Source: an uncultured virus (IMG/VR IMGVR_UViG_3300042558_001076) (lineage: Duplodnaviria > Heunggongvirae > Uroviricota > Caudoviricetes). Taken from it: a stretch of DNA of 64,000 nucleotides. The translations under genes were made by a program, and so were the position numbers. Shown here one piece after another: positions 1 to 64,000 of the stretch. The stretch lies in IMG/VR virus record IMGVR_UViG_3300042558_001076. The stretch is one strand, 5' to 3'. Each line of letters starts with the position of its first letter. The first letter of the stretch is position 1. The notes beneath the pieces are model-generated. The model was given only the letters and a program-made list of their open reading frames with translations. It searched no databases and was not told the DNA's origin.

Positions 1-20
1 GGTAGAACAAGAGAATAGAT

Positions 21-776
21 ATGAATATAAACCAATTAAATGCTATAGTTGACCAAGCAGATAATAACCCAAGAGGACTTGTCAGTTGGATAGGTGCAAA
101 TGGGTTAAAAATGCTACAACAGTCAATCATCTCTACTCTTCGTGAGAGAGGGATTGTTACTGTTCCTAATACTACAGTATTACAATCACAAACATTTAAC
201 AATACTCCTGTATGTTATGTTATAGGTGGTGGGTTTTTTAGATGGAACGCTACTGGGACACCAAATGGAACTACTATATTTCCTGCGGCAGATGGTGGTG
301 TATGGACATCGGAGTCTATGTCAAATGTAGGTAACTTACAACAAGTAACCAATAATGGTAATAGTACTACAAATGATATTATAGCAGCAAAGCTAATAGC
401 AAACGACGAGGTAATGTCTGAGTTGTTTACTGTTGAGAACTCTGGTTCTATTGTTTTTGATACTGGTACTTATTCTATTAATGTGTATGCTGAGACAGCT
501 ACATCTGGTAGAAACATAAGAATACCAAATGAGAGTGGTACATTAGCTACAAGGGAATGGGTACAATCCCACCCAGTTAATAACCCAACTTACATTTACA
601 CTCAAACAACTCCTAGTTCTACTTGGACTATAACTCATAACTTAAACTCTTTTCCTTCTGTTACTACAGTTGATATTTCAAACGTACAGATAGTAGGAGA
701 TTTATCATATACAAACGTAAACCAATTAATTGTAAACTTTAGCGCGCCAGTAGATGGCAAAGCATATTTAAACTAA
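21..776 (+). CDS. tail fibre adaptor/structural protein
   Basis: N-terminal ~95 aa paralogous to ORFs 7978 and 8416; LQQVTNNGN motif; C-terminal TWTITHNL domain shared with ORF 782; lies in tail module. Confidence 0.6.
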   Translation: MNINQLNAIVDQADNNPRGLVSWIGANGLKMLQQSIISTLRERGIVTVPNTTVLQSQTFNNTPVCYVIGGGFFRWNATGTPNGTTIFPAADGGVWTSESMSNVGNLQQVTNNGNSTTNDIIAAKLIANDEVMSELFTVENSGSIVFDTGTYSINVYAETATSGRNIRIPNESGTLATREWVQSHPVNNPTYIYTQTTPSSTWTITHNLNSFPSVTTVDISNVQIVGDLSYTNVNQLIVNFSAPVDGKAYLN

Positions 777-781
777 AAATT

Positions 782-1993
782 ATGTCATACAAATTTCTCA
801 CCAACGTCGATTTGACACAGAACCAATTACTCAATGTAGTAATTGAAAAACAATCAACGCCACCTTTAAGCCCTGTAAGTGGCCAGTTGTATTATAACAC
901 TTCAAGTAACTTGTTGTTTATGTACAACGGTTCTACTTGGATTGATATCGCATCAGGCGACATTACCGCAGTAAATGCTGGTACTGGTCTTTCTGGTGGT
1001 GGTACATCTGGTGCTGTTACTTTAAACTTTAACCCAGATAATACTACTATTGAAGTAGATGGTAGTAATAACGTACGCATTAAAGACTTAGGGGTTACTA
1101 CTGCTAAGTTGAATACAGATGCTGTAACTACTATTAAAATCTTAGATAAGAATGTTACATTTGCTAAGATACAAGATGTTCCTACTTTAACGGTAATTGG
1201 TAACTTATCTGGTTCTACTGGTACTCCTTCAAATGTATCTGTAGTTACTGACTTTACCAATCCTTTAAATACTAATATTCCTACTACTCTTGCAGTTAAA
1301 AACTATGTTGATACAACTGTAGGTAGCTTAGGTAACTTAGAAGGTGGATATGATGCAACAAATGCTACCTTACCTGTTGGTGCTGGTGGTACTAAGAAAG
1401 GTGACTATTGGTATGTAACTGTAGCTGGTACACCAAGTGGTGTTTCTCCTTCTGTTACGTTAGCAGTTGGTGATGTTATTATTGCAAACCAAGATAACGC
1501 ATCTACTACTAACTCTAGCGAATGGATATTCTTAGAAACTAACCAACAACAAGCTACTACTACTATTGTAGGTATTACTCGTTATGCTACTGGTGTTGAG
1601 ACTCAAGGTCAAACATTAAGTACTGCTGCTGTAACTCCTCAAGGTTTAGCTTCTGTAGTTGCTACAGAGACAAGTCAAGGTCTTGCAGAAATTGCTACCC
1701 AAGCAGAAACTAATACTGGGCTAGATGATACAAGAATAGTTACTCCTTTAAAGTTAGCTACTTATGTTGCTGCTACAGTTGGAGCTTTCTATGCTTTAGT
1801 AGGTGATGGTACAAATACAACTTTTACCGTTACCCACAACTTAAACTCAGCTCGAGTATTGATTCAGTTATATGATTACGCTTCAGGCGCACAGGTTATG
1901 ACAGATTTAGCTATTGTAAATGCAAATCAAATATCTGTAAGCTTTAGTGTAGCTCCATCAACTAATCAATATTTAGTAGTAATACAAAAATAA
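782..1993 (+). CDS. tail fibre protein
   Basis: Thr/Gly/Val-rich; GDITAVNAGTGLSGGG and ATQAET..G..DTRIVTP fibre repeats; C-terminal FTVTHNL domain. Confidence 0.7.
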   Translation: MSYKFLTNVDLTQNQLLNVVIEKQSTPPLSPVSGQLYYNTSSNLLFMYNGSTWIDIASGDITAVNAGTGLSGGGTSGAVTLNFNPDNTTIEVDGSNNVRIKDLGVTTAKLNTDAVTTIKILDKNVTFAKIQDVPTLTVIGNLSGSTGTPSNVSVVTDFTNPLNTNIPTTLAVKNYVDTTVGSLGNLEGGYDATNATLPVGAGGTKKGDYWYVTVAGTPSGVSPSVTLAVGDVIIANQDNASTTNSSEWIFLETNQQQATTTIVGITRYATGVETQGQTLSTAAVTPQGLASVVATETSQGLAEIATQAETNTGLDDTRIVTPLKLATYVAATVGAFYALVGDGTNTTFTVTHNLNSARVLIQLYDYASGAQVMTDLAIVNANQISVSFSVAPSTNQYLVVIQK

Positions 1994-1998
1994 ACTTA

Positions 1999-4900
1999 AT
2001 GTCATATAAATTTTTAAGTACAATATTAGGCATTGATGCCAACTTTACTGGTAACTTAGGGGTAGGAACAACTACCCCTACTAATAGATTAGACGTTATT
2101 GGTACTTCATACTTTTCAACAGATATGTATGTTGGACAAAACCACGGTATATTCTTTAATGGTAATGGTGGTTATGCAATGGGTCTGTTTAGTTCTGGCT
2201 CTGATTTGCTTTTCCAAGCAGGTGGCGCTGAAAAAATGCGACTTACAAGCTCTGGCAATGTAGGTATAGGGACAACAATTCCAGTTTCTAAATTACACAT
2301 ATCAGGAACAGGAACAAGTGCTTGGTTAACAATAGAAAGAACAGATAGTAATACTAACATTATAGACTTTACACAATCTGGAACTAGATTGGGTTATATT
2401 GGATATATATCAAATGAGTTATTAATTAACAATGTTAATTCTTCAAGTACTGTATTTACTACATTTAGCTTAGAAAGAATGAGACTTTCAGCTGCTGGTA
2501 ATTTACTTATTGGTTCTTCTACAGATGCTGGATATAAATTAGATGTTATTGGTAGCGGTAGGGTTTTTAATAGTATGTATGTTGCAAGTAGTGCATATCC
2601 TGGTTCGTATTATACTTCATTAAGGTCTGACGCTTCAGCTAATGGTATATTACAATTTGGTAATAATAACATAAATTATATATTAGCAGGTAACACATTT
2701 CCAGGTGGGTTTTTAGTATTCAAAGTTAATGTATCTGATGAAACATTGACATCAGGAACTGAAGCTATGCGTATTACTTCTGCTGCTAATATAGGTATAG
2801 GAACAACAAATCCTGTATCTAAATTACAAGTAGATAAATCATCTCAAAGTTATAGTTCTACTACTCCATCAGGAGCTGTTGTTCTTTCTAACTTATCAGG
2901 TGGTGATGGCATACTTGATATAGGTGTAGACAGTACATATTTAGGATATATCCAATCAAGAAACATATCTAATACAACTTATTATAATTTATTATTAAAT
3001 CCATTAGGTGGTAATGTAGGTATAGGCACAACAAATCCTCAAGGAAATTTAGATATATATCAGCCTTCTAATCCTTCATTATTTATTAGAGATAATTCAT
3101 CTATAATAAGATTATTGCCTTTTGGAGGTATTACATATTTTCAAACTGCACAAGCTTTATCATCTGGTTCAACAACAGATTTGTATTTTACTGGTATGTA
3201 TGGCACTCCTGTTAATATGGTTATTAGAGGGAATGGTAATGTACTAATTGGCACTACTACAGATGCAGGTTTTAAACTAGACGTTAATGGTAATGGTAGA
3301 TTTAATGGCGCAGTAATTACAACAAGTGCTGTAACTACAAATCAAACAGGTGGTCAATTTGCATATCAAGGTTCAAGCGTTACACAGGTAGGAGCTTGGG
3401 GTGCAAACTCATCTACAAGAGGTATATTAAGTTTTTATTTAACTGACTCAAATGGTACTATAGGTAATGAGTATGCTCGTTTAACAGACTCATCATATTA
3501 TGTTATACCTACAACTACATTAAATTCTTTATCTGGTTCTGGTACTCGTATGGTAGTAGCAGATGGTTCAGGTACATTATCTACTCAATCTATACCTACT
3601 GGTACAGTTACAGGTTCTGGTACTACTAACTATGTATCTAAATGGTCAAGTAGTTCTAGTTTGACTAATAGTTTGTTATATGATAATGGAACTAATGTAG
3701 GTATAGGTACGTCAAGCCCTGCATATCTTCTTGATGTAGCAGGAGCAAGTCGTTCAGATTTGCACATATTCCGTTCTAATCAATCTGCACCTACTGCTGA
3801 TGCGTTTATATTTAGACCTACTAATAATACTATTGCGTTAGGAACTGCTAATACTGAGCGTATGCGTATTGACGCTGCTGGCAATGTAGGTATAGGAACA
3901 AACAATCCAACTACTTCGTTAGACATTAATGGAAGTGCAGGTATTACATATAGCAACTATTTATATTTTGGTCATAATACTTCAACTATTGGTTCTTGGC
4001 AAACAAGAACATATGCAAATGGTGGCTATCAATATTACAATGCTTATGGATTTATATTCAATAATACAGGATATGGTTCATTAAATTTTATGACCATTAA
4101 TGGAGGTTCTGGTAACATATTAATTAATACAACAGTAGATAATGGAACTAAATTAAATGTTAATGGATTAACTCAATCTAATAGCTATATAGATTCAAGC
4201 AATACAAGAATCACTAGCCCAGAAGGTGGAGCATATACAAGTTACGGTAATACTACTGGTGCTATTAAAATTAAGCTTCCAGTCGCTACATATAATAGCT
4301 CTACAATGATGTATTTTACAGTTAAAATATATCAATACTATACAGGGTTATCTTATGAATTACAGATAGGTGGTTACAATTATAGTGGAGGAGATTGGTA
4401 CAATGTATTTGCTACTAACCTTACTGATGCAGGAAATCAATTAAGAGTAAGATGGGGTAATGATGGTTCGTCTAATTGTGTATGGATTGGAGAAACAACT
4501 GATACTTGGTATTATCCTCAAATAGGAGTTACAGATATCCAAGTTGGGTTTAATTACACAAAAGACTTTGCTACTGGCTGGCAAGTATCATTGGTAAACT
4601 CTTTTGATACGGTACAAGTACAAAGATATGCAGCTCAAGTTATTACTTCTAATAGTATATCTTCATATGGTATAACAGGTAGTGGTACTACTAATTATAT
4701 CCCTAAGTTTACTGGTTCTACTACTATCGGTAGTAGTATTATATCTGAAGGCAGTAATCTTATAAATGTTGCAGGAAAAATTTCAGCAACAGGTTTGGAT
4801 TATAGTACAATAGCTGTACAAAGTGGTTCTGCTCAATTAAAATTAGAAAGAACTGCTACAAGTGCAGGTTATATGTATATTGGTGCAGACGATAGTGGAT

Positions 4901-7569
4901 TTAAAGTATTTGATTCGTCATTTACTCCTCGTTTTATAGTTACATCAGGTGGAAACGTAGGTATAGGTACAACAAGCCCTACAGCAAAATTAGATGTATA
5001 TAGAGGATTACAATCAGATACTATAACTAGAGCTAATGCAGCTGCTTATTTTTGGGGTTCTGATATAGGTTTAGCTATAGGACAATATGCATCAGGTCCC
5101 TATGGAACTTGGTTGCAATCTTTAAAATATGATAATAATGCTGCTTTCCCTCTTTCATTAAATCCATCTGGAGGGAATGTTGGTATAGGAACTTCAAATC
5201 CATTTGAAAAGTTACAAATAACAGATGGTGATATTTCTATAAGAAGCACAACAAATGCTGGAACTTGGGGTTCATTAAGATTTGGAACTACAGATGGTGC
5301 ATATGCTAATGCTTGGGCAGGTTTAGAATCAGACGGACAAGGCATTGGAATAAATGTAGCTAATCTTAAGTTTTATACGTCATATGGTTCAATATCTGAA
5401 AGAATGCGTATAACACCTACTGGTAATATACTTATAGGTACTACTACAGATTCTGGAGAAAAATTACAAGTAAATGGTCAAGGTACAATTAGTGGTTCTT
5501 TAACTATAGGTATGACTCCTTCTCCTTTTTGGAATGCTAAATTTAAAGATTATGCAGATGGAAGTGGTATATATATAGGTTCTATCCAAGCAGGTGGTTC
5601 TAAGTATATTGCTGGTGAATCTTATTACAATAATTCTGGATATTGGTATAGTGATAAAACTACTGCTACTAATATTAATTTAGATGGAGGTGTAATGAGA
5701 TTTTATACCGACAGCGGTTTAACGCCAAATACAAATTTTATTCCTACAGAAAGAATGCGTATAACTACGAGTGGTAATGTAGGTATAGGTGCTTCAGGCG
5801 GATTTAATGCAGTATCAGGAACAGAAACTACTTTGAGTATTGCAAATAGTAATATAGCTTCTATATATTTAAATTCTACATCTACAGGAAACAAATATGC
5901 AATATATAGTTCAGCTGGTGGTACTTTACAAATTAATAATATAACACAAGGAACGTATCCATTTGCTGTAGCAAATTCTGGAAATGTACTTATAAATACC
6001 ACTACAGACGCTGGTTACAAATTAGATGTTAATGGTGCTGATGCTAGATTATATAGTGCAGGTCAAGCGGTATACACTATAGAAAGAGGGGGAAGTGGTT
6101 ATGCGACTGCTATTAACTATAGAGAAGGTTTTAACACATATTGGTATTCTGGTATGCTTGGTGGTAGTTATAATTATCACATTTATGATTCTAATTATGG
6201 TATTAATAAATTAAGTATAACTCAAGGTTCATCTTGGGGTGTAGGAATTGGTACAACAAGTCCTAATGGACAATTAGAAGTATTTACCTCTAATTATCAA
6301 AGATTTTCTGTAAGTTATCCTTCTACATATGTAACTAATTTAGGCATTGGTGGTCAAGCGTCAATTCAACAAGATGCTGGTAATGAAATCCTTTCTATAA
6401 CACAAAATTATGGGGGAGGTAAAATAACATTTAATGCAGGTGGTGGAGTTGAGCGTATGCGTATCAACTCTAATGGCAATGTAGGCATAGGAACAGCAAG
6501 CGCTGTAGGTAGATTAACAGTTAAAGAAGTATCTACTTCTTGGGAATTAAATACAGATGCAGATTATGTTTATCAGTTAGCATTTAATAGAGATACAAGT
6601 GCTTATAAAATATTTCAATTTAGAGGAAGTGCATTTACTTTTGCTCCTTATGATGTAGAAAAAGTTAGAATAGCAGGAACTGGTAATGTACTAATAGGTA
6701 CATCAACAGACGCTGGGTACAAATTAGATGTTAATGGAACAGTTAGATTTACAAGTGGTGCTAATAGTGTTGCATTTTTTGACTATTATTCTTGGGCTAT
6801 AAATGCATTAAAAAGCGATTTATCTTCTGGTACATCATTAGCTTACTTACTAGGAAAAGCTAATTCCAATAACAATAGTGCAACAATTATATACAATCAT
6901 TCATCTGATTTTAGTTCTAGCAATTATTTAGGTTTAGGTTTCTATGGTAATGATAATCTATTAAAGGTATATGCTTCAGGTAATGTTCAAGCTAATACAT
7001 TAGCTGGTTCTGGAACTAGAATGGTGGTAGCAGATAGCGCAGGTACTTTATCAACCCAAGCAATACCATCACCTACAACTAAATCATTTGGTGCTTTCCA
7101 AGAAGATACAACTCAAACAGCTGCTTCTAGCAATACAGGCTATGGGGTTAAGTTTACGACACCAGATATTAGTGGTCACGGAATAAGTGTAGTAGCTGAC
7201 CCATTTGGAGACCGTACTTATATCTTAATGAGCAATGGTGGTTTCTATAATATCCAATTCAGCTTACAATTGCAAAATACAGACGGACAAATAAAAGATG
7301 TTACAATTTGGTTAAGAAAGAATGGTAATACTACTTCTGATGACATTCCTGCAACAGCTGGTTTTGTATCAGTACCTAACTCTCACGGAGGTACACCAGG
7401 TACAATCATAGCAGCTTGGAATTACTTTGTAGAAGCAGCACCAGGAGATTTTTATCAATTGGTATGGTCAACTTCAGACCACACAAGAGTATCAATAGAA
7501 TACTATCCAGCAGGTTCTCCACCACCAAGTGCAGCATCAGCTATATTAACAGTAAATCAAGTAGATTAA
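1999..7569 (+). CDS. long tail fibre / receptor-binding protein
   Basis: 1856 aa with many ERMRI..GNVGIGTT and TDAGYKLDVNG repeats typical of Bacteroidetes phage fibres. Confidence 0.85.
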   Translation: MSYKFLSTILGIDANFTGNLGVGTTTPTNRLDVIGTSYFSTDMYVGQNHGIFFNGNGGYAMGLFSSGSDLLFQAGGAEKMRLTSSGNVGIGTTIPVSKLHISGTGTSAWLTIERTDSNTNIIDFTQSGTRLGYIGYISNELLINNVNSSSTVFTTFSLERMRLSAAGNLLIGSSTDAGYKLDVIGSGRVFNSMYVASSAYPGSYYTSLRSDASANGILQFGNNNINYILAGNTFPGGFLVFKVNVSDETLTSGTEAMRITSAANIGIGTTNPVSKLQVDKSSQSYSSTTPSGAVVLSNLSGGDGILDIGVDSTYLGYIQSRNISNTTYYNLLLNPLGGNVGIGTTNPQGNLDIYQPSNPSLFIRDNSSIIRLLPFGGITYFQTAQALSSGSTTDLYFTGMYGTPVNMVIRGNGNVLIGTTTDAGFKLDVNGNGRFNGAVITTSAVTTNQTGGQFAYQGSSVTQVGAWGANSSTRGILSFYLTDSNGTIGNEYARLTDSSYYVIPTTTLNSLSGSGTRMVVADGSGTLSTQSIPTGTVTGSGTTNYVSKWSSSSSLTNSLLYDNGTNVGIGTSSPAYLLDVAGASRSDLHIFRSNQSAPTADAFIFRPTNNTIALGTANTERMRIDAAGNVGIGTNNPTTSLDINGSAGITYSNYLYFGHNTSTIGSWQTRTYANGGYQYYNAYGFIFNNTGYGSLNFMTINGGSGNILINTTVDNGTKLNVNGLTQSNSYIDSSNTRITSPEGGAYTSYGNTTGAIKIKLPVATYNSSTMMYFTVKIYQYYTGLSYELQIGGYNYSGGDWYNVFATNLTDAGNQLRVRWGNDGSSNCVWIGETTDTWYYPQIGVTDIQVGFNYTKDFATGWQVSLVNSFDTVQVQRYAAQVITSNSISSYGITGSGTTNYIPKFTGSTTIGSSIISEGSNLINVAGKISATGLDYSTIAVQSGSAQLKLERTATSAGYMYIGADDSGFKVFDSSFTPRFIVTSGGNVGIGTTSPTAKLDVYRGLQSDTITRANAAAYFWGSDIGLAIGQYASGPYGTWLQSLKYDNNAAFPLSLNPSGGNVGIGTSNPFEKLQITDGDISIRSTTNAGTWGSLRFGTTDGAYANAWAGLESDGQGIGINVANLKFYTSYGSISERMRITPTGNILIGTTTDSGEKLQVNGQGTISGSLTIGMTPSPFWNAKFKDYADGSGIYIGSIQAGGSKYIAGESYYNNSGYWYSDKTTATNINLDGGVMRFYTDSGLTPNTNFIPTERMRITTSGNVGIGASGGFNAVSGTETTLSIANSNIASIYLNSTSTGNKYAIYSSAGGTLQINNITQGTYPFAVANSGNVLINTTTDAGYKLDVNGADARLYSAGQAVYTIERGGSGYATAINYREGFNTYWYSGMLGGSYNYHIYDSNYGINKLSITQGSSWGVGIGTTSPNGQLEVFTSNYQRFSVSYPSTYVTNLGIGGQASIQQDAGNEILSITQNYGGGKITFNAGGGVERMRINSNGNVGIGTASAVGRLTVKEVSTSWELNTDADYVYQLAFNRDTSAYKIFQFRGSAFTFAPYDVEKVRIAGTGNVLIGTSTDAGYKLDVNGTVRFTSGANSVAFFDYYSWAINALKSDLSSGTSLAYLLGKANSNNNSATIIYNHSSDFSSSNYLGLGFYGNDNLLKVYASGNVQANTLAGSGTRMVVADSAGTLSTQAIPSPTTKSFGAFQEDTTQTAASSNTGYGVKFTTPDISGHGISVVADPFGDRTYILMSNGGFYNIQFSLQLQNTDGQIKDVTIWLRKNGNTTSDDIPATAGFVSVPNSHGGTPGTIIAAWNYFVEAAPGDFYQLVWSTSDHTRVSIEYYPAGSPPPSAASAILTVNQVD

Positions 7570-7592
7570 TAAACCCTTAAAATCAAATAAAA

Positions 7593-7922
7593 ATGCAAAA
7601 AGCAATCGAGCCAGTAGCAATCTGGACAAACGGACAAACAGACGAAGCAGTAGTATTAAACTTAATCTCTGTAAATGACAACTTAGAAAACTCTGCAACA
7701 TTCTATTACAGCTTGTTAGGAGCAGCACCAGTAACCACTCCAGTTGAAGGAGCTACTGACCCTACTCCAACTCCTGCAATGGGTGGTGCAACTTTAACCC
7801 AAGGTAACTTAACTTTAGGTCCTGACCAATACCCAGAATGGGACGGAAGCAACGCTTGGATTCTTGATTGGGCTGCTGTTCAATTAAATTTAACCTTTGT
7901 TCCAGGAGCTGAAGTTATCTAA
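7593..7922 (+). CDS. small fibre-associated protein (possible fibre chaperone)
   Basis: intact ORF directly after the fibre gene; A-rich leader. Confidence 0.45.
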   Translation: MQKAIEPVAIWTNGQTDEAVVLNLISVNDNLENSATFYYSLLGAAPVTTPVEGATDPTPTPAMGGATLTQGNLTLGPDQYPEWDGSNAWILDWAAVQLNLTFVPGAEVI

Positions 7923-7948
7923 GTAAAGCGTATTATATAGGTAATATA

Positions 7949-7960
7949 AACGTATTATAT
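7949..7960 (+). promoter_or_regulatory. phage late promoter motif AACGTATTATAT
   Basis: exact motif upstream of ORF 7978; near-copy AGCGTATTATAT at 7927-7938. Confidence 0.65.
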
Positions 7961-7977
7961 ACTAAATAATAGGAATA

Positions 7978-8409
7978 ATGACAATTCTAACTTTACTTAA
8001 TAAAATCTTTAATGCCGACCAGACACCTAGCAATACGGTGTCTTGGTCTGGTACTAATGGGTTGAAAGACATACAAGACGACATTGCTGAAGAACTTCGT
8101 GCTCGTGGTATGGTTGTAGTACCTACTACTATAGCTTTAAGTGCACAAGGCAAGAACAACTCTCAAAGCGCATTAGTTTTGGGTGTTGGACTTTACACTT
8201 GGCAAGCTACAGGGCCAGCTAATGGCGATTTAATTGTAGCTGCTAACGATGGTGGGTTTTGGTATCTACAAGCTACAAATGGTTATATCCCAACTGTAAC
8301 AACTACTCCTGCTGCAAAATCAAATGGGGTTGTCTTGTTTTACCAAGGTGGCTCATTGAAATATGTAAAGCCAGATGCTTCTGTAAAAACTATAACTGTA
8401 ACACCTTAA
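7978..8409 (+). CDS. tail structural protein, paralogue of the N-terminal domain of ORF 21
   Basis: shared VSW.G.NGLK..Q..I...LR.RG and AA.DGG.W motifs. Confidence 0.6.
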   Translation: MTILTLLNKIFNADQTPSNTVSWSGTNGLKDIQDDIAEELRARGMVVVPTTIALSAQGKNNSQSALVLGVGLYTWQATGPANGDLIVAANDGGFWYLQATNGYIPTVTTTPAAKSNGVVLFYQGGSLKYVKPDASVKTITVTP

Positions 8410-8415
8410 TAAAAT

Positions 8416-9879
8416 ATGGCAACTTTAGATACTTTAAGTAATTTAATTACTAACGCAAAACAAACTCCTTCTGGTAAAGTAGAATGGACTGATACCTCAT
8501 TGAAAGGTATTCAAGATGAAGTTAAACTTTTGTTCTCTCAAAATGGAGCACAAGTAACTGAAAATACAGGAACATTAAGTGTTCTAAACAATGAAAGCTC
8601 TCAATTAGCTATTGTAACAGAAGATGCTACAGTTGCTAATAATGGTCTTTACTTTTGGAACTTAACTCCAGTATCAGCTATTTTCTTTCCAGCAGGTAGC
8701 AATGGATATTGGAACATATTAGAGTTTGGTGTATTAACTGCAATTGCTGCAGGATATTTTCCATATAGTGATGGTTCTAACTTTATTCAAAGTTTATTAC
8801 AACAAACTACTAATGAAATTAAAATGGTAGGTGGTAGCTTTGTTGCAAACAACTCTACTTCTTCTGGTCCATATTTCCAATGTGGTGATACTGACTCTGT
8901 AGGTAACGATGTTATATTTACTGTAGATGATAAAGTTCAAACGGTTTCTACTAAGAAAGGAGCAGCTAACAAAGGTATTAGATTAGACCTTAATGGGAAC
9001 ATTCATCTTGTTGGAGATTTAGATACAAGAAAACAACTTTCTATTGATGGTAATAACTCAGTATATGCATTAGGTGATGCAATTGCAACTAAAGGTCTTC
9101 GTATTGATACGGTAGCGCCAACTTACAAATTAGGTAATTACAGTACAAATGTAGGTCTTATATTAGCAGATACAACTGGTTATTTAGGAAGCTCAACAGT
9201 TAAGTTTGACTATACAGCAACTTCTTTATTTGCAGGGTTTACGTCTAACTCTTCAGGTATGACATTAACTTCATCTGCAATTGGTAGATTTGGTACTAAT
9301 GAAATGCAATTGAGTTACAACAATACTACTAAAATTATATTTTTAGGTGATGCTTCTTTCCCAAGAGGTTTAAGTATTAACTCTGCGTCAAATGGTATTT
9401 TCTTAGGAGATGCAACATACGATAGAGGATTAACTTTATTTCCATCAACTGGTATTAGTATATTAGGTGGTGCTACTAACCATAGATTATTAAAAATTGA
9501 CATCATAAACGAGACTTTCTTTATGGGCAATGACACAAATAATTTTGGTTTAAAAATAGATTTATTAAATCAAGTTTATACTTTAAGCGAAAGTGCAGGT
9601 GCTGGTTTAATTATGAATACATCTAATGACGCTTACAGATTAGGTAGTACAAACTATGGTGTTGATATTAATGAAACTAATGGAACATATAAACTAGGTG
9701 GTTATAACCCAGGTGTAGCTAAGGCAATTGGTGTTCATAATGCAAATAATCCTGACCCTGAATTTTATGTTGACGATGCATTAATTGATGGTACGCCAGC
9801 AAATACTCCATCTAATCAAAAAATAAGAGTTTATATACCAGGTTTAGGTATTAAATACTTGCAATTATTTGACAACTAA
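8416..9879 (+). CDS. tail spike/fibre protein
   Basis: N-terminal anchor domain like ORFs 21 and 7978, followed by repeated G.L.ID......LGD beta-repeats. Confidence 0.6.
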   Translation: MATLDTLSNLITNAKQTPSGKVEWTDTSLKGIQDEVKLLFSQNGAQVTENTGTLSVLNNESSQLAIVTEDATVANNGLYFWNLTPVSAIFFPAGSNGYWNILEFGVLTAIAAGYFPYSDGSNFIQSLLQQTTNEIKMVGGSFVANNSTSSGPYFQCGDTDSVGNDVIFTVDDKVQTVSTKKGAANKGIRLDLNGNIHLVGDLDTRKQLSIDGNNSVYALGDAIATKGLRIDTVAPTYKLGNYSTNVGLILADTTGYLGSSTVKFDYTATSLFAGFTSNSSGMTLTSSAIGRFGTNEMQLSYNNTTKIIFLGDASFPRGLSINSASNGIFLGDATYDRGLTLFPSTGISILGGATNHRLLKIDIINETFFMGNDTNNFGLKIDLLNQVYTLSESAGAGLIMNTSNDAYRLGSTNYGVDINETNGTYKLGGYNPGVAKAIGVHNANNPDPEFYVDDALIDGTPANTPSNQKIRVYIPGLGIKYLQLFDN

Positions 9880-9891
9880 TAAAGCTTTTTA

Positions 9892-12800
9892 ATGGCTCAA
9901 ATTACAAAACTTTTTACGAAAGGTTTAGATACTGATACGGCTCCCCATCTTCAAGACAAGGAGTCGTATTCTTCTGCTATGAATGTCCATTTTTCTTTGG
10001 GTTCTTTATTAGGCCCTAGTGATGGACAAGGTGGTGGTATGGAAAGTTATAATACAGGTGGAGATGCAGGTGTTATAGAACCATTTGCAGGTAATACAGA
10101 TTGGACAAGTTTATTTACTTCGATGCCTGGGTTAAACCCATTTGTTAGTAATAGAAACTACGTTAGGGGTTATGACAAAGATGGTGCTAAATGTATTGGG
10201 TATGCAACTGATGACACAGAGTCGTTAAGTAGCAATACAAGATACATTTACTTATTTATTTATACACCTCAATATGGCAATCCTATTGAAACTGCTAACT
10301 CTTATATAGTAAAAGTGGCTTTACAATATGATGCTTCAGGTTCTAAAATAACTACAATCAAGCCAAGCCAATCATCTGTATTATTAAATGGAGAATGGGT
10401 TAATAATTCAGGGATAGATGATTTAGGGTTTTTACCTACTGACTTTATATCTGCTAGGGTTAGTGGCAATCAATTGATATTTACTGATAATAGAAACAAC
10501 ATTAGATATGTTGATGTAAATAAAGATTACTATACTAATAAACCTTCTTTTGAAGAGTTATCTTTAATTACAGAGCCAGGTCACGTACCTTTAACAAGTG
10601 TTAGAGGAAGTAGTGCAACTGACCCTATTATTATACAAAAGAATAACTATCAGTTTACTTATAGAATAACCAATGAGGACAACTTTATATCTGTATTAGC
10701 TCCTTATAGTGTAACTTCTTTGTCAGCTAGACAAGAAGAAATAACTGCACTATCTTATAGCTCTAATATAGTTACAATAGATTTAGATAAAGCACAGGTT
10801 ATTCCTGATAATTGGAAGAAAATAGAATTTGTTGCTATTAATTTAGAGACTGCATCATATCAAGTAATTAGGGTGTTTGATAAATATGACCAAACTTCAA
10901 GAACTTATAACTTTGGATTTGGTCCAGTTAGTTATACTGATGCTCAGTTAGTAGCAGACCATAATGACCCAGGTGCTCCATTTATATTTATTACCTATCA
11001 AAATTGGAATGGTACAAATATACAATATACCTTATCATCTACAGAAGCTTTTAAACAATTTGATAGTTTACCTATAACTTCTAAAGCTTTAGAATTAGCC
11101 TCTAATAGACTATTCTTGGCAAATAATCTTGAAGGTTATAATACACCAGCAACACCTCCAGATATCCCTGCAGATGTAACTACAGGACTATATACAGCAC
11201 CTACAAGTGCACAAGTATCTTGGGGTAGTTCACCAGCAGGAAATAACGGACCAATACTTGGGGGTACTCCAACTTTATTAATGGTAAGAAACCAAGGAGC
11301 TTCTACAGGATTTTATTATTGTTGTATTATAACAAGAGATTATGTTAATGGCGTAAACTATGGGTTTCCTGTAGATTGTGGTACTATAATATTTGAGCAA
11401 TCAAATCCTGCAACTGTTGCTCCTGATGGAACATTGACTTTAAGTAAGTCTATTGATGGGTATAGTGGTAATTTAATTGAATTGCCCCATTACATATCTG
11501 AGAAGTCATTAATTAAATTAAATGAAACTGGAGACCCTAAACTAGAAGATGTTTATAATACTCCTGCTAGAGGAATCCGATTAAATATATTAAAAGAATT
11601 AAATGAGTTTGCAGCTAATGTAGTATTAGGCACAACTGGAGATGAATTTATATACCCATTAAGTAATAGTGTAGGTCAAAACTGTATTGTTTTAAATGCA
11701 GCTGCTTATGCATCAGGTTTAAAACAAAGAGCATTTTATCCTAACTCTTCATATGAGTATGGTATTCAGTATTACGATAGTGCTTTAAGAAAATCTGGAG
11801 TTAAAAAAATTAACTCTATTAATGTACCTACATATGAACCAGTAAATAAACAACTTTTAGAGTATGTAGATTTTGATACTACTATAACGCAAGCTGGTGG
11901 AGTAATACCTAGTTGGGCTAACTATTATTCTATATGTGTTGCAAAAAATACTAAGGCATCTAATTTTATTTCTTTCATGCCAGACATGATGCGTTTTGCT
12001 TATAAAAATGCTGATGGTGTATTGGTTTATGACCAAAATGAAACTTCAACAAAATTAGAATATTATGGGTTAGCAATTCCTTTGTCATCACTTTATAAAG
12101 ATGGATTAGGATATAGCTATACGGCTGGTGATTTATGTGAATTAAATATAAAACCAACTGGTTCTTTAACTCCTGTAACATTAACTTATCCAGTTATAAA
12201 TGCAATAGATGGATACGTTATATTAGGGGCAGATAGAGCAACAATGTTGAATTATATATCTGCACAAATAAATCAAATATTTTTAGACTCTTCAGCTCCA
12301 TCTCCATGGACAGGTGCTAGCTTTAGCTACCCAGTCAGAAGATTTCAAGAAGAAATATTTGTAAGTATTTATACCCCTGTATTAACAACTCCTTCAGAAT
12401 ATGAAGTAGCAATGTTTGGAGAAATAACAAGTTCTACTACTTTTGGAACTCCATTTAATATAAGCGGAAGTCAATTATTTGGAGACACATATACTCAATC
12501 AAGAGATGCGCAAGGTGGTTCTCAAATGATGTTGAGTAAAGCACGTTATGAAATAAATCAAATCAATTGGATACATGACTTTGGCAGAATTGCACCTATA
12601 GATAATATAGGTCAAAAACAATTAACCAATTCTATTAGATGGTCTAATGTTAAATTACCTAACTCTAATGTAAATGGGTTATCTACATTTGACGCATTAG
12701 ATGAAACATCTGTAGACCAATCATCAGGTCCAATTACTACTATATTCTTGTCTAGCAAAGAAGCTAACCAAGGTGGACGTATGTTGGTGTTATGTAACTC

Positions 12801-13797
12801 TGGTAGTTATATAGCATTAATAGGACAACAACAAATATATTCTGCTGACCAAACCCCTGCGTTAACATCATCTGCAGGTGTACTTGGTACAATACTCCCA
12901 CTTACTAATCTTTGGGGTTGCATTAGCCCTCAAAGCGTTGTAGGGTACAAAGGTATTGTTTTCTGGGCAGACGCCCTTAATAGGGAAATAATACAGTTTG
13001 CTGGAGATGGGGCTTCTCCTATTAGCCAACAAAAAGCAGGCTTCCTTTGGAATCAAGTATTTAGAAACTTACCATTTGATGATAGCGCTAATAGTGCAGC
13101 TAATATTAAATGTGGTATTAACCCATACACATATGAGTTGTTTGTTACTTGCCCTAACCCAAGTATAACAGGTAAACAATATCCTGGTAACTGTGGAGAT
13201 AATCATATTAATCAATACATAGGAAACAAGAATGTATCTTATGTATATAACTGGCAAGCTAATACTTGGATAGGTGGATATGAAGATAATCCTGACCAAT
13301 GGATAAGAGTAGGTGATGATGTATTCTCTATTGGTTCTCAATACGGTACAACTGGGTTGAAACTATATAAAGAATTTGACAATACTACTGGTGTGTTTAA
13401 TCAAGCTACAACAGGCGCTTGGATAGCTGCTCCATATAGCATAGGTACATACCCTGCTACAATAGAACCATTATCAGTAATCTTAATGGGTCAATTAACA
13501 ACTACAAGTACAGTTATATATGCTAGAGACAACTCTACCAATGTAAATAATAACTTAACCCAGATTAGTTTGATTAGCGATGGCAACTACGCTATGAGAG
13601 AAGGAGAAATGTTTAGCTCTGTGTATAGAAATAGATTGAGCAATAACGCTACTACCAATACAGAGTATGATACTCAAAACATAGTAGGAGATAGAATAAG
13701 AACTAAAACTCCTTGGGTACAATTAAACTTCCCTACAAATCAGCAAATTAACCTACAAGGTATAAGATTAGAAGTTAAGCAGAGCTCTGGACACTAA
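9892..13797 (+). CDS. crAss-like tail stabilisation (muzzle) protein
   Basis: 1301 aa; N-terminal FTKGLDTD, LIFTDNRNNIRY, NRLFLANNLEGY, YEYGIQYYD and WGCISPQS motifs resembling podovirus tail stabilisation proteins; last gene of the tail module. Confidence 0.65.
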   Translation: MAQITKLFTKGLDTDTAPHLQDKESYSSAMNVHFSLGSLLGPSDGQGGGMESYNTGGDAGVIEPFAGNTDWTSLFTSMPGLNPFVSNRNYVRGYDKDGAKCIGYATDDTESLSSNTRYIYLFIYTPQYGNPIETANSYIVKVALQYDASGSKITTIKPSQSSVLLNGEWVNNSGIDDLGFLPTDFISARVSGNQLIFTDNRNNIRYVDVNKDYYTNKPSFEELSLITEPGHVPLTSVRGSSATDPIIIQKNNYQFTYRITNEDNFISVLAPYSVTSLSARQEEITALSYSSNIVTIDLDKAQVIPDNWKKIEFVAINLETASYQVIRVFDKYDQTSRTYNFGFGPVSYTDAQLVADHNDPGAPFIFITYQNWNGTNIQYTLSSTEAFKQFDSLPITSKALELASNRLFLANNLEGYNTPATPPDIPADVTTGLYTAPTSAQVSWGSSPAGNNGPILGGTPTLLMVRNQGASTGFYYCCIITRDYVNGVNYGFPVDCGTIIFEQSNPATVAPDGTLTLSKSIDGYSGNLIELPHYISEKSLIKLNETGDPKLEDVYNTPARGIRLNILKELNEFAANVVLGTTGDEFIYPLSNSVGQNCIVLNAAAYASGLKQRAFYPNSSYEYGIQYYDSALRKSGVKKINSINVPTYEPVNKQLLEYVDFDTTITQAGGVIPSWANYYSICVAKNTKASNFISFMPDMMRFAYKNADGVLVYDQNETSTKLEYYGLAIPLSSLYKDGLGYSYTAGDLCELNIKPTGSLTPVTLTYPVINAIDGYVILGADRATMLNYISAQINQIFLDSSAPSPWTGASFSYPVRRFQEEIFVSIYTPVLTTPSEYEVAMFGEITSSTTFGTPFNISGSQLFGDTYTQSRDAQGGSQMMLSKARYEINQINWIHDFGRIAPIDNIGQKQLTNSIRWSNVKLPNSNVNGLSTFDALDETSVDQSSGPITTIFLSSKEANQGGRMLVLCNSGSYIALIGQQQIYSADQTPALTSSAGVLGTILPLTNLWGCISPQSVVGYKGIVFWADALNREIIQFAGDGASPISQQKAGFLWNQVFRNLPFDDSANSAANIKCGINPYTYELFVTCPNPSITGKQYPGNCGDNHINQYIGNKNVSYVYNWQANTWIGGYEDNPDQWIRVGDDVFSIGSQYGTTGLKLYKEFDNTTGVFNQATTGAWIAAPYSIGTYPATIEPLSVILMGQLTTTSTVIYARDNSTNVNNNLTQISLISDGNYAMREGEMFSSVYRNRLSNNATTNTEYDTQNIVGDRIRTKTPWVQLNFPTNQQINLQGIRLEVKQSSGH

Positions 13798-13803
13798 AAG
13801 AAA

Positions 13804-13824
13804 AACCCCTCATAAAGAGGGGTT
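13804..13824. terminator. intrinsic terminator between convergent modules
   Basis: AACCCCTC-ATAAA-GAGGGGTT hairpin; T-tract on the minus strand. Confidence 0.8.
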
Positions 13825-13830
13825 AATTAT

Positions 13831-14580
13831 TTAATCACCAAATCCAGAAAAATTTACTTTCTGATTCCCAAATCCTGGGTAAGAACGCTGAGGTCCTTGG
13901 TAACTTACATCAAATGGTCTAGGTTTTGAAATTGAACTTATTCCTGGAATGTCAACTTGTTTCATGTTTCTACTAAACAATCCACTTAATCCACCTAAAA
14001 CGCCAGGTAAAGCACCAAAAATATTTTTATTAGAGTCATTAATATCTTGTCTATACGCTTGCATTTTACCAAGTTCAAAAGCTTGCTTTTCTTGATTAGC
14101 AGCTAAAGCATCTTCATATTTCAACATTCTTTGTTGTGCCATAGCGTTTTGAGCTTGGCCTAAAGTTTGACCTTTTTGTAATTGGTTTTGAAACTGTTGA
14201 GCACCTAATCTAGCCGCACCTTGCATTGTATTACCTGCAACTTCACCAGCTGTAGCTAAAGCTTGACTACCGCTAGAAGCATTTCTTTGAGCAGTTCCCA
14301 TATAGTTAGCTAATGCTTGTTCTTGTGCTGCTCTAGCTTGTTTTACAGATTGGTCTTCAGCATTATACTGAGCCTGCTCCATAGCTAATCTTTGTTTGAT
14401 TTCAGGAGATATTTGGAAACTTGGTCTTCCACCCATAGCGAGTTTATGGGCTTCTTCAGCTTGGTTATATTGCTTTTTTGCTTTTATATTACCAACCACA
14501 CCAGCAATGCCCTGGAACAAACCTGTCCCTAAACTTACTGGGTCTATACCTTTGTCAATTAATTTATCTAAAAAACTCAT
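13831..14580 (-). CDS. putative ejection/pilot protein
   Basis: Gly-rich hydrophobic segments flanking Ala/Gln coiled coil; has own late motif. Confidence 0.5.
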   Translation of the reverse strand: MSFLDKLIDKGIDPVSLGTGLFQGIAGVVGNIKAKKQYNQAEEAHKLAMGGRPSFQISPEIKQRLAMEQAQYNAEDQSVKQARAAQEQALANYMGTAQRNASSGSQALATAGEVAGNTMQGAARLGAQQFQNQLQKGQTLGQAQNAMAQQRMLKYEDALAANQEKQAFELGKMQAYRQDINDSNKNIFGALPGVLGGLSGLFSRNMKQVDIPGISSISKPRPFDVSYQGPQRSYPGFGNQKVNFSGFGD

Positions 14581-14599
14581 ATTATGTGTTTATTTGTCT

Positions 14600-14611
14600 A
14601 TATAATACGTT
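14600..14611 (-). promoter_or_regulatory. late promoter motif AACGTATTATAT
   Basis: exact reverse complement upstream of ORF 13831-14580. Confidence 0.65.
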
Positions 14612-17600
14612 TAATCTAAGCTATAAAGCATTGAACCAAAATCTAATGTATCTATCTCTTTTTCAGAGCGTTGCAATATGTTCATGTAGTCTTCATCAAA
14701 CAATATATCACCTTTGATTTTACCTACATCAACCCTATTACTATTAGCATCTTTAAACAATGTATCTAATTCTTCTTTGCTAAATGAGAACTTCTTAGCA
14801 GCATTGTAATACATTTTATTAGCTTTTACAGTTGCTCTCAATAGTTTGTTAAGAATTTCTTTTTGCTTATCTAATTGTTCTTTTATATCCTTGTCTTCTA
14901 ATATAGCTTGCTTTTGGTCAAAGCTTGGTATTTCATAGAAACTATTAACACGGCTACCGTCTTCTTTCTTATATCTAGTTGCAGCTAAATTTAAAATCTT
15001 ATCTACTTCTTCATTAGCCATTATAATAGCATCACTTGCTCTTTTATGTTCTTTTCTAATTCTACCAGACAATGAACCATATACATTAATCTCCATCTTT
15101 TTACCTCTGAACCCGCTAACAATCATATCATTAATTGTATTACCAGCAGCATCAACCCACTCTTCATTAGCATACTTAGCCATTTCAGCATTTTTAGTAT
15201 AAGTACTCATGTCACCTGGTAATACACCTTGAACAAAGTTTTTACCATTCACATAGGTTTTATTAATTAAACCTTCTGATTGAGATTCATTAGCTGTCTT
15301 TTTATCGTTAGCAGCTTTAAAAGCAGTAAGTAACAATACAGGAGCACCACCAAATGTTAATAATTGGTCAGATACTACATCAATAGACCTGTTACCTACC
15401 CCTTTATAGTCAGCATATGGTCTATCGGAAGGAGACTTATCATACATTAAACCTCTCAACCAATCGGTAACAACAGCAAACTGGTCGTTTTGGCTAAGGT
15501 TTAATACTGTCATCTTCTTGGTCTTAGGGTCATATGTATACTCAATACTTTTATCGTATAGGTAATCAGGTAAAACTAATTGAACGGTTTGTCTCATTGA
15601 CGCATCACCATTTAAAACAGCTTTAGCATTAGCATACATCTCATACATAAGATTAGTTTCACCAAGGCCAGAGTTAGTAATTACACCATTCTGTTTCATT
15701 TGGTCCTCTTCTTTGCTAGAGTTGAATATACCACTCATTAAAGCATAAGTACCTTGTAATGCACCACTAAATGTAGCAGCACCAATCATCTTAGTTCTTC
15801 TTTTGTTTCTAGCTAACTTGTTAATCATATCTTGATTTTCTAATTTATCATCAGAAAACTTAATATGCTTGTAGCTTTTATCTAAATCATATCCTGCTAC
15901 TTGACGTGCAGTATTATACATTGTACGATACATTTCATATCGGTATCTAGCAAACGTACCGACACCTCTAAACTTACCAAATTCAGCTGCTCTTGAAGGG
16001 GTTGCAAAGTCTTCTTTAACATCTAATGAAGCAGCTTCTCTAACGGCTTTCATTTGTTTCTCGTTCAACTCATAGAAGTTCTTACCATATATATCCAAAG
16101 ATATAGTGTTTCTTCTTATCTCATATTGTACCATCTTAGGTGCAACGTCCCCTAATATAAACAGCTTCTGCATACCTTTAACAGCAGCTTTAGCCATATA
16201 ACCCATAGAGTTATAGAATTGTTTATATAAAGCATCTGTGTTGCCTATTTTAAGAGCATCATCAAACTTGTTATCTGAGTTTAATACTTTAACCCATTGG
16301 TTTATTGCATCTTCACTAATAGAAGTAATAGCACCATCTTGTAAAGCATCTTGGGCTAATCCTTTAATATAGCCCTCTGTTTTCCCTTTTTGTTCAGCGC
16401 TTCTGTTCTCATAATACAATGTACCATCAACTAAAAAGTTGCTTCCTTTTTTTGCCATTGAAGTAGTCATTCTGATTAAATCAGGATAAGTACCAGACAA
16501 CATAAATGCACCTTTAAAATATGACTCAAAGTTTCTAATAATAGAAGATAAGTTTAAACTTACTTTCATCATATTAACAAGGTCTACTTGACCCATATAT
16601 ACATTACCTATCTTTTGGGCTAATGTAGATTGAAGTGTTTCATCACCAATAGTAAACGAAGGCATTTCAAACATAGCTTTGTATAACAATGGGTCCATTT
16701 TATACCCATACAAAGGTCCTTGCATTTTTTTTGTAGCACCAGGGTAAGCACTTTCTCCACCTACTAATACATAGTTCTTGTATTTATTATCTCTTACATT
16801 ACCCTTTACAATATATCCAGCTTCTAATCCCATCTCCAATATGTTATTATGGAGTTGTAATTTGTTACCAAGGTTTTGCAATCTACCAATAGTATAGAAG
16901 TAATTTTTAAATACATTATTGCTTTCTCCAATAACTTCTCTGTACCATTGTGGCAAGTCCTTTCTCTTCATGAATTGCTTAGTGTTTATAGAACCATTAG
17001 CTGACTCCATATACTGACCTTTCTCTACATGTTGGATAGCATCTTCATATAATCTTTTAGCTTCATCAATTACGTCTTTATTGTACTGATTTTCTTCAGC
17101 CTCATACTCTTTAGTTAATTTATCAATATTGTTGATAATTTCATTGTATTCAGTTTGCCATTTATTTTTATTCTTAACCTCCCCACTATTCATAGCAGTC
17201 TCTGCATCTATTTTCTTTTGGGTTTCAGCAGTTAATTTATCTTTTAAACCTTGCAAATCTATTGCTCTTTGTCTAAAACCTGTTCCAGCATTGATATCAG
17301 CAGCTGTATCAGAATAACCATTCTTAACCCATGTTTGGAACCCATCAATAGCATTTTTTATTTGCTCTGGAGATAAGTCTTTAACCCATTGTGCATTTGC
17401 TATTGGCTTATCTTCTTTAACTAATACTCTTAGTCCAGGTATTTTAGATATTATTCTATCTTTAACTTTCTTAGATACAGGTACATTAGGGGTTGTATAT
17501 TTATCATATAATCTAGCTACATAAGTACCTAGGTTTTTTTGATACTCAGATAACTCAGCAGCACTTAACCAACCTGTGCCCATAATGAACTCAGATGCGT

Positions 17601-19800
17601 TATCTATATTAGACCTCATTAAATCTACAGTAGTTTTTAATTTAGGGCTAAGTAAATCAAATGCAGCTCTATCACCTTTCAATGCATTATCAATAACTTT
17701 AGATAAACCTTCAGCTGTACCCATAGGGTCTGGTTCAGTTTTACCTTGGTTTAATTCACCAATGTATTCTGACATTTCATTCTTTAAAGTATTCAATAAT
17801 TCAATATCGGTTCTCTCATAGTATGCTTTCATACCTTGAGCCTTTTCCAACTCAGACAATGCTGACATTGGTAATTTTCTATCAGCAGGTAATAACCAAT
17901 TTTTTAAATTGATTTGTCTCTTAGCTAATTTCTTTTCGTCAGTTCTAATATTAACAACATCTCCAACAACATCTTCTTCTCTATCAGATATCTTCTTTAA
18001 AGGTTTCTCAGAAGAAGGCAATGCTTCAATGTCACCAGAACCTTTATAAACTTTACCTTGATTTTCAGAAATTGCTTGCTGTTTTTTAACAAGCTCATTA
18101 ATTTCATTTCTGATGGCTTTTTTATTTTCAGGGGAAAGGTCCTCTACGTTTAATAAATCTTGAAGCTCAACAATTTTATCAATAATTTGTTCCTCTTCAC
18201 TCTTTATTCCACTATCAATATTTTCTGTTTCATATGCTGCTTTAGCTTTTGCAAACGGAATTTTTTCAGCGGTAGTAGGCTTAACCTCGTTTGTTAATCT
18301 TGATTTGATTTGTTTGCCTGAAACGTCTTTACCGCTTGATTTAGACAAGCCATCACCTAACTCTTTAAATGCGTCTCCAACTAAACCAGAAGGCATACTA
18401 CCTCTTCTTGTGCTTAATGTACCAATAGAATTAGAACCAGCAAATTCAGCTGGTACTCTAAGGTTACCTACCATTATATCACCTAATATTTGTTCAGTTA
18501 ATGAACTAACATCTTGAGGTGTTAAGTTGTTCATGCTTAACCCTTCGTTCTCTGCATATTCTTGTAGTAACCCTGATTGTTCAAACAAATCTTCAGCTTT
18601 CTTTAATATAGCCTTACCTTTATTTGATTGATTTAATATATCAATTACATCAGTAGAATATATAGGTTCAGGTTTAGTTTCTTTTTTAGCTGCACCTCTA
18701 CCTTGTTGTGGTGACTTGTTTTGGTTTCGTTGTTGTTCTGCAGCTATTTGTGCAGGTGTTTTATCTTCAATAAGTTTAGTAGTCGCCATTCTAGCTTTAC
18801 CACTCTTAGTTCTAATACCTCCAGATACTTCATCAGCCAATTTAGAAGTAAAATCTTTTAAAGATAAATTACTTACTTGATTGTATGTTAATCCTTTAAA
18901 TCCTTTCTTATCAACAAAGCTTTCAATCATAGTAGTATACCATTTTGAAAACTCATTATTTGATTTTGTTTTAAACGCCTTTTCTGTCTCTCTTGAAAGT
19001 ATTTCGCTTGCTAAATTGTTTTCTCCTTCTATACCACTACCTAATGTAATATCAAAATACTCATAAAGATAGTTATCAGCTTTGCTTAATACAACTTGAT
19101 TTTTTGCTTGCTCCATTGCAAGAGTCTTAGCTTCAGCATCTGATTTTTTCTCAAATTGATATTTAGCCCTAAGCATATCATAAGCTTGTTTATACTTGAT
19201 ATACTTGTTATATTGAGATGATGCTTTTGCAATATTAATACCAGCCTGAAATATTCTTGGGCTTCTTTTCTCTATGAACTTAAACCATATATGGGTTGAC
19301 TCATGGAGAGGTGCGTCTAATGATGCTTGAGACGCATTGATATACATAGTTTTGGTATTAGGGTCGTAGAAAGCCTCATCATATTCAGAAGCTTCAACCC
19401 CATCATAGTATTCTTTATGGACTTCATTAAATGTCTTAGCGTCAGCAACAACTACCTTAACACCTGGTGCAGTCTTATTGTTTTCTCTGTAGATGTCATT
19501 GACGTCATTAGCAAATTTCTTAACCCCTGTTTCGTCAAAGCTTCCTTTAGAACCCTTGATAGACTCAGTAGTAACTACATTACCATCTTTATCAGTAGTA
19601 ACAACGCCATAGTTTTCTCCAGCTATAGCATTGTCAATGTCTTTAAATATAGTAGGTGAAGATAAAGAACCTTCAAATGTTTTGCTATCAACAGAAATAA
19701 GACCTCTTTCCTTTAAAGAAGCAAGGTCTTTTTCTGATAATTTTTTAATTAGGTCGGCATAAGAATACGTTTGCCCTTTGTATGTATAGATACAATCCAT
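14611..19800 (-). CDS. large virion cargo/ejection protein with zincin-like metallopeptidase motif
   Basis: 1729 aa; FYDP....YIN.....DAPLHESTH (HExxH); size and position match crAss-like cargo genes. Confidence 0.6.
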   Translation of the reverse strand: MDCIYTYKGQTYSYADLIKKLSEKDLASLKERGLISVDSKTFEGSLSSPTIFKDIDNAIAGENYGVVTTDKDGNVVTTESIKGSKGSFDETGVKKFANDVNDIYRENNKTAPGVKVVVADAKTFNEVHKEYYDGVEASEYDEAFYDPNTKTMYINASQASLDAPLHESTHIWFKFIEKRSPRIFQAGINIAKASSQYNKYIKYKQAYDMLRAKYQFEKKSDAEAKTLAMEQAKNQVVLSKADNYLYEYFDITLGSGIEGENNLASEILSRETEKAFKTKSNNEFSKWYTTMIESFVDKKGFKGLTYNQVSNLSLKDFTSKLADEVSGGIRTKSGKARMATTKLIEDKTPAQIAAEQQRNQNKSPQQGRGAAKKETKPEPIYSTDVIDILNQSNKGKAILKKAEDLFEQSGLLQEYAENEGLSMNNLTPQDVSSLTEQILGDIMVGNLRVPAEFAGSNSIGTLSTRRGSMPSGLVGDAFKELGDGLSKSSGKDVSGKQIKSRLTNEVKPTTAEKIPFAKAKAAYETENIDSGIKSEEEQIIDKIVELQDLLNVEDLSPENKKAIRNEINELVKKQQAISENQGKVYKGSGDIEALPSSEKPLKKISDREEDVVGDVVNIRTDEKKLAKRQINLKNWLLPADRKLPMSALSELEKAQGMKAYYERTDIELLNTLKNEMSEYIGELNQGKTEPDPMGTAEGLSKVIDNALKGDRAAFDLLSPKLKTTVDLMRSNIDNASEFIMGTGWLSAAELSEYQKNLGTYVARLYDKYTTPNVPVSKKVKDRIISKIPGLRVLVKEDKPIANAQWVKDLSPEQIKNAIDGFQTWVKNGYSDTAADINAGTGFRQRAIDLQGLKDKLTAETQKKIDAETAMNSGEVKNKNKWQTEYNEIINNIDKLTKEYEAEENQYNKDVIDEAKRLYEDAIQHVEKGQYMESANGSINTKQFMKRKDLPQWYREVIGESNNVFKNYFYTIGRLQNLGNKLQLHNNILEMGLEAGYIVKGNVRDNKYKNYVLVGGESAYPGATKKMQGPLYGYKMDPLLYKAMFEMPSFTIGDETLQSTLAQKIGNVYMGQVDLVNMMKVSLNLSSIIRNFESYFKGAFMLSGTYPDLIRMTTSMAKKGSNFLVDGTLYYENRSAEQKGKTEGYIKGLAQDALQDGAITSISEDAINQWVKVLNSDNKFDDALKIGNTDALYKQFYNSMGYMAKAAVKGMQKLFILGDVAPKMVQYEIRRNTISLDIYGKNFYELNEKQMKAVREAASLDVKEDFATPSRAAEFGKFRGVGTFARYRYEMYRTMYNTARQVAGYDLDKSYKHIKFSDDKLENQDMINKLARNKRRTKMIGAATFSGALQGTYALMSGIFNSSKEEDQMKQNGVITNSGLGETNLMYEMYANAKAVLNGDASMRQTVQLVLPDYLYDKSIEYTYDPKTKKMTVLNLSQNDQFAVVTDWLRGLMYDKSPSDRPYADYKGVGNRSIDVVSDQLLTFGGAPVLLLTAFKAANDKKTANESQSEGLINKTYVNGKNFVQGVLPGDMSTYTKNAEMAKYANEEWVDAAGNTINDMIVSGFRGKKMEINVYGSLSGRIRKEHKRASDAIIMANEEVDKILNLAATRYKKEDGSRVNSFYEIPSFDQKQAILEDKDIKEQLDKQKEILNKLLRATVKANKMYYNAAKKFSFSKEELDTLFKDANSNRVDVGKIKGDILFDEDYMNILQRSEKEIDTLDFGSMLYSLD

Positions 19801-20300
19801 TACTTAAAGTGTTTGTTTTCGAAGTAGAATAATTGGAATTTGTCAGTAGCGTCTATCAATTCTAATTTATTTAAGAAATCGCTATACAAAGCTACGCTAT
19901 CTTTTTGAATTGTCCTAAACTGTTGTAACAAATCAAAAGCGCATAGGTCTCCAATTTTAAAGACTGCTTTGCTAGAGTCTTCGTAATCTTCATAAAGTTT
20001 ATACTCCATTTCGTATGCTTGCTCAAGAATATCTACTAAGCCATCAAACTCCAAAGGAGGCTGCTCAATAGCATCTAATTCAGGGATAACATTCCAATCA
20101 CGGATAAACTTTTCAAGTATCTCAGAGTGTTCTAATTCTTCTTTAGACTCGTGTTGGAAGAACGCTCCTGCTTTCATATATCCTTTCTCAAAACACCAGT
20201 TAGCTGCTGCTTTATAGAAATAAAAAGCTTTATGTTCATCACATATTCTTGGGGTTAATTCTGCTACTACTTCTTTAGGTAGTTGTACTGGTTTTATCAT
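19800..20300 (-). CDS. ferritin (non-haem, FtnA-like)
   Basis: four-helix ferritin pattern: DEHKAFYFY, GAFFQHESKEELEH, QAYEMEY, DLCAFDLLQQFRTIQ. Confidence 0.85.
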   Translation of the reverse strand: MIKPVQLPKEVVAELTPRICDEHKAFYFYKAAANWCFEKGYMKAGAFFQHESKEELEHSEILEKFIRDWNVIPELDAIEQPPLEFDGLVDILEQAYEMEYKLYEDYEDSSKAVFKIGDLCAFDLLQQFRTIQKDSVALYSDFLNKLELIDATDKFQLFYFENKHFK

Positions 20301-20315
20301 TTTATATAGTTTTTA

Positions 20316-23300
20316 TTATAAACAATCTTTTCCTTTAGATTCAAGCAACTTAAGTCTACGTAGTTGGTCAAATAAGTCTTTAACGTCTTTCATATTCTCT
20401 GGTCTTGTAAACTCAGCTTCTTTAGCTTTCTGGGTGTACTCTGGTTTAGCTGCTTCAGTTTCTGTAGTTTGCTCTTCCATATCACTTTCAAATTCAAATG
20501 GCTGTTCTTCTGTAGCAACAGTAATCTCATCAGGGATAATAGCTGTTTTACCACCTATCTCTAAAATGTCCCCACTCTTAATAATTACATTACCTGAGTC
20601 AGTCTTAACTATCAAGTCACCATTAGCCATTTCATTTATTACTTGGCCTTTTACTTCTGCACCTGTAGCGTCCTTACCTAATACGTTAGCCCCAACTATA
20701 GTTTCTTTTTGTGGCTCTTCAGTTTTAACTTCTTCTACAACTTCTACCGCAGCAACAGGTTTACCTTCTACTTGACCTACAACTTCAAATCCTTCTTCAG
20801 TTCTAGCTTCTTTCTCTGCTTGTTGTTTCTTAGCTTCTTTTACTATCTCTGCTCTTCTATCTATCTCTGCTTTGTTTCTATTATAGTAATCTTGTTCAGC
20901 TTTATTTTTAGCAAATGCTAACTTACCTTTACTTGCTACTCTTTCAGCAAATTGGTTAAGCTTCATTTCTTTATTGCTATTTCTTTTTTCTTCTCTTAAC
21001 TTTTTTTCTTCAGCTGCTTTTGCCTCAGCTTGTCTTTTTGTTTCAATGTCAGCAAAGGTAATAACGTCATCTTTTAACATACCTTTTCTTTCCATTATCT
21101 TTAATGCACCATTAATGTATCCTTCAACTCTTCCTTGGTCATTATAACTAGGTAATAACCCATTATGAAGTGCGCTAGCTAAATCTTCTTTAGGTACGCC
21201 CATTTTTCTCAAGAAGTCTACAGCAGCTTTAAAAGCTTCAAACTCTGGGTTCTTCCCATATACCTTTCTGCCATTAGCATCTACAGTAGAGTTTAGGGTT
21301 TTAACAAAATCATTTAAAGCTTTTACTTTCTCTGACTCTGGTAGTGTATTATAATATTCTAAAAACGTCTTAATCTTTTCAGCAGCTGTTACTGTAGTAT
21401 TAGTAGCCTCATCAATAAAAGCACCTTCTACATTGCCATCTAATACGTCAGTAGCATCAACGTCTTCATCGTTATCAGCAATCTTTGTTTTAGTATCTTG
21501 GAATACTTTACTTGTAGCCTGTTTAATGTTCATGTCAACAGGTATTTCCTCTACGCCTAATTGAGTAGCAGCTTCAGGAGTACCAGGAACTTTTATGTTA
21601 TCCCAGTATTGTCTTTGCACTTCAGGGTCTGAGTCATGCATATCCGATACATTCTTAGCTGCTTCAGCAAATGTAATAGGTCTTAATACTTCAAAAGAAT
21701 TATCTACGTTACCTAATCTACCTCTTCTTGCTTCAACGATAGCTTGAGCAACTCTCTTACGGCCATCAATTATATTGCCATTCTCATCTAAAACAATTGG
21801 CATTGTTGTTTCTTCTCCAGTAACCTTTAAACTTCCAGACTCTATATCTTTGATATGTTTCTTAACAATAGGGTCGTTTTCAAATCTTAATGGGTTAGCA
21901 ACTTCGGAGAAAAACCCTAATGGAATTTCAGCCATAGACCTAACTTGGAAAGGTTTTAATCTTCCGTCAGGTGAAGCATCAGAAGCCTTTTGTACAACTT
22001 CATTAGAAGTAACTAATCTACCTCTAAATGCATTGCCATCTTGTATCTTTTTAATATCTCGAGATACAGTATTTATTTGATTAGAAATTGCCTCCATCTT
22101 ATCGGCAGCTTCTGTATTTCTTACAGGTATAATGTTCTCTGCACTTACAGGTGCATCAATACCAGATACTTTAAATTGGATATTACCATCAGGTCCTTCA
22201 TTAATAGACTCAACAGTAGCATTGCTTGTAATAACTTTTCCGTTGTTGTCTCTTACTTGAACTTCTTCTCCTTCTGATAAGCTTGTAGACATTTGCTTAG
22301 CAGCTTGGTTTCTTTTGTTGATTAAGTCTTCTCTTTCTGCTGAAGCAAACACATAGTTACCAAAATACTTTTTATTAAATCTAGGGTTGTTTTCCATAGA
22401 TACCATAGCATCTGTAACATATGGTTGTATTTTGTTTAATAATGAAATTGCTTTTCTTCCTTGTTCTGGCGATACAACTCCACTATTTATCTCTCTTGAT
22501 ATTTGCGTTACACTATTGGCAAAGTTCTTAGGAGAAGCCATATCAGCAACAGTATTTGTATAGTAACTGTTGTTGTTTTTGAACATTCTACCAGCACCTT
22601 TATAATCCATTAACCCATGGAGTGCGGCCATAGACAAGAAGCTTTTACCATACTCTTTCATTGCTTCTTTTGATAAGTACTCTTCTGGCTCTAATTGTAT
22701 ATCAGCAGCTTGAAAAGGTATATCCAAATCACCTACTTTATAAGTACCATCTTCAAATACGCCTGTAATCTTTTCTTTTACAACTTGGTTATTAGGTAAC
22801 TTGGCAGTTACTAAATCACCTTGCATAGGTATTCTATTTTCAGCGTACAAGTCTTTTGCTACTTTCTCCCCTACGGTTGCTAATGCACCTGAAGTACCAC
22901 TCATTGCAGCTCCTGTACCAAAATTTAACATTTGTCTAGTTGTAGACAAGTTCTTAGGGTTAAGTATAAACTTAGATAATGTATTCTTGTATGGGTTTAA
23001 ATTAAGGAAAGACCCAGGAAGAGAAAAGGCAAATGTTGTTGCCAAACCATTAGCTGTAGCAAACTTATGAGCATCTTCTTCAGATAGCCCCATCTTATCA
23101 GCTTGTTCTAAAGACTCACCTTTTGTTAGGTAGAATACTTTAGGAAACTGATTCATAAAATTGCTAGTTAAATTAATACCCCATCTTCCTAATTTGCTAG
23201 TAGCTATATCAGCAGTTAAAGCACCGATACCCTCAACAGGAATAGTGTATGGGGCAATAGTAGATGCAATCCCTGTTATGCCTTGAGCAAAACCTTTAGG

Positions 23301-24014
23301 GCTAACACTACCAGTCTTCTCATCAATAATAGGTACTTGTTCAACGTCTTTAATAAACTCTTGCTTAACTCTCTCTGCTGGCTTAGTAAATATACCTTTC
23401 TCTGCTTTGTTTATCTTGCTAACAGCTTCTTGTACATCGTAGTCTTCTAATGACTCTTGATTTTTTTGTAATTCAGCTTTTGCTCTACCAACATCAGATA
23501 GAAAAGAACCAATACCTTGCCAAACTTTACCTGCTGTTTTAACTAAGAAATCACCAGCGTATTTGGTAAATGGGTCATATTGTTCTTGTTTATTGGCTTC
23601 TGCAATCTCAGGCTCAAATTTAAACTCTCTTTGAGGGCTATAATCTACCTCTTCAACTGGACCAACAAATCTTTTCTTTTTCTCTGCAGTAACTTTAACT
23701 TCTGGTGCTGTATACTCTATAGGTTGATTTAATGAAGATATAGGCATACCAGAAAGATGCATTAAAGCATTATGGTATTGTGGGCTTGCTTGGGTTTTTA
23801 AATCTGTCCAAGATGAATTAATTAATTTAGAGGAACTTTTATCTAACTCGCCTTTCTTCCAACCCATGTAGTCTTTTGCAAGAGCGTCCATTCTATTGTT
23901 AAAATCAGGACTCTCGTAATCTAACTTACCATATTGGTCAATATATGCTTGGTTAATTAAATCTTGGTCATCGTCATTTAATACAACGCCATTAATAACT
24001 ATTTTATCTTGCAT
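20316..24014 (-). CDS. large virion cargo/ejection protein with a ParB-like domain
   Basis: 1232 aa; amphipathic Gly/Ala region and MPIVLDENGNIIDGRKR ParB/Srx-like motif. Confidence 0.55.
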   Translation of the reverse strand: MQDKIVINGVVLNDDDQDLINQAYIDQYGKLDYESPDFNNRMDALAKDYMGWKKGELDKSSSKLINSSWTDLKTQASPQYHNALMHLSGMPISSLNQPIEYTAPEVKVTAEKKKRFVGPVEEVDYSPQREFKFEPEIAEANKQEQYDPFTKYAGDFLVKTAGKVWQGIGSFLSDVGRAKAELQKNQESLEDYDVQEAVSKINKAEKGIFTKPAERVKQEFIKDVEQVPIIDEKTGSVSPKGFAQGITGIASTIAPYTIPVEGIGALTADIATSKLGRWGINLTSNFMNQFPKVFYLTKGESLEQADKMGLSEEDAHKFATANGLATTFAFSLPGSFLNLNPYKNTLSKFILNPKNLSTTRQMLNFGTGAAMSGTSGALATVGEKVAKDLYAENRIPMQGDLVTAKLPNNQVVKEKITGVFEDGTYKVGDLDIPFQAADIQLEPEEYLSKEAMKEYGKSFLSMAALHGLMDYKGAGRMFKNNNSYYTNTVADMASPKNFANSVTQISREINSGVVSPEQGRKAISLLNKIQPYVTDAMVSMENNPRFNKKYFGNYVFASAEREDLINKRNQAAKQMSTSLSEGEEVQVRDNNGKVITSNATVESINEGPDGNIQFKVSGIDAPVSAENIIPVRNTEAADKMEAISNQINTVSRDIKKIQDGNAFRGRLVTSNEVVQKASDASPDGRLKPFQVRSMAEIPLGFFSEVANPLRFENDPIVKKHIKDIESGSLKVTGEETTMPIVLDENGNIIDGRKRVAQAIVEARRGRLGNVDNSFEVLRPITFAEAAKNVSDMHDSDPEVQRQYWDNIKVPGTPEAATQLGVEEIPVDMNIKQATSKVFQDTKTKIADNDEDVDATDVLDGNVEGAFIDEATNTTVTAAEKIKTFLEYYNTLPESEKVKALNDFVKTLNSTVDANGRKVYGKNPEFEAFKAAVDFLRKMGVPKEDLASALHNGLLPSYNDQGRVEGYINGALKIMERKGMLKDDVITFADIETKRQAEAKAAEEKKLREEKRNSNKEMKLNQFAERVASKGKLAFAKNKAEQDYYNRNKAEIDRRAEIVKEAKKQQAEKEARTEEGFEVVGQVEGKPVAAVEVVEEVKTEEPQKETIVGANVLGKDATGAEVKGQVINEMANGDLIVKTDSGNVIIKSGDILEIGGKTAIIPDEITVATEEQPFEFESDMEEQTTETEAAKPEYTQKAKEAEFTRPENMKDVKDLFDQLRRLKLLESKGKDCL

Positions 24015-24025
24015 TAAAGTGATTT

Positions 24026-25666
24026 TTATTTTTTAACTTTTGCTTTTGCTTTTGCTTCTTCAGCATCTTTTTGTTTTTTTGCCCAGTTTACACCAGAAGG
24101 TGCAGCAGTAGTAACACTTGCAGCTGTTGTAGTAACAGGGGCAGTAGAACCAGCTTTAACATCTCTACTTGTTTTCTCCATTGTTCTAGTATCTGTTCTG
24201 CCACTTGTAGAAGGGAAATTAAAATACCAATCTACACTTGGAACTTTATAGAAGTGTCCTTTCTTCCAACCCTTTCTATCAGCTTCTTTAGATAATGCTG
24301 TTTGTACAGAGTTAGCACCTTTAGTTTCTTCAACTGAGAAGTAATCTTGGCCAGTAGTTTCATCTTTCCATATTTTGAAAGAAATGTTACTTGCGTCTTT
24401 TAATAAGTCTGAACCAGATTTAGAAGTTATATCATGAAGTTTACCCATGTCAACCCCAGAAGGTAGGTTTTGTTCTGAGTAGTTTGCTTTACTTGGAGTA
24501 GGGTAATTACCTATTTGCGGGTATGATTTACCATATAAAGACATCAAATAGTCTAAGCTATCTTTTGTTTTATCTTCTTTATCACCTCTAGCTCTAGCTG
24601 TCATTCTATCAAACAACTCTTTATCATTAGGGTCAACTCTTGTTTCTTCTTTGAAAGGTTTAGGTAGCTTTTTAGAAAAGTCAGCTATAACGTAATCATT
24701 AAATTGATTTTTGTCTAAGTTTGTAAAAGCTTCTTGACCTTCAGGTGTGTCTTTCAACATTCTTGCATGGTGTTGAATTGCCATTCTGGAAATAGGTTCT
24801 TTGGTTAGTAATTGTTTCATATTTTCAGAAGCAACAGTATATTCACCACCATCTTTACCTTTAATAGAAACAACGTCTAATACAGGGTCTTTCTGTCCCT
24901 CAACTACTTTATAATAAGAAGGCATCTTATAAATATCATTCATAAGAATACCATTTTGTCTATACTTTACAGGGATAGGTTGAACCATATCTGGCTTAAA
25001 CTTAGTAATAACCAGGTTTTCAGTTCTAGTAGGGTCGTAAAAGTCAGCAGCATATTCAGCTGAGTCAGCACCACTATCTATTGGTTTTTTATTTTTAAAG
25101 TCATAGTGACCTGATAATATTGCATCTAACGTGGCATCTTCTGCATTTAAAGAACCTGTAACTTTATTGTTAGCGTCAAATGCCAACCCGTCAATGATTG
25201 CATTTCTTACAGCAGGAACATTCAAAGCCCCTCCTAATTCTTGGTTCTTTTTAGCAATATACTCGTCAACTTTTTTTAACCCAGATGCAACACTTTCTTC
25301 TTGGCTTTTTAAAGCTGTAAGTTTTGGGATAACTTGTTGTTTCCAAAGAGGTAAGTTATCTTTATATAATTGAGCATTTTCTGCGTTAAAAGCATCTTGG
25401 TATATCTCCATGCTTTTTTGGTTATACAACTCATCTAACTTAGTACCAGTAGCTAAATTAGCGTTTCTTTGAGCAGTCAATACATCATTTAAAGCTGCGT
25501 TTCTTTCAGCTCTTTCCTTTCTTTCAGCGTCTAATTGTTGTTTAGCATAAGCTCTTTCTAATTGAGTTTGCTTAGCTTCTTGGTTAGCTCTTTGTTGAAA
25601 GACCTCATATATATCACCTTGAGCACCTGCAAAAGCTTTTGCTATTTGTTCTGGAGTAAATGCCAT
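24026..25666 (-). CDS. putative virion cargo/ejection protein
   Basis: 546 aa with coiled-coil N-terminus; first gene after a late motif in the cargo operon. Confidence 0.5.
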   Translation of the reverse strand: MAFTPEQIAKAFAGAQGDIYEVFQQRANQEAKQTQLERAYAKQQLDAERKERAERNAALNDVLTAQRNANLATGTKLDELYNQKSMEIYQDAFNAENAQLYKDNLPLWKQQVIPKLTALKSQEESVASGLKKVDEYIAKKNQELGGALNVPAVRNAIIDGLAFDANNKVTGSLNAEDATLDAILSGHYDFKNKKPIDSGADSAEYAADFYDPTRTENLVITKFKPDMVQPIPVKYRQNGILMNDIYKMPSYYKVVEGQKDPVLDVVSIKGKDGGEYTVASENMKQLLTKEPISRMAIQHHARMLKDTPEGQEAFTNLDKNQFNDYVIADFSKKLPKPFKEETRVDPNDKELFDRMTARARGDKEDKTKDSLDYLMSLYGKSYPQIGNYPTPSKANYSEQNLPSGVDMGKLHDITSKSGSDLLKDASNISFKIWKDETTGQDYFSVEETKGANSVQTALSKEADRKGWKKGHFYKVPSVDWYFNFPSTSGRTDTRTMEKTSRDVKAGSTAPVTTTAASVTTAAPSGVNWAKKQKDAEEAKAKAKVKK

Positions 25667-25682
25667 AATTCGTTATTATGTT

Positions 25683-25694
25683 ATATAATACGTT
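25683..25694 (-). promoter_or_regulatory. late promoter motif AACGTATTATAT
   Basis: exact reverse complement upstream of ORF 24026-25666. Confidence 0.65.
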
Positions 25695-25924
25695 TAAAAG
25701 TCTTCTAAAATACCCTTAATTTCCTTGATTTTGGTTATTTTCATCTTAACCTTATGGAAGTTATCAAAGTACTTTTTAGACTTTCTTTCATAGATTAGGG
25801 CTATAATCCTAGCTTTATTATGGTCGCTATTTAATAGCTCTTCGTCCATAACCATCTTTTCAAAGGTCTTTTTCTCCTTGTTGGGTAGCTCGCAAGCTAC
25901 ATCTACCATATATACTTTTCCCAT
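25694..25924 (-). CDS. hypothetical protein
   Basis: translationally coupled ORF. Confidence 0.55.
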   Translation of the reverse strand: MGKVYMVDVACELPNKEKKTFEKMVMDEELLNSDHNKARIIALIYERKSKKYFDNFHKVKMKITKIKEIKGILEDF

Positions 25925-26334
25925 TATAGTTCAGTTATTATTATTTCCATTGAGTCAATTTTGTTTTTGTGGACTATAGCTTCAATAGATACCGACTTGA
26001 CAAACTTTACGGTGTCATCTTCCAGCTTCCAACCTTTCAATACGTCCATTATAATTTTAAACCAAATGGTCTTATTATCAATGTCATATGCAGTTCTGTT
26101 ACAGTAATACTTCAAGTGGATTGCAACAGGAGGGTTAAGCAAAACTAGTGAAGCCAAATAGGGTTCAATAATCTTTTTCATCTCATTAACAAGTTTAGTC
26201 CTGACCGTGTGGTGAGGACTAGAGAACAGCGTGTTCCAACTAATGTACGCAACCTTGCGTTTAGACTGTTGAACTTTGTTTGGCAGTTCGTGAATGAATA
26301 TTTTATGGATTCTTTTCTTTTCCACTATCATCAA
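25924..26334 (-). CDS. RusA-like Holliday junction resolvase
   Basis: YDIDN..KIIMDVL..WKLEDD..FV motif resembling RusA D.DN..K...D.L......DD. Confidence 0.7.
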   Translation of the reverse strand: MMIVEKKRIHKIFIHELPNKVQQSKRKVAYISWNTLFSSPHHTVRTKLVNEMKKIIEPYLASLVLLNPPVAIHLKYYCNRTAYDIDNKTIWFKIIMDVLKGWKLEDDTVKFVKSVSIEAIVHKNKIDSMEIIITEL

Positions 26335-26551
26335 TTTCTTTTTGTAGCTTTTGTATATACAGCGTTGCGTCCATCAGCTCTTGCTTAAGGTGCTCCAACC
26401 ACTCATGCAAAGATAAGTCATTTCTATCAAGCGTGGTATTATATTTTTTAATACCTAGTTGAGAGCGTTGGAAGTATTGCTCAATTACTGATTGGACTAT
26501 AGTGTCCTCCTGTATATCCAGGTTGTCGTTAGTTGTTGTCTGTGTCCACAT
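26303..26551 (-). CDS. MazG-like nucleotide pyrophosphohydrolase-family protein
   Basis: RSQLGIKKYNTTLDR..EWLEHLKQELMDATLY all-alpha NTP-PPase-type motif. Confidence 0.55.
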   Translation of the reverse strand: MWTQTTTNDNLDIQEDTIVQSVIEQYFQRSQLGIKKYNTTLDRNDLSLHEWLEHLKQELMDATLYIQKLQKEIDDSGKEKNP

Positions 26552-26553
26552 AG

Positions 26554-26781
26554 TTAATTATTAAATCTTTCTTCATAATATTTATCAAAGCTTTGATTTT
26601 TAGGCTCACTTATTGAAATTATATAAGCTGCTGCTTTATGCCACCAATCTTCTGCTGTCTCATTATGCTGTTCCTTTTCTTTCTCTTTAGCCTTCTCTAA
26701 TATAGTGTGCCAAGTTAGCTTATCCTTTGGTTCTTCCCAAAGCTTTTCAAATAAGTATTCTACTGCTGTTTGTTGTTTCAT
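26554..26781 (-). CDS. hypothetical protein
   Basis: intact ORF starting MKQQTAVE. Confidence 0.55.
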   Translation of the reverse strand: MKQQTAVEYLFEKLWEEPKDKLTWHTILEKAKEKEKEQHNETAEDWWHKAAAYIISISEPKNQSFDKYYEERFNN

Positions 26782-26822
26782 ATGTTAATATCTTGTGATT
26801 TATTTTTGGAAAATTTCATGCA

Positions 26823-28670
26823 CTATAACCACCCATCATCACTACTACCTTTCTTTCCCTTAACCTCTACAGTCCTTGGGTCGGTATCGCTCTCTGTCAT
26901 AAGCAAAGTCTTTTGGTCAAAGTCATATACCACATTGGTATAGTTACCAGACCCACGCTTATTGTAGCATCTAATATAACCTTGGTCTTTACTATACTCT
27001 GTCAAGTTATCTAATGTCTTCTCTTGGTCTACAATTTGGGATAAATAAATAGCACAATCACTATTGTCAATTACTTTCTCGCTACCTCTAATCTTATTGC
27101 GCAAGTCACGAGCATCTAACGCCTCACCTCTTGACGCATGAACGATAAGAAAGACAGCTATGTTGAACTCAATAGCTAACTCCTTAAGTTCCTTGGTATG
27201 TTTGTTTGCTGCTGCTAATTCGCTCTCACCACCATTCATCATAGACAACCCATCAACTACCAATAAGTCTACACGACCTAAACGCTCACGAGTATCTATC
27301 AATGCTTGTCGGTAATGGCTACTATCCATAGAGCCATCGGAAGATACCATAAGGCGACTACCATACATCTCTACAATGTTCTTCTGAATGAACTCGCGTG
27401 CTGCTTGTTTCTCTGCTTGGTAAGCTTTTCTTACTGCCTCACTAACCGAGCCTTGGTAATCTTTATTATTAAATGATTGGGATATAGTTCTGTCTAATAC
27501 GGTAGATGAACTCATCTCCATAGAACTATATAGACCTACTTGCTTGCCTTCTCTAATGTTCTGTAACAATACTTGCTGACAGAATAAAGACTTCTTAGAA
27601 CCTGCGTAACCTGCTACAACGATTAGCTTACCACGAAGCTTTCCTTTCATATCCTCGTCAATACGCTTGAACCCTGTCCATATAGGGTTGGTCTCATCAA
27701 GTTGTTCTTGTTCCCATTCAGGTAATAAATCACTAAGTGGTTTGAACATAGCCTTCTTGCTTGAGCCTTTACGTCTTAGCTTCTCTTGGGCATGACGCAT
27801 AATCAACTGCATCTCTGCATCAGGGATAGGGTTGCCAGATAATTGATTAGCGTTCTGTACGATTTGGTACACAGCATCAGGATATAAACCTTTCTCCAAC
27901 AACATAGTCGCTTGAGCAAAGTATTTGGTATTACGTCCACCTTCTGTTGCAGGGGCAAAGAAGCTATCCATATTCTCTACGCCTAAATCTACAACAGCAT
28001 CACGTTGAGCAACTGACTCCCATAGGTCAGCTAACTTTTGATTGAACTTAGGGTTGTAGGTCTTAGATAGTTTCCAATCGGTGCGTGGTACTTTAGCCAA
28101 TTCTCTAACGCCAGTATCACCAAGTTCCATAACCTCATCGTAACCTATTGGTATCTTGAATAACCCTGACTTCATGTTCTTAGAGTTAACCAATCTGAAG
28201 ATACGCGTAGCATCATAGATAGCCGTATCAATGTCAGCTACTTGGCTACCTACTTTAATCTTCATTACGAAGTCCTTAACGAATTGGTTAAGTACCTCTG
28301 AACCTTTAATCTCCCCTAACATAATTTCTGGTATCTCTACGTGGTAACCCTTGTTGCCACTAAAGTATATCTTTAAATCATCAGGGTGGATTTTGTATTC
28401 AGAGTTAAGGTAACGGATAAGTTTGATTAAGCTATTCCGTGCTTCAGCGCCATTAGTGGCATTGTCGATGTCCAGGTATATGCTATTGGTGTAAAGTTTC
28501 CCATTGAATCCACTAACACCACCTTGTAGGTGAACGTACTCGTGGATATCTGCACTATATTGAAAAAGACTTTGATAGGCTTCGTAGTCTCTAGGCTCAT
28601 AGGTAATTTCGTTTATTGGAACGATTGTGTTCCTATTGTGAAGTGATTTTAATACTAATTCTTTATACAT
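26823..28670 (-). CDS. primase-helicase (AEP-type primase plus DnaB-like helicase)
   Basis: YLDID, YFSGNKGYHV and RIFRL AEP motifs; EGGRN PriCT-like segment; AGYAGSKKS Walker A-like, SMEM and VVDGL DnaB motifs. Confidence 0.85.
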   Translation of the reverse strand: MYKELVLKSLHNRNTIVPINEITYEPRDYEAYQSLFQYSADIHEYVHLQGGVSGFNGKLYTNSIYLDIDNATNGAEARNSLIKLIRYLNSEYKIHPDDLKIYFSGNKGYHVEIPEIMLGEIKGSEVLNQFVKDFVMKIKVGSQVADIDTAIYDATRIFRLVNSKNMKSGLFKIPIGYDEVMELGDTGVRELAKVPRTDWKLSKTYNPKFNQKLADLWESVAQRDAVVDLGVENMDSFFAPATEGGRNTKYFAQATMLLEKGLYPDAVYQIVQNANQLSGNPIPDAEMQLIMRHAQEKLRRKGSSKKAMFKPLSDLLPEWEQEQLDETNPIWTGFKRIDEDMKGKLRGKLIVVAGYAGSKKSLFCQQVLLQNIREGKQVGLYSSMEMSSSTVLDRTISQSFNNKDYQGSVSEAVRKAYQAEKQAAREFIQKNIVEMYGSRLMVSSDGSMDSSHYRQALIDTRERLGRVDLLVVDGLSMMNGGESELAAANKHTKELKELAIEFNIAVFLIVHASRGEALDARDLRNKIRGSEKVIDNSDCAIYLSQIVDQEKTLDNLTEYSKDQGYIRCYNKRGSGNYTNVVYDFDQKTLLMTESDTDPRTVEVKGKKGSSDDGWL

Positions 28671-28683
28671 GGTACAGATTTAA

Positions 28684-28704
28684 AAGGGGACGAATGTCCC
28701 CCTT
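28684..28704 (-). terminator. intrinsic terminator-like hairpin
   Basis: GGGGAC-GAAT-GTCCCC stem with TTTT on the minus strand. Confidence 0.55.
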
Positions 28705-28729
28705 GATTTGAGTTGTGTTGTTGTAAATC

Positions 28730-29059
28730 CTATTTCTTTTGACCTTTTAAAAGTTCCTCTGCGTAATCTTCTAATACTACTCTGTTGGCCTCAGATAAAG
28801 TAAGATAGATGTTAGCTATAGAGTCTACGGCTGGTGCGTTGTCCATATCTTTAACGTAAGCATCTCTTACGCTAGGTGATACCACCATGCCCATGTCTCT
28901 GAGTACTGCTTTTAACTTATTGCTATTGGTTTTGATGAAGTGTTTATCATCAAACTTAACACCGCTTTCTACAATAAAGAAGTCAAAGTATTCACTTGCT
29001 AGTTTAGTATATATCAAAGCGCGTGCCAAAGCCGATACGGCTGACTTATTTTCAGACAT
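28730..29059 (-). CDS. hypothetical protein
   Basis: intact coupled ORF. Confidence 0.55.
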   Translation of the reverse strand: MSENKSAVSALARALIYTKLASEYFDFFIVESGVKFDDKHFIKTNSNKLKAVLRDMGMVVSPSVRDAYVKDMDNAPAVDSIANIYLTLSEANRVVLEDYAEELLKGQKK

Positions 29060-29190
29060 TATAATTTAAGTTTAAGTTTTAACATTAGTTCTCTTATCTC
29101 TCTTTTGAGGTCTTGCTCTATCTTAGCGTGGCGTTCTAGCTGTTTGCATATTTCTTCTATGCGTCTAGCTGTGTCATTAATTGAGGTCAT
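29059..29190 (-). CDS. small coiled-coil protein (43 aa, not in ORF track)
   Basis: MTSINDTARRIEEICKQLERH...KLKL* fills the gap and overlaps both neighbours. Confidence 0.5.
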   Translation of the reverse strand: MTSINDTARRIEEICKQLERHAKIEQDLKREIRELMLKLKLKL

Positions 29191-29566
29191 GGTCTTTAAT
29201 TATTAGTTCTATAATATTGTTATAATCATCTGCAATTTTGTCTTCGTACTTAATCCTATCACTTATAATTCTTATGCCATGAAGGGCAGTAGTATGGTCT
29301 TGGGTTGCAGGTTTGTAATAGTCAGCACACTCTTTAAGGGACATCGATGTATAACTATGGAGAATTTTAAAAGCCATTTGTCTAGCTATTACATGGGTTT
29401 GTCTTCTAGTCTTTTCTCTCAAATCAATACCACCGTAATACTTACTGATAGATTTTGTTACTGTTTCTGCATCAAGCGACTTTCTTTTAGTAAAGTATGG
29501 TCTATGACATTCAGTACAAATATAAACCTTTGGGTCTTCTTTAAACGACTCTAATATTTCTTCCAT
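29177..29566 (-). CDS. DnaA domain IV-like HTH protein
   Basis: KTRRQTHVIARQMAF..SLKE..DHTTALHG matches the DnaA C-terminal signature. Confidence 0.8.
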   Translation of the reverse strand: MEEILESFKEDPKVYICTECHRPYFTKRKSLDAETVTKSISKYYGGIDLREKTRRQTHVIARQMAFKILHSYTSMSLKECADYYKPATQDHTTALHGIRIISDRIKYEDKIADDYNNIIELIIKDHDLN

Positions 29567-29568
29567 TG

Positions 29569-30630
29569 TTATTTCTTTTTAGTTAAATCAAAATAGTAAT
29601 CTGTATGGGATATCTCCCCACTATACTTAGGGATAATCTGGATAGAGAACCCACAATACCCATCTCCAAAATTATGCTGAACCCAAGCAGAGGGGGGAGC
29701 AAAACTCATGAAGTTTCTATAATCAAACTTCTTAGTTCTATCATATCCTATCCTATGTAGGTCGCCTTTCTCAAGATGAATGAACTTGTTATCTATACCG
29801 AAGTGGTCAATGTATTCGTTAATGAACGCTACGGTCTTATCATTCAATTGATATGGCAATCCTTTGAACATGTACTTATTGTCCTTACCATGGGTAATAA
29901 TAAATGCATGGTCGCCATAGGTGAAGTGACTCATGAACTTCTCAAGGATATAGAAATCAACTACCGACTCTTCATATACTCGGTCAAGTATCATCTTGAT
30001 AGCCATATTAGATATAGAAGCAAAGCTACCAGCGTGGTTATCGTTGCATACGTTTCTAATTAGGAACTTGTTAGCAACGCCTTCATCTATACATCTTTCT
30101 ATTAAAGAAAGCTTAGCAGACACGAAGGTTTCAAACGCTTCAGTAGAACTCATGTTCTGTTCTAAGTCATGACCACCTCGAGTTGTCTTGCCCTCGTAAC
30201 CATCTAGCCCATCACCTAAGTCATCAATTATCAACAAATCAAAAGTGCCGTTGCTGTTGTAATGATGAAGTATTCGACTATAGACATAGTCAATGTTGTG
30301 GTAGAATATATCTCTGTTGTAAGAGTATTCAAACATACCACCATTCTTAGGGTTAGGTTCAAGACCTACGTGCATATCACTAAGGGTTACCTTAATGGCT
30401 ACAGGTGTGTCAAGTTGTTTGATTACTTTGGGTTTGCGTATACCACCTTTAAGGTAGGTCTCACAAATCTTTTCTATGGATTGCAAGAATGAAGTAGCCC
30501 TATCGTATGGGTTAAGAGCATTGATAGAAAAGTGTTCACCTTTATACCAATAATGCTTAACCGATGTTATAGGTATACCTACTGCATCACACTCTTGTTC
30601 GATAGCTAATTTTATATCTTGTTCTTTCAT
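29569..30630 (-). CDS. calcineurin-like metallophosphoesterase
   Basis: SDMHVG, LGDGLDG, NDNH, THG and GDLH motifs; start reassigned to ATG 30630. Confidence 0.75.
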   Translation of the reverse strand: MKEQDIKLAIEQECDAVGIPITSVKHYWYKGEHFSINALNPYDRATSFLQSIEKICETYLKGGIRKPKVIKQLDTPVAIKVTLSDMHVGLEPNPKNGGMFEYSYNRDIFYHNIDYVYSRILHHYNSNGTFDLLIIDDLGDGLDGYEGKTTRGGHDLEQNMSSTEAFETFVSAKLSLIERCIDEGVANKFLIRNVCNDNHAGSFASISNMAIKMILDRVYEESVVDFYILEKFMSHFTYGDHAFIITHGKDNKYMFKGLPYQLNDKTVAFINEYIDHFGIDNKFIHLEKGDLHRIGYDRTKKFDYRNFMSFAPPSAWVQHNFGDGYCGFSIQIIPKYSGEISHTDYYFDLTKKK

Positions 30631-30689
30631 GGTCTGGGTTAGTGGTCCAACAAGCTCCCACACTTAAGCGAGAGCCGTGGACCGATTAG

Positions 30690-30932
30690 TTAAAATGGTA
30701 AGTCATCGCTTACAGCAGGCTTAGCCGATGTAGTAGATGCTTCTCTTGGTTCGCTAATTTGGATTGATAAGAATGTAGAGCCAGACTTGGATTGTTTTTT
30801 CCAACCTGCCATTTGCATTTTCTTTCCATTGATAAGAACATTACCATTGTAGTCAGGTTGTTTGTCTGACGTTTTCTTTTCGTTGATGAATAAAGACCCT
30901 TGTCCTTCTCTCATCTCATACGTTGTACTCAT
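30690..30932 (-). CDS. small single-stranded DNA-binding protein
   Basis: GSLF.NE.K....PDY.G motif and acidic DDLPF C-terminal tail; start at ATG 30932. Confidence 0.7.
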   Translation of the reverse strand: MSTTYEMREGQGSLFINEKKTSDKQPDYNGNVLINGKKMQMAGWKKQSKSGSTFLSIQISEPREASTTSAKPAVSDDLPF

Positions 30933-30970
30933 ATTATATACTCGGTTAACCCATACTCCGAAAGGTTTTA

Positions 30971-31041
30971 GTGCCAAGACAGGGATCGAACCTGCGTCTC
31001 CCACCTACAATGGTGGAGTGTTACCATTACACTACTTGGCT
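30971..31041 (-). tRNA. atypical tRNA (Gln-like, TTG in a 6-nt loop)
   Basis: GCCAAG/CTTGGC acceptor, GTGT-AATGGTA-ACAC D arm, CCACC-ATTGTA-GGTGG arm, GCAGG-TTCGATC-CCTGT T arm. Confidence 0.6.
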
Positions 31042-31042
31042 G

Positions 31043-31138
31043 AAGTGGCGAACAATTTGCGGTTGTTCATTTCTACTTCTGAATGTGCTGATTAAGTTAA
31101 CATCACAGCAGGAATTTCATTTTCGTCTATTACCACTT
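31043..31138 (-). ncRNA. candidate structured RNA between tRNA-like genes
   Basis: AAGTGGT/GCCACTT terminal stem stacked on a GAACAA-N7-TTGTTC arm; internal TGCTG/CAGCA stem. Confidence 0.45.
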
Positions 31139-31140
31139 TG

Positions 31141-31252
31141 TAGTCAGGACAGGATTCGAACCTGTATGGTCTCAAGAGTTGACATTGCTTGGTGCACCAA
31201 GGAGACCTTCGGCATTTGCTCTAGTAGCGTCTACCAATTCCGCCACCTGACT
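31141..31252 (-). ncRNA. tRNA-like RNA with ~60-nt insert replacing the anticodon arm
   Basis: AGTCAGG/CCTGACT acceptor, Leu-type GGCGGAATTGGTAGACGC D arm, ACAGG-TTCGAAT-CCTGT T arm. Confidence 0.7.
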
Positions 31253-31257
31253 ATTTT

Positions 31258-31359
31258 TTATAATGTTCCTTTTATAATTAAACTTAATGTGAATATTCCT
31301 ATTATTCCACCAATAAAGAAACCTAATATAAATCCATTCCAATATTTTTCGTTTTTCAT
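31258..31359 (-). CDS. 33-aa single-TM membrane protein (not in ORF track)
   Basis: MKNEKYWNGFILGFFIGGIIGIFTLSLIIKGTL*; A-rich leader. Confidence 0.6.
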   Translation of the reverse strand: MKNEKYWNGFILGFFIGGIIGIFTLSLIIKGTL

Positions 31360-31373
31360 AATTTTTATTTTAG

Positions 31374-31453
31374 TAGTCAGGACAGGACTCGAACCTATAA
31401 ATTTTAATGGATTTACTGCCCATTAATGCGGCTACCAATCCCGCCACCTGACT
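31374..31453 (-). ncRNA. tRNA-like RNA with extended anticodon stem (GTA in loop)
   Basis: same acceptor stem; GCGG/CCGC D stem; TTAATGG/CCATTAA stem; TTCGAGT T loop. Confidence 0.7.
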
Positions 31454-31493
31454 ATTTGCAACTTTTATCTATACACCTTTGAGTTGCCAACAA

Positions 31494-31570
31494 AGCCTAC
31501 CAACGATTAGGAGCGAGCAGTTCTTATGGTATGCCACGCCTGTGCTTCGAGTTCCCTTGTACTTCGGGCT
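31494..31570 (-). ncRNA. candidate structured RNA (possible pseudoknot)
   Basis: GC-rich intergenic segment; AGCC/GGCT closing stem; loop TACCA complementary to downstream TGGTA. Confidence 0.4.
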
Positions 31571-31571
31571 G

Positions 31572-32369
31572 TTATTCTTCAATTTGTTTTGATGCCCATG
31601 CAGGTAATCCGATTGATTGGATATCCCAACCTTTATCCCATAAGCCTTCTTTTTTTACGTGGTGATAAATTGTTAATGCAACATCCAATAACTTCTGACC
31701 ATACAAGTGGTAATCCTTATCAGCTTTTATAAAATAGCTTCTATAAGGTGCTACCGTTTGGATAATCAAGTAAGTAGTATTAGGATAGTAATCTAACCCA
31801 AACTCTTTCTTAGCAAGTACGCTATAGATAGCAGCCTGCATAGGATACTTAAGGTTAAAGAAAGAAGCAATCAACTTATCAGCAGATGACTCGCTTGTAG
31901 TTTTAACCTCTATAACACCTTCGTTATAGCAATCTATGATACCCTTGAAAGGCACGTTAGCTATGGGTTGATTAATAACAAACTCAGTCTTGCCAGCGTT
32001 AATGATATCCATAACGTGGTCAGGGATATACTTAATACAACGCTCAGCTTTATCTACTTCTTTATCCTTAACAATAATCTTTCCTTTGTTCTCTTGAAAG
32101 AAATGTTCTTTCTTTTCTAACTCAGGTTTAGTTCTACCAAAGTCAGGTTGAATAACAAACTTAGTACCGAACTCATGTGGCTCTAACACTAATGTATGGA
32201 TAAGAGTACCTAATCTCATAGCCTCGGTAGGCTCATCAGGTTCGTACATTAGTTTGTTTGTTATCTCCCATTGGAATTTAGCAGGGGAGTCTAATAAGTT
32301 TTTAGCGGTCGAGAAGGAAAGGCGGAACTCAGGTGAGTTCAACCAGTCCATAAATAATTGATTTGCCAT
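31572..32369 (-). CDS. RecE/exonuclease VIII-like PD-(D/E)XK nuclease
   Basis: LSFS..K.LLDSP, AMRLGTLIHTLVLEP, KGIID...IEVKTT and YPMQAAIY motifs. Confidence 0.85.
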   Translation of the reverse strand: MANQLFMDWLNSPEFRLSFSTAKNLLDSPAKFQWEITNKLMYEPDEPTEAMRLGTLIHTLVLEPHEFGTKFVIQPDFGRTKPELEKKEHFFQENKGKIIVKDKEVDKAERCIKYIPDHVMDIINAGKTEFVINQPIANVPFKGIIDCYNEGVIEVKTTSESSADKLIASFFNLKYPMQAAIYSVLAKKEFGLDYYPNTTYLIIQTVAPYRSYFIKADKDYHLYGQKLLDVALTIYHHVKKEGLWDKGWDIQSIGLPAWASKQIEE

Positions 32370-32791
32370 TAGAATGAAAGGTCTTTTTTAGGGTTAAAAC
32401 TTGCTTGACGTGGTGCAGATGTTTGTTCGCCAGATGCGTCAGTATCTTTATCGGTAACTAACCCAAGTGCTGATGACAATGCATATCTACGAATGTAGGT
32501 AATAGCAGAGCCTAATACTTGGAAGTCATTCATACCTTTAAGCTGAACGCCTTGAGGAATAGTTGCAGTTGAACTAATAGCTTCACCACTCTCGCAATGG
32601 AAGATAGTAGTTTGCAATCCGATGTCTGTCATCATCTGCGTAAACCCTAACCCATGCTTTTTCATTAATGGGTTGATGATTGAGAAAATTGCAGGTAGGT
32701 CAGCGTAGCTGTAACCATAACCTTGAGTCGCCTTGTGAATCACAGGGACTTCTTGTTGGAATGCCGCAAGGGCCTTGTACAGATTTGTCAT
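32369..32791 (-). CDS. erf: ERF-family ssDNA-annealing recombinase
   Basis: YSYADL and GSAITYIRRYALSSALGL...DTDA ERF signature. Confidence 0.9.
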   Translation of the reverse strand: MTNLYKALAAFQQEVPVIHKATQGYGYSYADLPAIFSIINPLMKKHGLGFTQMMTDIGLQTTIFHCESGEAISSTATIPQGVQLKGMNDFQVLGSAITYIRRYALSSALGLVTDKDTDASGEQTSAPRQASFNPKKDLSF

Positions 32792-32821
32792 TGTGTTGTT
32801 GTTTTAGTTGTTATAAATTGA

Positions 32822-32878
32822 GAGGTAGAATAGCTTCGCTCTATTGGGTTGTGAGCCCACACTCGTAGTGACTACCTC
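32822..32878 (-). ncRNA. 57-nt mini-cloverleaf mimicking the initiator tRNA anticodon arm
   Basis: GAGGTAG/CTACCTC, CACT/AGTG, TGGG-CTCACAA-CCCA and ATAG/CTAT arms. Confidence 0.6.
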
Positions 32879-32891
32879 GCCTTTACCAAAG

Positions 32892-32923
32892 CAAAGGTAG
32901 TATTTTAAATTAACATTTCCAAA
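32892..32923 (-). promoter_or_regulatory. Bacteroidetes housekeeping promoter (-33 TTTG, N20, -7 TACCTTTG)
   Basis: matches the consensus TTTG-N19-21-TAnnTTTG. Confidence 0.8.
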
Positions 32924-32935
32924 TTTATTTGTGAA

Positions 32936-33790
32936 TTATTTTAAAGATTTTTTTAAGTGGGCTATAGTTTCTTTTACAAACTTGTTGCCACTTGACGTAG
33001 ATACTTTGTGTTTACTACACATATCATCAAACGTCTGTTCTATCAGGTTATACTTAGATAGTAATAAGTCTTTTGCCTTTTCATTAAGGGTATTGATATG
33101 CTCAAATGTAATAGCGTATTCTGTTACGCTATACATCTCATAAGAGTATATACCACCATCGGATACAAAGTCTATCTCGTCGTGGTTATTTGTTGATACG
33201 ATTGCAGTTGTCGCAGATAGTGCACCGAGTGCTGCTGCCATTTCCATAGTTACGTTTTGTTTTAATACAACATCTAAAGGTATCATTCTTTCGTCCAACT
33301 CCATTACAGCTACTGCTGTGTCCATCATCTTCTTAAGTTTTTGTGATGCTCTTAACGGTGAGTAGGTAATCTTTACTATACATTTATTCTTTTCTATAAA
33401 GTCTATTATGTATTTCCTGCTATAGAAGAAGCAATAAGATGATAGCTTAGCCTTTCCAAACTCTGAATACTTCTCATTGTTATACTTGTCTATCCCTAAC
33501 ATGAAACCCATAACGGCTTCTTGTAATAAGTCACTTACTAAAAACCCAGGTTGCCAATACTTAATAGCAACATATAGCATTAGCTTCATGTAACCCTCAA
33601 CAATCTTATCTCTATACTTTAACTCACCTGTTGACTTATAAAGTTTGAATAGCTCCATAGCTTCTTCATTCTTCATTTGGGCTGCCTTTCTTTTAAAGAT
33701 AGGGTCATTAAGTAGTATTGACAACGAGTAATCATTGTCAAAGTCTACGTTAGTAGGGTTTACAGATATTGATTTGAAGCTATTGCCCAC
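32936..33790 (-). CDS. sigma-70-family RNA polymerase sigma factor
   Basis: RDKIVEGYMKLMLYVAIKY..SDLLQEAVMGFMLGIDKY..LSSYCFFYSRKYI aligns to sigma region 2; C-terminal region-4-like HTH. Confidence 0.8.
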   Translation of the reverse strand: MGNSFKSISVNPTNVDFDNDYSLSILLNDPIFKRKAAQMKNEEAMELFKLYKSTGELKYRDKIVEGYMKLMLYVAIKYWQPGFLVSDLLQEAVMGFMLGIDKYNNEKYSEFGKAKLSSYCFFYSRKYIIDFIEKNKCIVKITYSPLRASQKLKKMMDTAVAVMELDERMIPLDVVLKQNVTMEMAAALGALSATTAIVSTNNHDEIDFVSDGGIYSYEMYSVTEYAITFEHINTLNEKAKDLLLSKYNLIEQTFDDMCSKHKVSTSSGNKFVKETIAHLKKSLK

Positions 33791-34154
33791 GATATATTGT
33801 TTTAATTGGTCCTGCTAGGTAATCTTCCCATATAGCACACATATATTCGTATGGTATATTAGTAGATATAGTTTCCCAAGGACCACTATCTAATACTATT
33901 GAAGCTTTACCATGGGTGATTTCAGATTCTAATGAGCCAGTTGGTTTGATAGCTATGATAGATTCCATTTTGATTGCCATATCCATCCAGCATTTACTAT
34001 CTAACCCTTCTATACCTTCTAGCCCTAAGTCAGGGGTAGACTCATCATTACATTCTACTTCAAAGTATAGAATGCCACCCAAAACAATTCTATAATTGTC
34101 AGGGTTCATACTAAAGCGTACGTACTCTTTCTTTCTTTGAGGTCTACTGCCCAT
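33780..34154 (-). CDS. hypothetical protein
   Basis: start ATG 34154 downstream of TATCTTTG at 34172-34179. Confidence 0.55.
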   Translation of the reverse strand: MGSRPQRKKEYVRFSMNPDNYRIVLGGILYFEVECNDESTPDLGLEGIEGLDSKCWMDMAIKMESIIAIKPTGSLESEITHGKASIVLDSGPWETISTNIPYEYMCAIWEDYLAGPIKTIYRGQ

Positions 34155-34208
34155 AGTTTTAAAGTTTATAACAAAGATATGCACATTGTTTAACCATTAG
34201 GTTAATAC

Positions 34209-34217
34209 TTATCCACA
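34209..34217. promoter_or_regulatory. perfect DnaA box TTATCCACA
   Basis: exact consensus ~30 bp upstream of a TAnnTTTG element. Confidence 0.45.
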
Positions 34218-34284
34218 ACCTTCTTCAAACTTAACGTCACTAATTACTTGGATTTCGACAATGATTGTATTTTTCATGTCAATA

Positions 34285-34296
34285 TTATAATACGTT
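34285..34296 (-). promoter_or_regulatory. late promoter motif variant AACGTATTATAA
   Basis: 11/12 match upstream of the operon containing the sigma gene. Confidence 0.55.
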
Positions 34297-34298
34297 AA

Positions 34299-34535
34299 TT
34301 ATCTGATAGTTAATAGGGACGAAAGGTTTGGCTCATCACCAAACTCTTTCTTCCATAAGTTTTTAATTTCTTGGTATCTTGTATTTGTGTGAATATCTTT
34401 TAGTAATTCTAATAATTTATCATTCATTTGTGCTTCTCTTATTATCTTTCCTGACTCATCAACAATGACTATCTTGTTAATTACAATCTTGTTGTCTATT
34501 ATTTCTGCGTCGTGTATCTTAACGTATAGTTCCAT
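34299..34535 (-). CDS. hypothetical protein
   Basis: intact ORF with AACTATG start. Confidence 0.55.
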   Translation of the reverse strand: MELYVKIHDAEIIDNKIVINKIVIVDESGKIIREAQMNDKLLELLKDIHTNTRYQEIKNLWKKEFGDEPNLSSLLTIR

Positions 34536-34537
34536 AG

Positions 34538-34729
34538 TTAAAATTTAGTGTCCCATATTTGAAAAATTCTAAATAAAGCAAATGCAAAACCTCCAAATCC
34601 TGATATAAAATAAAATCCAATAGGTTCGATACCTGTATGTTTGTAGTACCAATGTCCAAATATAGGTACAATAAGTGATGCTATTATTGAGAATAATAAA
34701 ACTAAAAATGTTTGTGTTATTTTTTTCAT
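34538..34729 (-). CDS. small two-TM membrane protein
   Basis: two hydrophobic segments. Confidence 0.55.
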   Translation of the reverse strand: MKKITQTFLVLLFSIIASLIVPIFGHWYYKHTGIEPIGFYFISGFGGFAFALFRIFQIWDTKF

Positions 34730-34731
34730 AA

Positions 34732-34941
34732 TTAGAATTTACTTTCGTTATCAAACCATCTTGGTACAATCTTATCGTACCATCTACCCTTTCTTACTAC
34801 ATTAGACTCATCTTCTTTGCCTTCGTAGTGTTCTTTGGCTATCTTACAGATGTTATCTGTTATTCTATGGGTTACCTCAGGGTTAGATATATTAGCCATT
34901 TTGAGTAGGTGTTCTACTTCCCAGTATATTAGTTGTCTCAT
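34732..34941 (-). CDS. hypothetical protein
   Basis: tightly packed ORF. Confidence 0.55.
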   Translation of the reverse strand: MRQLIYWEVEHLLKMANISNPEVTHRITDNICKIAKEHYEGKEDESNVVRKGRWYDKIVPRWFDNESKF

Positions 34942-34942
34942 A

Positions 34943-35194
34943 TTAATTAGGGTTTACGTTAGGTCCTTCAACCTCTCCTTTAATAATGTCTTGTATCATC
35001 TCTCCTATATCTATAGCCCCATCTTGAAACCCTGCTTTGTAGCATAGTTCAATAAGACTATTTATAGTATCATGCTTTATAAGTTCATAGATATCAGTAG
35101 GTACTCTCTCATATAGCTCCTCTTTGAAGTCAGATAATTTCTGAAGCATAATGTTTTCTGCATCAATCTCAAATACTTTTCTTTTCTTTGCCAT
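34943..35194 (-). CDS. hypothetical protein
   Basis: tightly packed ORF. Confidence 0.55.
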   Translation of the reverse strand: MAKKRKVFEIDAENIMLQKLSDFKEELYERVPTDIYELIKHDTINSLIELCYKAGFQDGAIDIGEMIQDIIKGEVEGPNVNPN

Positions 35195-35204
35195 TTGTTT
35201 AGTT

Positions 35205-35528
35205 TTAAAGTTTATTAATATTCATTCTTGTTTCTACTTCTAATTGTTTTCTGTTGTCATAGTTCTTACCCCTATATTTAGGGTTAGTTTCTTTTAACTT
35301 ACGAGCAGCCCTTGTTATACTATCAGACGATGCTAACAACCCATTGCTATACATAGTTAAGAAGTTCTCAAAGGTTACATCACCTTGTGTTGTAGCCCTT
35401 ACTTGTTTGTGCCATACAACAGCAGATAGATAGTTATCACTCTCTCTTGCTTGAGGATAATCATTTAGGATATCTTGTACGAAATCCTTTACTGCTTTGA
35501 TTTTAGTTATTGGGTTAGCCATTTTCAT
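35205..35528 (-). CDS. hypothetical phage protein
   Basis: coupled ORF with ILNDYPQARESD..SITRAARKL motif. Confidence 0.6.
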   Translation of the reverse strand: MKMANPITKIKAVKDFVQDILNDYPQARESDNYLSAVVWHKQVRATTQGDVTFENFLTMYSNGLLASSDSITRAARKLKETNPKYRGKNYDNRKQLEVETRMNINKL

Positions 35529-35760
35529 ATTTGTTTAATGCTATCTCTAAGTTAGCCTCGTTAACAATCTTATTATAAAACCCTGACCAGAATGAGTAAC
35601 CCATAATAGAATCTGACCAATCAAAGATGCCTAAGAAGTGTTCAAATTCATCGTAATCAGAAGTAAGATACGATATAGGGTTATCTAATTCAGCTACCTC
35701 TCGTAGCCAATGTTGTTGCATATTGCTTGATAATTGACTTAAGTAATTTATCCCTGTCAT
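35515..35760 (-). CDS. hypothetical protein
   Basis: preceded by the repeated 19-bp leader. Confidence 0.6.
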   Translation of the reverse strand: MTGINYLSQLSSNMQQHWLREVAELDNPISYLTSDYDEFEHFLGIFDWSDSIMGYSFWSGFYNKIVNEANLEIALNKYENG

Positions 35761-35763
35761 AGT

Positions 35764-35916
35764 TTATTTGTTTTTAAAACATTCATCAATAAATGAGTTA
35801 AGAATTTCATTGTCAATTTCATCTTGTTCTTTATCAGTATAAAGCCACCAAAAAATACACAACATCAAAGGTAAAGTTAGAAGCATTACAGCTGCAAAAA
35901 TTATTATTTCTGTCAT
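35764..35916 (-). CDS. 50-aa single-TM protein (not in ORF track)
   Basis: MTEIIIFAAVMLLTLPLMLCIFWWLY...KNK*. Confidence 0.55.
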   Translation of the reverse strand: MTEIIIFAAVMLLTLPLMLCIFWWLYTDKEQDEIDNEILNSFIDECFKNK

Positions 35917-35925
35917 AGTTAAAAG

Positions 35926-36120
35926 TTAATGAGAAATATATATTGCTTCTATTTGAAATGTACCCTCTTGACCATCAATAAATCTTTCTGCATCTTCAAT
36001 AGTATCAAATTCAGCATATAAATCGAATACATATACATCATCATCATCATCAAGTATATATCCAGAATAATCAATTAAATGTTTAGTTTTAAAATCTCTT
36101 ACTATAAATCTTTTTTCCAT
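35926..36120 (-). CDS. small acidic hypothetical protein
   Basis: preceded by the repeated 19-bp leader. Confidence 0.6.
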   Translation of the reverse strand: MEKRFIVRDFKTKHLIDYSGYILDDDDDVYVFDLYAEFDTIEDAERFIDGQEGTFQIEAIYISH

Positions 36121-36133
36121 AGTTTATTTGTTT

Positions 36134-36328
36134 TTAGTGGTTATTTGTTAATTCTTTAGATGCATTGTAACCTTTAACCCATTCTTCAATGTCTGCATCG
36201 GTAGGTATATCATCTTCACCTGTTGCAATAGCTGATCCAAAAGAGTCAGATATACCATATCCTTCTTTTTGCATTCTAAAACCAATTTCAAAGTTTGTTT
36301 CTGTTGTGTTTGTGTTTTTTGTTTTCAT
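36134..36328 (-). CDS. hypothetical protein
   Basis: preceded by the repeated 19-bp leader. Confidence 0.6.
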   Translation of the reverse strand: MKTKNTNTTETNFEIGFRMQKEGYGISDSFGSAIATGEDDIPTDADIEEWVKGYNASKELTNNH

Positions 36329-36359
36329 AGTTTATTTGTTTTTAGTTGTTAATAATTTG

Positions 36360-36439
36360 TAGTCAGGACAGGAATCGAACCTGCAAGTTTTAATGGATTT
36401 ACTGCCCATCAATGCGGCTACCAATCCCGCCACCTGACT
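36360..36439 (-). ncRNA. second copy of the extended-stem tRNA-like RNA
   Basis: near-identical to 31374-31453 with pairing-compatible changes; TAACTTTG promoter element at 36446-36453. Confidence 0.7.
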
Positions 36440-36489
36440 ATACAACAAAGTTAATTAATGTTGTATTATTTATTTACGGTAAAATTACC

Positions 36490-36858
36490 CTATTGTATAG
36501 TTACTATAGCGTCAATAGTTAATTTGTTATAGCTATTGTATATAACCTTGCCATCTAAGTACACCACTATAGTTTTATATTGAGGTTGTTCACCTGCATT
36601 TGTAAAGGTAACTATATGAAGCTCTGCCCCTTCTTCTACATTATCCAATTCAAATGTAGGGTTAGTATTGTATCCATATATACTATCAGGGAAGCATATA
36701 CAAGTTGTATGGTTTAGATACATAGCTACATTATTAGGGCTTACATATCTATATTCATTATCCATAGCAAATGTTACAACCCTAAGTCTATGGGTTGATG
36801 AAGCTTTACTACAACTGAATAAAGTAATTGACAATAAAATTAATAATAGTTTTTTCAT
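36490..36858 (-). CDS. lipoprotein
   Basis: MKKLLLILLSITLFSC lipobox-type signal. Confidence 0.7.
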   Translation of the reverse strand: MKKLLLILLSITLFSCSKASSTHRLRVVTFAMDNEYRYVSPNNVAMYLNHTTCICFPDSIYGYNTNPTFELDNVEEGAELHIVTFTNAGEQPQYKTIVVYLDGKVIYNSYNKLTIDAIVTIQ

Positions 36859-36889
36859 AATATTTATTTTATAGGGTTAAGACAATTAG

Positions 36890-37195
36890 GCCAGGGCTTA
36901 AAACTTTTAGTAGTTGTTGTGTTGTAAATAGGTAGTCGAGTATATGCAAATCACAATCCCTGGCATTCAAAAAGTTTTAAAAAGGTAGTCTATACTACAT
37001 TGTGGACAATATACTCTATTAAAACACCGAACATCTTAAGACTCGTGCTGAGAGTATACCATTCATTAGAGTCTATATAGTACGACAAGACTAAAAACAA
37101 AAATGGCTAATCGCTATAGGTGGAGGAGGACACCGTCAAGCAAAAAGCCATCAAAATTTTTATTCTTAAAGATTACCAAGTGCCTCCACAATTAA
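36890..37195 (-). ncRNA. candidate multi-domain structured ncRNA/leader
   Basis: no ORF; several nested and crossing complementary segments; follows a late motif. Confidence 0.4.
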
Positions 37196-37205
37196 TAATC
37201 TACTA

Positions 37206-37217
37206 ATATAATACGTT
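37206..37217 (-). promoter_or_regulatory. late promoter motif AACGTATTATAT
   Basis: exact reverse complement, pointing into non-coding DNA. Confidence 0.6.
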
Positions 37218-37324
37218 AAAGTTAAAAGCGTAGAGACAAATCTGTAGAAAAACTCTACGCCTTAATCAACTATGAACAATCTTTTACAAAGATACAGATT
37301 GTTTTATTATTATTCCTAATAAAG

Positions 37325-37333
37325 TTATCCACA
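37325..37333. promoter_or_regulatory. perfect DnaA box TTATCCACA
   Basis: exact consensus ~31 bp upstream of TATCTTTG at 37287-37294. Confidence 0.45.
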
Positions 37334-37621
37334 TTATTTTCCACCACGTGCTCGTTTATCACCAGGCATATTAGATTTACTTCCTCTGTTCTTAGAAGCT
37401 TTCTCCATTACTACCTTACCGCCTTTCTTGTGGGAAGCATCTAACCCATCACCATTACCATAAGTACCTTTCTTTCTATTGATTTGATTTAATGCTACTC
37501 TTTTAGATTTACGTGCTGGAGATTTATCATTCTTTACATCATAAGCTGCTTTCTTAGCCTTAGAAGTAGGGTTTTCTTTATAGTATTGGGCAGATGATTT
37601 ACCCTTAGCTTTATTTGGCAT
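37334..37621 (-). CDS. basic HNH-like protein
   Basis: GDGLDASHKKGG...NR degenerate HNH-type motif; late motif variant AACGTATTATGT at 37640-37651. Confidence 0.5.
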   Translation of the reverse strand: MPNKAKGKSSAQYYKENPTSKAKKAAYDVKNDKSPARKSKRVALNQINRKKGTYGNGDGLDASHKKGGKVVMEKASKNRGSKSNMPGDKRARGGK

Positions 37622-37946
37622 CTTTATTATATTTACGATACATAATACGTTTTCTTACTCCTTTGGTCCTAACCAATATAGAAGCCTCAATAGATTTGTA
37701 TAGCTCTAAAAACTCAGGGTCTTTCTTTTTCATTTCGGATACGGACTTGATATGGTGTACCATATTGGTATGGCTCAACCCTAATTCTTCCGCACATCTT
37801 CTTGTAGATAACCCACAATACTTCATCATCATATAGCCACATAGCTTAGACCCATAGGTAGTTCTTAAAGATAGGTGAGTACCTACCGAACTCTTAACTG
37901 TTTCGGTAGATACATTTCTATTGGACTTGTTAGGCAATCGTTTCAT
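37611..37946 (-). CDS. second DnaA domain IV-like HTH protein
   Basis: GYMMMKYCGLS..CAEELGLSHTNMVHHIKSV..DPEF resembles the DnaA C-terminus. Confidence 0.6.
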   Translation of the reverse strand: MKRLPNKSNRNVSTETVKSSVGTHLSLRTTYGSKLCGYMMMKYCGLSTRRCAEELGLSHTNMVHHIKSVSEMKKKDPEFLELYKSIEASILVRTKGVRKRIMYRKYNKDAK

Positions 37947-38247
37947 TTCTTTCGGAATTGTAGTATGATTAAAAGAGAAACAGCAAATAACATTAAAGAA
38001 ACAACAAAGTATTCAAATGTTTGCTTGATAAATATTGGTATATGAATAAGTATTGCAAGCCAATAGTTATCTTTTTTATCCATCTCTACGTTTTAAAGGG
38101 TTATCGTTGAGGTCATCTTCTTGGGATATGCGTAAAGCTTCCTCCTCGTAATGCTTGTCAAGTAACTCCGAGTATTTGATATGGAGTTCTGTATACTTAA
38201 CTAATAAATCTTCGTACATTTTTTTGTAGTCTGTCATAAGTTTGGTT

Positions 38248-38538
38248 TTACATGTTACTAAATATTGCTTTTACTGGTACTTCGCCACCGATAGGTCTCA
38301 TTGCTTTCTCTACTTTATCTTTAGGATAGAAGTAGGTACAGAATGCATCAGCATCAAAGAAGCCTTGGTCTGTTACGGGAAAATAATCTACCCCATGTTC
38401 TCTATTGATATGGTTCTTACCATATACCCTTGCACATAGCCTAGAACAATACATAGCTTCTTTATACTTAGCTACAAAGTCCTTTACACAATTAGGGTTG
38501 GCACAAATCTTAGGGTAATCTTTTTTCTCTCTAGGCAT
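38248..38538 (-). CDS. zinc-finger protein
   Basis: CANPNC...YCSRLC. Confidence 0.6.
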   Translation of the reverse strand: MPREKKDYPKICANPNCVKDFVAKYKEAMYCSRLCARVYGKNHINREHGVDYFPVTDQGFFDADAFCTYFYPKDKVEKAMRPIGGEVPVKAIFSNM

Positions 38539-38758
38539 TTCTTTCTTCTTTCAGGGTTAATATAATATTTTCTTTATTGTCTTTGATATAATCTTGTATA
38601 GCTTCGTATTCACCTTTCCTGAAGTCGTCCCATTTGCTATTAACAAACTGCCTCCATATAGACGAGCCAACATAGAATTGGTCATCGTATGGCATAGACT
38701 CAAAGTAAGGTATTTCATTCTGCATTAATGATAGGAATAGATATTGACGATATACCAT
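38531..38758 (-). CDS. hypothetical protein
   Basis: coupled ORF. Confidence 0.55.
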   Translation of the reverse strand: MVYRQYLFLSLMQNEIPYFESMPYDDQFYVGSSIWRQFVNSKWDDFRKGEYEAIQDYIKDNKENIILTLKEERNA

Positions 38759-38770
38759 AGTTGTATAGTT

Positions 38771-39067
38771 TTAGAATGGGTGATTGTTACCTTCGTTAAG
38801 AACTTCTCTACGAGCAAAGTCATATTGGTCTGCATGAAGTTGGTCAATTTGGTCGTCACTATACAGACCTATCACAGGGGTTTCTAGTGGGAATAAAGTA
38901 CATAGTTTGAACCCTTCTTTCTCCGATTGGGTTAAGACATCTTTGTACAATTTGTTTAAAAGCTTACTGCATACAGTTGACTTATGGCAAGCTTCAAGGA
39001 TTGTGGTAAACATAGCCAGACGTTTCAAATGGTCAGGCAAGTGCTCAAGGTTGTTTTGGTTTGTCAT
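38771..39067 (-). CDS. hypothetical protein
   Basis: start reassigned to ATG 39067 (MTNQNN). Confidence 0.5.
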   Translation of the reverse strand: MTNQNNLEHLPDHLKRLAMFTTILEACHKSTVCSKLLNKLYKDVLTQSEKEGFKLCTLFPLETPVIGLYSDDQIDQLHADQYDFARREVLNEGNNHPF

Positions 39068-39177
39068 TGGATAAAATTTATAGTTAAAGAAAAGAAAAAT
39101 GAACGTGGAAGAAAAGAGCAACAAGGTGGGGGACAAGCCCCCATCAATGCTGTACTAATCAAAACAAAACATCGTTA

Positions 39178-40083
39178 TTATTTCCAGGCCAAAGGGTCAT
39201 AAGCTGACTTTGGTTGGTCGTAAGATTTATTATAGTGGACAATTTCTTCATCACGCTCGCTAATGTATTCATCGCCATACATCTCATACATCATAGAGTC
39301 ATAGCAATCCCAACATACCATAGCGTTATTGAAGTCAGGCAACTCTTCTAACTCATCTTTGTGGTATAACTCACAACAAGACTCACACATCATATCCTCA
39401 CTATTAGCGTCGCTATCCCATTTGTATTGAGACTTAACATCATAGGTGTCGTCCCAATCATTGTACACACGAGGATAACCTACGCTTGTACTTGGGGAGT
39501 ATGCACTACCATACGTATAGTTATTGTACGTAGGTTTTTTATAACTATAACTATAAGACTTGTTACTGAACCAACAACCCAAGTCCCACGTACCTGCTTG
39601 CTCGTTGACGATACGCCAATGGCCGTGCTCGTTAAAGAATATGAACTTGTTACCATTGCCTATACTATACTCAATAAGGTCAAGCAAAGTATCGTTATAC
39701 ATAAAGTCCTTAGGTAAGCCTTTGAGGAACCCATTGTTGAATATCTGGGTGTCAGATATAGGGCTGTTGTGTGGGACATGAACATCTAACATACCATTGT
39801 GTACAAACCATGTATCATCTTGTACATGGAATGGGTGACAGTTGTGTTCGTTAACACCACCACTTGTACCGATACGGAAGTGAAGGATAACGTCATTACC
39901 TGAACGCTTGGCTTCTTGATAATAACCATAGAAGATATTGAAGTCAGTCATTTCTTTCTTGGCTACTACTTTGTTGTTATTGATATACAGGATACCTGCA
40001 CCATCATTATTATTATCCCAACAATTCTGTAGGATTTGTTTCTTAAGGGTTACTGCTTTTGGATTTACGATTGCGATACACAT
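39178..40083 (-). CDS. class II glutamine amidotransferase
   Basis: N-terminal MC, N.DGAG, HFRIGTSG, NCHPF, HNG and SDT motifs; C-terminal CxxC pairs. Confidence 0.9.
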   Translation of the reverse strand: MCIAIVNPKAVTLKKQILQNCWDNNNDGAGILYINNNKVVAKKEMTDFNIFYGYYQEAKRSGNDVILHFRIGTSGGVNEHNCHPFHVQDDTWFVHNGMLDVHVPHNSPISDTQIFNNGFLKGLPKDFMYNDTLLDLIEYSIGNGNKFIFFNEHGHWRIVNEQAGTWDLGCWFSNKSYSYSYKKPTYNNYTYGSAYSPSTSVGYPRVYNDWDDTYDVKSQYKWDSDANSEDMMCESCCELYHKDELEELPDFNNAMVCWDCYDSMMYEMYGDEYISERDEEIVHYNKSYDQPKSAYDPLAWK

Positions 40084-40086
40084 AGT

Positions 40087-41328
40087 TTAATTGTTTTGAT
40101 TGTTAGTGAAAGGATTAATATTTTTATCAGCAATGAACTTGCGAAGATACGGATATTCATTGTTATCTTTAATAAAAGTTAGAAAAGATTTTAGACTCAT
40201 ATCAGGGTCAGGGATAGACTTGGTATAGTCATACAACGCTTGAACAAACTCGATGTTCTTGAAGAACGATGAGTCATTAAGCGTACCCCTAAAGATACGA
40301 ACTTCTACTGAATTATCATTCTGTAAATTTACAGCAAGATAACGCTTGCTATTGCCACGCTTTTTCTTTGCCTTGTACATAAGCGTCTCTTGTGTGTACT
40401 CTTTAGTACTCTCGCTTGGGTCATCGGTAAGGGCTGCCCATCGGTCAAGGTTCTCTATCTTACGCTGAGATATCTTGGTAACAAAGTCACTATTGTCAAC
40501 AAAGAACTTCATGAAGCGATATAGATGCCAGGTTGTAAAGGCATTCTTGCTGATATGGATATGCATACCACAAGTACGAGTGTCATAGCTACGATACTTG
40601 TTGCTACGCAATAGGTTAAGTATATCTGCCCATACATTCTTATGCTTCTTGATATACGATATAGTCATAGGGTGGGTTACAATCTCAAACCCATTGTTAA
40701 GTGAACCGTCACTCTTGAAGTATAAGAAGTCATTGCTAACCATTTCAGCCATAGCCTTGTGTGTTACATTACTATCTCCACGCTCTACCTCTAACTCAAT
40801 ACCTAGATACACGTTGTCATTCTCGGACACCTTGTAGAACTTAGGGGTAGGTTTGTAATTGTAGCTGCGTATGATTTCTTTACTGCTGCTGCTACCGTCA
40901 TCATCATCGTCACCATATCTATCGTTATAACAATCATTGCACAAATCGTCTTGACAATAGTTATCCTCATGAACATACTCATCACAACTCTCACACCAAT
41001 AGTAATCAGAACGACAATCATCACATACATATCTTTCACTACCACTTCTACCATGGACTTGGCATATATCGTCGTTGCGAATTACTTCATTACAATCATC
41101 ACATGTAGAAAATCTGTTGACGTAACAATCATTACACCAAGAGTCATCATTTGCGAAATAAGTATCATCGCTGTGGATAACATCACTACAACCAGCGCAT
41201 GAGTGATAGTTGTCGTTACAATCTTCGCATATAGGGTCACCTACATTGTCTACATAATCTTCGCTTGTTATTTCTGTTGAGCAATCAGCACAATGAAGTA
41301 CATCTTGCTCTTCTGTTGTTGTTGGCAT
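40087..41328 (-). CDS. putative amidoligase (COOH-NH2 ligase) with Cys-rich N-terminus
   Basis: GIELEVE, KSDGSL..GFEIVTHP, TCGMHIHIS, RYLAVN and VEVRIFRGT; repeated CxxC. Confidence 0.85.
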   Translation of the reverse strand: MPTTTEEQDVLHCADCSTEITSEDYVDNVGDPICEDCNDNYHSCAGCSDVIHSDDTYFANDDSWCNDCYVNRFSTCDDCNEVIRNDDICQVHGRSGSERYVCDDCRSDYYWCESCDEYVHEDNYCQDDLCNDCYNDRYGDDDDDGSSSSKEIIRSYNYKPTPKFYKVSENDNVYLGIELEVERGDSNVTHKAMAEMVSNDFLYFKSDGSLNNGFEIVTHPMTISYIKKHKNVWADILNLLRSNKYRSYDTRTCGMHIHISKNAFTTWHLYRFMKFFVDNSDFVTKISQRKIENLDRWAALTDDPSESTKEYTQETLMYKAKKKRGNSKRYLAVNLQNDNSVEVRIFRGTLNDSSFFKNIEFVQALYDYTKSIPDPDMSLKSFLTFIKDNNEYPYLRKFIADKNINPFTNNQNN

Positions 41329-41475
41329 ACATTAGAATTTAAAAGTGAACAATGATTTGATATGGTTAAAATAAATATGCCACTCGGCAAGTATTGAGTG
41401 GCACAATTGAAAGGCAGGGCTATCAGGACATAACCCAATAGCGTGGAAGATTTCGTGTATCATATGATATAGGGT

Positions 41476-42513
41476 TTAGTGTCTAGGTCTAAATCTAATA
41501 TAGGTATAACCTTTGCTTATAAACGTATTCATTTCAATATCGCTATGGTCAAATCGTAAGTACCCATGAAGCGACTCATTAGTTGTAATGTCTTCATTCA
41601 TTAACACCAAGGGATAATAGCTATTGCTTTCAGCTTTTAATGGAGTATAAGAAAGGTTGTTGTCAGCCCTTGTTAACTTTATCCAATCGTTATACTTGTA
41701 TAACTTAGGATATAACTCGGCTAATAACTTCTTAACTTCATCGCCACTATCTAAAAACATACGTGCTGAATGGTCACCGAATAGGTTACGGAATTGGTCA
41801 CGCTTAGCCCTAAGGTCTTCGTGTACCCATTCCTCAAAGTAATGGTGGGCATATCTTGATTCACCACCTACCTCATCTTTGACATAGGTATAGTATTCGT
41901 CACGCTTAGTTACCTCATACACACCACCTAGGTTTACATAATTCCATTTGTCAGTAAGACAAACTACTTTCTCGGTAGTTACTACTACCTCATCTTGTGC
42001 CTCGTTCTCGAGGTTGTTTGTTTGCTCAGGCATAGTATTAAAAGGTTGGTTTAATACGTATTCAATAAATTGTTCGGTTGATATTTCTATTTGGCAATGG
42101 GTTGGGATACTTCGTTCAATTGCTACCCAATAACCACGCTGATTGTTGTGTTCGCTAAGTATATAGCCTTCAAGTGTGTCTAAATGACCTGCCATTCTCC
42201 AACGACCTAACATCTCTCTGTTTTCTTCTGTTACTTTGATATGCCAATTGCCAGGTAACAAGTACTCAATACCTAAGTCATTCATAAGTATTTCTTGCTC
42301 AACATTCAAAGCTCTTAAACCATAGAGAGTTCTATATGACATGTCAGGGTGGGGTCTTACATCAAATACTCTAACAACATCACCATTATTAAATTGGGAA
42401 TTTCTTATATTGTCATTAGCAAATCCCATTGCTCTAAACATTTCTCTATAAGAACTGTAATTGTAATCTCTGTCGGTGATGCGAACTAAGTCGCCTACAT
42501 TAATTGTTGCCAT
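41476..42513 (-). CDS. hypothetical multi-domain early protein
   Basis: 345-aa intact ORF. Confidence 0.6.
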   Translation of the reverse strand: MATINVGDLVRITDRDYNYSSYREMFRAMGFANDNIRNSQFNNGDVVRVFDVRPHPDMSYRTLYGLRALNVEQEILMNDLGIEYLLPGNWHIKVTEENREMLGRWRMAGHLDTLEGYILSEHNNQRGYWVAIERSIPTHCQIEISTEQFIEYVLNQPFNTMPEQTNNLENEAQDEVVVTTEKVVCLTDKWNYVNLGGVYEVTKRDEYYTYVKDEVGGESRYAHHYFEEWVHEDLRAKRDQFRNLFGDHSARMFLDSGDEVKKLLAELYPKLYKYNDWIKLTRADNNLSYTPLKAESNSYYPLVLMNEDITTNESLHGYLRFDHSDIEMNTFISKGYTYIRFRPRH

Positions 42514-42531
42514 TGTAGTTTTATTTATAGG

Positions 42532-42747
42532 TTAATTAATTTTGTGTCCTGTTACTACGCCATAATACCAATCATACCAATTGTCAAAATGTTTTTGCCC
42601 TTCTTCTGTATATTTGGAGGGCTCATCATCGTCATCACTATCCAAATAGGGATAGAAGATTTCACTTGTTTGATACATCGTATCTAATTGAGATTGGGCT
42701 AAGTAAGTAGCCAATTCTACAGGGTTTACTTGGATTGTTTGTGACAT
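42532..42747 (-). CDS. hypothetical protein
   Basis: intact ORF. Confidence 0.55.
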   Translation of the reverse strand: MSQTIQVNPVELATYLAQSQLDTMYQTSEIFYPYLDSDDDDEPSKYTEEGQKHFDNWYDWYYGVVTGHKIN

Positions 42748-42764
42748 ACGTTTGTTTTATAGGG

Positions 42765-43022
42765 TTAATTAATAAGTTCTACTTGCGAAGGGCATAATTC
42801 TAAATCTAATGGGGATACACCATTGTATTCTTTATCTTGCTCTCCTTCGCATATATATTTAGGAATATACCCACACTCGTCAATTAAACCTTGTACGCTT
42901 TTTTCAATTTTTCCTGTATTAATCAATTCATTCATACAGCTGTAACCGAATGATTTTACTTCGTCGCTGTCAGAAAAGTACCAATCAAGAAATCTTTCTC
43001 GTGTTATTTTGTATTGTGCCAT
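42765..43022 (-). CDS. hypothetical protein
   Basis: intact ORF. Confidence 0.55.
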   Translation of the reverse strand: MAQYKITRERFLDWYFSDSDEVKSFGYSCMNELINTGKIEKSVQGLIDECGYIPKYICEGEQDKEYNGVSPLDLELCPSQVELIN

Positions 43023-43028
43023 ATAGTT

Positions 43029-43343
43029 TTATTTTTTAGGATAATAATTTAATTGTTCAACCCATACTTTATTTTTGTCAACTATAAATTCGTCCCAATC
43101 TTTTATTTGCTCATCTTCTAAAGAGGTGTAGTTGTCAATCATTCCTATTTCCCATTGTCTAAATGCATTTAGGATATTGATATAAACATCTAGTTTAACC
43201 AAACGAGCATCATCTTCATCTTCATATGCTGAATGCACATTCTCTCTGTAATCTCCGTATTCACCTAATGAATACTTAACGAGGTAAATTGGTTTTTGTT
43301 CCATAGTACTAATTAAAATTAAAGGGTACACGATTAGATACAT
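43029..43343 (-). CDS. hypothetical protein
   Basis: intact ORF; start may be the internal MEQKP. Confidence 0.5.
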   Translation of the reverse strand: MYLIVYPLILISTMEQKPIYLVKYSLGEYGDYRENVHSAYEDEDDARLVKLDVYINILNAFRQWEIGMIDNYTSLEDEQIKDWDEFIVDKNKVWVEQLNYYPKK

Positions 43344-43526
43344 ATTTGTTTTGGCAATGTTTATTCATGCCATCGCCTTTGCCCCATGACGCTTTTGGCG
43401 TTGAGCAAGAAAGAAGCCCTAACGTAATTAGGGCTATTGTAAAACTGATTTTTAAAATTGTCAAAAAGGACATACGTTGTGTTTTGTAGGTAAAAGAAAA
43501 AGATGAACGTGGAGAAAAATAAAGTG

Positions 43527-43706
43527 CTATTTGCTATTTATCTTCTCATCTATCTTTGCGTAGATAAGAAAGATAATACCGCCCTCAACCATACCGATTA
43601 GGGACATGATTAGCTCGGTCATTGTTTGCCCGTGTATCATTGTAATTGTTGAGCCTCCGATTAACAATAAAGATAACACAGCAAGCAAGTGATGAAGTTT
43701 AAACAT
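43527..43706 (-). CDS. small two-TM membrane protein
   Basis: MFKLHHLLAVLSLLLIGG...; start coupled to the upstream 54-aa ORF 43699-43863. Confidence 0.5.
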   Translation of the reverse strand: MFKLHHLLAVLSLLLIGGSTITMIHGQTMTELIMSLIGMVEGGIIFLIYAKIDEKINSK

Positions 43707-43898
43707 GGCTATACTTTTTATAAGATGAAACAATAAAATACCCACTTAGTAAGCCGTGGATATTACTACAAACAAATTTTACATTTCTGTACCTAGATTT
43801 TAGGTTCATGTAAGCCAAACGGAAGCCTTGCTCGGTTCGGTTTTGGAATTGGATTTCTCTCATGTTGTTTTGTTTTAAGAGTTATTGATTATGTATTA

Positions 43899-44159
43899 TT
43901 ATTTTATTAATCCTATTGTAGACCTTGATTGTCGGTGATAATTAGTTTTAATTATAGTATTAGATACTATCTTTTTAGTATCTTTTATTGCATTATGGGT
44001 ATTGACAATTAATTGATTAAGATTAATTTGTCTGTTTGTGTTAATATCAATAGCGTTAGTATAGCTTTTATTAACATTGCCGTAAGTTAAGGGCTTGATA
44101 TTATTTTTGCTCATTGGTTTATATCTTCTTGATTGAAGAAAATTGATATCTTTATTCAT
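43899..44159 (-). CDS. Asn/Lys-rich hypothetical protein
   Basis: intact ORF in the early region. Confidence 0.45.
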   Translation of the reverse strand: MNKDINFLQSRRYKPMSKNNIKPLTYGNVNKSYTNAIDINTNRQINLNQLIVNTHNAIKDTKKIVSNTIIKTNYHRQSRSTIGLIK

Positions 44160-44189
44160 GATTATATATTTTAAAAGTTATAAAATGAG

Positions 44190-44805
44190 ATAGTAGGCGG
44201 TAAATGAACCGCATAACATTGCTGTTATCAATTCTAAATTACTACTACCTTTGCTCTGTAATAAATAAAATGATTAATAATTACTTGATTAGATATTTAT
44301 TATATTGAATACCTTACATTATTTGTAAGATACCTTAATGGGATAAGCCATATAACAATAAAATAGCATTTCGCTACTTGTATTTATTAATTAGCATTTC
44401 GCTAACTTATAAATAAATACCCTTTATTGTGTACTCATTGAGCTATTAAGATATATTAAATACCTAACTATTTGCATACAAGCCGTATTAACGGCACTTG
44501 CTTAATTATACCCTATAAATGTAGGCTATAAAAACAAAACTAATAAAAACAATTAGCGTACTTTGTACGGCTTACGGGAGTAAAAAGCATTTCGCTTTTA
44601 TAGTTACTTTACCCGTAAAATTGAAAAATGTACTATATCATTTCGCTGTTACCTTACGGCAATATGGCGTACATTTTTTTTAAATTGCATAACTTTGTAT
44701 AAATTACATTAACTATATTATAGTGCCCTATATATGAATTGAACATATTAAAAATACCTACTATTATAAGGCAATTATAGGGCTATAAATTAATATAGCC
44801 CTATA
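44190..44805 (-). other. hairpin-rich non-coding region with repeated GCGAAATG element
   Basis: at least eight inverted repeats; four CATTTCGC copies. Confidence 0.55.
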
Positions 44806-44810
44806 TATTA

Positions 44811-45326
44811 TTACTTGCTTAAGTTTTTGTAGTAATTAGCTACAAAGTTTTGTACTTGCTTATAAGTAAAGTACCTTTTTACTTTATTGCCGTCTTTGTC
44901 AAGTATAAACGTACGTACTATATTGCCTTTTTTATCAAGTTTTGTACTCCCGTCTTTATTTTTTTCTATCTTTGTAACATATTTTTGCTCTTCTGTTAAA
45001 CTATCTAATATTAAAGGCAATTTATAGGTATTATCATTATAATTAGAAAAACTATTTAAAAACGCTTTGCCGTGTGTTAAAATGTTTTTAAGGTGTGCAC
45101 TCAAAGTTAATTCAGCCGTGGCGTAATTTTCGTAAGATATGCCCTTAATTTCGGCTAACTTTTTCCCCGTTACTCCCTCATTTAAAAATACTATACGTAC
45201 TTTTTTAGCGGCTTTTTTCTTATTTGTTTTTGCCATGCTATTATTAACAGGTTTAATAGCTTCTTTGCTTTTGTTAGTAGCTTTAATGTTTTTAGCTTTT
45301 TGCGGTGTGTTTAATTGTGTTGACAT
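44811..45326 (-). CDS. highly basic early protein
   Basis: Lys-rich 171 aa; first gene of the leftward arm. Confidence 0.6.
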   Translation of the reverse strand: MSTQLNTPQKAKNIKATNKSKEAIKPVNNSMAKTNKKKAAKKVRIVFLNEGVTGKKLAEIKGISYENYATAELTLSAHLKNILTHGKAFLNSFSNYNDNTYKLPLILDSLTEEQKYVTKIEKNKDGSTKLDKKGNIVRTFILDKDGNKVKRYFTYKQVQNFVANYYKNLSK

Positions 45327-45875
45327 AATTTTTTTGTTTTTGTTTTGTTAGTTAAAAAAATGAATTGATACTATACAAAAAATAATAGTTAAAATAGCGT
45401 CAATACTACATTATAGCGTTATTTTGTACCTATAAAATAACAATTTACCCGACTATAAAAGTAACTATAATAAAGAAAAGTATTAATAATCAATGAGTTA
45501 TGAGGTATTACCTAAACTAATAAGTTACACAAAGCATATAAAAGGGTAATTTATAGGTATTTAGATAGTCCCATATGCTTTTTACCTTTAGTTAATCAAT
45601 ATAAGGTACTCAAAATCAATTTATATAAGTAAAAAAAAATTACAAAGTACAAAGGTACCCATTAAAAAAAAGCCAATTTCCCAAAAAGGACCATCATGAC
45701 AAAGTATGTATATCATCCCCACCTTTATGTAGCTAACTTCCATTAGTACACTTAGTGCCTCCTTCTTTTATTATAAGAAGTAAGGTGGTTCAAACCCTTA
45801 TGGGGCGTAGTAGGTTTTCCGTATATGTGAATAATTATTTTTGTATAGCGGAAAAAGTAGTTGTACATTTGTGCT

Positions 45876-46298
45876 ATGGACAATGAGTTAAAAGGCATAC
45901 GCAGGGTTGCCAAAAAGATACCTGTTAAGCGTTTGGTAGATGTAGACAATGGTGAGGTTATGGATGTCATGGAAGATGATAGGTTTCTAACTATTGATAG
46001 TTTACCTTTTGTCAAGGTGTATACTGATGAGTTCGCCAAGGCTATCTATGGGTTGCCTTATATTGGCTACCAGCTATTGTCATATGTAGTGTTTAAGTTA
46101 GAGAAGGGCAATAACCTAGTTTATATCGATTATACGGACGTTAAATCAATAATAGGTAACATTGGTAAGACAGGGTATTATAATGGCGTAAAGGAGCTAA
46201 TAAAGCGTAATGTGATTGCCAAGACAGAAAGGAAGTATGTGTATAGGGTTAATCCTAATCTAATGTTTAATGGGGTTAGAATATCTAAGTTCAAATAA
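45876..46298 (+). CDS. RepL-like winged-helix replication/maintenance protein
   Basis: VDVDNGEV, FVKVY, GVKELIKRNVIAK and YRVNPNLMFNG motifs; TACATTTG promoter element at 45864-45871. Confidence 0.7.
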   Translation: MDNELKGIRRVAKKIPVKRLVDVDNGEVMDVMEDDRFLTIDSLPFVKVYTDEFAKAIYGLPYIGYQLLSYVVFKLEKGNNLVYIDYTDVKSIIGNIGKTGYYNGVKELIKRNVIAKTERKYVYRVNPNLMFNGVRISKFK

Positions 46299-46308
46299 CG
46301 TATTATAT
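46297..46308 (+). promoter_or_regulatory. late promoter motif AACGTATTATAT
   Basis: exact motif upstream of ORF 46325. Confidence 0.65.
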
Positions 46309-46324
46309 TTGTAAATTAATTAAA

Positions 46325-46618
46325 ATGAGTTTTACTAAAGATACTAATTACCAAGCAGGGCAAGCAAAGCTTTTTGTGAATACTACACCTACTGCTGGTC
46401 AAGTAGCATATAATGTTGATTTATCAGCTAATGGTCAGCCAGGATATTGTGGTGGATTGTACATTGGTGGTGCTGGTAACTTGATTGTTGTTATGGCACA
46501 AGATACTACTGACACCTTAGTTACTTTCAATAGTGTAGTAGCTGGTACTTTCTTACCTATTCAAGTGAAGAAAGTTAGTTCTACTTCTACTGCTACAAAC
46601 ATTATGGGTTTATGGTAA
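46325..46618 (+). CDS. small virion structural protein
   Basis: LYIGGAGNL.V...GTFLPIQVKKV motif common in phage structural proteins. Confidence 0.6.
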   Translation: MSFTKDTNYQAGQAKLFVNTTPTAGQVAYNVDLSANGQPGYCGGLYIGGAGNLIVVMAQDTTDTLVTFNSVVAGTFLPIQVKKVSSTSTATNIMGLW

Positions 46619-46734
46619 ACGTAATATGGAATATAATAACAGATACAGCAGATGTTGCTTCTACTATTATATCTAACATATGGAATTTAGTTACACTTAA
46701 TTGGGAGAATGACTCAAACAATTGGGAAGCTTAA
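46612..46734 (+). CDS. 40-aa Trp-repeat peptide (not in ORF track)
   Basis: MVNVIWNII...IWNLVTLNWENDSNNWEA*; in the -1 frame of the upstream gene. Confidence 0.5.
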   Translation: MVNVIWNIITDTADVASTIISNIWNLVTLNWENDSNNWEA

Positions 46735-46753
46735 CAATATAAAAAATTAACTA

Positions 46754-48085
46754 ATGGCAACATTAACAGGAACCCAGATAAAAAATACTTATCAATCTTT
46801 ATTAAAGATAAACACTAATGGTAGCTTAGACCCTTCAACGGCTATAACTATATCCGATGGATTAGGTAATGCTACTCCATTACAGCTAGCTGGTAACAGA
46901 TTAAAAACTATAAACTCTGGAACAGAGAGAGGTATGGATTTAAACTTTGATACCTCTAATTATAGATTTGGAGATTACAATGGTTATGCAACATATACTT
47001 ATATAGATATAACTGCTGTTGGAACAGGGCCAGCAATAACATTAATGGCTTATGGAACTTCTATAGTTTTAGATGGTGTACAAGGTAATGTACTTACAAG
47101 TTTTTTGGGTAGTTATAATTTAAATGCTGGATTTCATAAAAATGTAATTACTAATTGCGACTGGTCAATATTTGCAAATCCTGTAAATTATATTTTTACA
47201 GACAATACTATTATTAATACAAATGGTAATTTAAATATAAGTAGTGCTACTTTAATTAATAACTGTTTTTTAAATAATGAAATTTTTACTATTGTTTCTT
47301 CTCCAGATTATGCTTTAGGAGAAAGAATAAGTAATTCTTTATTATTTGGTTTAAATAACGATATAGGTCCAAATAATTTAAATATATATAGTGTAAATAC
47401 ACCAACCAATGTAGTGGTTATTAATGGTAGTGACCTTGAGTATAATCAAAAAACTAGTAATGTATTTTCAGTAAATGCTTCAAGCGTTGTTACTGATGCA
47501 AATGCTTCTGGTGTTGTTATATTAGGTGGCGACTATTTTGATAGTTTAAGCAATGTATATGTAACAGCTAATCACGAATTTAGCGGAACTAATCTATATG
47601 GAGTTACAATTCAAGGTAATAAAGCATTAGTAACAAATAAATTTTCAAGAGTAGTTGCTAATTCATTTGAAAACAATTCAACAGATTTAGGTCAAGTACA
47701 AATAGAAGACATTCAATTGTTTTACCATTTTCTAGATGGTTCTTTAAATTTTCCTTTATTAAATTCTCAAGGAGAAAGTCAAGTTAAATTATTAAGTAAC
47801 TCATCTTATTTCTTTGAATTAAAAATTGTTTCCGTATCAAATGCAGTTACTTCATCTAATGGTAACTATGTAGAATATATAGGTGGTTTAATTTGCGTTG
47901 ACAGTATAGGTAATGTTACAATAGACCAAGCCGTTATTAAACAATACGGACAGCATACATCTGGCAATTATACTATTTTAAGCAATGCAGCAAACACAAT
48001 AGAATTTATTGTAGAACCTGATGCTTCAACAGGGGTTGAGTGCTGGGTAAAAGCAGATTTAAAATTAAATTGCGTAACTTCATAA
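46754..48085 (+). CDS. head/tail fibre-like structural protein
   Basis: MATLTGTQIKNTYQSLLK..ISDGLGNATPL N-terminus; Asn-rich beta repeats. Confidence 0.6.
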   Translation: MATLTGTQIKNTYQSLLKINTNGSLDPSTAITISDGLGNATPLQLAGNRLKTINSGTERGMDLNFDTSNYRFGDYNGYATYTYIDITAVGTGPAITLMAYGTSIVLDGVQGNVLTSFLGSYNLNAGFHKNVITNCDWSIFANPVNYIFTDNTIINTNGNLNISSATLINNCFLNNEIFTIVSSPDYALGERISNSLLFGLNNDIGPNNLNIYSVNTPTNVVVINGSDLEYNQKTSNVFSVNASSVVTDANASGVVILGGDYFDSLSNVYVTANHEFSGTNLYGVTIQGNKALVTNKFSRVVANSFENNSTDLGQVQIEDIQLFYHFLDGSLNFPLLNSQGESQVKLLSNSSYFFELKIVSVSNAVTSSNGNYVEYIGGLICVDSIGNVTIDQAVIKQYGQHTSGNYTILSNAANTIEFIVEPDASTGVECWVKADLKLNCVTS

Positions 48086-48117
48086 ACTTTTTTTTTAACC
48101 ATAAAACACAATACACG

Positions 48118-48264
48118 ATGAAACAAGTAGTATTAAACGAAGAACAATTAAAAGCTTTAGATGCTTTCTTACAAGAGTTACCAATGAAGTACGGTGCTCC
48201 AATCGTAAACTTCTTAAACGAGGCTATCAAGTCTCAAGAAGCTGAAGCAATCAAAGCTGAGTAA
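48118..48264 (+). CDS. small hypothetical protein
   Basis: start ATG 48118 after A/C-rich leader. Confidence 0.55.
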   Translation: MKQVVLNEEQLKALDAFLQELPMKYGAPIVNFLNEAIKSQEAEAIKAE

Positions 48265-48268
48265 TTAT

Positions 48269-48294
48269 AAAGGGGGATTAAGTTCCCCCTTTTT
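48269..48294 (+). terminator. intrinsic terminator
   Basis: AGGGGGA-N6-TCCCCCT followed by T-tract. Confidence 0.75.
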
Positions 48295-48308
48295 AAAAAT
48301 TAAAAACT

Positions 48309-48590
48309 ATGAAAAAACTAATAAACTTTATCGCAGGTTTCTTTTTAGACAAACCAGATGCTCCTTCTATGAAGCGTTTAATCGCTTTGTTCTTAGGTAT
48401 TCTTTTAGGTGTAACCCTATACCATAACAGCTTTAGTGAGCAACACGTAGCTCCTTCTGAAGCTTTAGTATATTCAGTAACTTTATTGATTGCTGCCCTA
48501 TTGGGTTTAAAAGTAGTTGAGAAAGCTATTGACGGATATTTTGGAAAGAAAAACGGAACTGATGGCGACAACGAAGAAACCAGTAACTAA
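48309..48590 (+). CDS. holin-like two-TM protein
   Basis: SMKRLIAL followed by two hydrophobic helices. Confidence 0.5.
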   Translation: MKKLINFIAGFFLDKPDAPSMKRLIALFLGILLGVTLYHNSFSEQHVAPSEALVYSVTLLIAALLGLKVVEKAIDGYFGKKNGTDGDNEETSN

Positions 48591-48864
48591 GAAGACAGCA
48601 ACTAAAAAAGTAGTTGATACTGCTTCAGGTGCTGTTAAGTTACCTGTTAGTTTCAACCAATTTAGAAAGTACCCTATTGCAGCGGTAGCTTTTCTTTGTG
48701 TATTTGGTATTATATATGTATACAAGGATATGAAGGCTGGGTCAAGCAAGGGGATAGATAACTGTATTGAAGATAACCGTAATCTTCAAAAGACAGTAGA
48801 CAAAAAAGATTCAATCATTTATAACATCATAGCTCAACAAGCCATTATCAATGCAACCAAATAA
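48562..48864 (+). CDS. membrane-anchored coiled-coil protein
   Basis: basic N-terminus, single TM, coiled coil. Confidence 0.5.
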   Translation: MATTKKPVTKKTATKKVVDTASGAVKLPVSFNQFRKYPIAAVAFLCVFGIIYVYKDMKAGSSKGIDNCIEDNRNLQKTVDKKDSIIYNIIAQQAIINATK

Positions 48865-49207
48865 AATAGGATTAGTAATTATTCTAACAATACTTGGGTT
48901 AATATTTATAATGTTAACTTCTATTGTAGCCCAGAAAGCTATTAGGCCTCACCCAGTAAAGGGTTGGCATAATATGAATATGGACTCTATGGTTATGGTA
49001 ACTGTAAAGAAGAATAGTGCTTTTATTGAAAAGCGTGTGGGCGAATTGAAACATGCAGAGAAAGCTTGTGATAGCTTTAAAGAAGTAGTAACTGAATTGA
49101 AACAAGAAAATAAAAAGCTAAATGAAAAAGTTAACGGTACTGATGATGATGCTATTGGTGAGCCATTTGAGCTTAAGCCAATCGTATCCAAAGACAAAGA
49201 TAATTAA
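48851..49207 (+). CDS. membrane-anchored coiled-coil protein
   Basis: N-terminal TM plus coiled coil. Confidence 0.5.
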   Translation: MQPNKIGLVIILTILGLIFIMLTSIVAQKAIRPHPVKGWHNMNMDSMVMVTVKKNSAFIEKRVGELKHAEKACDSFKEVVTELKQENKKLNEKVNGTDDDAIGEPFELKPIVSKDKDN

Positions 49208-49520
49208 TGGGGATACTGTAGTGCTTTTATTAAAAAGCCAAGCAGATGATATTAACACTAAATTTTACAACTACAATGAAAAAATTAATATTCAAAAAAA
49301 TCAAATCGATAGTCTTTTCTTATTTATCAAAACTTCAGAGTCTGATAAAATAGATAGCTTGAGAGAGCAATTGAGTATAGCTATTACTGCTAATAACCAA
49401 TTGTTTGGATATAACGAAGGGTTAAAAAAAGCATTTGAAGATATGAGTAATTCATTGGATAGTGCTTTAATGAGACGAGCAAGATATATAAAACGTAAAT
49501 ACATATTTGATAATTACTAA
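49122..49520 (+). CDS. secreted coiled-coil protein
   Basis: signal peptide MKKLTVLMMMLLVSHLSLS; overlaps the previous gene. Confidence 0.5.
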   Translation: MKKLTVLMMMLLVSHLSLSQSYPKTKIINGDTVVLLLKSQADDINTKFYNYNEKINIQKNQIDSLFLFIKTSESDKIDSLREQLSIAITANNQLFGYNEGLKKAFEDMSNSLDSALMRRARYIKRKYIFDNY

Positions 49521-49522
49521 TT

Positions 49523-49708
49523 ATGGCAACAGCTAAACCTAAATCAAAAGTAAACCAAGCAGGCAACTACACTAAACCTTCTATGAGAAAGTCTTTGTTT
49601 GAAAAAATTAAAGCAGGAAATAAAGGTGGTAATCCTGGTCAATGGTCTGCTCGTAAAGCACAAATGCTTGCTAAAGAATATAAAGCTAAAGGAGGAGGGT
49701 ATAAGTAA
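49523..49708 (+). CDS. small basic conserved phage protein
   Basis: YTKP.MRK..GG.PGQWSARKAQMLAKEYK..GGGY. Confidence 0.7.
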   Translation: MATAKPKSKVNQAGNYTKPSMRKSLFEKIKAGNKGGNPGQWSARKAQMLAKEYKAKGGGYK

Positions 49709-49977
49709 TGGCTATAGCAAAATCACAAAAGTCCTTAAAGGATTGGACAGAACAAAAGTGGATGACATCTGGTACTCATGCCAATAATAAAAAAGGTTCA
49801 TCTAAAGAAGTAAAGTCGGAAGGAAAGAAAAGATACTTACCAGAGAAAGCTTGGTCTTCTTTAAGTAAAGGAGAAAAGGCTGCAACTAATAAAGCAAAGG
49901 CAGAAGGTACAAAGAAAGGAAAACAGTTTGTATCCCAACCTAAATCAATTAAACAAAAAACTAAAAAATTTAGATAA
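49708..49977 (+). CDS. small basic conserved phage protein
   Basis: QKSLKDWTEQKW..RYLPEKAW..GKQFV. Confidence 0.7.
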   Translation: MAIAKSQKSLKDWTEQKWMTSGTHANNKKGSSKEVKSEGKKRYLPEKAWSSLSKGEKAATNKAKAEGTKKGKQFVSQPKSIKQKTKKFR

Positions 49978-49978
49978 G

Positions 49979-50248
49979 ATGATTAATAAAGGAAAAGAAA
50001 AGTTTGCAGGTTATAACAAACCTAAAAGAACTCCAAACCACCCAAAGAAAAGCCACGCTGTATTAGCAAAAGAAGGCACTAAGGTTAAGCTTATCCGCTT
50101 TGGACAACAAGGTGTTAGTGGTGCTGGTAAAGCTCCTAAGACTGCTTCTGAAAAAGCAAGAAGAGCATCTTTTAAAGCTCGTCATGCTAAGAATATTAAT
50201 AAAGGTAAAATGAGCGCTGCTTATTGGGCTAACAAAGTTAAATGGTAA
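49979..50248 (+). CDS. small basic conserved phage protein
   Basis: KLIRFGQQG..RRASFKARH..SAAYWA..W; start ATG 49979. Confidence 0.7.
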   Translation: MINKGKEKFAGYNKPKRTPNHPKKSHAVLAKEGTKVKLIRFGQQGVSGAGKAPKTASEKARRASFKARHAKNINKGKMSAAYWANKVKW

Positions 50249-50251
50249 AAT

Positions 50252-50467
50252 ATGACGGCTATCCACGAGTTTCAATCTACTATATGGGTTGATACTCCCC
50301 ATGGAGAAGGTATCGCAATCTTAATTATAGACTATGGAATACATCAAAACACAATATGGGTGGTGGCAAATAAGAACGATGGAAGAGTTCGCCATTACGA
50401 TTCAAATGATATTCAACTTAGTACAAACCATACATTAAATTTAAATGGCAACAAAGTTAACACCTAA
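50252..50467 (+). CDS. hypothetical protein
   Basis: intact ORF. Confidence 0.55.
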   Translation: MTAIHEFQSTIWVDTPHGEGIAILIIDYGIHQNTIWVVANKNDGRVRHYDSNDIQLSTNHTLNLNGNKVNT

Positions 50468-51275
50468 ACAAATAAAGGCACTATTAAAAAATATGCCAAA
50501 GCCAAGTCTTGGAACAATAGATATTAGTTCTACAGAAGTAGATACCCCTGTATATGAATTGGCTAAAGCCCCAGAATCTAAACCTTTAGGGAAAGGTAAA
50601 ATATCTATTGAAGATTTAAGAAAGGTTAGAGCAACTACTCAAAAAGAAATTAACCCTAATAAAGATTTAGTATCAGGTGAATTTAATAGAGATGTAGTTC
50701 AGCATGTATTAGATGCAGCTAAAAGATATAACTATGACCCATATACTGCATTGGCTGTAGCTTTACAAGAAAGCCAATTAGGTAATAAAGATTTTAATTT
50801 GGGCCATATACAAGATGTGCCTACATCAATTGAATCTAAACTTCCTAAGTTAACTGAAGCAGAAAAGAAAAAAGATTTTGATGAATATCAAAAAAAGTAT
50901 TCTGCTGATATGTTAGTTAGAGCATTGATGGAAAAGAAAGGTGTAGCTGAAAGATTAGGTTTAAATGATGAAGCTCAACAAATACAAGCATATAATGGGT
51001 TAGGTAGAATATACCCACAATCAGATGCAGGTTATCATGGATACAATATGGCTAAGATATATGGAGTTGATTTACCAGAAGAAGGGATTGATATGAAAAA
51101 AAACCCTTTGTATGGTAAACAGATTATAGACTTGAGAGAGAATGTAATTAAGAAGAACCCAGAATTAGCAGATATTGCTAAAACATATATTAATCCTAAC
51201 GCACCAGTACAACACACCAAAGAGCAATTAATGAAAATTTTTAAATCAATGAAAGGTGGCAAAACAAATAAGTAA
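50445..51275 (+). CDS. lysozyme-like / lytic transglycosylase-fold protein
   Basis: AAKRYNYDP..ALAVALQES and AYNG motifs. Confidence 0.6.
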   Translation: MATKLTPKQIKALLKNMPKPSLGTIDISSTEVDTPVYELAKAPESKPLGKGKISIEDLRKVRATTQKEINPNKDLVSGEFNRDVVQHVLDAAKRYNYDPYTALAVALQESQLGNKDFNLGHIQDVPTSIESKLPKLTEAEKKKDFDEYQKKYSADMLVRALMEKKGVAERLGLNDEAQQIQAYNGLGRIYPQSDAGYHGYNMAKIYGVDLPEEGIDMKKNPLYGKQIIDLRENVIKKNPELADIAKTYINPNAPVQHTKEQLMKIFKSMKGGKTNK

Positions 51276-51379
51276 TTCAAACAAAGTAAATTTTGGAAGA
51301 AGAAAAAAAGGAAGTCCAAAAAAAACGTATAATAAACATACACCCCGTCCTAAAACTTATAGGGGTCAAGGTAAATAAT

Positions 51380-51586
51380 ATGGAAAAGAAAAAAGAAATG
51401 AAAGTCGGATTCAAAGCCTTAGCTAAAGGCGCTGCTAAAGAGTACATGAAAAAAGGTAAATCAGCAGAGAAAGCAAAAGAGATTGGTAAAGCAATCGCAG
51501 CTAAAGTCGGAATGAAAAAGTACGGCAAAGCTGGAATGATGAAAAAAGCTATGGCTGGAAGAAAGGCAATGGCTAAGAAAAAGTAA
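51380..51586 (+). CDS. small Lys/Ala-rich basic protein
   Basis: start ATG 51380; very high Lys content. Confidence 0.6.
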   Translation: MEKKKEMKVGFKALAKGAAKEYMKKGKSAEKAKEIGKAIAAKVGMKKYGKAGMMKKAMAGRKAMAKKK

Positions 51587-51657
51587 ATTAAAATACGCAG
51601 GATACGGATAACTTCCGTATCTTTGCGTATAACAACAAATCACAAACACACACAACA

Positions 51658-52245
51658 ATGATTAAACACCCAATAGGTAACAAGGTTTTTATAACCTTGC
51701 CTAACGCATTACAAGAAAAAATCAAAACAGAAAGTGGGCTTGAGTTATTTATTGATGGCTCATATAACCATGAGGATTGGTCAACCGTAGAAGGTGTGGT
51801 CCATTCTGTTGGAAGAAGATGTAAACTTGATTTGCAGAAAGGAGAAACAGTTGTTATTCATTATTTAGTTACATCTCAGTTCTTTACAAATGGTGATGAT
51901 AGGACATATCTTAATGTAAAGTATTATGATGGGGAAGTTGTTTGGGAAGCTGATGAAGATATGATATTGGCTAGAAAAGTTGGTGACCATTGGGAAGGAG
52001 TAGGTAGATGGGTTGTATTAGAAGATATAGAAGAAAAAGCAAACCCTAAATCATCTCTTATTATTATACCTGATAGTATTAGTTCAAAGAAAAGAAAAGG
52101 TTGTGGTTTATATAATGGTGGAATATTAGAGCTACCTAAAGAAACTATATGTCATTTTAAAGAAGAATTTAGAGCGTATTATAGATTCCCAGATGGAAAG
52201 GAAAGAATGATTTTAAGTTCAGAATTAATCTATGGCTATGAGTAG
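51658..52245 (+). CDS. GroES-like co-chaperonin (tandem domains)
   Basis: PIGNKVFI..KTESGL..GVVHSVG and a second GRWVVL..SLIIIPDS repeat; TATCTTTG promoter element at 51618-51625. Confidence 0.7.
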   Translation: MIKHPIGNKVFITLPNALQEKIKTESGLELFIDGSYNHEDWSTVEGVVHSVGRRCKLDLQKGETVVIHYLVTSQFFTNGDDRTYLNVKYYDGEVVWEADEDMILARKVGDHWEGVGRWVVLEDIEEKANPKSSLIIIPDSISSKKRKGCGLYNGGILELPKETICHFKEEFRAYYRFPDGKERMILSSELIYGYE

Positions 52246-52807
52246 ATATACTAAACAGCAAATAGCTAAAATGGTTATAGACCCTAATACCCAAGATATG
52301 ATTGCTGCGTATCCTAGGTTAAATGATATATTGCCAAAACAAAGCTTTACAAAAGATATAAATAAACAAATACAATACATGGCTTGGGTTTATGACTATA
52401 ACTCCCCAGCTGTAAAAGAGTTTAGTGATATAACTAGAAGAAAAGAATGGGCTAAGCAAACAGTAGGTTTAACAGAAAAACCTAACTTTGAGTTGATGCT
52501 TAACTTTACAAGGTATGTTATCAATAGCCGTGTATGGACGCTTATTTGTTCATTAGAGGCAACATTTGAAGAATATGCTGAAAGGGTTAATAAAAGAATT
52601 GAGGACCAGGAAGGTGGCAAGGAAATAGATATATTAAAGGCAGTAGAAATTAAAAACAAACTTATTAATCAAATGGACGAAATGATTAATAAGATAGAGG
52701 CATTATATAACAAGTTATTCTCTGGGGATACCGATGCTATGGACGAGTTTGATGAGTCAAGGAAATTTACTCCAGAATACATAGCTGCTCAAATGAAGAA
52801 GAAATGA
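52232..52807 (+). CDS. putative terminase small subunit
   Basis: helical protein overlapping the large terminase start; positional inference. Confidence 0.4.
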   Translation: MAMSRYTKQQIAKMVIDPNTQDMIAAYPRLNDILPKQSFTKDINKQIQYMAWVYDYNSPAVKEFSDITRRKEWAKQTVGLTEKPNFELMLNFTRYVINSRVWTLICSLEATFEEYAERVNKRIEDQEGGKEIDILKAVEIKNKLINQMDEMINKIEALYNKLFSGDTDAMDEFDESRKFTPEYIAAQMKKK

Positions 52808-54819
52808 TAAAGAATGTAGGTGGTAAATCAGAAAACATACAAGGGTTGATATGTAACCTTCCTAAAGAAGGATATGTATACAATCCATATACTGGTGACT
52901 ACCAAGATGTAGGTGTTGAAAGGCGAGCAATTAAATATGACAATTGCTATTGGGAAATAGACAAGCGTTGGGAAAAGTTTCCAATATGGGAAAAAGAAGA
53001 AGCAGAAAAGCAAAAGCAAGACCCTAGATATATCCACCCAGATTTAAAAGAATTTAAAGAGTATTGCTGGATACGTAGAATAGGTGGCCATTGGTTTATG
53101 AATAATAATAAACCTACCTATATAACAGGCACACATTGGTTTTACCTTTCTTGTTATCACCTTGATATTGGGTTGCCTAAATATAGAAAGGTAGATAGAG
53201 ATTTCTTTTATGCATGGCAATATACCGTAGAAGATGAAAACGCATTTGGGTTATGTGAAACCACTAAACGTCGTAGTGGCAAAACCTACAGAGCAGGTGC
53301 TATTGCATTAGAACAAACAACTAGGTCAGAAAACTTTTGGACAGGTATCCAATCTAAAACAGATGACGATGCTAAGTCGGTATTTAGGAAAGCAATAGTT
53401 AACCCATTTAGAAAGTTGCCTTCTTTTTTTAAGCCAGTATCAGATATGCCTAACACAGGTAAAGTTCCTGCTACAGGGCTTAAATTCCAAAGTGGTAAGG
53501 TAGATATAGATGGCGAAGAGTTAATGTCAGGAATAGACTTTAAATCGTCAACAGAAGGTGCTTATGATGGACAGAAGCTAGGTTTCTATATAGCCGATGA
53601 AGCAGGTAAAACAACTCTTGTAGATATCAATAGAAGATGGAACGTAGTTAAGTATTGTTTAATGGACGATGAAGGGCGTATTATAGGCAAGTCTCTCCAT
53701 ACTACAACAGTAGAGGAAATGGAAGCTGGTGGCAAACCTTATCTACAGATGTGGAAAGGGTCTGACCAAAATACAAAAGAAGGAAGAAGAACCCAGTCAG
53801 GTATGTATAAGTTTTTTACTCCTGCTGATGAAACTCGTCATATAGATAAATTTGGAAACGCTAATAAAGAATTAGCGCGTATGGATATATTAGAAGAAAG
53901 AAAAGCATTACAGAATGACCCAAGAGCTTTATCTTCTGCAAAAAGAAAAGAACCATTAGATGAAAAAGAAGCGTTTCAAACAGATGCATCAACTTGCGTA
54001 TTTAATCCTATTCTTTTAAACGATAGGTTAGATATACTTAAGTGGGCTAAGAAAAAAGTAGTTACTGGTAACTTACAATGGGACGATATGAAACGTGACG
54101 GTACTGTTACATTCCATGAAAACCCAAATGGTAAATTCCAGATAATAGAGTTTCCTGACCAAGTTAACAATGTGACTAGAAAAGGGGATATTGCATTTGC
54201 TCAAAACAAACATATGTATTGTGGGGGTATTGACCCTTATGACCATGTGAATGTAAGTAAAGGTCATGAGTCAAGAATGTCTAATGGGGCTTTATGTATA
54301 ATGAAAAAGTCTAATCCATTAAGACAAACAGATGCTGATAATGCTCCTGTATTGTTATATGTTGCACGTCCTAGCCCAGAAGTATTTTATGAGGATTGTT
54401 TGATGGCTCTTCATTATTATGGTTGCCAAGCACTTATAGAGAACAACAAGCCAGGGATACTCCATTACTTTGAAAAAAGGGGTTATACAGACTTTTGTTT
54501 TAAAGTTCCAGGAAAAGATAAACCAGGTATTGCAGCTACCCTTTCAAACAATATATACATAGCTGAACTAACGGACCAATATATCAATGATAACATAGAT
54601 AATATTTGGTACGAGCAGATACTGGAGGATTGGTTAGGGTTTAGTCCAGATGACACGACTGAGTATGACGTAGCTATGGCTGTAGGGTATGCATTAATGA
54701 TGATGTATAACCCACAATTTAACCCTAAAAGAAAAGAAGTTAAAACTGAAAGGATAGAAGACTACTTTAGTTTTTATAAGTCAAAAGGTACTAACCGCCT
54801 ATTTGGGAAGTATTTATAA
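52804..54819 (+). CDS. terL: terminase large subunit
   Basis: KRRSGKT Walker A, IADEAGK Walker B, GGIDPYD nuclease motif, IENN. Confidence 0.92.
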   Translation: MIKNVGGKSENIQGLICNLPKEGYVYNPYTGDYQDVGVERRAIKYDNCYWEIDKRWEKFPIWEKEEAEKQKQDPRYIHPDLKEFKEYCWIRRIGGHWFMNNNKPTYITGTHWFYLSCYHLDIGLPKYRKVDRDFFYAWQYTVEDENAFGLCETTKRRSGKTYRAGAIALEQTTRSENFWTGIQSKTDDDAKSVFRKAIVNPFRKLPSFFKPVSDMPNTGKVPATGLKFQSGKVDIDGEELMSGIDFKSSTEGAYDGQKLGFYIADEAGKTTLVDINRRWNVVKYCLMDDEGRIIGKSLHTTTVEEMEAGGKPYLQMWKGSDQNTKEGRRTQSGMYKFFTPADETRHIDKFGNANKELARMDILEERKALQNDPRALSSAKRKEPLDEKEAFQTDASTCVFNPILLNDRLDILKWAKKKVVTGNLQWDDMKRDGTVTFHENPNGKFQIIEFPDQVNNVTRKGDIAFAQNKHMYCGGIDPYDHVNVSKGHESRMSNGALCIMKKSNPLRQTDADNAPVLLYVARPSPEVFYEDCLMALHYYGCQALIENNKPGILHYFEKRGYTDFCFKVPGKDKPGIAATLSNNIYIAELTDQYINDNIDNIWYEQILEDWLGFSPDDTTEYDVAMAVGYALMMMYNPQFNPKRKEVKTERIEDYFSFYKSKGTNRLFGKYL

Positions 54820-54829
54820 CGTATTATCT
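54818..54829 (+). promoter_or_regulatory. late promoter motif variant AACGTATTATCT
   Basis: 11/12 match upstream of portal. Confidence 0.55.
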
Positions 54830-54855
54830 AATGTAAATTAAACTTAATTGCTGAG

Positions 54856-57444
54856 ATGGCAGAAATAGTATCAAGTGTCGGTGTAAATTTTCCAGACGAA
54901 AATATTGACCCAAAAAGAAAAACCGAGAAACCTTTTTTATTACAGTATTGTAGAGCTGCATATTCGGCTTATGGGGATACTCCATTTGGTTCAATAGGTT
55001 GGAGAAGCCGAGACAAATACGAATGGGTTAAAACCTATGCGCGTGGTTCTCAAACAATCGACCGATACAAAAAGGTATTAACTCCTGACCAAGACCCTAC
55101 AAATAACACATTAGTAGTAGATTGGTCGGTACTTCCTATTATTCCTAAGTTTAGAAGAATAGCTTTAGGGTTATTAGAAAAACAAAATTGGGACGTTCAA
55201 ATAGACCCAATTGACCCATTAGCACAAACAGAATTAGAACAGCAAATTACTATGATGAAGATGAAGGCCTCTATGAGAGAACTTCAAAAAGAAGTCATGG
55301 GAGAACAAGCTGAAATACCAGCTCCTATACAACCAGGAGAAGGAGAACCAGAGGATATTGATGGTATTAAAATATATGAGATTGGGCTGCGTCATAAAAC
55401 TGCTATGGAAGCAGAACAAGCAATTGAATTAACATTTAGCCAAAATGATTATGAAAGCCAACGCAGACAAACTTTACAAGATTTGTTTGACTATGGTGTA
55501 TCTGCATATAAAGATTACAGAGATGGTGAGTTAGTAGGATTTAGAAGAGTTGACCCAAGAAGATTAATATTAAGCTATTGTACATATCCTGACTTTAGAG
55601 ATTTAAGATATGCAGGAGAAATATTAGAAGTTCCAGTAGCGCAAGTTATTCAAATGTCTAATGGTGAATTAACCAATGAAGACATTGAGATGATTTACAA
55701 ATATGCTTCTACAAACCAATGGAGACCATCTACCCCAGTAGGTAATGCTTACTATGGTAGTTATTCTGACTTTTGGAATAGAGGTAAAGTACAAGTTTTA
55801 GATTTAGAAATTATATCTGCTGATGAGTTAGTTCGTGAAGAACGAATTGACAGAAGAGGAAATACTATTTTTGGAAGAGCTTCATATGATGACTATAATA
55901 ACAAGAAAGATAAATATAAAAGAAAGCAAGTACAAGGTGTATATAGGGCTAAATGGATTGTTGGTACGGACATCATATTTGACTACGGAAAGCAATACGA
56001 TATTAAACGCGACCCAGTTAATATGGCTCGTGCTAAATCAAGTTACCACATAAATGCTTGTGACTTTTTTGATATGAAAACATTCAGCCGTATGGAAGCT
56101 ATTATTCCTTACGCTGATGCAATACAATTAGCTTACTATAGATTACAGCATGAATTAAATACATCTGTACCTAAAGGTTTTAACATTAACCTAGCAGCAT
56201 TAGAAGAAGTTAGTTTATCTGGTGGTGGACAAACAATGAAACCATCTGATATTATTGATTTGTATTTACAACGTGGGGTATTAGTAAGTCGTTCTACTAC
56301 ATTTGATGGTAGACCAAATCCTCCAGCAATACAAGAATTACAAGGTGGAACAGGTGGAGCTATAGCTGAATACTGGAATTTAATTAACCAAAACCTTGAC
56401 ATGATACGTCAAACACTTGGGTTAAATGAATTAACAGATGGCTCTACTCCTAACCCTAAGTTATTGACTACTGTTGCTCAGTTAGCAGCATCTGGTACTA
56501 ATAACGCACTTAGCGATATTATCTATTCAGACAAACAAATTACCCAGTCATTATCTGAAGCTATTATCATTAGAATACAAGATATAGTTAGAACAACTAA
56601 TGGAGATGCTATAGCTGAATCATTAGGAAGAGGAACAGTCGATTTATTAAAAGTTTCTCCAGATATTACTAAATACACATTTGGCATTTCTATTGTTGAT
56701 AAACCTACAGCAGAAGAAAAAGCTAAATTAGATGAGTTAATTAAAGTAGCATTACAACAAGGTCAATTAGACATTAGTGATGTTATTAGATTAAACAACA
56801 TACAGAATATAAAACAAGCTGAATTGTTCTTAGCTTATAAAGTTCGTAAGAACATGGAAAGAAAACAACAAGAAGCTTTACAAATGCAACAGCAAAATGG
56901 TCAGATTCAACAGCAATCTGCAATGGCTGCTGAACAAGCTAAACAACAAACTGCTCAGTTACAAGCTCAGATTGATATTCAGTTAGTACAAGCTAAAGCA
57001 GAAATGGAAGCTAAACTAATTGAATTACGTGGTCAGTTTGATTTAGAAAGAGAAAGAATTGCAGCAACTGGTAGAGTTGAGTCTTCATTTGTTCAAGCGA
57101 AAGAAAGAGATGCAGCTAATATTAGAGATAATAAAACTAAGTTATTGCAAGACGATAAGATGGAGAACATGGGAGAAATTGATGTTCCAGCAGAATTAGA
57201 ATCTAGGGTTGCACCAGAAACAGCAGGTGGACAGCCATTAGATTTAAGTGGAGCTGATATAAACTTTGCAGATGAACCAACACCAGAAGAGCAAGCTATG
57301 GCACAACCAGGCGCTCAAATGGGAATGGGAATGGAAGAAGCTATGGGTCAACAACAAGAAATGCCTATGGAAGAAGAGCAAGTTGAAGAATCTCCAACTG
57401 ATATTAGAAGAAGAATGATGGAGCAATATTTACAACAGGCTTAA
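54856..57444 (+). CDS. portal protein
   Basis: follows terL; YARGSQ..DW..PIIPKF, RRVDP and GLNELTDGSTP motifs; Gln-rich barrel C-terminus. Confidence 0.88.
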   Translation: MAEIVSSVGVNFPDENIDPKRKTEKPFLLQYCRAAYSAYGDTPFGSIGWRSRDKYEWVKTYARGSQTIDRYKKVLTPDQDPTNNTLVVDWSVLPIIPKFRRIALGLLEKQNWDVQIDPIDPLAQTELEQQITMMKMKASMRELQKEVMGEQAEIPAPIQPGEGEPEDIDGIKIYEIGLRHKTAMEAEQAIELTFSQNDYESQRRQTLQDLFDYGVSAYKDYRDGELVGFRRVDPRRLILSYCTYPDFRDLRYAGEILEVPVAQVIQMSNGELTNEDIEMIYKYASTNQWRPSTPVGNAYYGSYSDFWNRGKVQVLDLEIISADELVREERIDRRGNTIFGRASYDDYNNKKDKYKRKQVQGVYRAKWIVGTDIIFDYGKQYDIKRDPVNMARAKSSYHINACDFFDMKTFSRMEAIIPYADAIQLAYYRLQHELNTSVPKGFNINLAALEEVSLSGGGQTMKPSDIIDLYLQRGVLVSRSTTFDGRPNPPAIQELQGGTGGAIAEYWNLINQNLDMIRQTLGLNELTDGSTPNPKLLTTVAQLAASGTNNALSDIIYSDKQITQSLSEAIIIRIQDIVRTTNGDAIAESLGRGTVDLLKVSPDITKYTFGISIVDKPTAEEKAKLDELIKVALQQGQLDISDVIRLNNIQNIKQAELFLAYKVRKNMERKQQEALQMQQQNGQIQQQSAMAAEQAKQQTAQLQAQIDIQLVQAKAEMEAKLIELRGQFDLERERIAATGRVESSFVQAKERDAANIRDNKTKLLQDDKMENMGEIDVPAELESRVAPETAGGQPLDLSGADINFADEPTPEEQAMAQPGAQMGMGMEEAMGQQQEMPMEEEQVEESPTDIRRRMMEQYLQQA

Positions 57445-57448
57445 TAAT

Positions 57449-57460
57449 AACGTATTATAT
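57449..57460 (+). promoter_or_regulatory. late promoter motif AACGTATTATAT
   Basis: exact motif upstream of ORF 57484. Confidence 0.65.
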
Positions 57461-57483
57461 TATCAACACACACAAAACAACAT

Positions 57484-58653
57484 ATGGAAAACCAAGTACA
57501 AGAACAACAAGTAGAGCAAGATGTTCAGAACTCTGCTCCTGTTGAAACTAGTCAAGCTCCTCAAGAAGTAGCTCAACCAATTCAACAAGAACAAGTACAA
57601 GAACAATCTCAACCGCAAAACGAGTTTCAAGAACAAACTTCTGGTTGGAAAATTAAATCAATAAATTCTGAAGGTGGTCTTTACGACAGGCAAGAAGAAT
57701 ATTATGAAGAACAACAACCACAAGAACAAGTACAGGAACAACCTCAGGCTCAAGCTGAACAAACCCAAGATGATGGTGTTTTAAAACTTGTACCTGAAAA
57801 TTATAAACAAGATACTGCTGAAACAGCAGCGTCAAGTCAAACTGAAGAGTTCGACCCATTTGAAAAGTTAGGAGTTAAAGATGATGCTTATTTTAAAAAG
57901 CTTTATGAAGCTTACAAGAATGATGCATTAGATGAGTTCCTAATTACAACCCATACGGATTATGATGCAATAAGTGATGCAGACATTATTCGTATGCAAA
58001 TTGATAGTCAATATAAGAATCTTAGCGAAGACGATAGAGACTTGATATTCCAAATGAAACTTCAGAAAGACTTTAACATCAGCGATTTGAATAGCGAAGA
58101 TTCAAGAGCTGGTAAGTTAATGATGAAATTAGCTGCTCAAGATATCCGAGATGGGTTAAAACAACAGCAAGCTGAATATCAACCGCCTACCAGACCTAAT
58201 GAAGTGGAGCAGTTCAAAAAGCAATTAGAACTTCAACAATTGGAAGCACAAAAACAAGTTGAAGATTTTAAAAACTACTTTACTCAAACTCCAGAGTACA
58301 AGCAATTCGAGACGAGCAGACTTGTAGAGTTTGGAGACCAAGAGAACAAAGTAAGATTTGAAATTGACAAAAGTGCTGATTTCTTAGGCGAAACCTTAGA
58401 CCAACAAAAGTTCTTTTCTAAATTTGTGAAAGACGATGGCCAAGTCGATGTAGCAAAATGGCAAAGGGTTTGGGCTTATGCTAATAACCCAGGAGCAGTA
58501 GAAAAGGCTTTATTTAACTCAGGTAAAAGCGCAGGAGAAAAACGATTGTTTGATGAGCTAAAAAATACTAGAAATGATGATGGATATGTTGCTCCTCAAA
58601 AGAACAATGCATTTGTTATTAAATCTATAGATGGTAAGCCTTTCGGATATTAA
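57484..58653 (+). CDS. scaffolding-like protein
   Basis: acidic Gln/Glu-rich protein between portal and capsid. Confidence 0.6.
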   Translation: MENQVQEQQVEQDVQNSAPVETSQAPQEVAQPIQQEQVQEQSQPQNEFQEQTSGWKIKSINSEGGLYDRQEEYYEEQQPQEQVQEQPQAQAEQTQDDGVLKLVPENYKQDTAETAASSQTEEFDPFEKLGVKDDAYFKKLYEAYKNDALDEFLITTHTDYDAISDADIIRMQIDSQYKNLSEDDRDLIFQMKLQKDFNISDLNSEDSRAGKLMMKLAAQDIRDGLKQQQAEYQPPTRPNEVEQFKKQLELQQLEAQKQVEDFKNYFTQTPEYKQFETSRLVEFGDQENKVRFEIDKSADFLGETLDQQKFFSKFVKDDGQVDVAKWQRVWAYANNPGAVEKALFNSGKSAGEKRLFDELKNTRNDDGYVAPQKNNAFVIKSIDGKPFGY

Positions 58654-58684
58654 TAAATTAAATAACAAAATAAAACGCTAAAAA

Positions 58685-60130
58685 ATGGCATATACTAATA
58701 ACTGGACTGGACAACAGTTCAATGGCTCTACAGGAGCAACCGACAAACCTTACGTATCCGCGAATAGAACTGGTGGTACAGTAAATGGTACTAATACTGC
58801 ATCTTTAATCCAATCTACTTCACTTTTAGACCAACGTGATATCTACAAACAATTAGTAGATATTCAAGATGACGCTGAGTGGTTAGATTTCATGTGGTTA
58901 GCTGGTAAAAAAGAAGCTACTTCTATGCCAACTTACTACTCTTTCTTCAATGACAAATTATACAAACCAATTAACATTGTTACTGGTTATTCTTCTGCAG
59001 CTGGTGGAAACTTAGTTTTAGATGCAGCTTCTTATGATTTCGTTGTAGCTGGTGACTTATTACGTTGTGCAAACGGTGTTGTTCGTGTAACTTCTAAAAA
59101 TGGTTCTAACACAATTACTGTTGCTTCTGTAACTGGTGCTTCTTTCGCTGTTGCTAATGCAACTGTAGCTTCTGCATTCTCTAATGCTCAAGTTGAAGGT
59201 TCTGACAGACCACAAGCTCGTCGTTGGTTAGTTGGTAAATTGGGTAACCAAACTCAAATTTTCCGTAATGCATTGCAAATTACTGACGTTCAAAACATGT
59301 CTAAAGTTGAGATTGAAATCAACGGAAAACCATACATCTTACCTTATGAGATGATTCAAGGTTTACAAAAACACCGTGGTGATATCTCTTTGGCTATGTG
59401 GTTAGGTGAAGCTTCTGCATCAACTTTCGCTGGTCAAGCAGTAACTGACCCTCAACAATATGCTTACCAAACTACTCGTGGTATGGATAGCTATATCAGC
59501 AACTACGGTATCACAGGTGATACTGCAACTAGAAATGTTTTCACTTTAGCTGATTTGACTTCTATCGAAGCTCAATTAATTGCTAACCGTGCTCCATTTG
59601 AATATATGATTGCTGGTTCTAATGCAACTGTTGCAACTATTTCTGACTTCTTGAAAAACTTACCAAGTGCTGGTCAAACAATCACAGCTCCAAATCCAAC
59701 TAATGGTTATTACAAATCAGGTATTAACTCTGGTGTATTAACAGTTAATGGTCGTCAAATTGACTTAGAAGCTGAGAAATTCATGCATGGTGGATTTACT
59801 TTCAACTTAAAAGCGTTTAAAGTATTATCAAACCAAGAAGTTATGAACTATACTGGTTCTACTGTTCAAGCATCTGCTTACTTCTTACCAATGGGTAAAG
59901 TAAAAACTGTAGGTGGTGGAATGGTTGATTACTTCCGTTACAGATATTTACCTCAACCAACTCCTGGTCAAGGTTCTTCTGAAACTGCTGAAATCATGAC
60001 TGGTGGTCTTGCTCCTACTCCTACTAACCAAGAGATGAACTTAACAACTACTTGGACTTCAAACATGGGATTAGAAGTATTTGCACCAAGCAAATTCGCT
60101 AAAATCCAAGTTGGTAATGCAGTAGCATAG
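58685..60130 (+). CDS. major capsid protein
   Basis: 481 aa; high-expression codon bias; EGSDRP..NQTQIFRN motif; position; strong terminator after. Confidence 0.85.
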   Translation: MAYTNNWTGQQFNGSTGATDKPYVSANRTGGTVNGTNTASLIQSTSLLDQRDIYKQLVDIQDDAEWLDFMWLAGKKEATSMPTYYSFFNDKLYKPINIVTGYSSAAGGNLVLDAASYDFVVAGDLLRCANGVVRVTSKNGSNTITVASVTGASFAVANATVASAFSNAQVEGSDRPQARRWLVGKLGNQTQIFRNALQITDVQNMSKVEIEINGKPYILPYEMIQGLQKHRGDISLAMWLGEASASTFAGQAVTDPQQYAYQTTRGMDSYISNYGITGDTATRNVFTLADLTSIEAQLIANRAPFEYMIAGSNATVATISDFLKNLPSAGQTITAPNPTNGYYKSGINSGVLTVNGRQIDLEAEKFMHGGFTFNLKAFKVLSNQEVMNYTGSTVQASAYFLPMGKVKTVGGGMVDYFRYRYLPQPTPGQGSSETAEIMTGGLAPTPTNQEMNLTTTWTSNMGLEVFAPSKFAKIQVGNAVA

Positions 60131-60147
60131 TCAACTAATTAAGATAC

Positions 60148-60173
60148 AGGGGGTAGCAATACCCCCTTATTTT
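60148..60173 (+). terminator. intrinsic terminator
   Basis: AGGGGGTA-GCAA-TACCCCCT followed by TATTTT. Confidence 0.8.
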
Positions 60174-60211
60174 AATAACAATAAATCTTACACACACAAA
60201 AACACATACAC

Positions 60212-61096
60212 ATGGCACTAAGAAGAATGGGCATCTATAATGATATTAGCCCAGAATTATTTCCAAAGCTTCCTCCAAGGGGAACAAAAGTAACCTATCG
60301 TTTTTTAGAAACTTATGAAGACCCTTTTTCTGACGATGGAGTTCCAGTTTACAAAGCTACATTATTAATCCCTCCTATGTCAAGAACATTTGACCCTATT
60401 AAATCTGATTGGGTTGAAGTTGGTATGGTTGGTGGATTAGATATGTTTGGTAATCCAGAGTCAAGAACTATTCGTAGAGAGTGGGTTAAACCACAAGAGA
60501 ATGGTGGTTATATGGTATTAACTATTGGTAATTCTAAAGATGATGAGTTATATCAATATTTAGAATTGGCTTCTTTCAATGCAGCTAACCCAAATAGAGA
60601 TACTACAGTTAAAGCAATATTAGAAAAAGTAGACTTTGAAGCAGAAGCTAAAGAAGCACGTAATGAAATGAAATCTCGTCTTGAAGCTGTTAGAAAAGCA
60701 ATGGCATTAGACTCTAAAGATTTAGCTCGTTATGCTTCTATCTTAGGTTTTGATATAGATGAAACAGAAGAAGAAATTAGATTTAATATAGAAAACTTTG
60801 CTCATGAAGACCCATTTGATTTCTTAGATAGAATGGAAGATGAATCATTTGATATTGAATCATATTGTTCATTAGCATTAGATAAAAAAATAATATTTAT
60901 ATCTAAAGAAGACAGCAGATTGAAATGGTCTGACACTAAAGGAGAAATTGTTAAATTAGTTTCTACTGAAGATGAAGGAGCAATTACAGCTTATACAAAT
61001 TTTGTTACAAGTAATAAAATAGGTAAAGAAGTTCATGCTGAATTAGTTAGATTAGTAGATGGTGTTGGTATTAAAAAACCAATGCCTAAGAAGTAG
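60212..61096 (+). CDS. conserved crAss-like protein downstream of the capsid gene
   Basis: LYQYLELASFN.AN motif; syntenic position. Confidence 0.5.
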   Translation: MALRRMGIYNDISPELFPKLPPRGTKVTYRFLETYEDPFSDDGVPVYKATLLIPPMSRTFDPIKSDWVEVGMVGGLDMFGNPESRTIRREWVKPQENGGYMVLTIGNSKDDELYQYLELASFNAANPNRDTTVKAILEKVDFEAEAKEARNEMKSRLEAVRKAMALDSKDLARYASILGFDIDETEEEIRFNIENFAHEDPFDFLDRMEDESFDIESYCSLALDKKIIFISKEDSRLKWSDTKGEIVKLVSTEDEGAITAYTNFVTSNKIGKEVHAELVRLVDGVGIKKPMPKK

Positions 61097-61165
61097 TTGT
61101 TGTGTTGTGTAAATCCTATAGCCCTCTTTTTAGGGGGCGATTAGGTATCACCAACTTAATATGTT

Positions 61166-61202
61166 AAAGCCTCCTTTATAGGGGGCTTTTAACGTATTAT
61201 AT
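61166..61202 (+). promoter_or_regulatory. terminator hairpin followed by late promoter motif
   Basis: AAAGCCTCCT-TTAT-AGGGGGCTTT then AACGTATTATAT at 61191-61202. Confidence 0.65.
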
Positions 61203-61219
61203 TGTCATAATTAGATAGA

Positions 61220-61813
61220 ATGTTTGATAAATTGAAAGGTCTTGTTCCTCAGACCCTTATAGATGATATGGTTTCTCATGAAATTAATACACCATTAAGA
61301 GCAGCGCATTTCTTAGCGCAAGCAGCTCATGAGTCTGGTGGGTTTAAATTCAAATCAGAAAACTTAAACTATAGCAAAGAATCTTTGTTAAAAGTGTTTC
61401 CTAAATACTTTACTGCAGCATCTGCTGAAGGATATCATAGACAACCAGAGAAGATTGCTTCTAGGGTTTATGCTAATCGTATGGGTAATGGAGATGAAGC
61501 AAGTAAAGATGGTTGGAAATATAAAGGTCGTGGTTATATTCAATTAACAGGAAAAGATAATTATAAAGCATTTAGTGAATGGGCAAAAGAACCAACTATA
61601 TTAAGCAATCCTGACCAAGTAGCTGATGATAAATATGCAGGGTTAAGTGCTATATGGTTTTGGAATAAAAATGGTTTGAGTAAAATTGCTGATACAGATA
61701 ACTTACGTGATGATAAAACATTGATTAAAATTACATCAAGAGTTAATGGTGGAACTCATGGACTTGCTGACAGATTGGAAAGATTTAATGACTATAAAAA
61801 GATTTTACTCTAA
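61220..61813 (+). CDS. glycoside hydrolase family 19 endolysin
   Basis: AHFLAQAAHES, ENLNYS, YANRMGN and YKGRGYIQLTGKDNY. Confidence 0.92.
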   Translation: MFDKLKGLVPQTLIDDMVSHEINTPLRAAHFLAQAAHESGGFKFKSENLNYSKESLLKVFPKYFTAASAEGYHRQPEKIASRVYANRMGNGDEASKDGWKYKGRGYIQLTGKDNYKAFSEWAKEPTILSNPDQVADDKYAGLSAIWFWNKNGLSKIADTDNLRDDKTLIKITSRVNGGTHGLADRLERFNDYKKILL

Positions 61814-61995
61814 TGGAAGTATCTAATCATGACTCTTCAACTAACCATTATTGGTTATTAGCAAGCTTGTTTTTAAATGTAGCTGCTAACCTAGACAAGA
61901 CTAATGTAACATTTATATTAGGTGTTATTGTATCCATACTTGCTATAATTAACTATGTTATCCAAATTAAAAAGAACCTTAAAAGAAAGAAATAA
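61813..61995 (+). CDS. putative holin
   Basis: small TM protein with basic tail next to the endolysin. Confidence 0.55.
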   Translation: MEVSNHDSSTNHYWLLASLFLNVAANLDKTNVTFILGVIVSILAIINYVIQIKKNLKRKK

Positions 61996-61998
61996 ATT

Positions 61999-62538
61999 AT
62001 GGGTACTAAAGCTATTTATATATTCTTACTGGGCGCTATTATTGGCGTGTTATATTCTTGTAGCCCTGTTAAGAGAGTGCTTAGCAATCCCAAATATTAT
62101 GCCGAAGTTAAGAAGCAAGTTATCCTCAATGGAGAATGCGTTAATGACACAATTACGGAAGAAATATTTAAAGATACAATAATTTATAAGGATACAGTTA
62201 TCCACGACAGTTTTAAAGTTAACATGCCTATGGAGTGCTATTTAGACACCATAGTAAACGATTTTAGCGTGTATTTAGAAAATGGTAACCTTTGGGTTAA
62301 ATGGTTAGGTCAAGTGCCTACAAGGACCATTAATAAGCAAACAACCCACGTTGTAGTGGATAGGGCAAAAGAAGCTATACTTATTGACTCTTGTTCTAAC
62401 CAATCTAGAAAGATATATGAGTTAGAAAATGAGTCCAAAAGAAAAGGTTCTATTATATTTAAACTATATATTGGCTTGGCAGCTATTCTGTTATTTATGT
62501 TAAGAAAGCCAATAATGAGACTGATTGGGATAGTATAA
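61999..62538 (+). CDS. putative unimolecular spanin
   Basis: N-terminal lipobox (VLYSC) and C-terminal TM helix. Confidence 0.6.
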   Translation: MGTKAIYIFLLGAIIGVLYSCSPVKRVLSNPKYYAEVKKQVILNGECVNDTITEEIFKDTIIYKDTVIHDSFKVNMPMECYLDTIVNDFSVYLENGNLWVKWLGQVPTRTINKQTTHVVVDRAKEAILIDSCSNQSRKIYELENESKRKGSIIFKLYIGLAAILLFMLRKPIMRLIGIV

Positions 62539-62540
62539 AA

Positions 62541-62552
62541 AACGTATTATAT
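62541..62552 (+). promoter_or_regulatory. late promoter motif AACGTATTATAT
   Basis: exact motif upstream of ORF 62568. Confidence 0.65.
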
Positions 62553-62567
62553 GATAAATACGTTTAA

Positions 62568-63542
62568 ATGCAAAACGGTCAAGACTTATACAATTTCATA
62601 AACTTTATTGCCGATAAGAACCGTAGAGGTTATTTATCTCCAGATGAGGTTGCTCAAGCGCTTTCTTCTGGGCAAGTTGATTTATGGAATTACTATTGGG
62701 GATTACCTCAAACTGCATCTGGTATTAAGAATGGTGCACCTAATCCTGATTATGGTTCTTCTCAATTAACATTAGATGCCTTAAGTAGCTTTAGAAGAAA
62801 AGTACTAAAAACAACTAGCCCAACTGGGGTTATATATCTTTATAATACTGGTCAACCTACTTATAATATTACAGACTTAGGACACTTTATTGGAATGATG
62901 AAAGTAGATGCTTCTGGCAATATATACAATATCGACCAATATCTTAATTCAGAGATTGTAGATGTATTAAAATCAACCCTTTATCCTGTAGATGCTGCTA
63001 ATCAAGTATTTGTATTTGAAGGCGATACAATGCAGTTATATCCAAGAACTCAACTTCCTGCTCCTTATCAAGCAGAAGTTCAATATATAGCTATGCCACA
63101 AGATGTTGCGTTTAAGTACACAACCGCTGGTAATAGCTTAACTATTTTACCGCAAGGTCAAATTAAACAAATCAATATTAACTATGGTGGTTCTGGTTAT
63201 ACAGTAGCTCCAACTATTGCAATATCTGCACCAGTTGATGCTGATGGCAATGCAGTTCCTAACGGTGTTGCAGCAACTGCTACTTGTGCTATTACAGGTG
63301 GTGTTATTACATCAGTAACAATTACTAACCCTGGGTATGGTTATAAATATCCACCAACTATTACATTAACAGGTGGTACACCAACTAATGCAGCTGTGCT
63401 ACAAGCTATACCAGCTTTAGACCCTCAGTTCGACCAAGTATATTGGGTTGAATTAGTTGCTCGTTCTTTACCTTATATAGGCGTAAACTTGTCCGCTCAA
63501 GAAGTACAAGCATTGGCAGTTCAACAATTACAATCTGTATAA
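62568..63542 (+). CDS. tail ring/adaptor protein with inserted GSGY repeat domain
   Basis: FIADKNRRGYLSPDE N-terminus and YIAMP motif resemble crAss-like ring proteins. Confidence 0.6.
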   Translation: MQNGQDLYNFINFIADKNRRGYLSPDEVAQALSSGQVDLWNYYWGLPQTASGIKNGAPNPDYGSSQLTLDALSSFRRKVLKTTSPTGVIYLYNTGQPTYNITDLGHFIGMMKVDASGNIYNIDQYLNSEIVDVLKSTLYPVDAANQVFVFEGDTMQLYPRTQLPAPYQAEVQYIAMPQDVAFKYTTAGNSLTILPQGQIKQININYGGSGYTVAPTIAISAPVDADGNAVPNGVAATATCAITGGVITSVTITNPGYGYKYPPTITLTGGTPTNAAVLQAIPALDPQFDQVYWVELVARSLPYIGVNLSAQEVQALAVQQLQSV

Positions 63543-64000
63543 TGACAACTAAAAGCCAATTAATAGAAAGAGTAAGAAGAATACTATCTGGTGGTTACCC
63601 AAGCAATCGTGATAGGGTTAAAGATGCTGAGATTGAAAAGCAATTAGAGTCAGCAATAAATAGATTATTAAAAGTTGAGATGTTTAATATGACTTATAAC
63701 GTAGATGGTATGACTATACCTGATGGCGTTATGTTAGGTACATACGAAAACATTCAATTGACACAAGGGTTAAATGATACTTGTTCTGCATTGTTACCTG
63801 TAACACCTATGTATCTTCCAGAGAAAATGGGAGTATTTAGTGTGTATCCAAGTAACTATCCAGAGGCAGAGTTTATTCCTATTCCTTCTGGCCAATACTA
63901 TATACTTCAACAAATCAAAGAAATCAATTCTTTATTAGGTAGAGTACCTTATGTATGGGACGGAAGAAAATTAACAATATACAGAGATTTAATTGGAGAT
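63542..64000 (+). CDS. tail ring/structural protein (runs off window)
   Basis: ATG overlapping the previous TAA; MTTKSQLIERVRRILSGG open to the window end. Confidence 0.6.
   Translation, partial: MTTKSQLIERVRRILSGGYPSNRDRVKDAEIEKQLESAINRLLKVEMFNMTYNVDGMTIPDGVMLGTYENIQLTQGLNDTCSALLPVTPMYLPEKMGVFSVYPSNYPEAEFIPIPSGQYYILQQIKEINSLLGRVPYVWDGRKLTIYRDLIGD

What the first reader, a model, noticed from the sequence alone, without database searches (positions are those of the whole stretch)
31141..31252. tRNA-like RNA with a ~60-nt structured insert
Seen: a perfect Leu-type D arm and T arm enclose an insert containing GGTCTC...GAGACC and CTTGGT-GC-ACCAAG stems where the anticodon and variable arms should be. 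The architecture resembles a tiny tmRNA-like or intron-bearing tRNA but is far too short for tmRNA or a group I intron. Inference: a payload-carrying tRNA mimic.
Basis: partly seen in the sequence, partly recalled or inferred. Interest (0 to 1): 0.7.

Follow-up and report, generated by a model that had tools for sequence, protein, structure and literature searches.

The report
Phage leucine-tRNA shell with swappable cargo
This phage gene encodes a small RNA that keeps the frame of a leucine transfer RNA but has lost the codon-reading arm and carries a conserved, folded extra segment; it belongs to a large phage family in which related viruses swap these segments, and its job is untested.

Summary
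Real, on the minus strand (31252→31141). It has a 7-bp acceptor stem, a Leu-type D arm, a normal T arm and A73. Positions 27-43 have anticodon-arm length, with CAA at 34-36, but no stem and no U33. A 40-nt variable arm follows. Its basal helix has both-sided changes in 3 of 6 pairs across 6 homologues. No single deletion gives a normal tRNA. It is not a tmRNA (no G3·U70).

It belongs to a large phage family: 242 elements, and 137 insert types among 160 inserts. The family keeps Leu variable-arm geometry (43 of 137, against 13.9 shuffled). Relatives of this phage fill the same slot with other inserts or lack the block. A neighbouring cargo RNA occurs both inside and outside a tRNA shell.

Best reading: a tRNA-Leu shell processed by the host, probably chargeable, that stabilises an exchangeable cargo RNA. 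The cargo's target is unknown and expression is not shown. Closest known: T5 RNA1/RNA2. The scan noted this family before on other genomes.

The parts
31141..31252 (-). tRNA-Leu-shaped RNA gene without an anticodon stem-loop (112 nt to A73; C74 is encoded at 31140, the rest of CCA is not)
   Evidence: Rfam tRNA 36.8 bits; numbering
31246..31252 (-). Acceptor stem, 5' strand (positions 1-7)
   Evidence: Pairs 7/7 with 31142-31148; re-paired with other letters in homologue L403
31227..31243 (-). Leu-type D arm (positions 10-25) with A14, A15, G18G19 and A20a
31209..31225 (-). Positions 27-43: anticodon-arm length, CAA at 34-36 (31218-31216), no stem, G at 33. Its 3' part can pair with positions 8-12 in an alternative fold; its AGAG may pair with the variable-arm linker as a pseudoknot
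31168..31207 (-). 40-nt variable arm: 6-bp basal helix (31207-31202 with 31173-31168), 14-nt palindromic hairpin (31201-31188) and 14-nt linker (31187-31174)
   Evidence: 3 of 6 basal pairs changed on both sides; palindrome 0 of 14 columns variable; linker 1 of 14
31149..31165 (-). T arm with canonical loop; A47 and U48 at 31167-31166
31142..31148 (-). Acceptor stem, 3' strand; discriminator A73 at 31141
31374..31453 (-). Sibling element with the same acceptor stem and a short insert (7-bp stem, 9-nt loop, no normal anticodon loop); ARAGORN calls it tRNA-Ala
36360..36439 (-). Second sibling, a near copy of 31374-31453
31258..31359 (-). 33-codon hydrophobic ORF between the two tandem elements; absent from the same slot in relatives
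   Evidence: Read by eye; slot comparison
31044..31137 (-). 'Module Y': conserved non-coding RNA closed by a terminal stem, directly downstream. The same core sits inside a tRNA-like shell in L404/L433
31455..31573 (-). 'Module X': conserved, probably structured non-coding segment upstream of the slot
   Evidence: 82-97% identical in L404 and L393; also in L431 and L435
30971..31041 (-). Non-canonical tRNA-like gene with a 6-nt anticodon loop that ends the block
   Evidence: same arm in L431 and L435

Best explanation
It is a non-decoding RNA derived from tRNA-Leu that works as a shell for an exchangeable cargo RNA. It is transcribed as part of an accessory non-coding RNA block of an uncultured, probably Bacteroidota-infecting phage. 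Its acceptor stem and D/T elbow let the host's tRNA machinery cut it out and finish the CCA end, which also frees the neighbouring module Y RNA. It keeps the known bacterial LeuRS identity set, so it is probably leucylated and bound by EF-Tu, but it cannot read a codon. The working part is most likely the conserved middle (variable-arm helix, palindromic hairpin, linker), acting as a folded ligand or decoy for a host protein rather than as an antisense guide. At the DNA level the constant ends serve as homology arms, so phages exchange cargoes by recombination. Shown: anatomy, absence of a decoding arm, covariation, family size, slot variation, one cargo in two kinds of shell. Inferred: transcription, processing, charging, recombination as the exchange route, and the cargo's role.
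For: Anatomy. No decoding arm in the family: 4 of 242 have a canonical anticodon arm, one of them buried in a long insert. Selection on RNA structure: the same insert occurs in 6 distinct sequences with covarying variable-arm and acceptor helices. A scan anchored on the D arm alone gave 85 closed elements: 53 ordinary tRNA-Leu and 32 insert-type, the latter with 19 different acceptor 5' strands, each with a matching 3' strand (at least 6 of 7 pairs were required), and U48 in 32 of 32. Leu geometry: a helix ends one base before N48 in 43 of 137 insert types against 13.9±3.1 shuffled (maximum 20); ordinary Leu 11 of 15 show this spacing, Ser 1 of 11, Tyr 0 of 5. tRNA-style 3' end: C74 in 185 of 189 and CCA in 6 of 189, like ordinary tRNAs of the same loci (95 and 11 of 97). 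A73 170 of 189 and U48 151 of 189 against 58 and 35 of 97 in non-Leu tRNAs. E. coli tRNA-Leu variants lacking the anticodon and variable arms remain chargeable, and the identity set is A73, A15-U48, G18G19, A20a and D/T contacts (PMC9976931, passages); all are present in the window's RNA. Exchange: between the same flanks, L393 and L431 carry one element with another insert, L435 a third, and the window two elements plus a mini-ORF; L392 lacks the block. The window's insert occurs in other flanks in a 174-kb phage contig (L389/L405). The module Y core is in a tRNA shell in one contig (L404/L433) and in a plain terminal stem in the others.
Against: No expression evidence: only assembled contigs were available, none spans this insert, and the run with most cover is probably DNA. 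A73 is not fixed in insert-type RNAs (24 of 32, against 53 of 53 in ordinary tRNA-Leu), and only 76 of 189 have all five scored identity features, so charging cannot be universal. 94 of 137 insert types do not show the Leu-spaced helix. Inserts fold only slightly better than shuffles (mean z -0.66; 8% below -2). The predicted best fold of this RNA opens the D arm and is 3 kcal/mol more stable than the cloverleaf-constrained fold (-36.3 against -33.3), and the consensus fold agrees. Only 6 homologues of this insert were found, two of them by patterns that include the palindrome (L404 by that pattern alone). No partner protein or target was identified. The block is absent from a close relative (L392).
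Confidence: 0.5

Rival explanations
1. The shell is the working part: an anticodon-less, Leu-chargeable tRNA decoy that soaks up host enzymes that attack or sense tRNA acceptor ends or elbows, or that serves as a ribosome-independent leucine donor. The middle only has to fold and stay out of the way.
For: The ends are constant while the middles fall into 137 types. Leu identity features are enriched. Phage tRNAs can counter tRNA-targeting defence: T5 tRNA-Tyr against retron 78 (10.1101/2023.03.15.532788, start of abstract only). Several copies occur per genome (up to 7 matches in one 4-kb locus).
Against: This insert is kept at 90-97% identity across different flanks and even under a different acceptor stem. 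Its unpaired linker is nearly invariant (1 of 14 columns). The module Y cargo persists without a tRNA shell. A73 is missing in 8 of 32 insert-type RNAs.
Confidence: 0.25
2. It is mainly processing punctuation plus a recombination repeat. tRNA-like ends cut the polycistronic transcript and let phages shuffle accessory DNA (mini-ORFs, small RNAs); the enclosed insert is largely a passenger.
For: Slot variation between identical flanks. Spacers between tandem elements hold small RNAs or short hydrophobic ORFs (67 distinct spacers). Chimeras carry ordinary Lys or Ser anticodon arms on the same acceptor and T arm.
Against: Punctuation does not need a covarying Leu-spaced variable helix or a conserved insert. 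Many different acceptor sequences exist, which a pure homology repeat would not favour.
Confidence: 0.15
3. A decaying tRNA-Leu(CAA/UAA) pseudogene, or a precursor that is spliced or refolded into a decoding tRNA.
For: Positions 27-44 have exactly canonical length in the window. The triplet at 34-36 is CAA in 2 and TAA in 4 of the 6 homologues, both Leu anticodons.
Against: No anticodon stem and no U33. No single deletion restores a canonical arm (0 found). The segment is one base longer in 3 of 6 homologues. The C/T change can also be read as part of a possible pseudoknot helix. There is no helix enrichment at the anticodon-stem start in the family (17 against 13.0 at offset 1). Compensatory changes argue against decay.
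Confidence: 0.05
4. A miniature tmRNA-like RNA whose insert is read as a 13-codon tag.
For: A 13-codon frame ending in TGA lies inside the insert and has no indels in 6 of 6 homologues. A recalled resume-type motif followed by an open frame occurs in 22 of 137 inserts against 14.9±3.7 shuffled (10 of 300 shuffles as high).
Against: No G3·U70 (0 of 242). No Ala-Ala-stop (0 of 137). No Rfam tmRNA match here. Of the 6 variable sites in the frame, 4 change the amino acid (counted by eye). The stop lies inside the covarying helix. The RNA is too short to reach the mRNA channel (my knowledge of tmRNA geometry).
Confidence: 0.03

Closest known systems
Phage T5 RNA1 and RNA2 (AY543070 30501-30644 and 32959-33083; annotated 'tRNA-like stable RNA with unknown functions')
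   Same: tRNA top half around a large folded middle. RNA1 has a Leu-type D loop and a helix ending one base before U48; RNA2 has a T arm of the kind seen in this family and an un-encoded CCA (read by eye). T5 also has stem-closed stable RNAs between tRNA genes, like module Y.
   Different: No sequence similarity in the middles or acceptor stems; BLAST of the element against cultured phages found no T5 match among the 40 rows listed of 44. RNA1's acceptor stem is imperfect and it did not pass my closed-shell filter. T5 RNAs are annotated as stable RNAs; this one has no expression data.
Phage T4 species 1 and 2 RNAs (rnaC, rnaD; NC_000866 70908-71171)
   Same: Small stable RNAs of 119-139 nt in a phage tRNA cluster; rnaC has a canonical T arm near its 3' end.
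   Different: No Leu-type D arm was found in either; rnaD has no canonical T arm.
Bacterial tRNA-Leu (class II)
   Same: 7/5 acceptor and T stems, D arm, A73, A15-U48, variable stem starting at 45 and ending one base before 48.
   Different: No anticodon stem-loop; variable arm 40 nt instead of about 11-15; length 111 against 79-85 for 53 ordinary viral tRNA-Leu.
Bacterial Y RNAs (YrlA) and allo-tRNAs (PMC4201824, PMC5389517; search listing and start of abstract only)
   Same: Non-canonical tRNA-shaped RNAs.
   Different: No Rfam Y RNA match. The acceptor/T branch is 7/5, not 8/4 or 9/3.
Unannotated element in Bacillus phage SPP1 (X97918, about 6648-6755)
   Same: Leu-type D arm, paired acceptor stem and an insert in place of the anticodon arm.
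   Different: Different acceptor stem, atypical T loop and unrelated insert. It is not annotated as RNA in the record.

Membership tests
Decoding tRNA-Leu | 5-bp anticodon stem with 7-nt loop, U33 and purine 37 | tested here: not met
   Positions 27-43 do not pair and position 33 is G
Decoding tRNA-Leu | 7-bp acceptor stem, Leu-type D arm, T arm, class II variable arm with one unpaired base before 48 | tested here: met
Bacterial LeuRS substrate (E. coli identity set) | A73, A15-U48, G18G19, A20a, U54/U55/C56/A58 | tested here: met
   All present; set taken from PMC9976931 passages. The host enzyme is not E. coli's.
Bacterial LeuRS substrate (E. coli identity set) | Actual leucylation | not testable with these tools
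   Needs an aminoacylation assay
tmRNA | G3·U70 alanine determinant | tested here: not met
   Pair 3:70 is U-A; 0 of 242 family members have G3·U70
tmRNA | Internal tag ORF with Ala-rich end in a long pseudoknotted loop; Rfam RF00023 match | tested here: not met
   No match at the element; Ala-Ala-stop in 0 of 137 inserts
Intron-containing tRNA | Removal of one internal segment gives a canonical tRNA | tested here: not met
   0 of all single deletions within the insert gave a canonical anticodon arm at the expected place
Intron-containing tRNA | Group I core | tested here: not met
   No Rfam Intron_gpI match at E<=10
Intron-containing tRNA | Bulge-helix-bulge splice motif | not tested
   Not searched for; moot because no deletion product is canonical
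T5 RNA1/RNA2-type tRNA-like stable RNAs | tRNA acceptor/D/T frame enclosing a large folded middle with no anticodon arm | tested here: met
T5 RNA1/RNA2-type tRNA-like stable RNAs | Accumulates as a stable processed RNA | tested here: inconclusive
   Only contigs were laid; none spans this insert
allo-tRNA | 8/4 or 9/3 acceptor/T branch | tested here: not met
   7/5
Y RNA (YrlA) | Rfam match; Ro60 gene nearby | tested here: inconclusive
   No Rfam match. No Ro60 family among 28 window proteins scanned, but these are not all of the phage's proteins

The most novel reading that the evidence does not exclude
Phages keep a large, exchangeable library of RNA effectors (structured ligands or decoys for host defence or translation proteins) displayed on a leucylated tRNA shell and shuffled by recombination between the constant ends: an RNA counterpart of integron-like cassette arrays. 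T5 RNA1/RNA2 would be long-known, unexplained members. This insert, with an invariant self-complementary hairpin and a possible D-arm on/off alternative fold, could act as a dimer or a two-state switch.
Probability: 0.3. Interest if true: 0.85.

Novelty: new variant of a known kind. Interest (0 to 1): 0.6.

Why it matters
In a scan of viral contigs for one Leu-type D-arm sequence, 32 of 85 complete hits were not tRNAs but shells with inserts. This is a common class of phage genes that annotation tools miss or mislabel: ARAGORN called 53 of 242 family members tRNAs, with scattered or undetermined anticodons. Counts of phage tRNAs and codon-compensation arguments can be distorted by them. The T4 and T5 records carry stable RNAs of unknown function. 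A modular family with natural insert swaps, a testable LeuRS prediction and a candidate in the laboratory phage SPP1 makes that question open to experiment. If the inserts are effectors, they are a large unread pool of phage RNA tools, and nature has its own version of the tRNA-scaffold trick used to stabilise RNA in the laboratory (recalled, not from a call).

Tried and rejected
Plus-strand reading: z -1.25, no tRNA features. Low-threshold ARAGORN runs with introns gave 105 and 407 calls, which is noise.

Antisense guide: the longest exact match of the insert elsewhere in the 64-kb window is 12 nt; 41 of 200 shuffles reach 12 or more. The rest of the roughly 91-kb phage and the host were not searched; no genome is held.

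Pseudoknot between the AGAG segment and the linker: 4 of 6 pairs never vary, none covaries, 83% of cells paired. Left open. Palindromes are not a family trait (8 nt or more: 18 against 29.5 shuffled; 14 nt or more: 1 against 0.54).

Known RNA families inside inserts: Rfam on 20 loci found only tRNA, tmRNA and one group I intron, the last two as separate neighbours.

This insert was not found in genome contigs.

Expression: 9 runs held at most 15% of the sampled words. Four were laid; the shell ends are heavily covered by other family members and the middle is not. A 60-base skip in run X1 is not taken as splicing, because the run is probably DNA and the sides are under 30 letters.

Host: the capsid protein has no match among cultured phages and the primase-helicase only weak Bacillus/Moorella phage matches. 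A recalled Bacteroidota promoter motif showed no strand bias in 78 family loci (88 against 86). A sigma-70 scan found nothing above chance.

My first variable-arm count was confounded by terminal G·U pairs and was redone with a Watson-Crick outer pair. The 56-codon and 151-codon ORFs that overlap the element are taken as chance: indels upstream of the insert frame differ among homologues.

Literature: eight searches listed no paper that describes this family. The library lacks most subscription and older papers, including the original T4/T5 work.

Full report
Setting. The window is part of an uncultured phage genome. Pfam finds an SU10-type major capsid protein, a DnaB-like helicase, an ERF protein, a PD-(D/E)XK nuclease, a sigma-70 region and an amidoligase among 28 proteins scanned. 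A 91-kb IMG/VR contig is essentially identical over the regions compared (L390, L391). No cultured phage is close. Of 20 genome loci with relatives of the ERF protein, 12 are in assemblies labelled as Bacteroidota lineages, so the host is probably a Bacteroidota bacterium; these are binned contigs, so this is a hint only.

Observation. The element lies on the minus strand, 31252 to 31141. Rfam's tRNA model scores it 36.8 bits with the middle unaligned; ARAGORN does not call it. Numbered as a tRNA, it has a 7-bp acceptor stem, U8, a D arm identical over 22 bases to annotated Salmonella tRNA-Leu, and then 17 bases at positions 27-43 with CAA at 34-36 but no stem and G at 33. A 40-nt variable arm starts at position 45, followed by A47, U48, a canonical T arm, A73 and C74. 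[quoted passage not shown] The second stem is a 14-nt palindrome that folds as 5 bp with a 4-nt loop. The unconstrained fold opens the D arm (-36.3 kcal/mol) and is 3 kcal/mol better than the fold with the tRNA frame enforced (-33.3). These programs do not model D/T tertiary contacts and also misfold the D arm of T5 tRNA-Leu, so the point is open.

Homologues of this insert. Pattern scans gave 6 distinct sequences including the window's; three other hits were unrelated coding matches and were dropped. In the variable-arm helix 3 of 6 pairs changed on both sides, in three different sequences or sequence pairs. One homologue has a different, re-paired acceptor stem. Overall 7 of 26 pairs covary, and 0 of 500 shuffles reach that; six related sequences are a small sample. 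The palindrome is invariant and the linker varies at 1 of 14 columns. A possible pseudoknot has no covariation. The bases that would open the D arm in the alternative fold are also invariant, so a two-state RNA is not excluded.

Family. From all loci then held I extracted 242 distinct elements, 51-234 bases long, median 104; 14 further 3' matches had no 5' end in the locus. Of these, 184 could be parsed for the D stem; 160 had inserts of 30 bases or more, which fall into 137 clusters, 121 of them singletons. Only 4 of 242 have a canonical anticodon arm: two Lys, one Ser, and one buried in a long insert. Because those patterns fixed the acceptor stem, I also scanned with the D arm alone. Of 109 distinct starts, 85 closed with a T arm and paired acceptor stem and 24 did not. 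Of the 85, 53 are ordinary tRNA-Leu (79-85 bases, all with Leu anticodons) and 32 are insert-type (91-221 bases) with 19 different acceptor 5' strands, this family's being the commonest at 10. By eye, some inserts recur under different acceptor stems (L483/L488, L481/L494, L533/L380). The structure of the shell is conserved, not one sequence.

Leucine identity. According to PMC9976931 (passages seen through two term searches), E. coli LeuRS needs A73, A15-U48, G18G19, A20a and the D/T contacts, and variants lacking the anticodon and variable arms remain active. The window's RNA has all of these. In the 189 elements found by the 3' pattern, A73 is present in 170, A15 in 167, U48 in 151, A20a in 96 and all five scored features in 76; non-Leu tRNAs from the same loci have A73 in 58 and U48 in 35 of 97. 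Across 137 insert types a helix of at least 5 bp ends exactly one base before position 48 in 43, against 13.9±3.1 shuffled; the neighbouring offsets show at most weak excess (19, 21, 12, 20 against about 13-17). That spacing is the Leu one in the ordinary tRNAs of these loci: Leu 11 of 15, while Ser has 0 unpaired bases in 9 of 11 and Tyr has 2 in 5 of 5. There is no such signal where an anticodon stem would start. Against obligatory charging, 8 of 32 insert-type RNAs lack A73.

Exchange. The element sits in an accessory block of about 600 bases (30973-31574) between the nuclease gene and an SSB-like gene. One relative (L392, 92% protein identity) lacks the whole block. In others the slot between modules X and Y has the same flanks but other contents: one element with a different insert in L393 and L431, a third type in L435, and two elements plus a 33-codon ORF in the window. 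The window's own insert occurs in unrelated flanks in a 174-kb contig. Module Y, directly downstream, was found in 16 loci. In most it is closed by a covarying terminal stem and lies between tRNA-type genes; in one contig (L404/L433) the same core is enclosed in a tRNA-like shell. Cargo and shell are therefore separable. Recombination between the constant ends is the simplest route, but it is inferred.

Mechanism and rivals. The best-supported reading is a host-processed tRNA-Leu shell, probably chargeable, carrying an exchangeable folded cargo (0.5). The main rival is that the shell itself is the effector, a decoy for tRNA-directed enzymes (0.25); the conservation of this insert under a changed acceptor stem and the shell-free module Y argue against it. 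Punctuation plus recombination repeat (0.15) is probably a true side role but does not explain the covarying variable arm. A spliced or decaying tRNA (0.05) fails because no single deletion restores a canonical arm. A mini-tmRNA (0.03) fails on G3·U70 and tag features, although a 13-codon frame is intact in 6 of 6 homologues and a resume-like motif is marginally enriched. No antisense target was found in the window. Expression could not be shown: four runs were laid, all as contigs, covering the shell ends through other family members but not this insert.

Known relatives and novelty. The T5 record annotates RNA1 and RNA2 as tRNA-like stable RNAs of unknown function, and T4 has rnaC and rnaD. 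RNA1 has a Leu-type D loop with a large middle, and RNA2 a T arm like this family's. SPP1 has an unannotated element of the same build. These leads, and the word 'chassis' for the shell, came from earlier notes of this scan, which had found the family on other genomes; I checked the T4, T5 and SPP1 records myself. Eight paper searches listed no description of the family; apart from PMC9976931 I saw only listings and abstract starts, and no supplements. The kind is known from single examples. The family size, the Leu-specific geometry and the natural swapping are not in the papers I could search. Verdict: real, a new variant of a known but unexplained kind, interest 0.6.

Noticed in passing
window 31044-31137 (-); L429-L444: Module Y: a conserved non-coding RNA with a nearly invariant core of about 58 bases, a covarying terminal stem and a covarying 3' hairpin, usually placed between two tRNA-type genes. 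No convincing Rfam match (only weak snoRNA hits below gathering score). It deserves its own study.
   Followed up: partly
window 31455-31573 (-); L393, L404, L431, L435: Module X: a conserved non-coding segment of about 120 bases; one 3' stem appears re-paired in L404 (by eye).
   Followed up: partly
window 30971-31041 (-): tRNA-like gene with a 6-nt anticodon loop and a mismatch at the first acceptor pair. The same arm is kept in L431 and L435 with a re-paired D stem, so it is conserved rather than decayed.
   Followed up: partly
window 36441-36453 (-): A match to the recalled Bacteroidota -7 promoter motif lies a few bases upstream of the third element. Such matches are frequent in the window (about 60), so this is only a lead.
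   Followed up: no
window 31258-31359 (-); L150, L312, L284, L361: Short hydrophobic ORFs of about 30 codons recur in spacers between tandem elements.
   Followed up: no
L193, L309, L360, L387, L071, L117; L505: Six of 137 inserts contain a second T-loop-like motif (0.23 expected), as T5 RNA2 does; L505 appears to hold a nested tRNA-like unit.
   Followed up: partly
L275, L312, L284: Apparently normal Lys(UUU) and Ser(UGA)-type anticodon arms on this family's acceptor stem and T arm: chimeric tRNAs whose amino-acid identity is unclear.
   Followed up: no
L250, L265, L297, L347 and others: A short hairpin motif recurs in spacers next to family elements and tRNAs (23 of 428 loci; absent from the window).
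   Followed up: no
L056:280-316: A collapsed element in which the D and T parts are lost, apparently by deletion between short repeats in the D loop and T loop.
   Followed up: no
L263:358-942; L404:678-1082: Phage tmRNA genes lie next to family elements; in L263 a group I intron abuts the tmRNA match.
   Followed up: no
L428:6760-6815 (SPP1): A second, very short T-arm-bearing hairpin unit follows the SPP1 element.
   Followed up: no
window 1999-7569, 9892-13797, 14611-19800, 20316-24014: Four very large ORFs (1232-1856 aa); only the 1232-aa one was scanned against Pfam, with no hit.
   Followed up: no

What the first reader, a model, noticed from the sequence alone, without database searches (positions are those of the whole stretch)
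44190..44805. ~600-bp hairpin-dense region with four GCGAAATG elements downstream of a basic early gene
Seen: hairpins AGC-GAAAT-GCT (minus strand) at 44364-44376, 44391-44405 and 44583-44599, plus CATTTCGC at 44639-44646. Several are nested in longer stems (44380-44420, 44572-44618, 44624-44678), and there is a 12-bp stem at 44776-44805. Known: lambdoid boxB sites are GNRA-like pentaloop hairpins bound by basic N proteins, and N4 uses hairpin promoters. Inference: either a large ornate ncRNA or a multi-site nut-like antitermination or early-promoter array read by the Lys-rich protein 44811-45326.
Basis: partly seen in the sequence, partly recalled or inferred. Interest (0 to 1): 0.7.

Follow-up and report, generated by a model that had tools for sequence, protein, structure and literature searches.

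The report
Conserved hairpin-studded phage noncoding RNA region
A 650-base gene-free stretch in an uncultured freshwater phage most likely makes a folded RNA that shows several copies of one small hairpin, a layout also found in distant relatives and matching no described RNA family.

Summary
Window 44160-44810 is the longest stretch in the window without an ORF of 60 aa or more (651 bp, 26% GC).

The motif is better read as a hairpin tip G-Y-G / AAA / Y-G-C: an AAA triloop closed by G-C or G.U. It is not a boxB-like GNRA pentaloop.

The same tip recurs, on the gene-sense strand, in long gene-free gaps of four other phage lineages:
- L156/L157, syntenic with the window;
- L049/L159/L160;
- L075;
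- L161.

In 4 of these 5 lineages (window included) the gap sits next to a homologue of the 171-aa Lys-rich protein. The surrounding stems keep their pairing through compensatory changes (19 of 62 and 17 of 49 pairs; 0 of 500 shuffles reach this). GNRA tetraloops fall 12:1 on the sense strand. Sense-strand terminators close the gap in two lineages, and in L161 a sub-threshold hammerhead match lies between the hairpins and the gene.

Best reading: a transcribed, structured RNA carrying repeated protein-binding hairpins. The Lys-rich protein is the leading but unproven partner. A replication origin remains a live rival. No expression data exist.

The parts
44811..45326 (-). Gene for the 171-aa protein P0001. 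Residues 1-44 hold 12 Lys and 1 Arg and are predicted disordered; a small alpha/beta domain follows. It is the first gene of the leftward block.
   Evidence: ORF list and translation. No PHROG or Pfam hit. Small family in alignments A3-A5. AF2 mean pLDDT 66, residues 1-41 below 50. No fold match.
44160..44810 (-). The whole 651-nt gene-free region, read on the minus (gene-sense) strand: the proposed structured RNA.
   Evidence: Longest stretch without an ORF of 60 aa or more. Fold z -5.85. The 5' 330 nt align with L156/L157 with covarying helices. No Rfam family.
44776..44805 (-). H1: perfect 12-bp hairpin 5 nt after the stop codon.
   Evidence: I13; z -3.63. L156, L157, L049, L159 and L160 each have a hairpin of different sequence at or just after their stop codon.
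44725..44772 (-). H1b: 8-bp stem (44765-44772 with 44725-44732). Its third stem pair is U.G here, C-G in L157 and G-C in L156.
   Evidence: sequences read.
44624..44678 (-). H2: perfect 10-bp outer stem. It encloses a GUAA-tetraloop hairpin (44649-44662) and the one motif copy that is not a hairpin (44638-44647).
   Evidence: (I18). In A8, helix 7 (9 pairs, 2 with changes on both sides, 100% paired) and helix 8 (6 pairs, 4 with changes on both sides, 100% paired).
44572..44618 (-). H3: nested hairpin tipped by motif copy 2 (44586-44596).
44479..44500 (-). H5: 8-bp GC-rich hairpin with one bulge.
44354..44431 (-). Y-shaped module. An enclosing stem (about 44424-44431 with 44354-44362) holds H6 (44380-44420, motif copy 3 at 44393-44403) and H7 (44361-44379, motif copy 4 at 44365-44375).
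   Evidence: (I6, I7). L049/L159/L160 carry an analogous pair of motif hairpins inside an enclosing stem.
44306..44334 (-). H8: 9-bp hairpin with one G.U.
   Evidence: z -1.72, weak on its own.
44197..44228 (-). H9 (GCAA-tetraloop hairpin, 44213-44228) and H10 (5-bp GC hairpin, 44197-44212) at the 3' end of the gap.
   Evidence: (z -2.93).
43899..44159 (-). Downstream gene P0002 (86 aa, no family). A homologue follows the gap in L156.
   Evidence: 50% identity to L156 2948-3190.

Best explanation
The 651-nt gap is transcribed on the minus strand, together with or just behind the 171-aa gene. It works as a folded RNA. That RNA displays three (plus one degenerate) copies of a conserved hairpin tip, G-Y-G / AAA / Y-G-C, on stems of variable sequence, among other hairpins that include GNRA tetraloops. 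The repeated tips are most likely binding sites for one protein. The leading candidate is the co-located Lys-rich P0001-family protein. The pair would then form a regulatory or ribonucleoprotein unit at the head of the leftward (presumably early) gene block. It could control downstream genes, by read-through, stability or translation, or act in trans. Shown here: the motif cluster; its recurrence in relatives; stem covariation; the sense-strand bias; terminators in relatives; gene neighbourhood. Inferred: that the region is transcribed in this phage; that a protein binds the tips; which protein; and what the outcome is.
For: (1) The motif cluster is far above chance and occurs at a single locus per genome. 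The window has 4 of 4 sites here. G001 has the same 4 only. The complete 63.5-kb relative G002 has 2 of 2 in its gap.
(2) The same tip recurs on the gene-sense strand in gene-free gaps of 627-770 nt, or in a roughly 330-nt leader, in four other lineages: L156/L157 (3 copies, and at least 1 in the truncated L157), L049/L159/L160 (2 each), L075 (2) and L161 (2, upstream of the gene). Between lineages blastn-short finds the motif hairpins and nothing else, apart from one 13-nt L157/L161 match at E 0.018.
(3) The stems under the tip differ between copies but stay complementary. The core occurs as C..U, U..C or C..C, which is what pairing allows; the double-wobble U..U form is not seen among the tips fetched, though GTGAAATGC occurs once elsewhere in G003, context unread.
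(4) MAFFT alignments plus RNAalifold give 62 pairs with 19 changed on both sides (window/L156/L157), and 49 pairs with 17 changed on both sides (L049/L159/L160). Cells paired are 93.5% and 95.9%, against 29-49% when partners are slid. 0 of 500 shuffles reach any of the five measures.
(5) Strand evidence. Consensus energies favour the sense strand (-31.4 vs -26.7; -32.8 vs -29.2). The whole-gap MFE is lower on the sense strand in 5 of 8 gaps and about equal in 3. GNRA-tetraloop hairpins number 12 on the sense strand against 1 on the antisense across the 8 gaps.
(6) Terminator-like hairpins with a T-run close the gap on the sense strand in L075, L049 and L160, with compensatory changes between the last two.
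(7) In L161 the two motif hairpins lie between a Bacteroidota-type -7 box and a hammerhead match just before the gene.
(8) Indels of 1, 2, 4 and 7 nt among relatives argue against coding.
(9) A P0001-family gene adjoins the hairpins in 4 of 5 lineages. In the syntenic L156/L157, neighbouring proteins are 72-96% identical but P0001 only 34-35%, and every motif copy has switched from ..AAAU.. to ..AAAC...
Against: There is no expression evidence of any kind for this phage. Each covariation alignment has only 3 sequences, two of them close to each other. The structures were predicted from the same alignments, so the long-range helices in particular are unproven. Folding z-scores are almost equal on both strands in the window. 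A8's G.U count is biased by predicting on the sense strand. The window and L156 have no clear terminator at the 3' end of the gap, and no conserved promoter was found. L075 has the hairpins beside a protein with no detectable similarity to P0001 (hhalign probability 0.1%). Four of 7 non-window P0001-family lineages have no exact motif within 2.5 kb. P0001 has no recognisable RNA-binding fold. The locus sits at the strand switch, in the most AT-rich kilobase, at the cumulative GC-skew minimum, and about 1 kb from a RepL-like gene whose position is conserved. That also fits an origin. G.T-tolerant hairpins and GNA/GNRA loops can form in single-stranded DNA too.
Confidence: 0.55

Rival explanations
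1. Replication origin. The AT-rich gap is the phage origin, or part of it. The repeated dyad-symmetric motifs are initiator sites or single-strand DNA hairpins used for unwinding or priming. The neighbouring RepL-like winged-helix protein, or P0001, would be the origin-binding protein.
For: Lowest GC of the window (0.264) and the cumulative GC-skew minimum in the 44001-45000 bin. Four same-orientation repeats at a single locus per genome. The RepL Pfam match of ORF 45861-46298 just reaches its cut-off (20.7 vs 20.3 bits, E 3e-4). That gene keeps its divergent position in L156, L157 and L162, with a weak match also in L160 (21% identity over 75 residues, E 7e-4). The phage has its own primase-helicase. 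Both strands fold about equally well in the window.
Against: Repeat spacing is irregular (28, 193 and 51 nt). What is conserved under the tips is pairing, not half-site sequence, and many other hairpins with no sequence conservation also covary. GNRA loops fall 12:1 on the gene-sense strand. Sense-strand terminators bound the gap in L075, L049 and L160. In L161 the hairpins sit in a leader that ends in a hammerhead match. A far better conserved block lies in the truly divergent spacer at 45742-45797 and is an equally good origin candidate.
Confidence: 0.17
2. Processive antitermination array (nut- or put-like). The hairpins in the nascent RNA, alone or with P0001 as an N-like factor, modify host RNA polymerase so that it reads through terminators into the downstream genes.
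For: Position just downstream of the first gene of an operon at a divergent control region. A small, very basic, partly disordered protein is encoded next to its putative sites. There are several hairpin copies. In L049/L159/L160 two hairpins are 1 nt apart and a strong terminator follows in the same gap.
Against: The loop does not meet the boxB pattern: its last base is Y and paired, not A. No boxA-like element was sought or found. P0001 is Lys-rich (12 K, 1 R in residues 1-44), not Arg-rich. The window itself shows no convincing terminator to overcome. In L161 the hairpins precede the protein gene itself, which fits autoregulation better. Nothing here tests polymerase modification.
Confidence: 0.12
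3. N4-type hairpin promoters. The DNA hairpins are extruded and used as promoters by a phage-specific RNA polymerase.
For: In form they are 4-7-bp GC-clamped stems with a 3-nt purine loop, clustered near the start of a gene block. That resembles N4 early promoters as I recall them; no paper was read for this.
Against: The purine loop is on the coding strand of the flanking genes, so as a template-strand hairpin it would drive antisense transcription. Relatives show host-type -7 boxes and intrinsic terminators around the element. No polymerase-like protein was recognised: the 1729-aa, 1232-aa and 1301-aa proteins have no Pfam hit, the first two also no PHROG or PDB-sequence hit, and no D.D.D motif of convincing context was seen. 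This is absence of evidence only.
Confidence: 0.03
4. No specific function: an AT-rich spacer with selfish or drifting palindromic repeats (REP- or MITE-like).
For: AT-rich DNA forms many chance hairpins. The 9-mer also occurs in unrelated contigs as coding or tandem repeats.
Against: One locus per genome rather than dispersed. The tip is retained across lineages whose adjacent protein is only 27-35% identical. Compensatory changes are seen. There are no substitutions in 43521-45140 in a 99% relative that has 31 differences in the next 1.4 kb.
Confidence: 0.05

Closest known systems
Lambdoid nut sites (boxB hairpin) with N protein
   Same: Short hairpins in the nascent early transcript, next to a gene for a small, basic, partly disordered protein. 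More than one site per genome.
   Different: The boxB loop is a GNRA-like pentaloop ending in A (recalled). Here the fifth base is U or C and pairs with G, leaving an AAA triloop. The basic tail is Lys-rich, not Arg-rich. There are 3-4 sites within 280 nt, embedded in a 650-nt structured region. No boxA was found. The host is Bacteroidota.
HK022 put RNA
   Same: Two adjacent stem-loops in an early transcript, as in the L049/L159/L160 module with hairpins 1 nt apart.
   Different: put acts without a phage protein and has its own conserved stems (recalled). No sequence or Rfam similarity was found. The element here is ten times longer.
Protein-sponge RNAs with repeated hairpin loops (CsrB/RsmZ type)
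   Same: One noncoding RNA presenting several copies of the same small hairpin loop on variable stems. This suggests multivalent binding of one protein.
   Different: A different loop (AAA on a G-Y clamp, against GGA; recalled). It is phage-encoded, has only 2-4 copies, and its partner is unknown.
Large 'ornate' bacterial and phage ncRNAs (GOLLD, ROOL, HEARO, OLE)
   Same: Several hundred nucleotides, many hairpins, GNRA tetraloops, found by comparative genomics, function unknown at discovery. Some are phage-borne (recalled).
   Different: No match to any of the 4227 Rfam models, even at E up to 5. Only the small hairpin, not a global architecture, is shared between lineages.
Iteron-type origins (lambda ori, plasmid oriV)
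   Same: Several same-orientation short repeats with internal dyad symmetry in an AT-rich stretch near a replication-protein gene.
   Different: Irregular spacing. Stems covary instead of keeping half-site sequence. Sense-strand RNA features are present.
N4 early hairpin promoters
   Same: A GC-clamped short stem with a 3-nt purine loop, in clustered copies.
   Different: The loop strand is the coding strand of the flanking genes. No N4-like virion polymerase was recognised.

Membership tests
Lambdoid boxB/nut | Hairpin with a GNRA-like pentaloop: first base G and last base A form a sheared pair (recalled definition). | tested here: not met
   The loop reads GAAAU in the window, L049, L159, L160 and L075, and GAAAC in L156/L157. 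The last base is always a pyrimidine able to pair with the G. It changes together with the second stem base (C..U, U..C, C..C).
Lambdoid boxB/nut | Arginine-rich-motif N protein encoded nearby. | tested here: inconclusive
   The adjacent protein has a disordered basic N-terminus, but with 12 Lys and 1 Arg in residues 1-44. It has no family hit.
Lambdoid boxB/nut | Causes read-through of downstream terminators. | not testable with these tools
Any Rfam family (including GOLLD, ROOL, HEARO, hammerhead, riboswitches) | Covariance-model score at or above the family's gathering threshold. | tested here: not met
   Whole window at gathering thresholds: only a tRNA at 30971-31041. Region 43800-45900 at E up to 5: best is 22.9 bits against a cut-off of 154. 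The relatives' gaps gave nothing either.
Iteron-type replication origin | Three or more same-orientation repeats with regular spacing. | tested here: inconclusive
   Four same-strand copies, but start-to-start spacings of 28, 193 and 51 nt.
Iteron-type replication origin | AT-rich unwinding region and a neighbouring initiator gene. | tested here: met
   GC 0.264. A RepL-like ORF at 45861-46298 is just at the Pfam cut-off and is syntenic in relatives.
Iteron-type replication origin | Replication starts there. | not testable with these tools
   The GC-skew minimum coincides with the transcription strand switch, so it does not discriminate.
N4-type hairpin promoter | Template-strand hairpin with a purine loop upstream of the genes it drives (recalled definition). 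| tested here: not met
   The AAA loops are on the minus strand, which is the coding strand of the flanking minus-strand genes.
N4-type hairpin promoter | Giant virion RNA polymerase. | tested here: inconclusive
   The 1729-aa, 1232-aa and 1301-aa proteins have no Pfam hit; the 1729-aa and 1232-aa proteins also have no PHROG or PDB-sequence hit (the 1301-aa protein matches PHROG 14478, virion structural protein). Such polymerases are hard to detect by sequence.
Type III toxin-antitoxin (ToxIN-like) | ToxN/AbiQ-family endoribonuclease next to tandem RNA repeats. | tested here: inconclusive
   No Pfam family for P0001 at E up to 0.01. No such chain appeared among the structure matches. The repeats are dispersed hairpins, not tandem units.

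The most novel reading that the evidence does not exclude
The gap encodes a stand-alone ornate noncoding RNA that assembles with the fast-evolving Lys-rich P0001-family protein into a phage ribonucleoprotein. The G-Y-G/AAA/Y-G-C tips would be the protein's docking sites. Protein and tips would co-evolve: ..AAAU.. with the window's protein, ..AAAC.. with the 34-35%-identical L156/L157 protein, while flanking genes stay 72-96% identical. The particle would act in trans on the host, for example as a decoy or take-over factor in an arms race. In sister lineages the same gene is paired with a long leader RNA: in 4 of 9 such loci (L161, L162, L163, L166) a hammerhead core sits just before the gene and may release that RNA. 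That would make 'small basic protein plus large RNA' a conserved two-part module of this phage clade.
Probability: 0.2. Interest if true: 0.8.

Novelty: new variant of a known kind. Interest (0 to 1): 0.6.

Why it matters
Phages of freshwater Bacteroidota are almost unstudied, and very few large structured RNAs are known from any phage. This locus offers a testable unit: one 9-nt hairpin tip, 2-4 copies per genome, at one locus per genome, beside a small basic protein of unknown fold. If the RNA is real, it adds a new RNA family. It may also add a new RNA-protein recognition pair, useful in the way MS2, PP7 and boxB tags are. It would also point to how these phages organise early gene expression in hosts that lack the classical enterobacterial factors. 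If it proves to be the origin instead, it would define origin architecture for a whole clade of uncultured podophages.

Tried and rejected
RNA evidence: the look-up of sequencing runs listed 24 holders, and no RNA holder was listed. Laying contigs of 4 DNA runs (X13, X16, X17, X18) showed no variant inside 44160-44810 and patchy cover, so it gave no covariation data.

Close relatives: L004 (99%) has no substitution in the region, so it is uninformative for pairing.

Searches that found no further relatives:
- P0001 alone in viral contigs.
- The 345-aa neighbour.
- The RepL-like alignment.
- A1 in metagenome contigs.
- A5 in genome contigs.
- TerL relatives L015 and L019 end before the region.
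- Cultured-phage records hold nothing like the region or the protein. blastn with the window, L075 and L049 regions gave no match; L156 gave only a 69-nt chance hit in a Campylobacter phage; tblastn with two family members gave no match.

Motif-pair scans of viral contigs. The 11-mer pair found only the same phage and an unrelated high-GC contig. By eye, nearly all were coding repeats or tandem repeats. Only the window's phage, L066 (the same place as L049), L096, L116 and L075 were hairpin-type.

Protein function. There was no PHROG, Pfam or PDB-sequence match. The exhaustive HMMER search gave 7 hits, of which 3 long proteins looked like low-complexity matches and were dropped from the alignments. 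The Atlas gave no hit at 0.9 or above. Foldseek gave nothing at E up to 0.001. VIA-align's best Z was 4.7.

Other checks:
- Hammerhead core in the window: 0 matches.
- A host-type -7 box on the plus strand at 44690 with the 12-bp hairpin as terminator (an antisense small RNA) was considered. The box is not conserved in L156/L157.
- Small ORFs in the gap (34 aa plus strand, 30 aa minus strand) are not conserved and are broken by indels.
- Literature: a full-text search for the three 9-mers returned primers and unrelated hits only. Two topic searches gave nothing on such an element; only listings and abstract starts were read.
- Earlier findings of this scan: nothing.

Rows left out. Scripts hid loci of the window's own phage. 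L167 and L168 (the same phage) were not re-examined. Complex prediction was not used, because it cannot take RNA.

Full report
WHAT THE WINDOW IS

The window is most of a genome of more than 64 kb from an uncultured lake-water phage. It has a terminase, portal and major head protein of phage type. Its large terminase is about 29% identical to those of Flavobacterium and Cellulophaga podophages. Bacteroidota-type -7 boxes (TAnnTTTG) stand before several genes and a tRNA. DNA runs holding it are lake-water metagenomes. A near-identical virus record, G001 (62,956 bp), carries the region unchanged.

Genes run leftward from about 45.3 kb and rightward from about 45.9 kb. The finding therefore lies just inside the leftward block, after its first gene.

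THE OBSERVATION

All four GCGAAATG sites of the window lie on the minus strand between 44367 and 44646; 0.59 are expected, and 0 of 100 shuffles reach 4. Three of them are exact AGCGAAATGCT hairpin tips. The fourth has one mismatch and does not pair.

The 12-bp stem 44776-44805, the 10-bp stem 44624-44678 and the long imperfect stems around the motifs are all found. The 651-bp gap is the longest stretch of the window without an ORF of 60 aa or more. It lies in the window's most AT-rich kilobase. It folds about 5.5-5.9 SD better than shuffles on either strand.

WHAT THE MOTIF REALLY IS

Relatives show that the conserved unit is G-Y-G / AAA / Y-G-C.

| Lineage | Form of the tip |
|---|---|
| Window | GCG-AAA-UGC in every copy |
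| L156/L157 (syntenic relatives) | GUG-AAA-CGC or GCG-AAA-CGC |

The second and seventh positions thus vary only in ways that keep C-G or U.G, and G-C or G.U. The double-wobble form is not seen among the tips fetched; GTGAAATGC does occur once elsewhere in G003, and I did not read its context. This is an AAA triloop on a three-pair clamp, not a boxB-type pentaloop.

Below the clamp the stems differ from copy to copy and from phage to phage but remain complementary.

RELATIVES

Sequence searches with the 171-aa protein P0001 found very few homologues. Profile-guided scans then located family members with their DNA. An independent motif-first scan was run as well.

Five lineages carry the hairpin tip in a long gene-free stretch on the strand of the adjacent genes:
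- The window.
- L156/L157. The gene is followed by a 703-nt gap with three tips, then a homologue of the window's next gene. L157 is cut off after 327 nt and shows one tip.
- L049/L159/L160. The gene is followed by a gap of about 550-770 nt, with two tips 1 nt apart inside an enclosing stem.
- L075. This lies in a complete 63.5-kb genome whose terminase is 35% identical to the window's. It has a 627-nt gap with two tips, but after a 116-aa basic protein with no detectable similarity to P0001.
- L161. Two tips lie upstream of the P0001-like gene. They sit between a -7 box and a sub-threshold hammerhead match (37.1 bits against a cut-off of 48.5).

Counting the 13 non-window loci found protein-first, 6 have the motif within the fetched flanks. 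That is 3 of 7 lineages.

The other four lineages (L162; L163/L164/L166; L165; L169/L170) have a long GC-richer noncoding leader of 500-600 nt before the gene instead. In L162, L163 and L166 a hammerhead core lies just before the gene. The core matches in L164, L169 and L170 lie elsewhere in those loci, and L165 has none.

Within genomes the motif is confined to this one locus: G001 4 of 4, G002 2 of 2, G004 2 of 2. G003 has 2 in the leader and 2 elsewhere.

EVIDENCE FOR A FOLDED RNA ON THE GENE-SENSE STRAND

- Between lineages nothing but the small hairpin is alignable.
- Within lineages the MAFFT alignments show helices kept by compensatory change. For window/L156/L157 there are 62 predicted pairs, 19 with changes on both sides, and 93.5% of cells paired. 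For L049/L159/L160 there are 49 pairs, 17 with changes on both sides, and 95.9% paired. Sliding the partners by 1-3 columns drops pairing to 29-49%. None of 500 column shuffles reaches the observed values.
- The most convincing local helices are H2's outer stem, the GUAA-tetraloop hairpin inside it (4 of 6 pairs changed on both sides, loop invariant), H1b and the motif stems.
- Indels among relatives are often 1, 2, 4 or 7 nt long, so the gap is not coding.
- Strand: consensus folding energies favour the sense strand.
- Whole-gap energies favour the sense strand in 5 of 8 gaps and tie in 3.
- Hairpins with GNRA tetraloops number 12 on the sense strand and 1 on the antisense strand. Related sequences are counted separately in that total, so the independent count is smaller.
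- Terminator-like hairpins followed by T-runs close the gap on the sense strand in L075, L049 and L160, with compensatory differences between L049 and L160.

Caveats. Each alignment has three sequences, two of them close. The structures were derived from the same alignments. The long-range helices are weakly supported.

LINK TO THE LYS-RICH PROTEIN

P0001 has a disordered N-terminus with 12 Lys and 1 Arg in 44 residues, followed by a small domain of moderate model confidence. No family or fold match was found.

Its gene adjoins the hairpins in 4 of 5 lineages.

In L156/L157 the flanking proteins are well conserved: RepL-like 72-73%, p85 84% and p71 96%. P0001 is only 34-35% identical and the next gene 50%. 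All motif copies have switched variant together. That pattern is what co-evolving partners would show, but two data points cannot prove it, and L075 is a counter-example. I put the specific partner claim at about one in three.

MECHANISM AND RIVALS

I commit to the following. The region is part of the leftward early transcript. It folds into a multi-hairpin RNA, and its repeated tips recruit a protein. The consequence for the downstream genes or for the host is unknown.

Antitermination is one possible outcome but has no direct support, and the boxB and Arg-rich-motif features are not met.

A replication origin is the main rival. The supporting facts are the AT-richness, the skew minimum, the single locus per genome, and a conserved neighbouring RepL-like gene that just reaches the Pfam cut-off. 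The irregular spacing, the conservation of pairing rather than sequence, the strand-biased GNRA loops, the terminators and the hammerhead context all speak against it. A better conserved 55-nt block in the divergent spacer at 45742-45797 is an alternative origin or operator candidate.

N4-type hairpin promoters are unlikely, because the purine loops lie on the coding strand.

COMPARISON WITH WHAT IS KNOWN, AND NOVELTY

No Rfam model matches the window region or the relatives' gaps. Nothing similar is in 50,697 cultured-phage records. A full-text search for the 9-mers found only primers; this covers open-access papers and bioRxiv only.

The element works like known hairpin-array RNAs (nut sites, sponge RNAs) and resembles large ornate RNAs in size, but it meets the defining features of none. 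I file it as a new variant of a known kind: a candidate new phage RNA family with a repeated triloop hairpin. It is unproven until transcription is shown.

Noticed in passing
window 45742-45797: A block of about 55 nt in the divergent spacer between the P0001 gene and the RepL-like gene is almost identical in the window, L156 and L157. The rest of the spacer is much less conserved. It contains a small hairpin and is a candidate operator or origin.
   Followed up: partly
L161 2334-2388; L162 2367-2386; L163 2408-2431 and 2885-2908; L166 2408-2431: Hammerhead-ribozyme cores lie directly before P0001-like genes, and in L163 also directly after. This suggests the gene and its long leader RNA are cut apart. 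Rfam scores only L161, below threshold (37.1 vs 48.5 bits).
   Followed up: partly
L162-L170, about 500-600 nt upstream of the P0001-like genes: Long, GC-richer, gene-free leaders precede the gene in the lineages that lack the hairpin motif. No Rfam match was found. They may be a second kind of large RNA paired with this protein family.
   Followed up: no
window 45141-46567 versus 43521-45140: In a 99%-identical relative (L004), 31 of the 33 differences over window 42001-47000 fall in 45141-46567 (start of the P0001 gene, the spacer, the RepL-like gene). None fall in the gap or the 3' part of the gene.
   Followed up: no
window 45861-46298 (+): ORF with a RepL (plasmid replication protein) Pfam match just at the cut-off (20.7 vs 20.3 bits). 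Its divergent position next to the P0001-family gene is kept in L156, L157 and L162, with a weak match also in L160 (21% identity over 75 residues, E 7e-4).
   Followed up: partly
window 30971-31041, 31373-31453, 36359-36439 (-): ARAGORN calls three tRNA-like genes: one with an odd two-base anticodon call (Rfam tRNA 44.6 bits) and two 81-nt tRNA-Ala(GGC) calls that Rfam does not report at gathering threshold. The last is preceded by a TAACTTTG -7 box.
   Followed up: no
window 32936-33790 (-): 284-aa protein with a weak Sigma70 region 2 match (22.1 bits, below the cut-off of 24). It may be a phage sigma factor.
   Followed up: no
window 39178-41328 (-): An adjacent amidoligase (Amidoligase_2) and class-II glutamine amidotransferase-like pair. 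An amidoligase homologue also lies near the locus in L159 and L161.
   Followed up: no
window 14611-24014 (-): Two very large proteins (1729 and 1232 aa) in the replication-side block have no PHROG, Pfam or PDB-sequence match. The 1729-aa protein has only unannotated homologues.
   Followed up: partly
L074, L083, L101, L118, L128; L007: Unrelated viral contigs carry 15-nt tandem repeats that contain GCGAAATGC. A high-GC contig has operator-like repeats with the 11-mer next to a repressor-like gene. The 9-mer alone is therefore not diagnostic of this element.
   Followed up: no
L075 2893-2965: Just after the gap's terminator there is a stretch with a T-arm-like GGTTCGATTCC. ARAGORN calls no tRNA there.
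   Followed up: partly
L165 4755-4787: DUF805b RNA match above its Rfam cut-off (42.8 vs 35.6 bits), about 2 kb downstream of the P0001-like gene.
   Followed up: no
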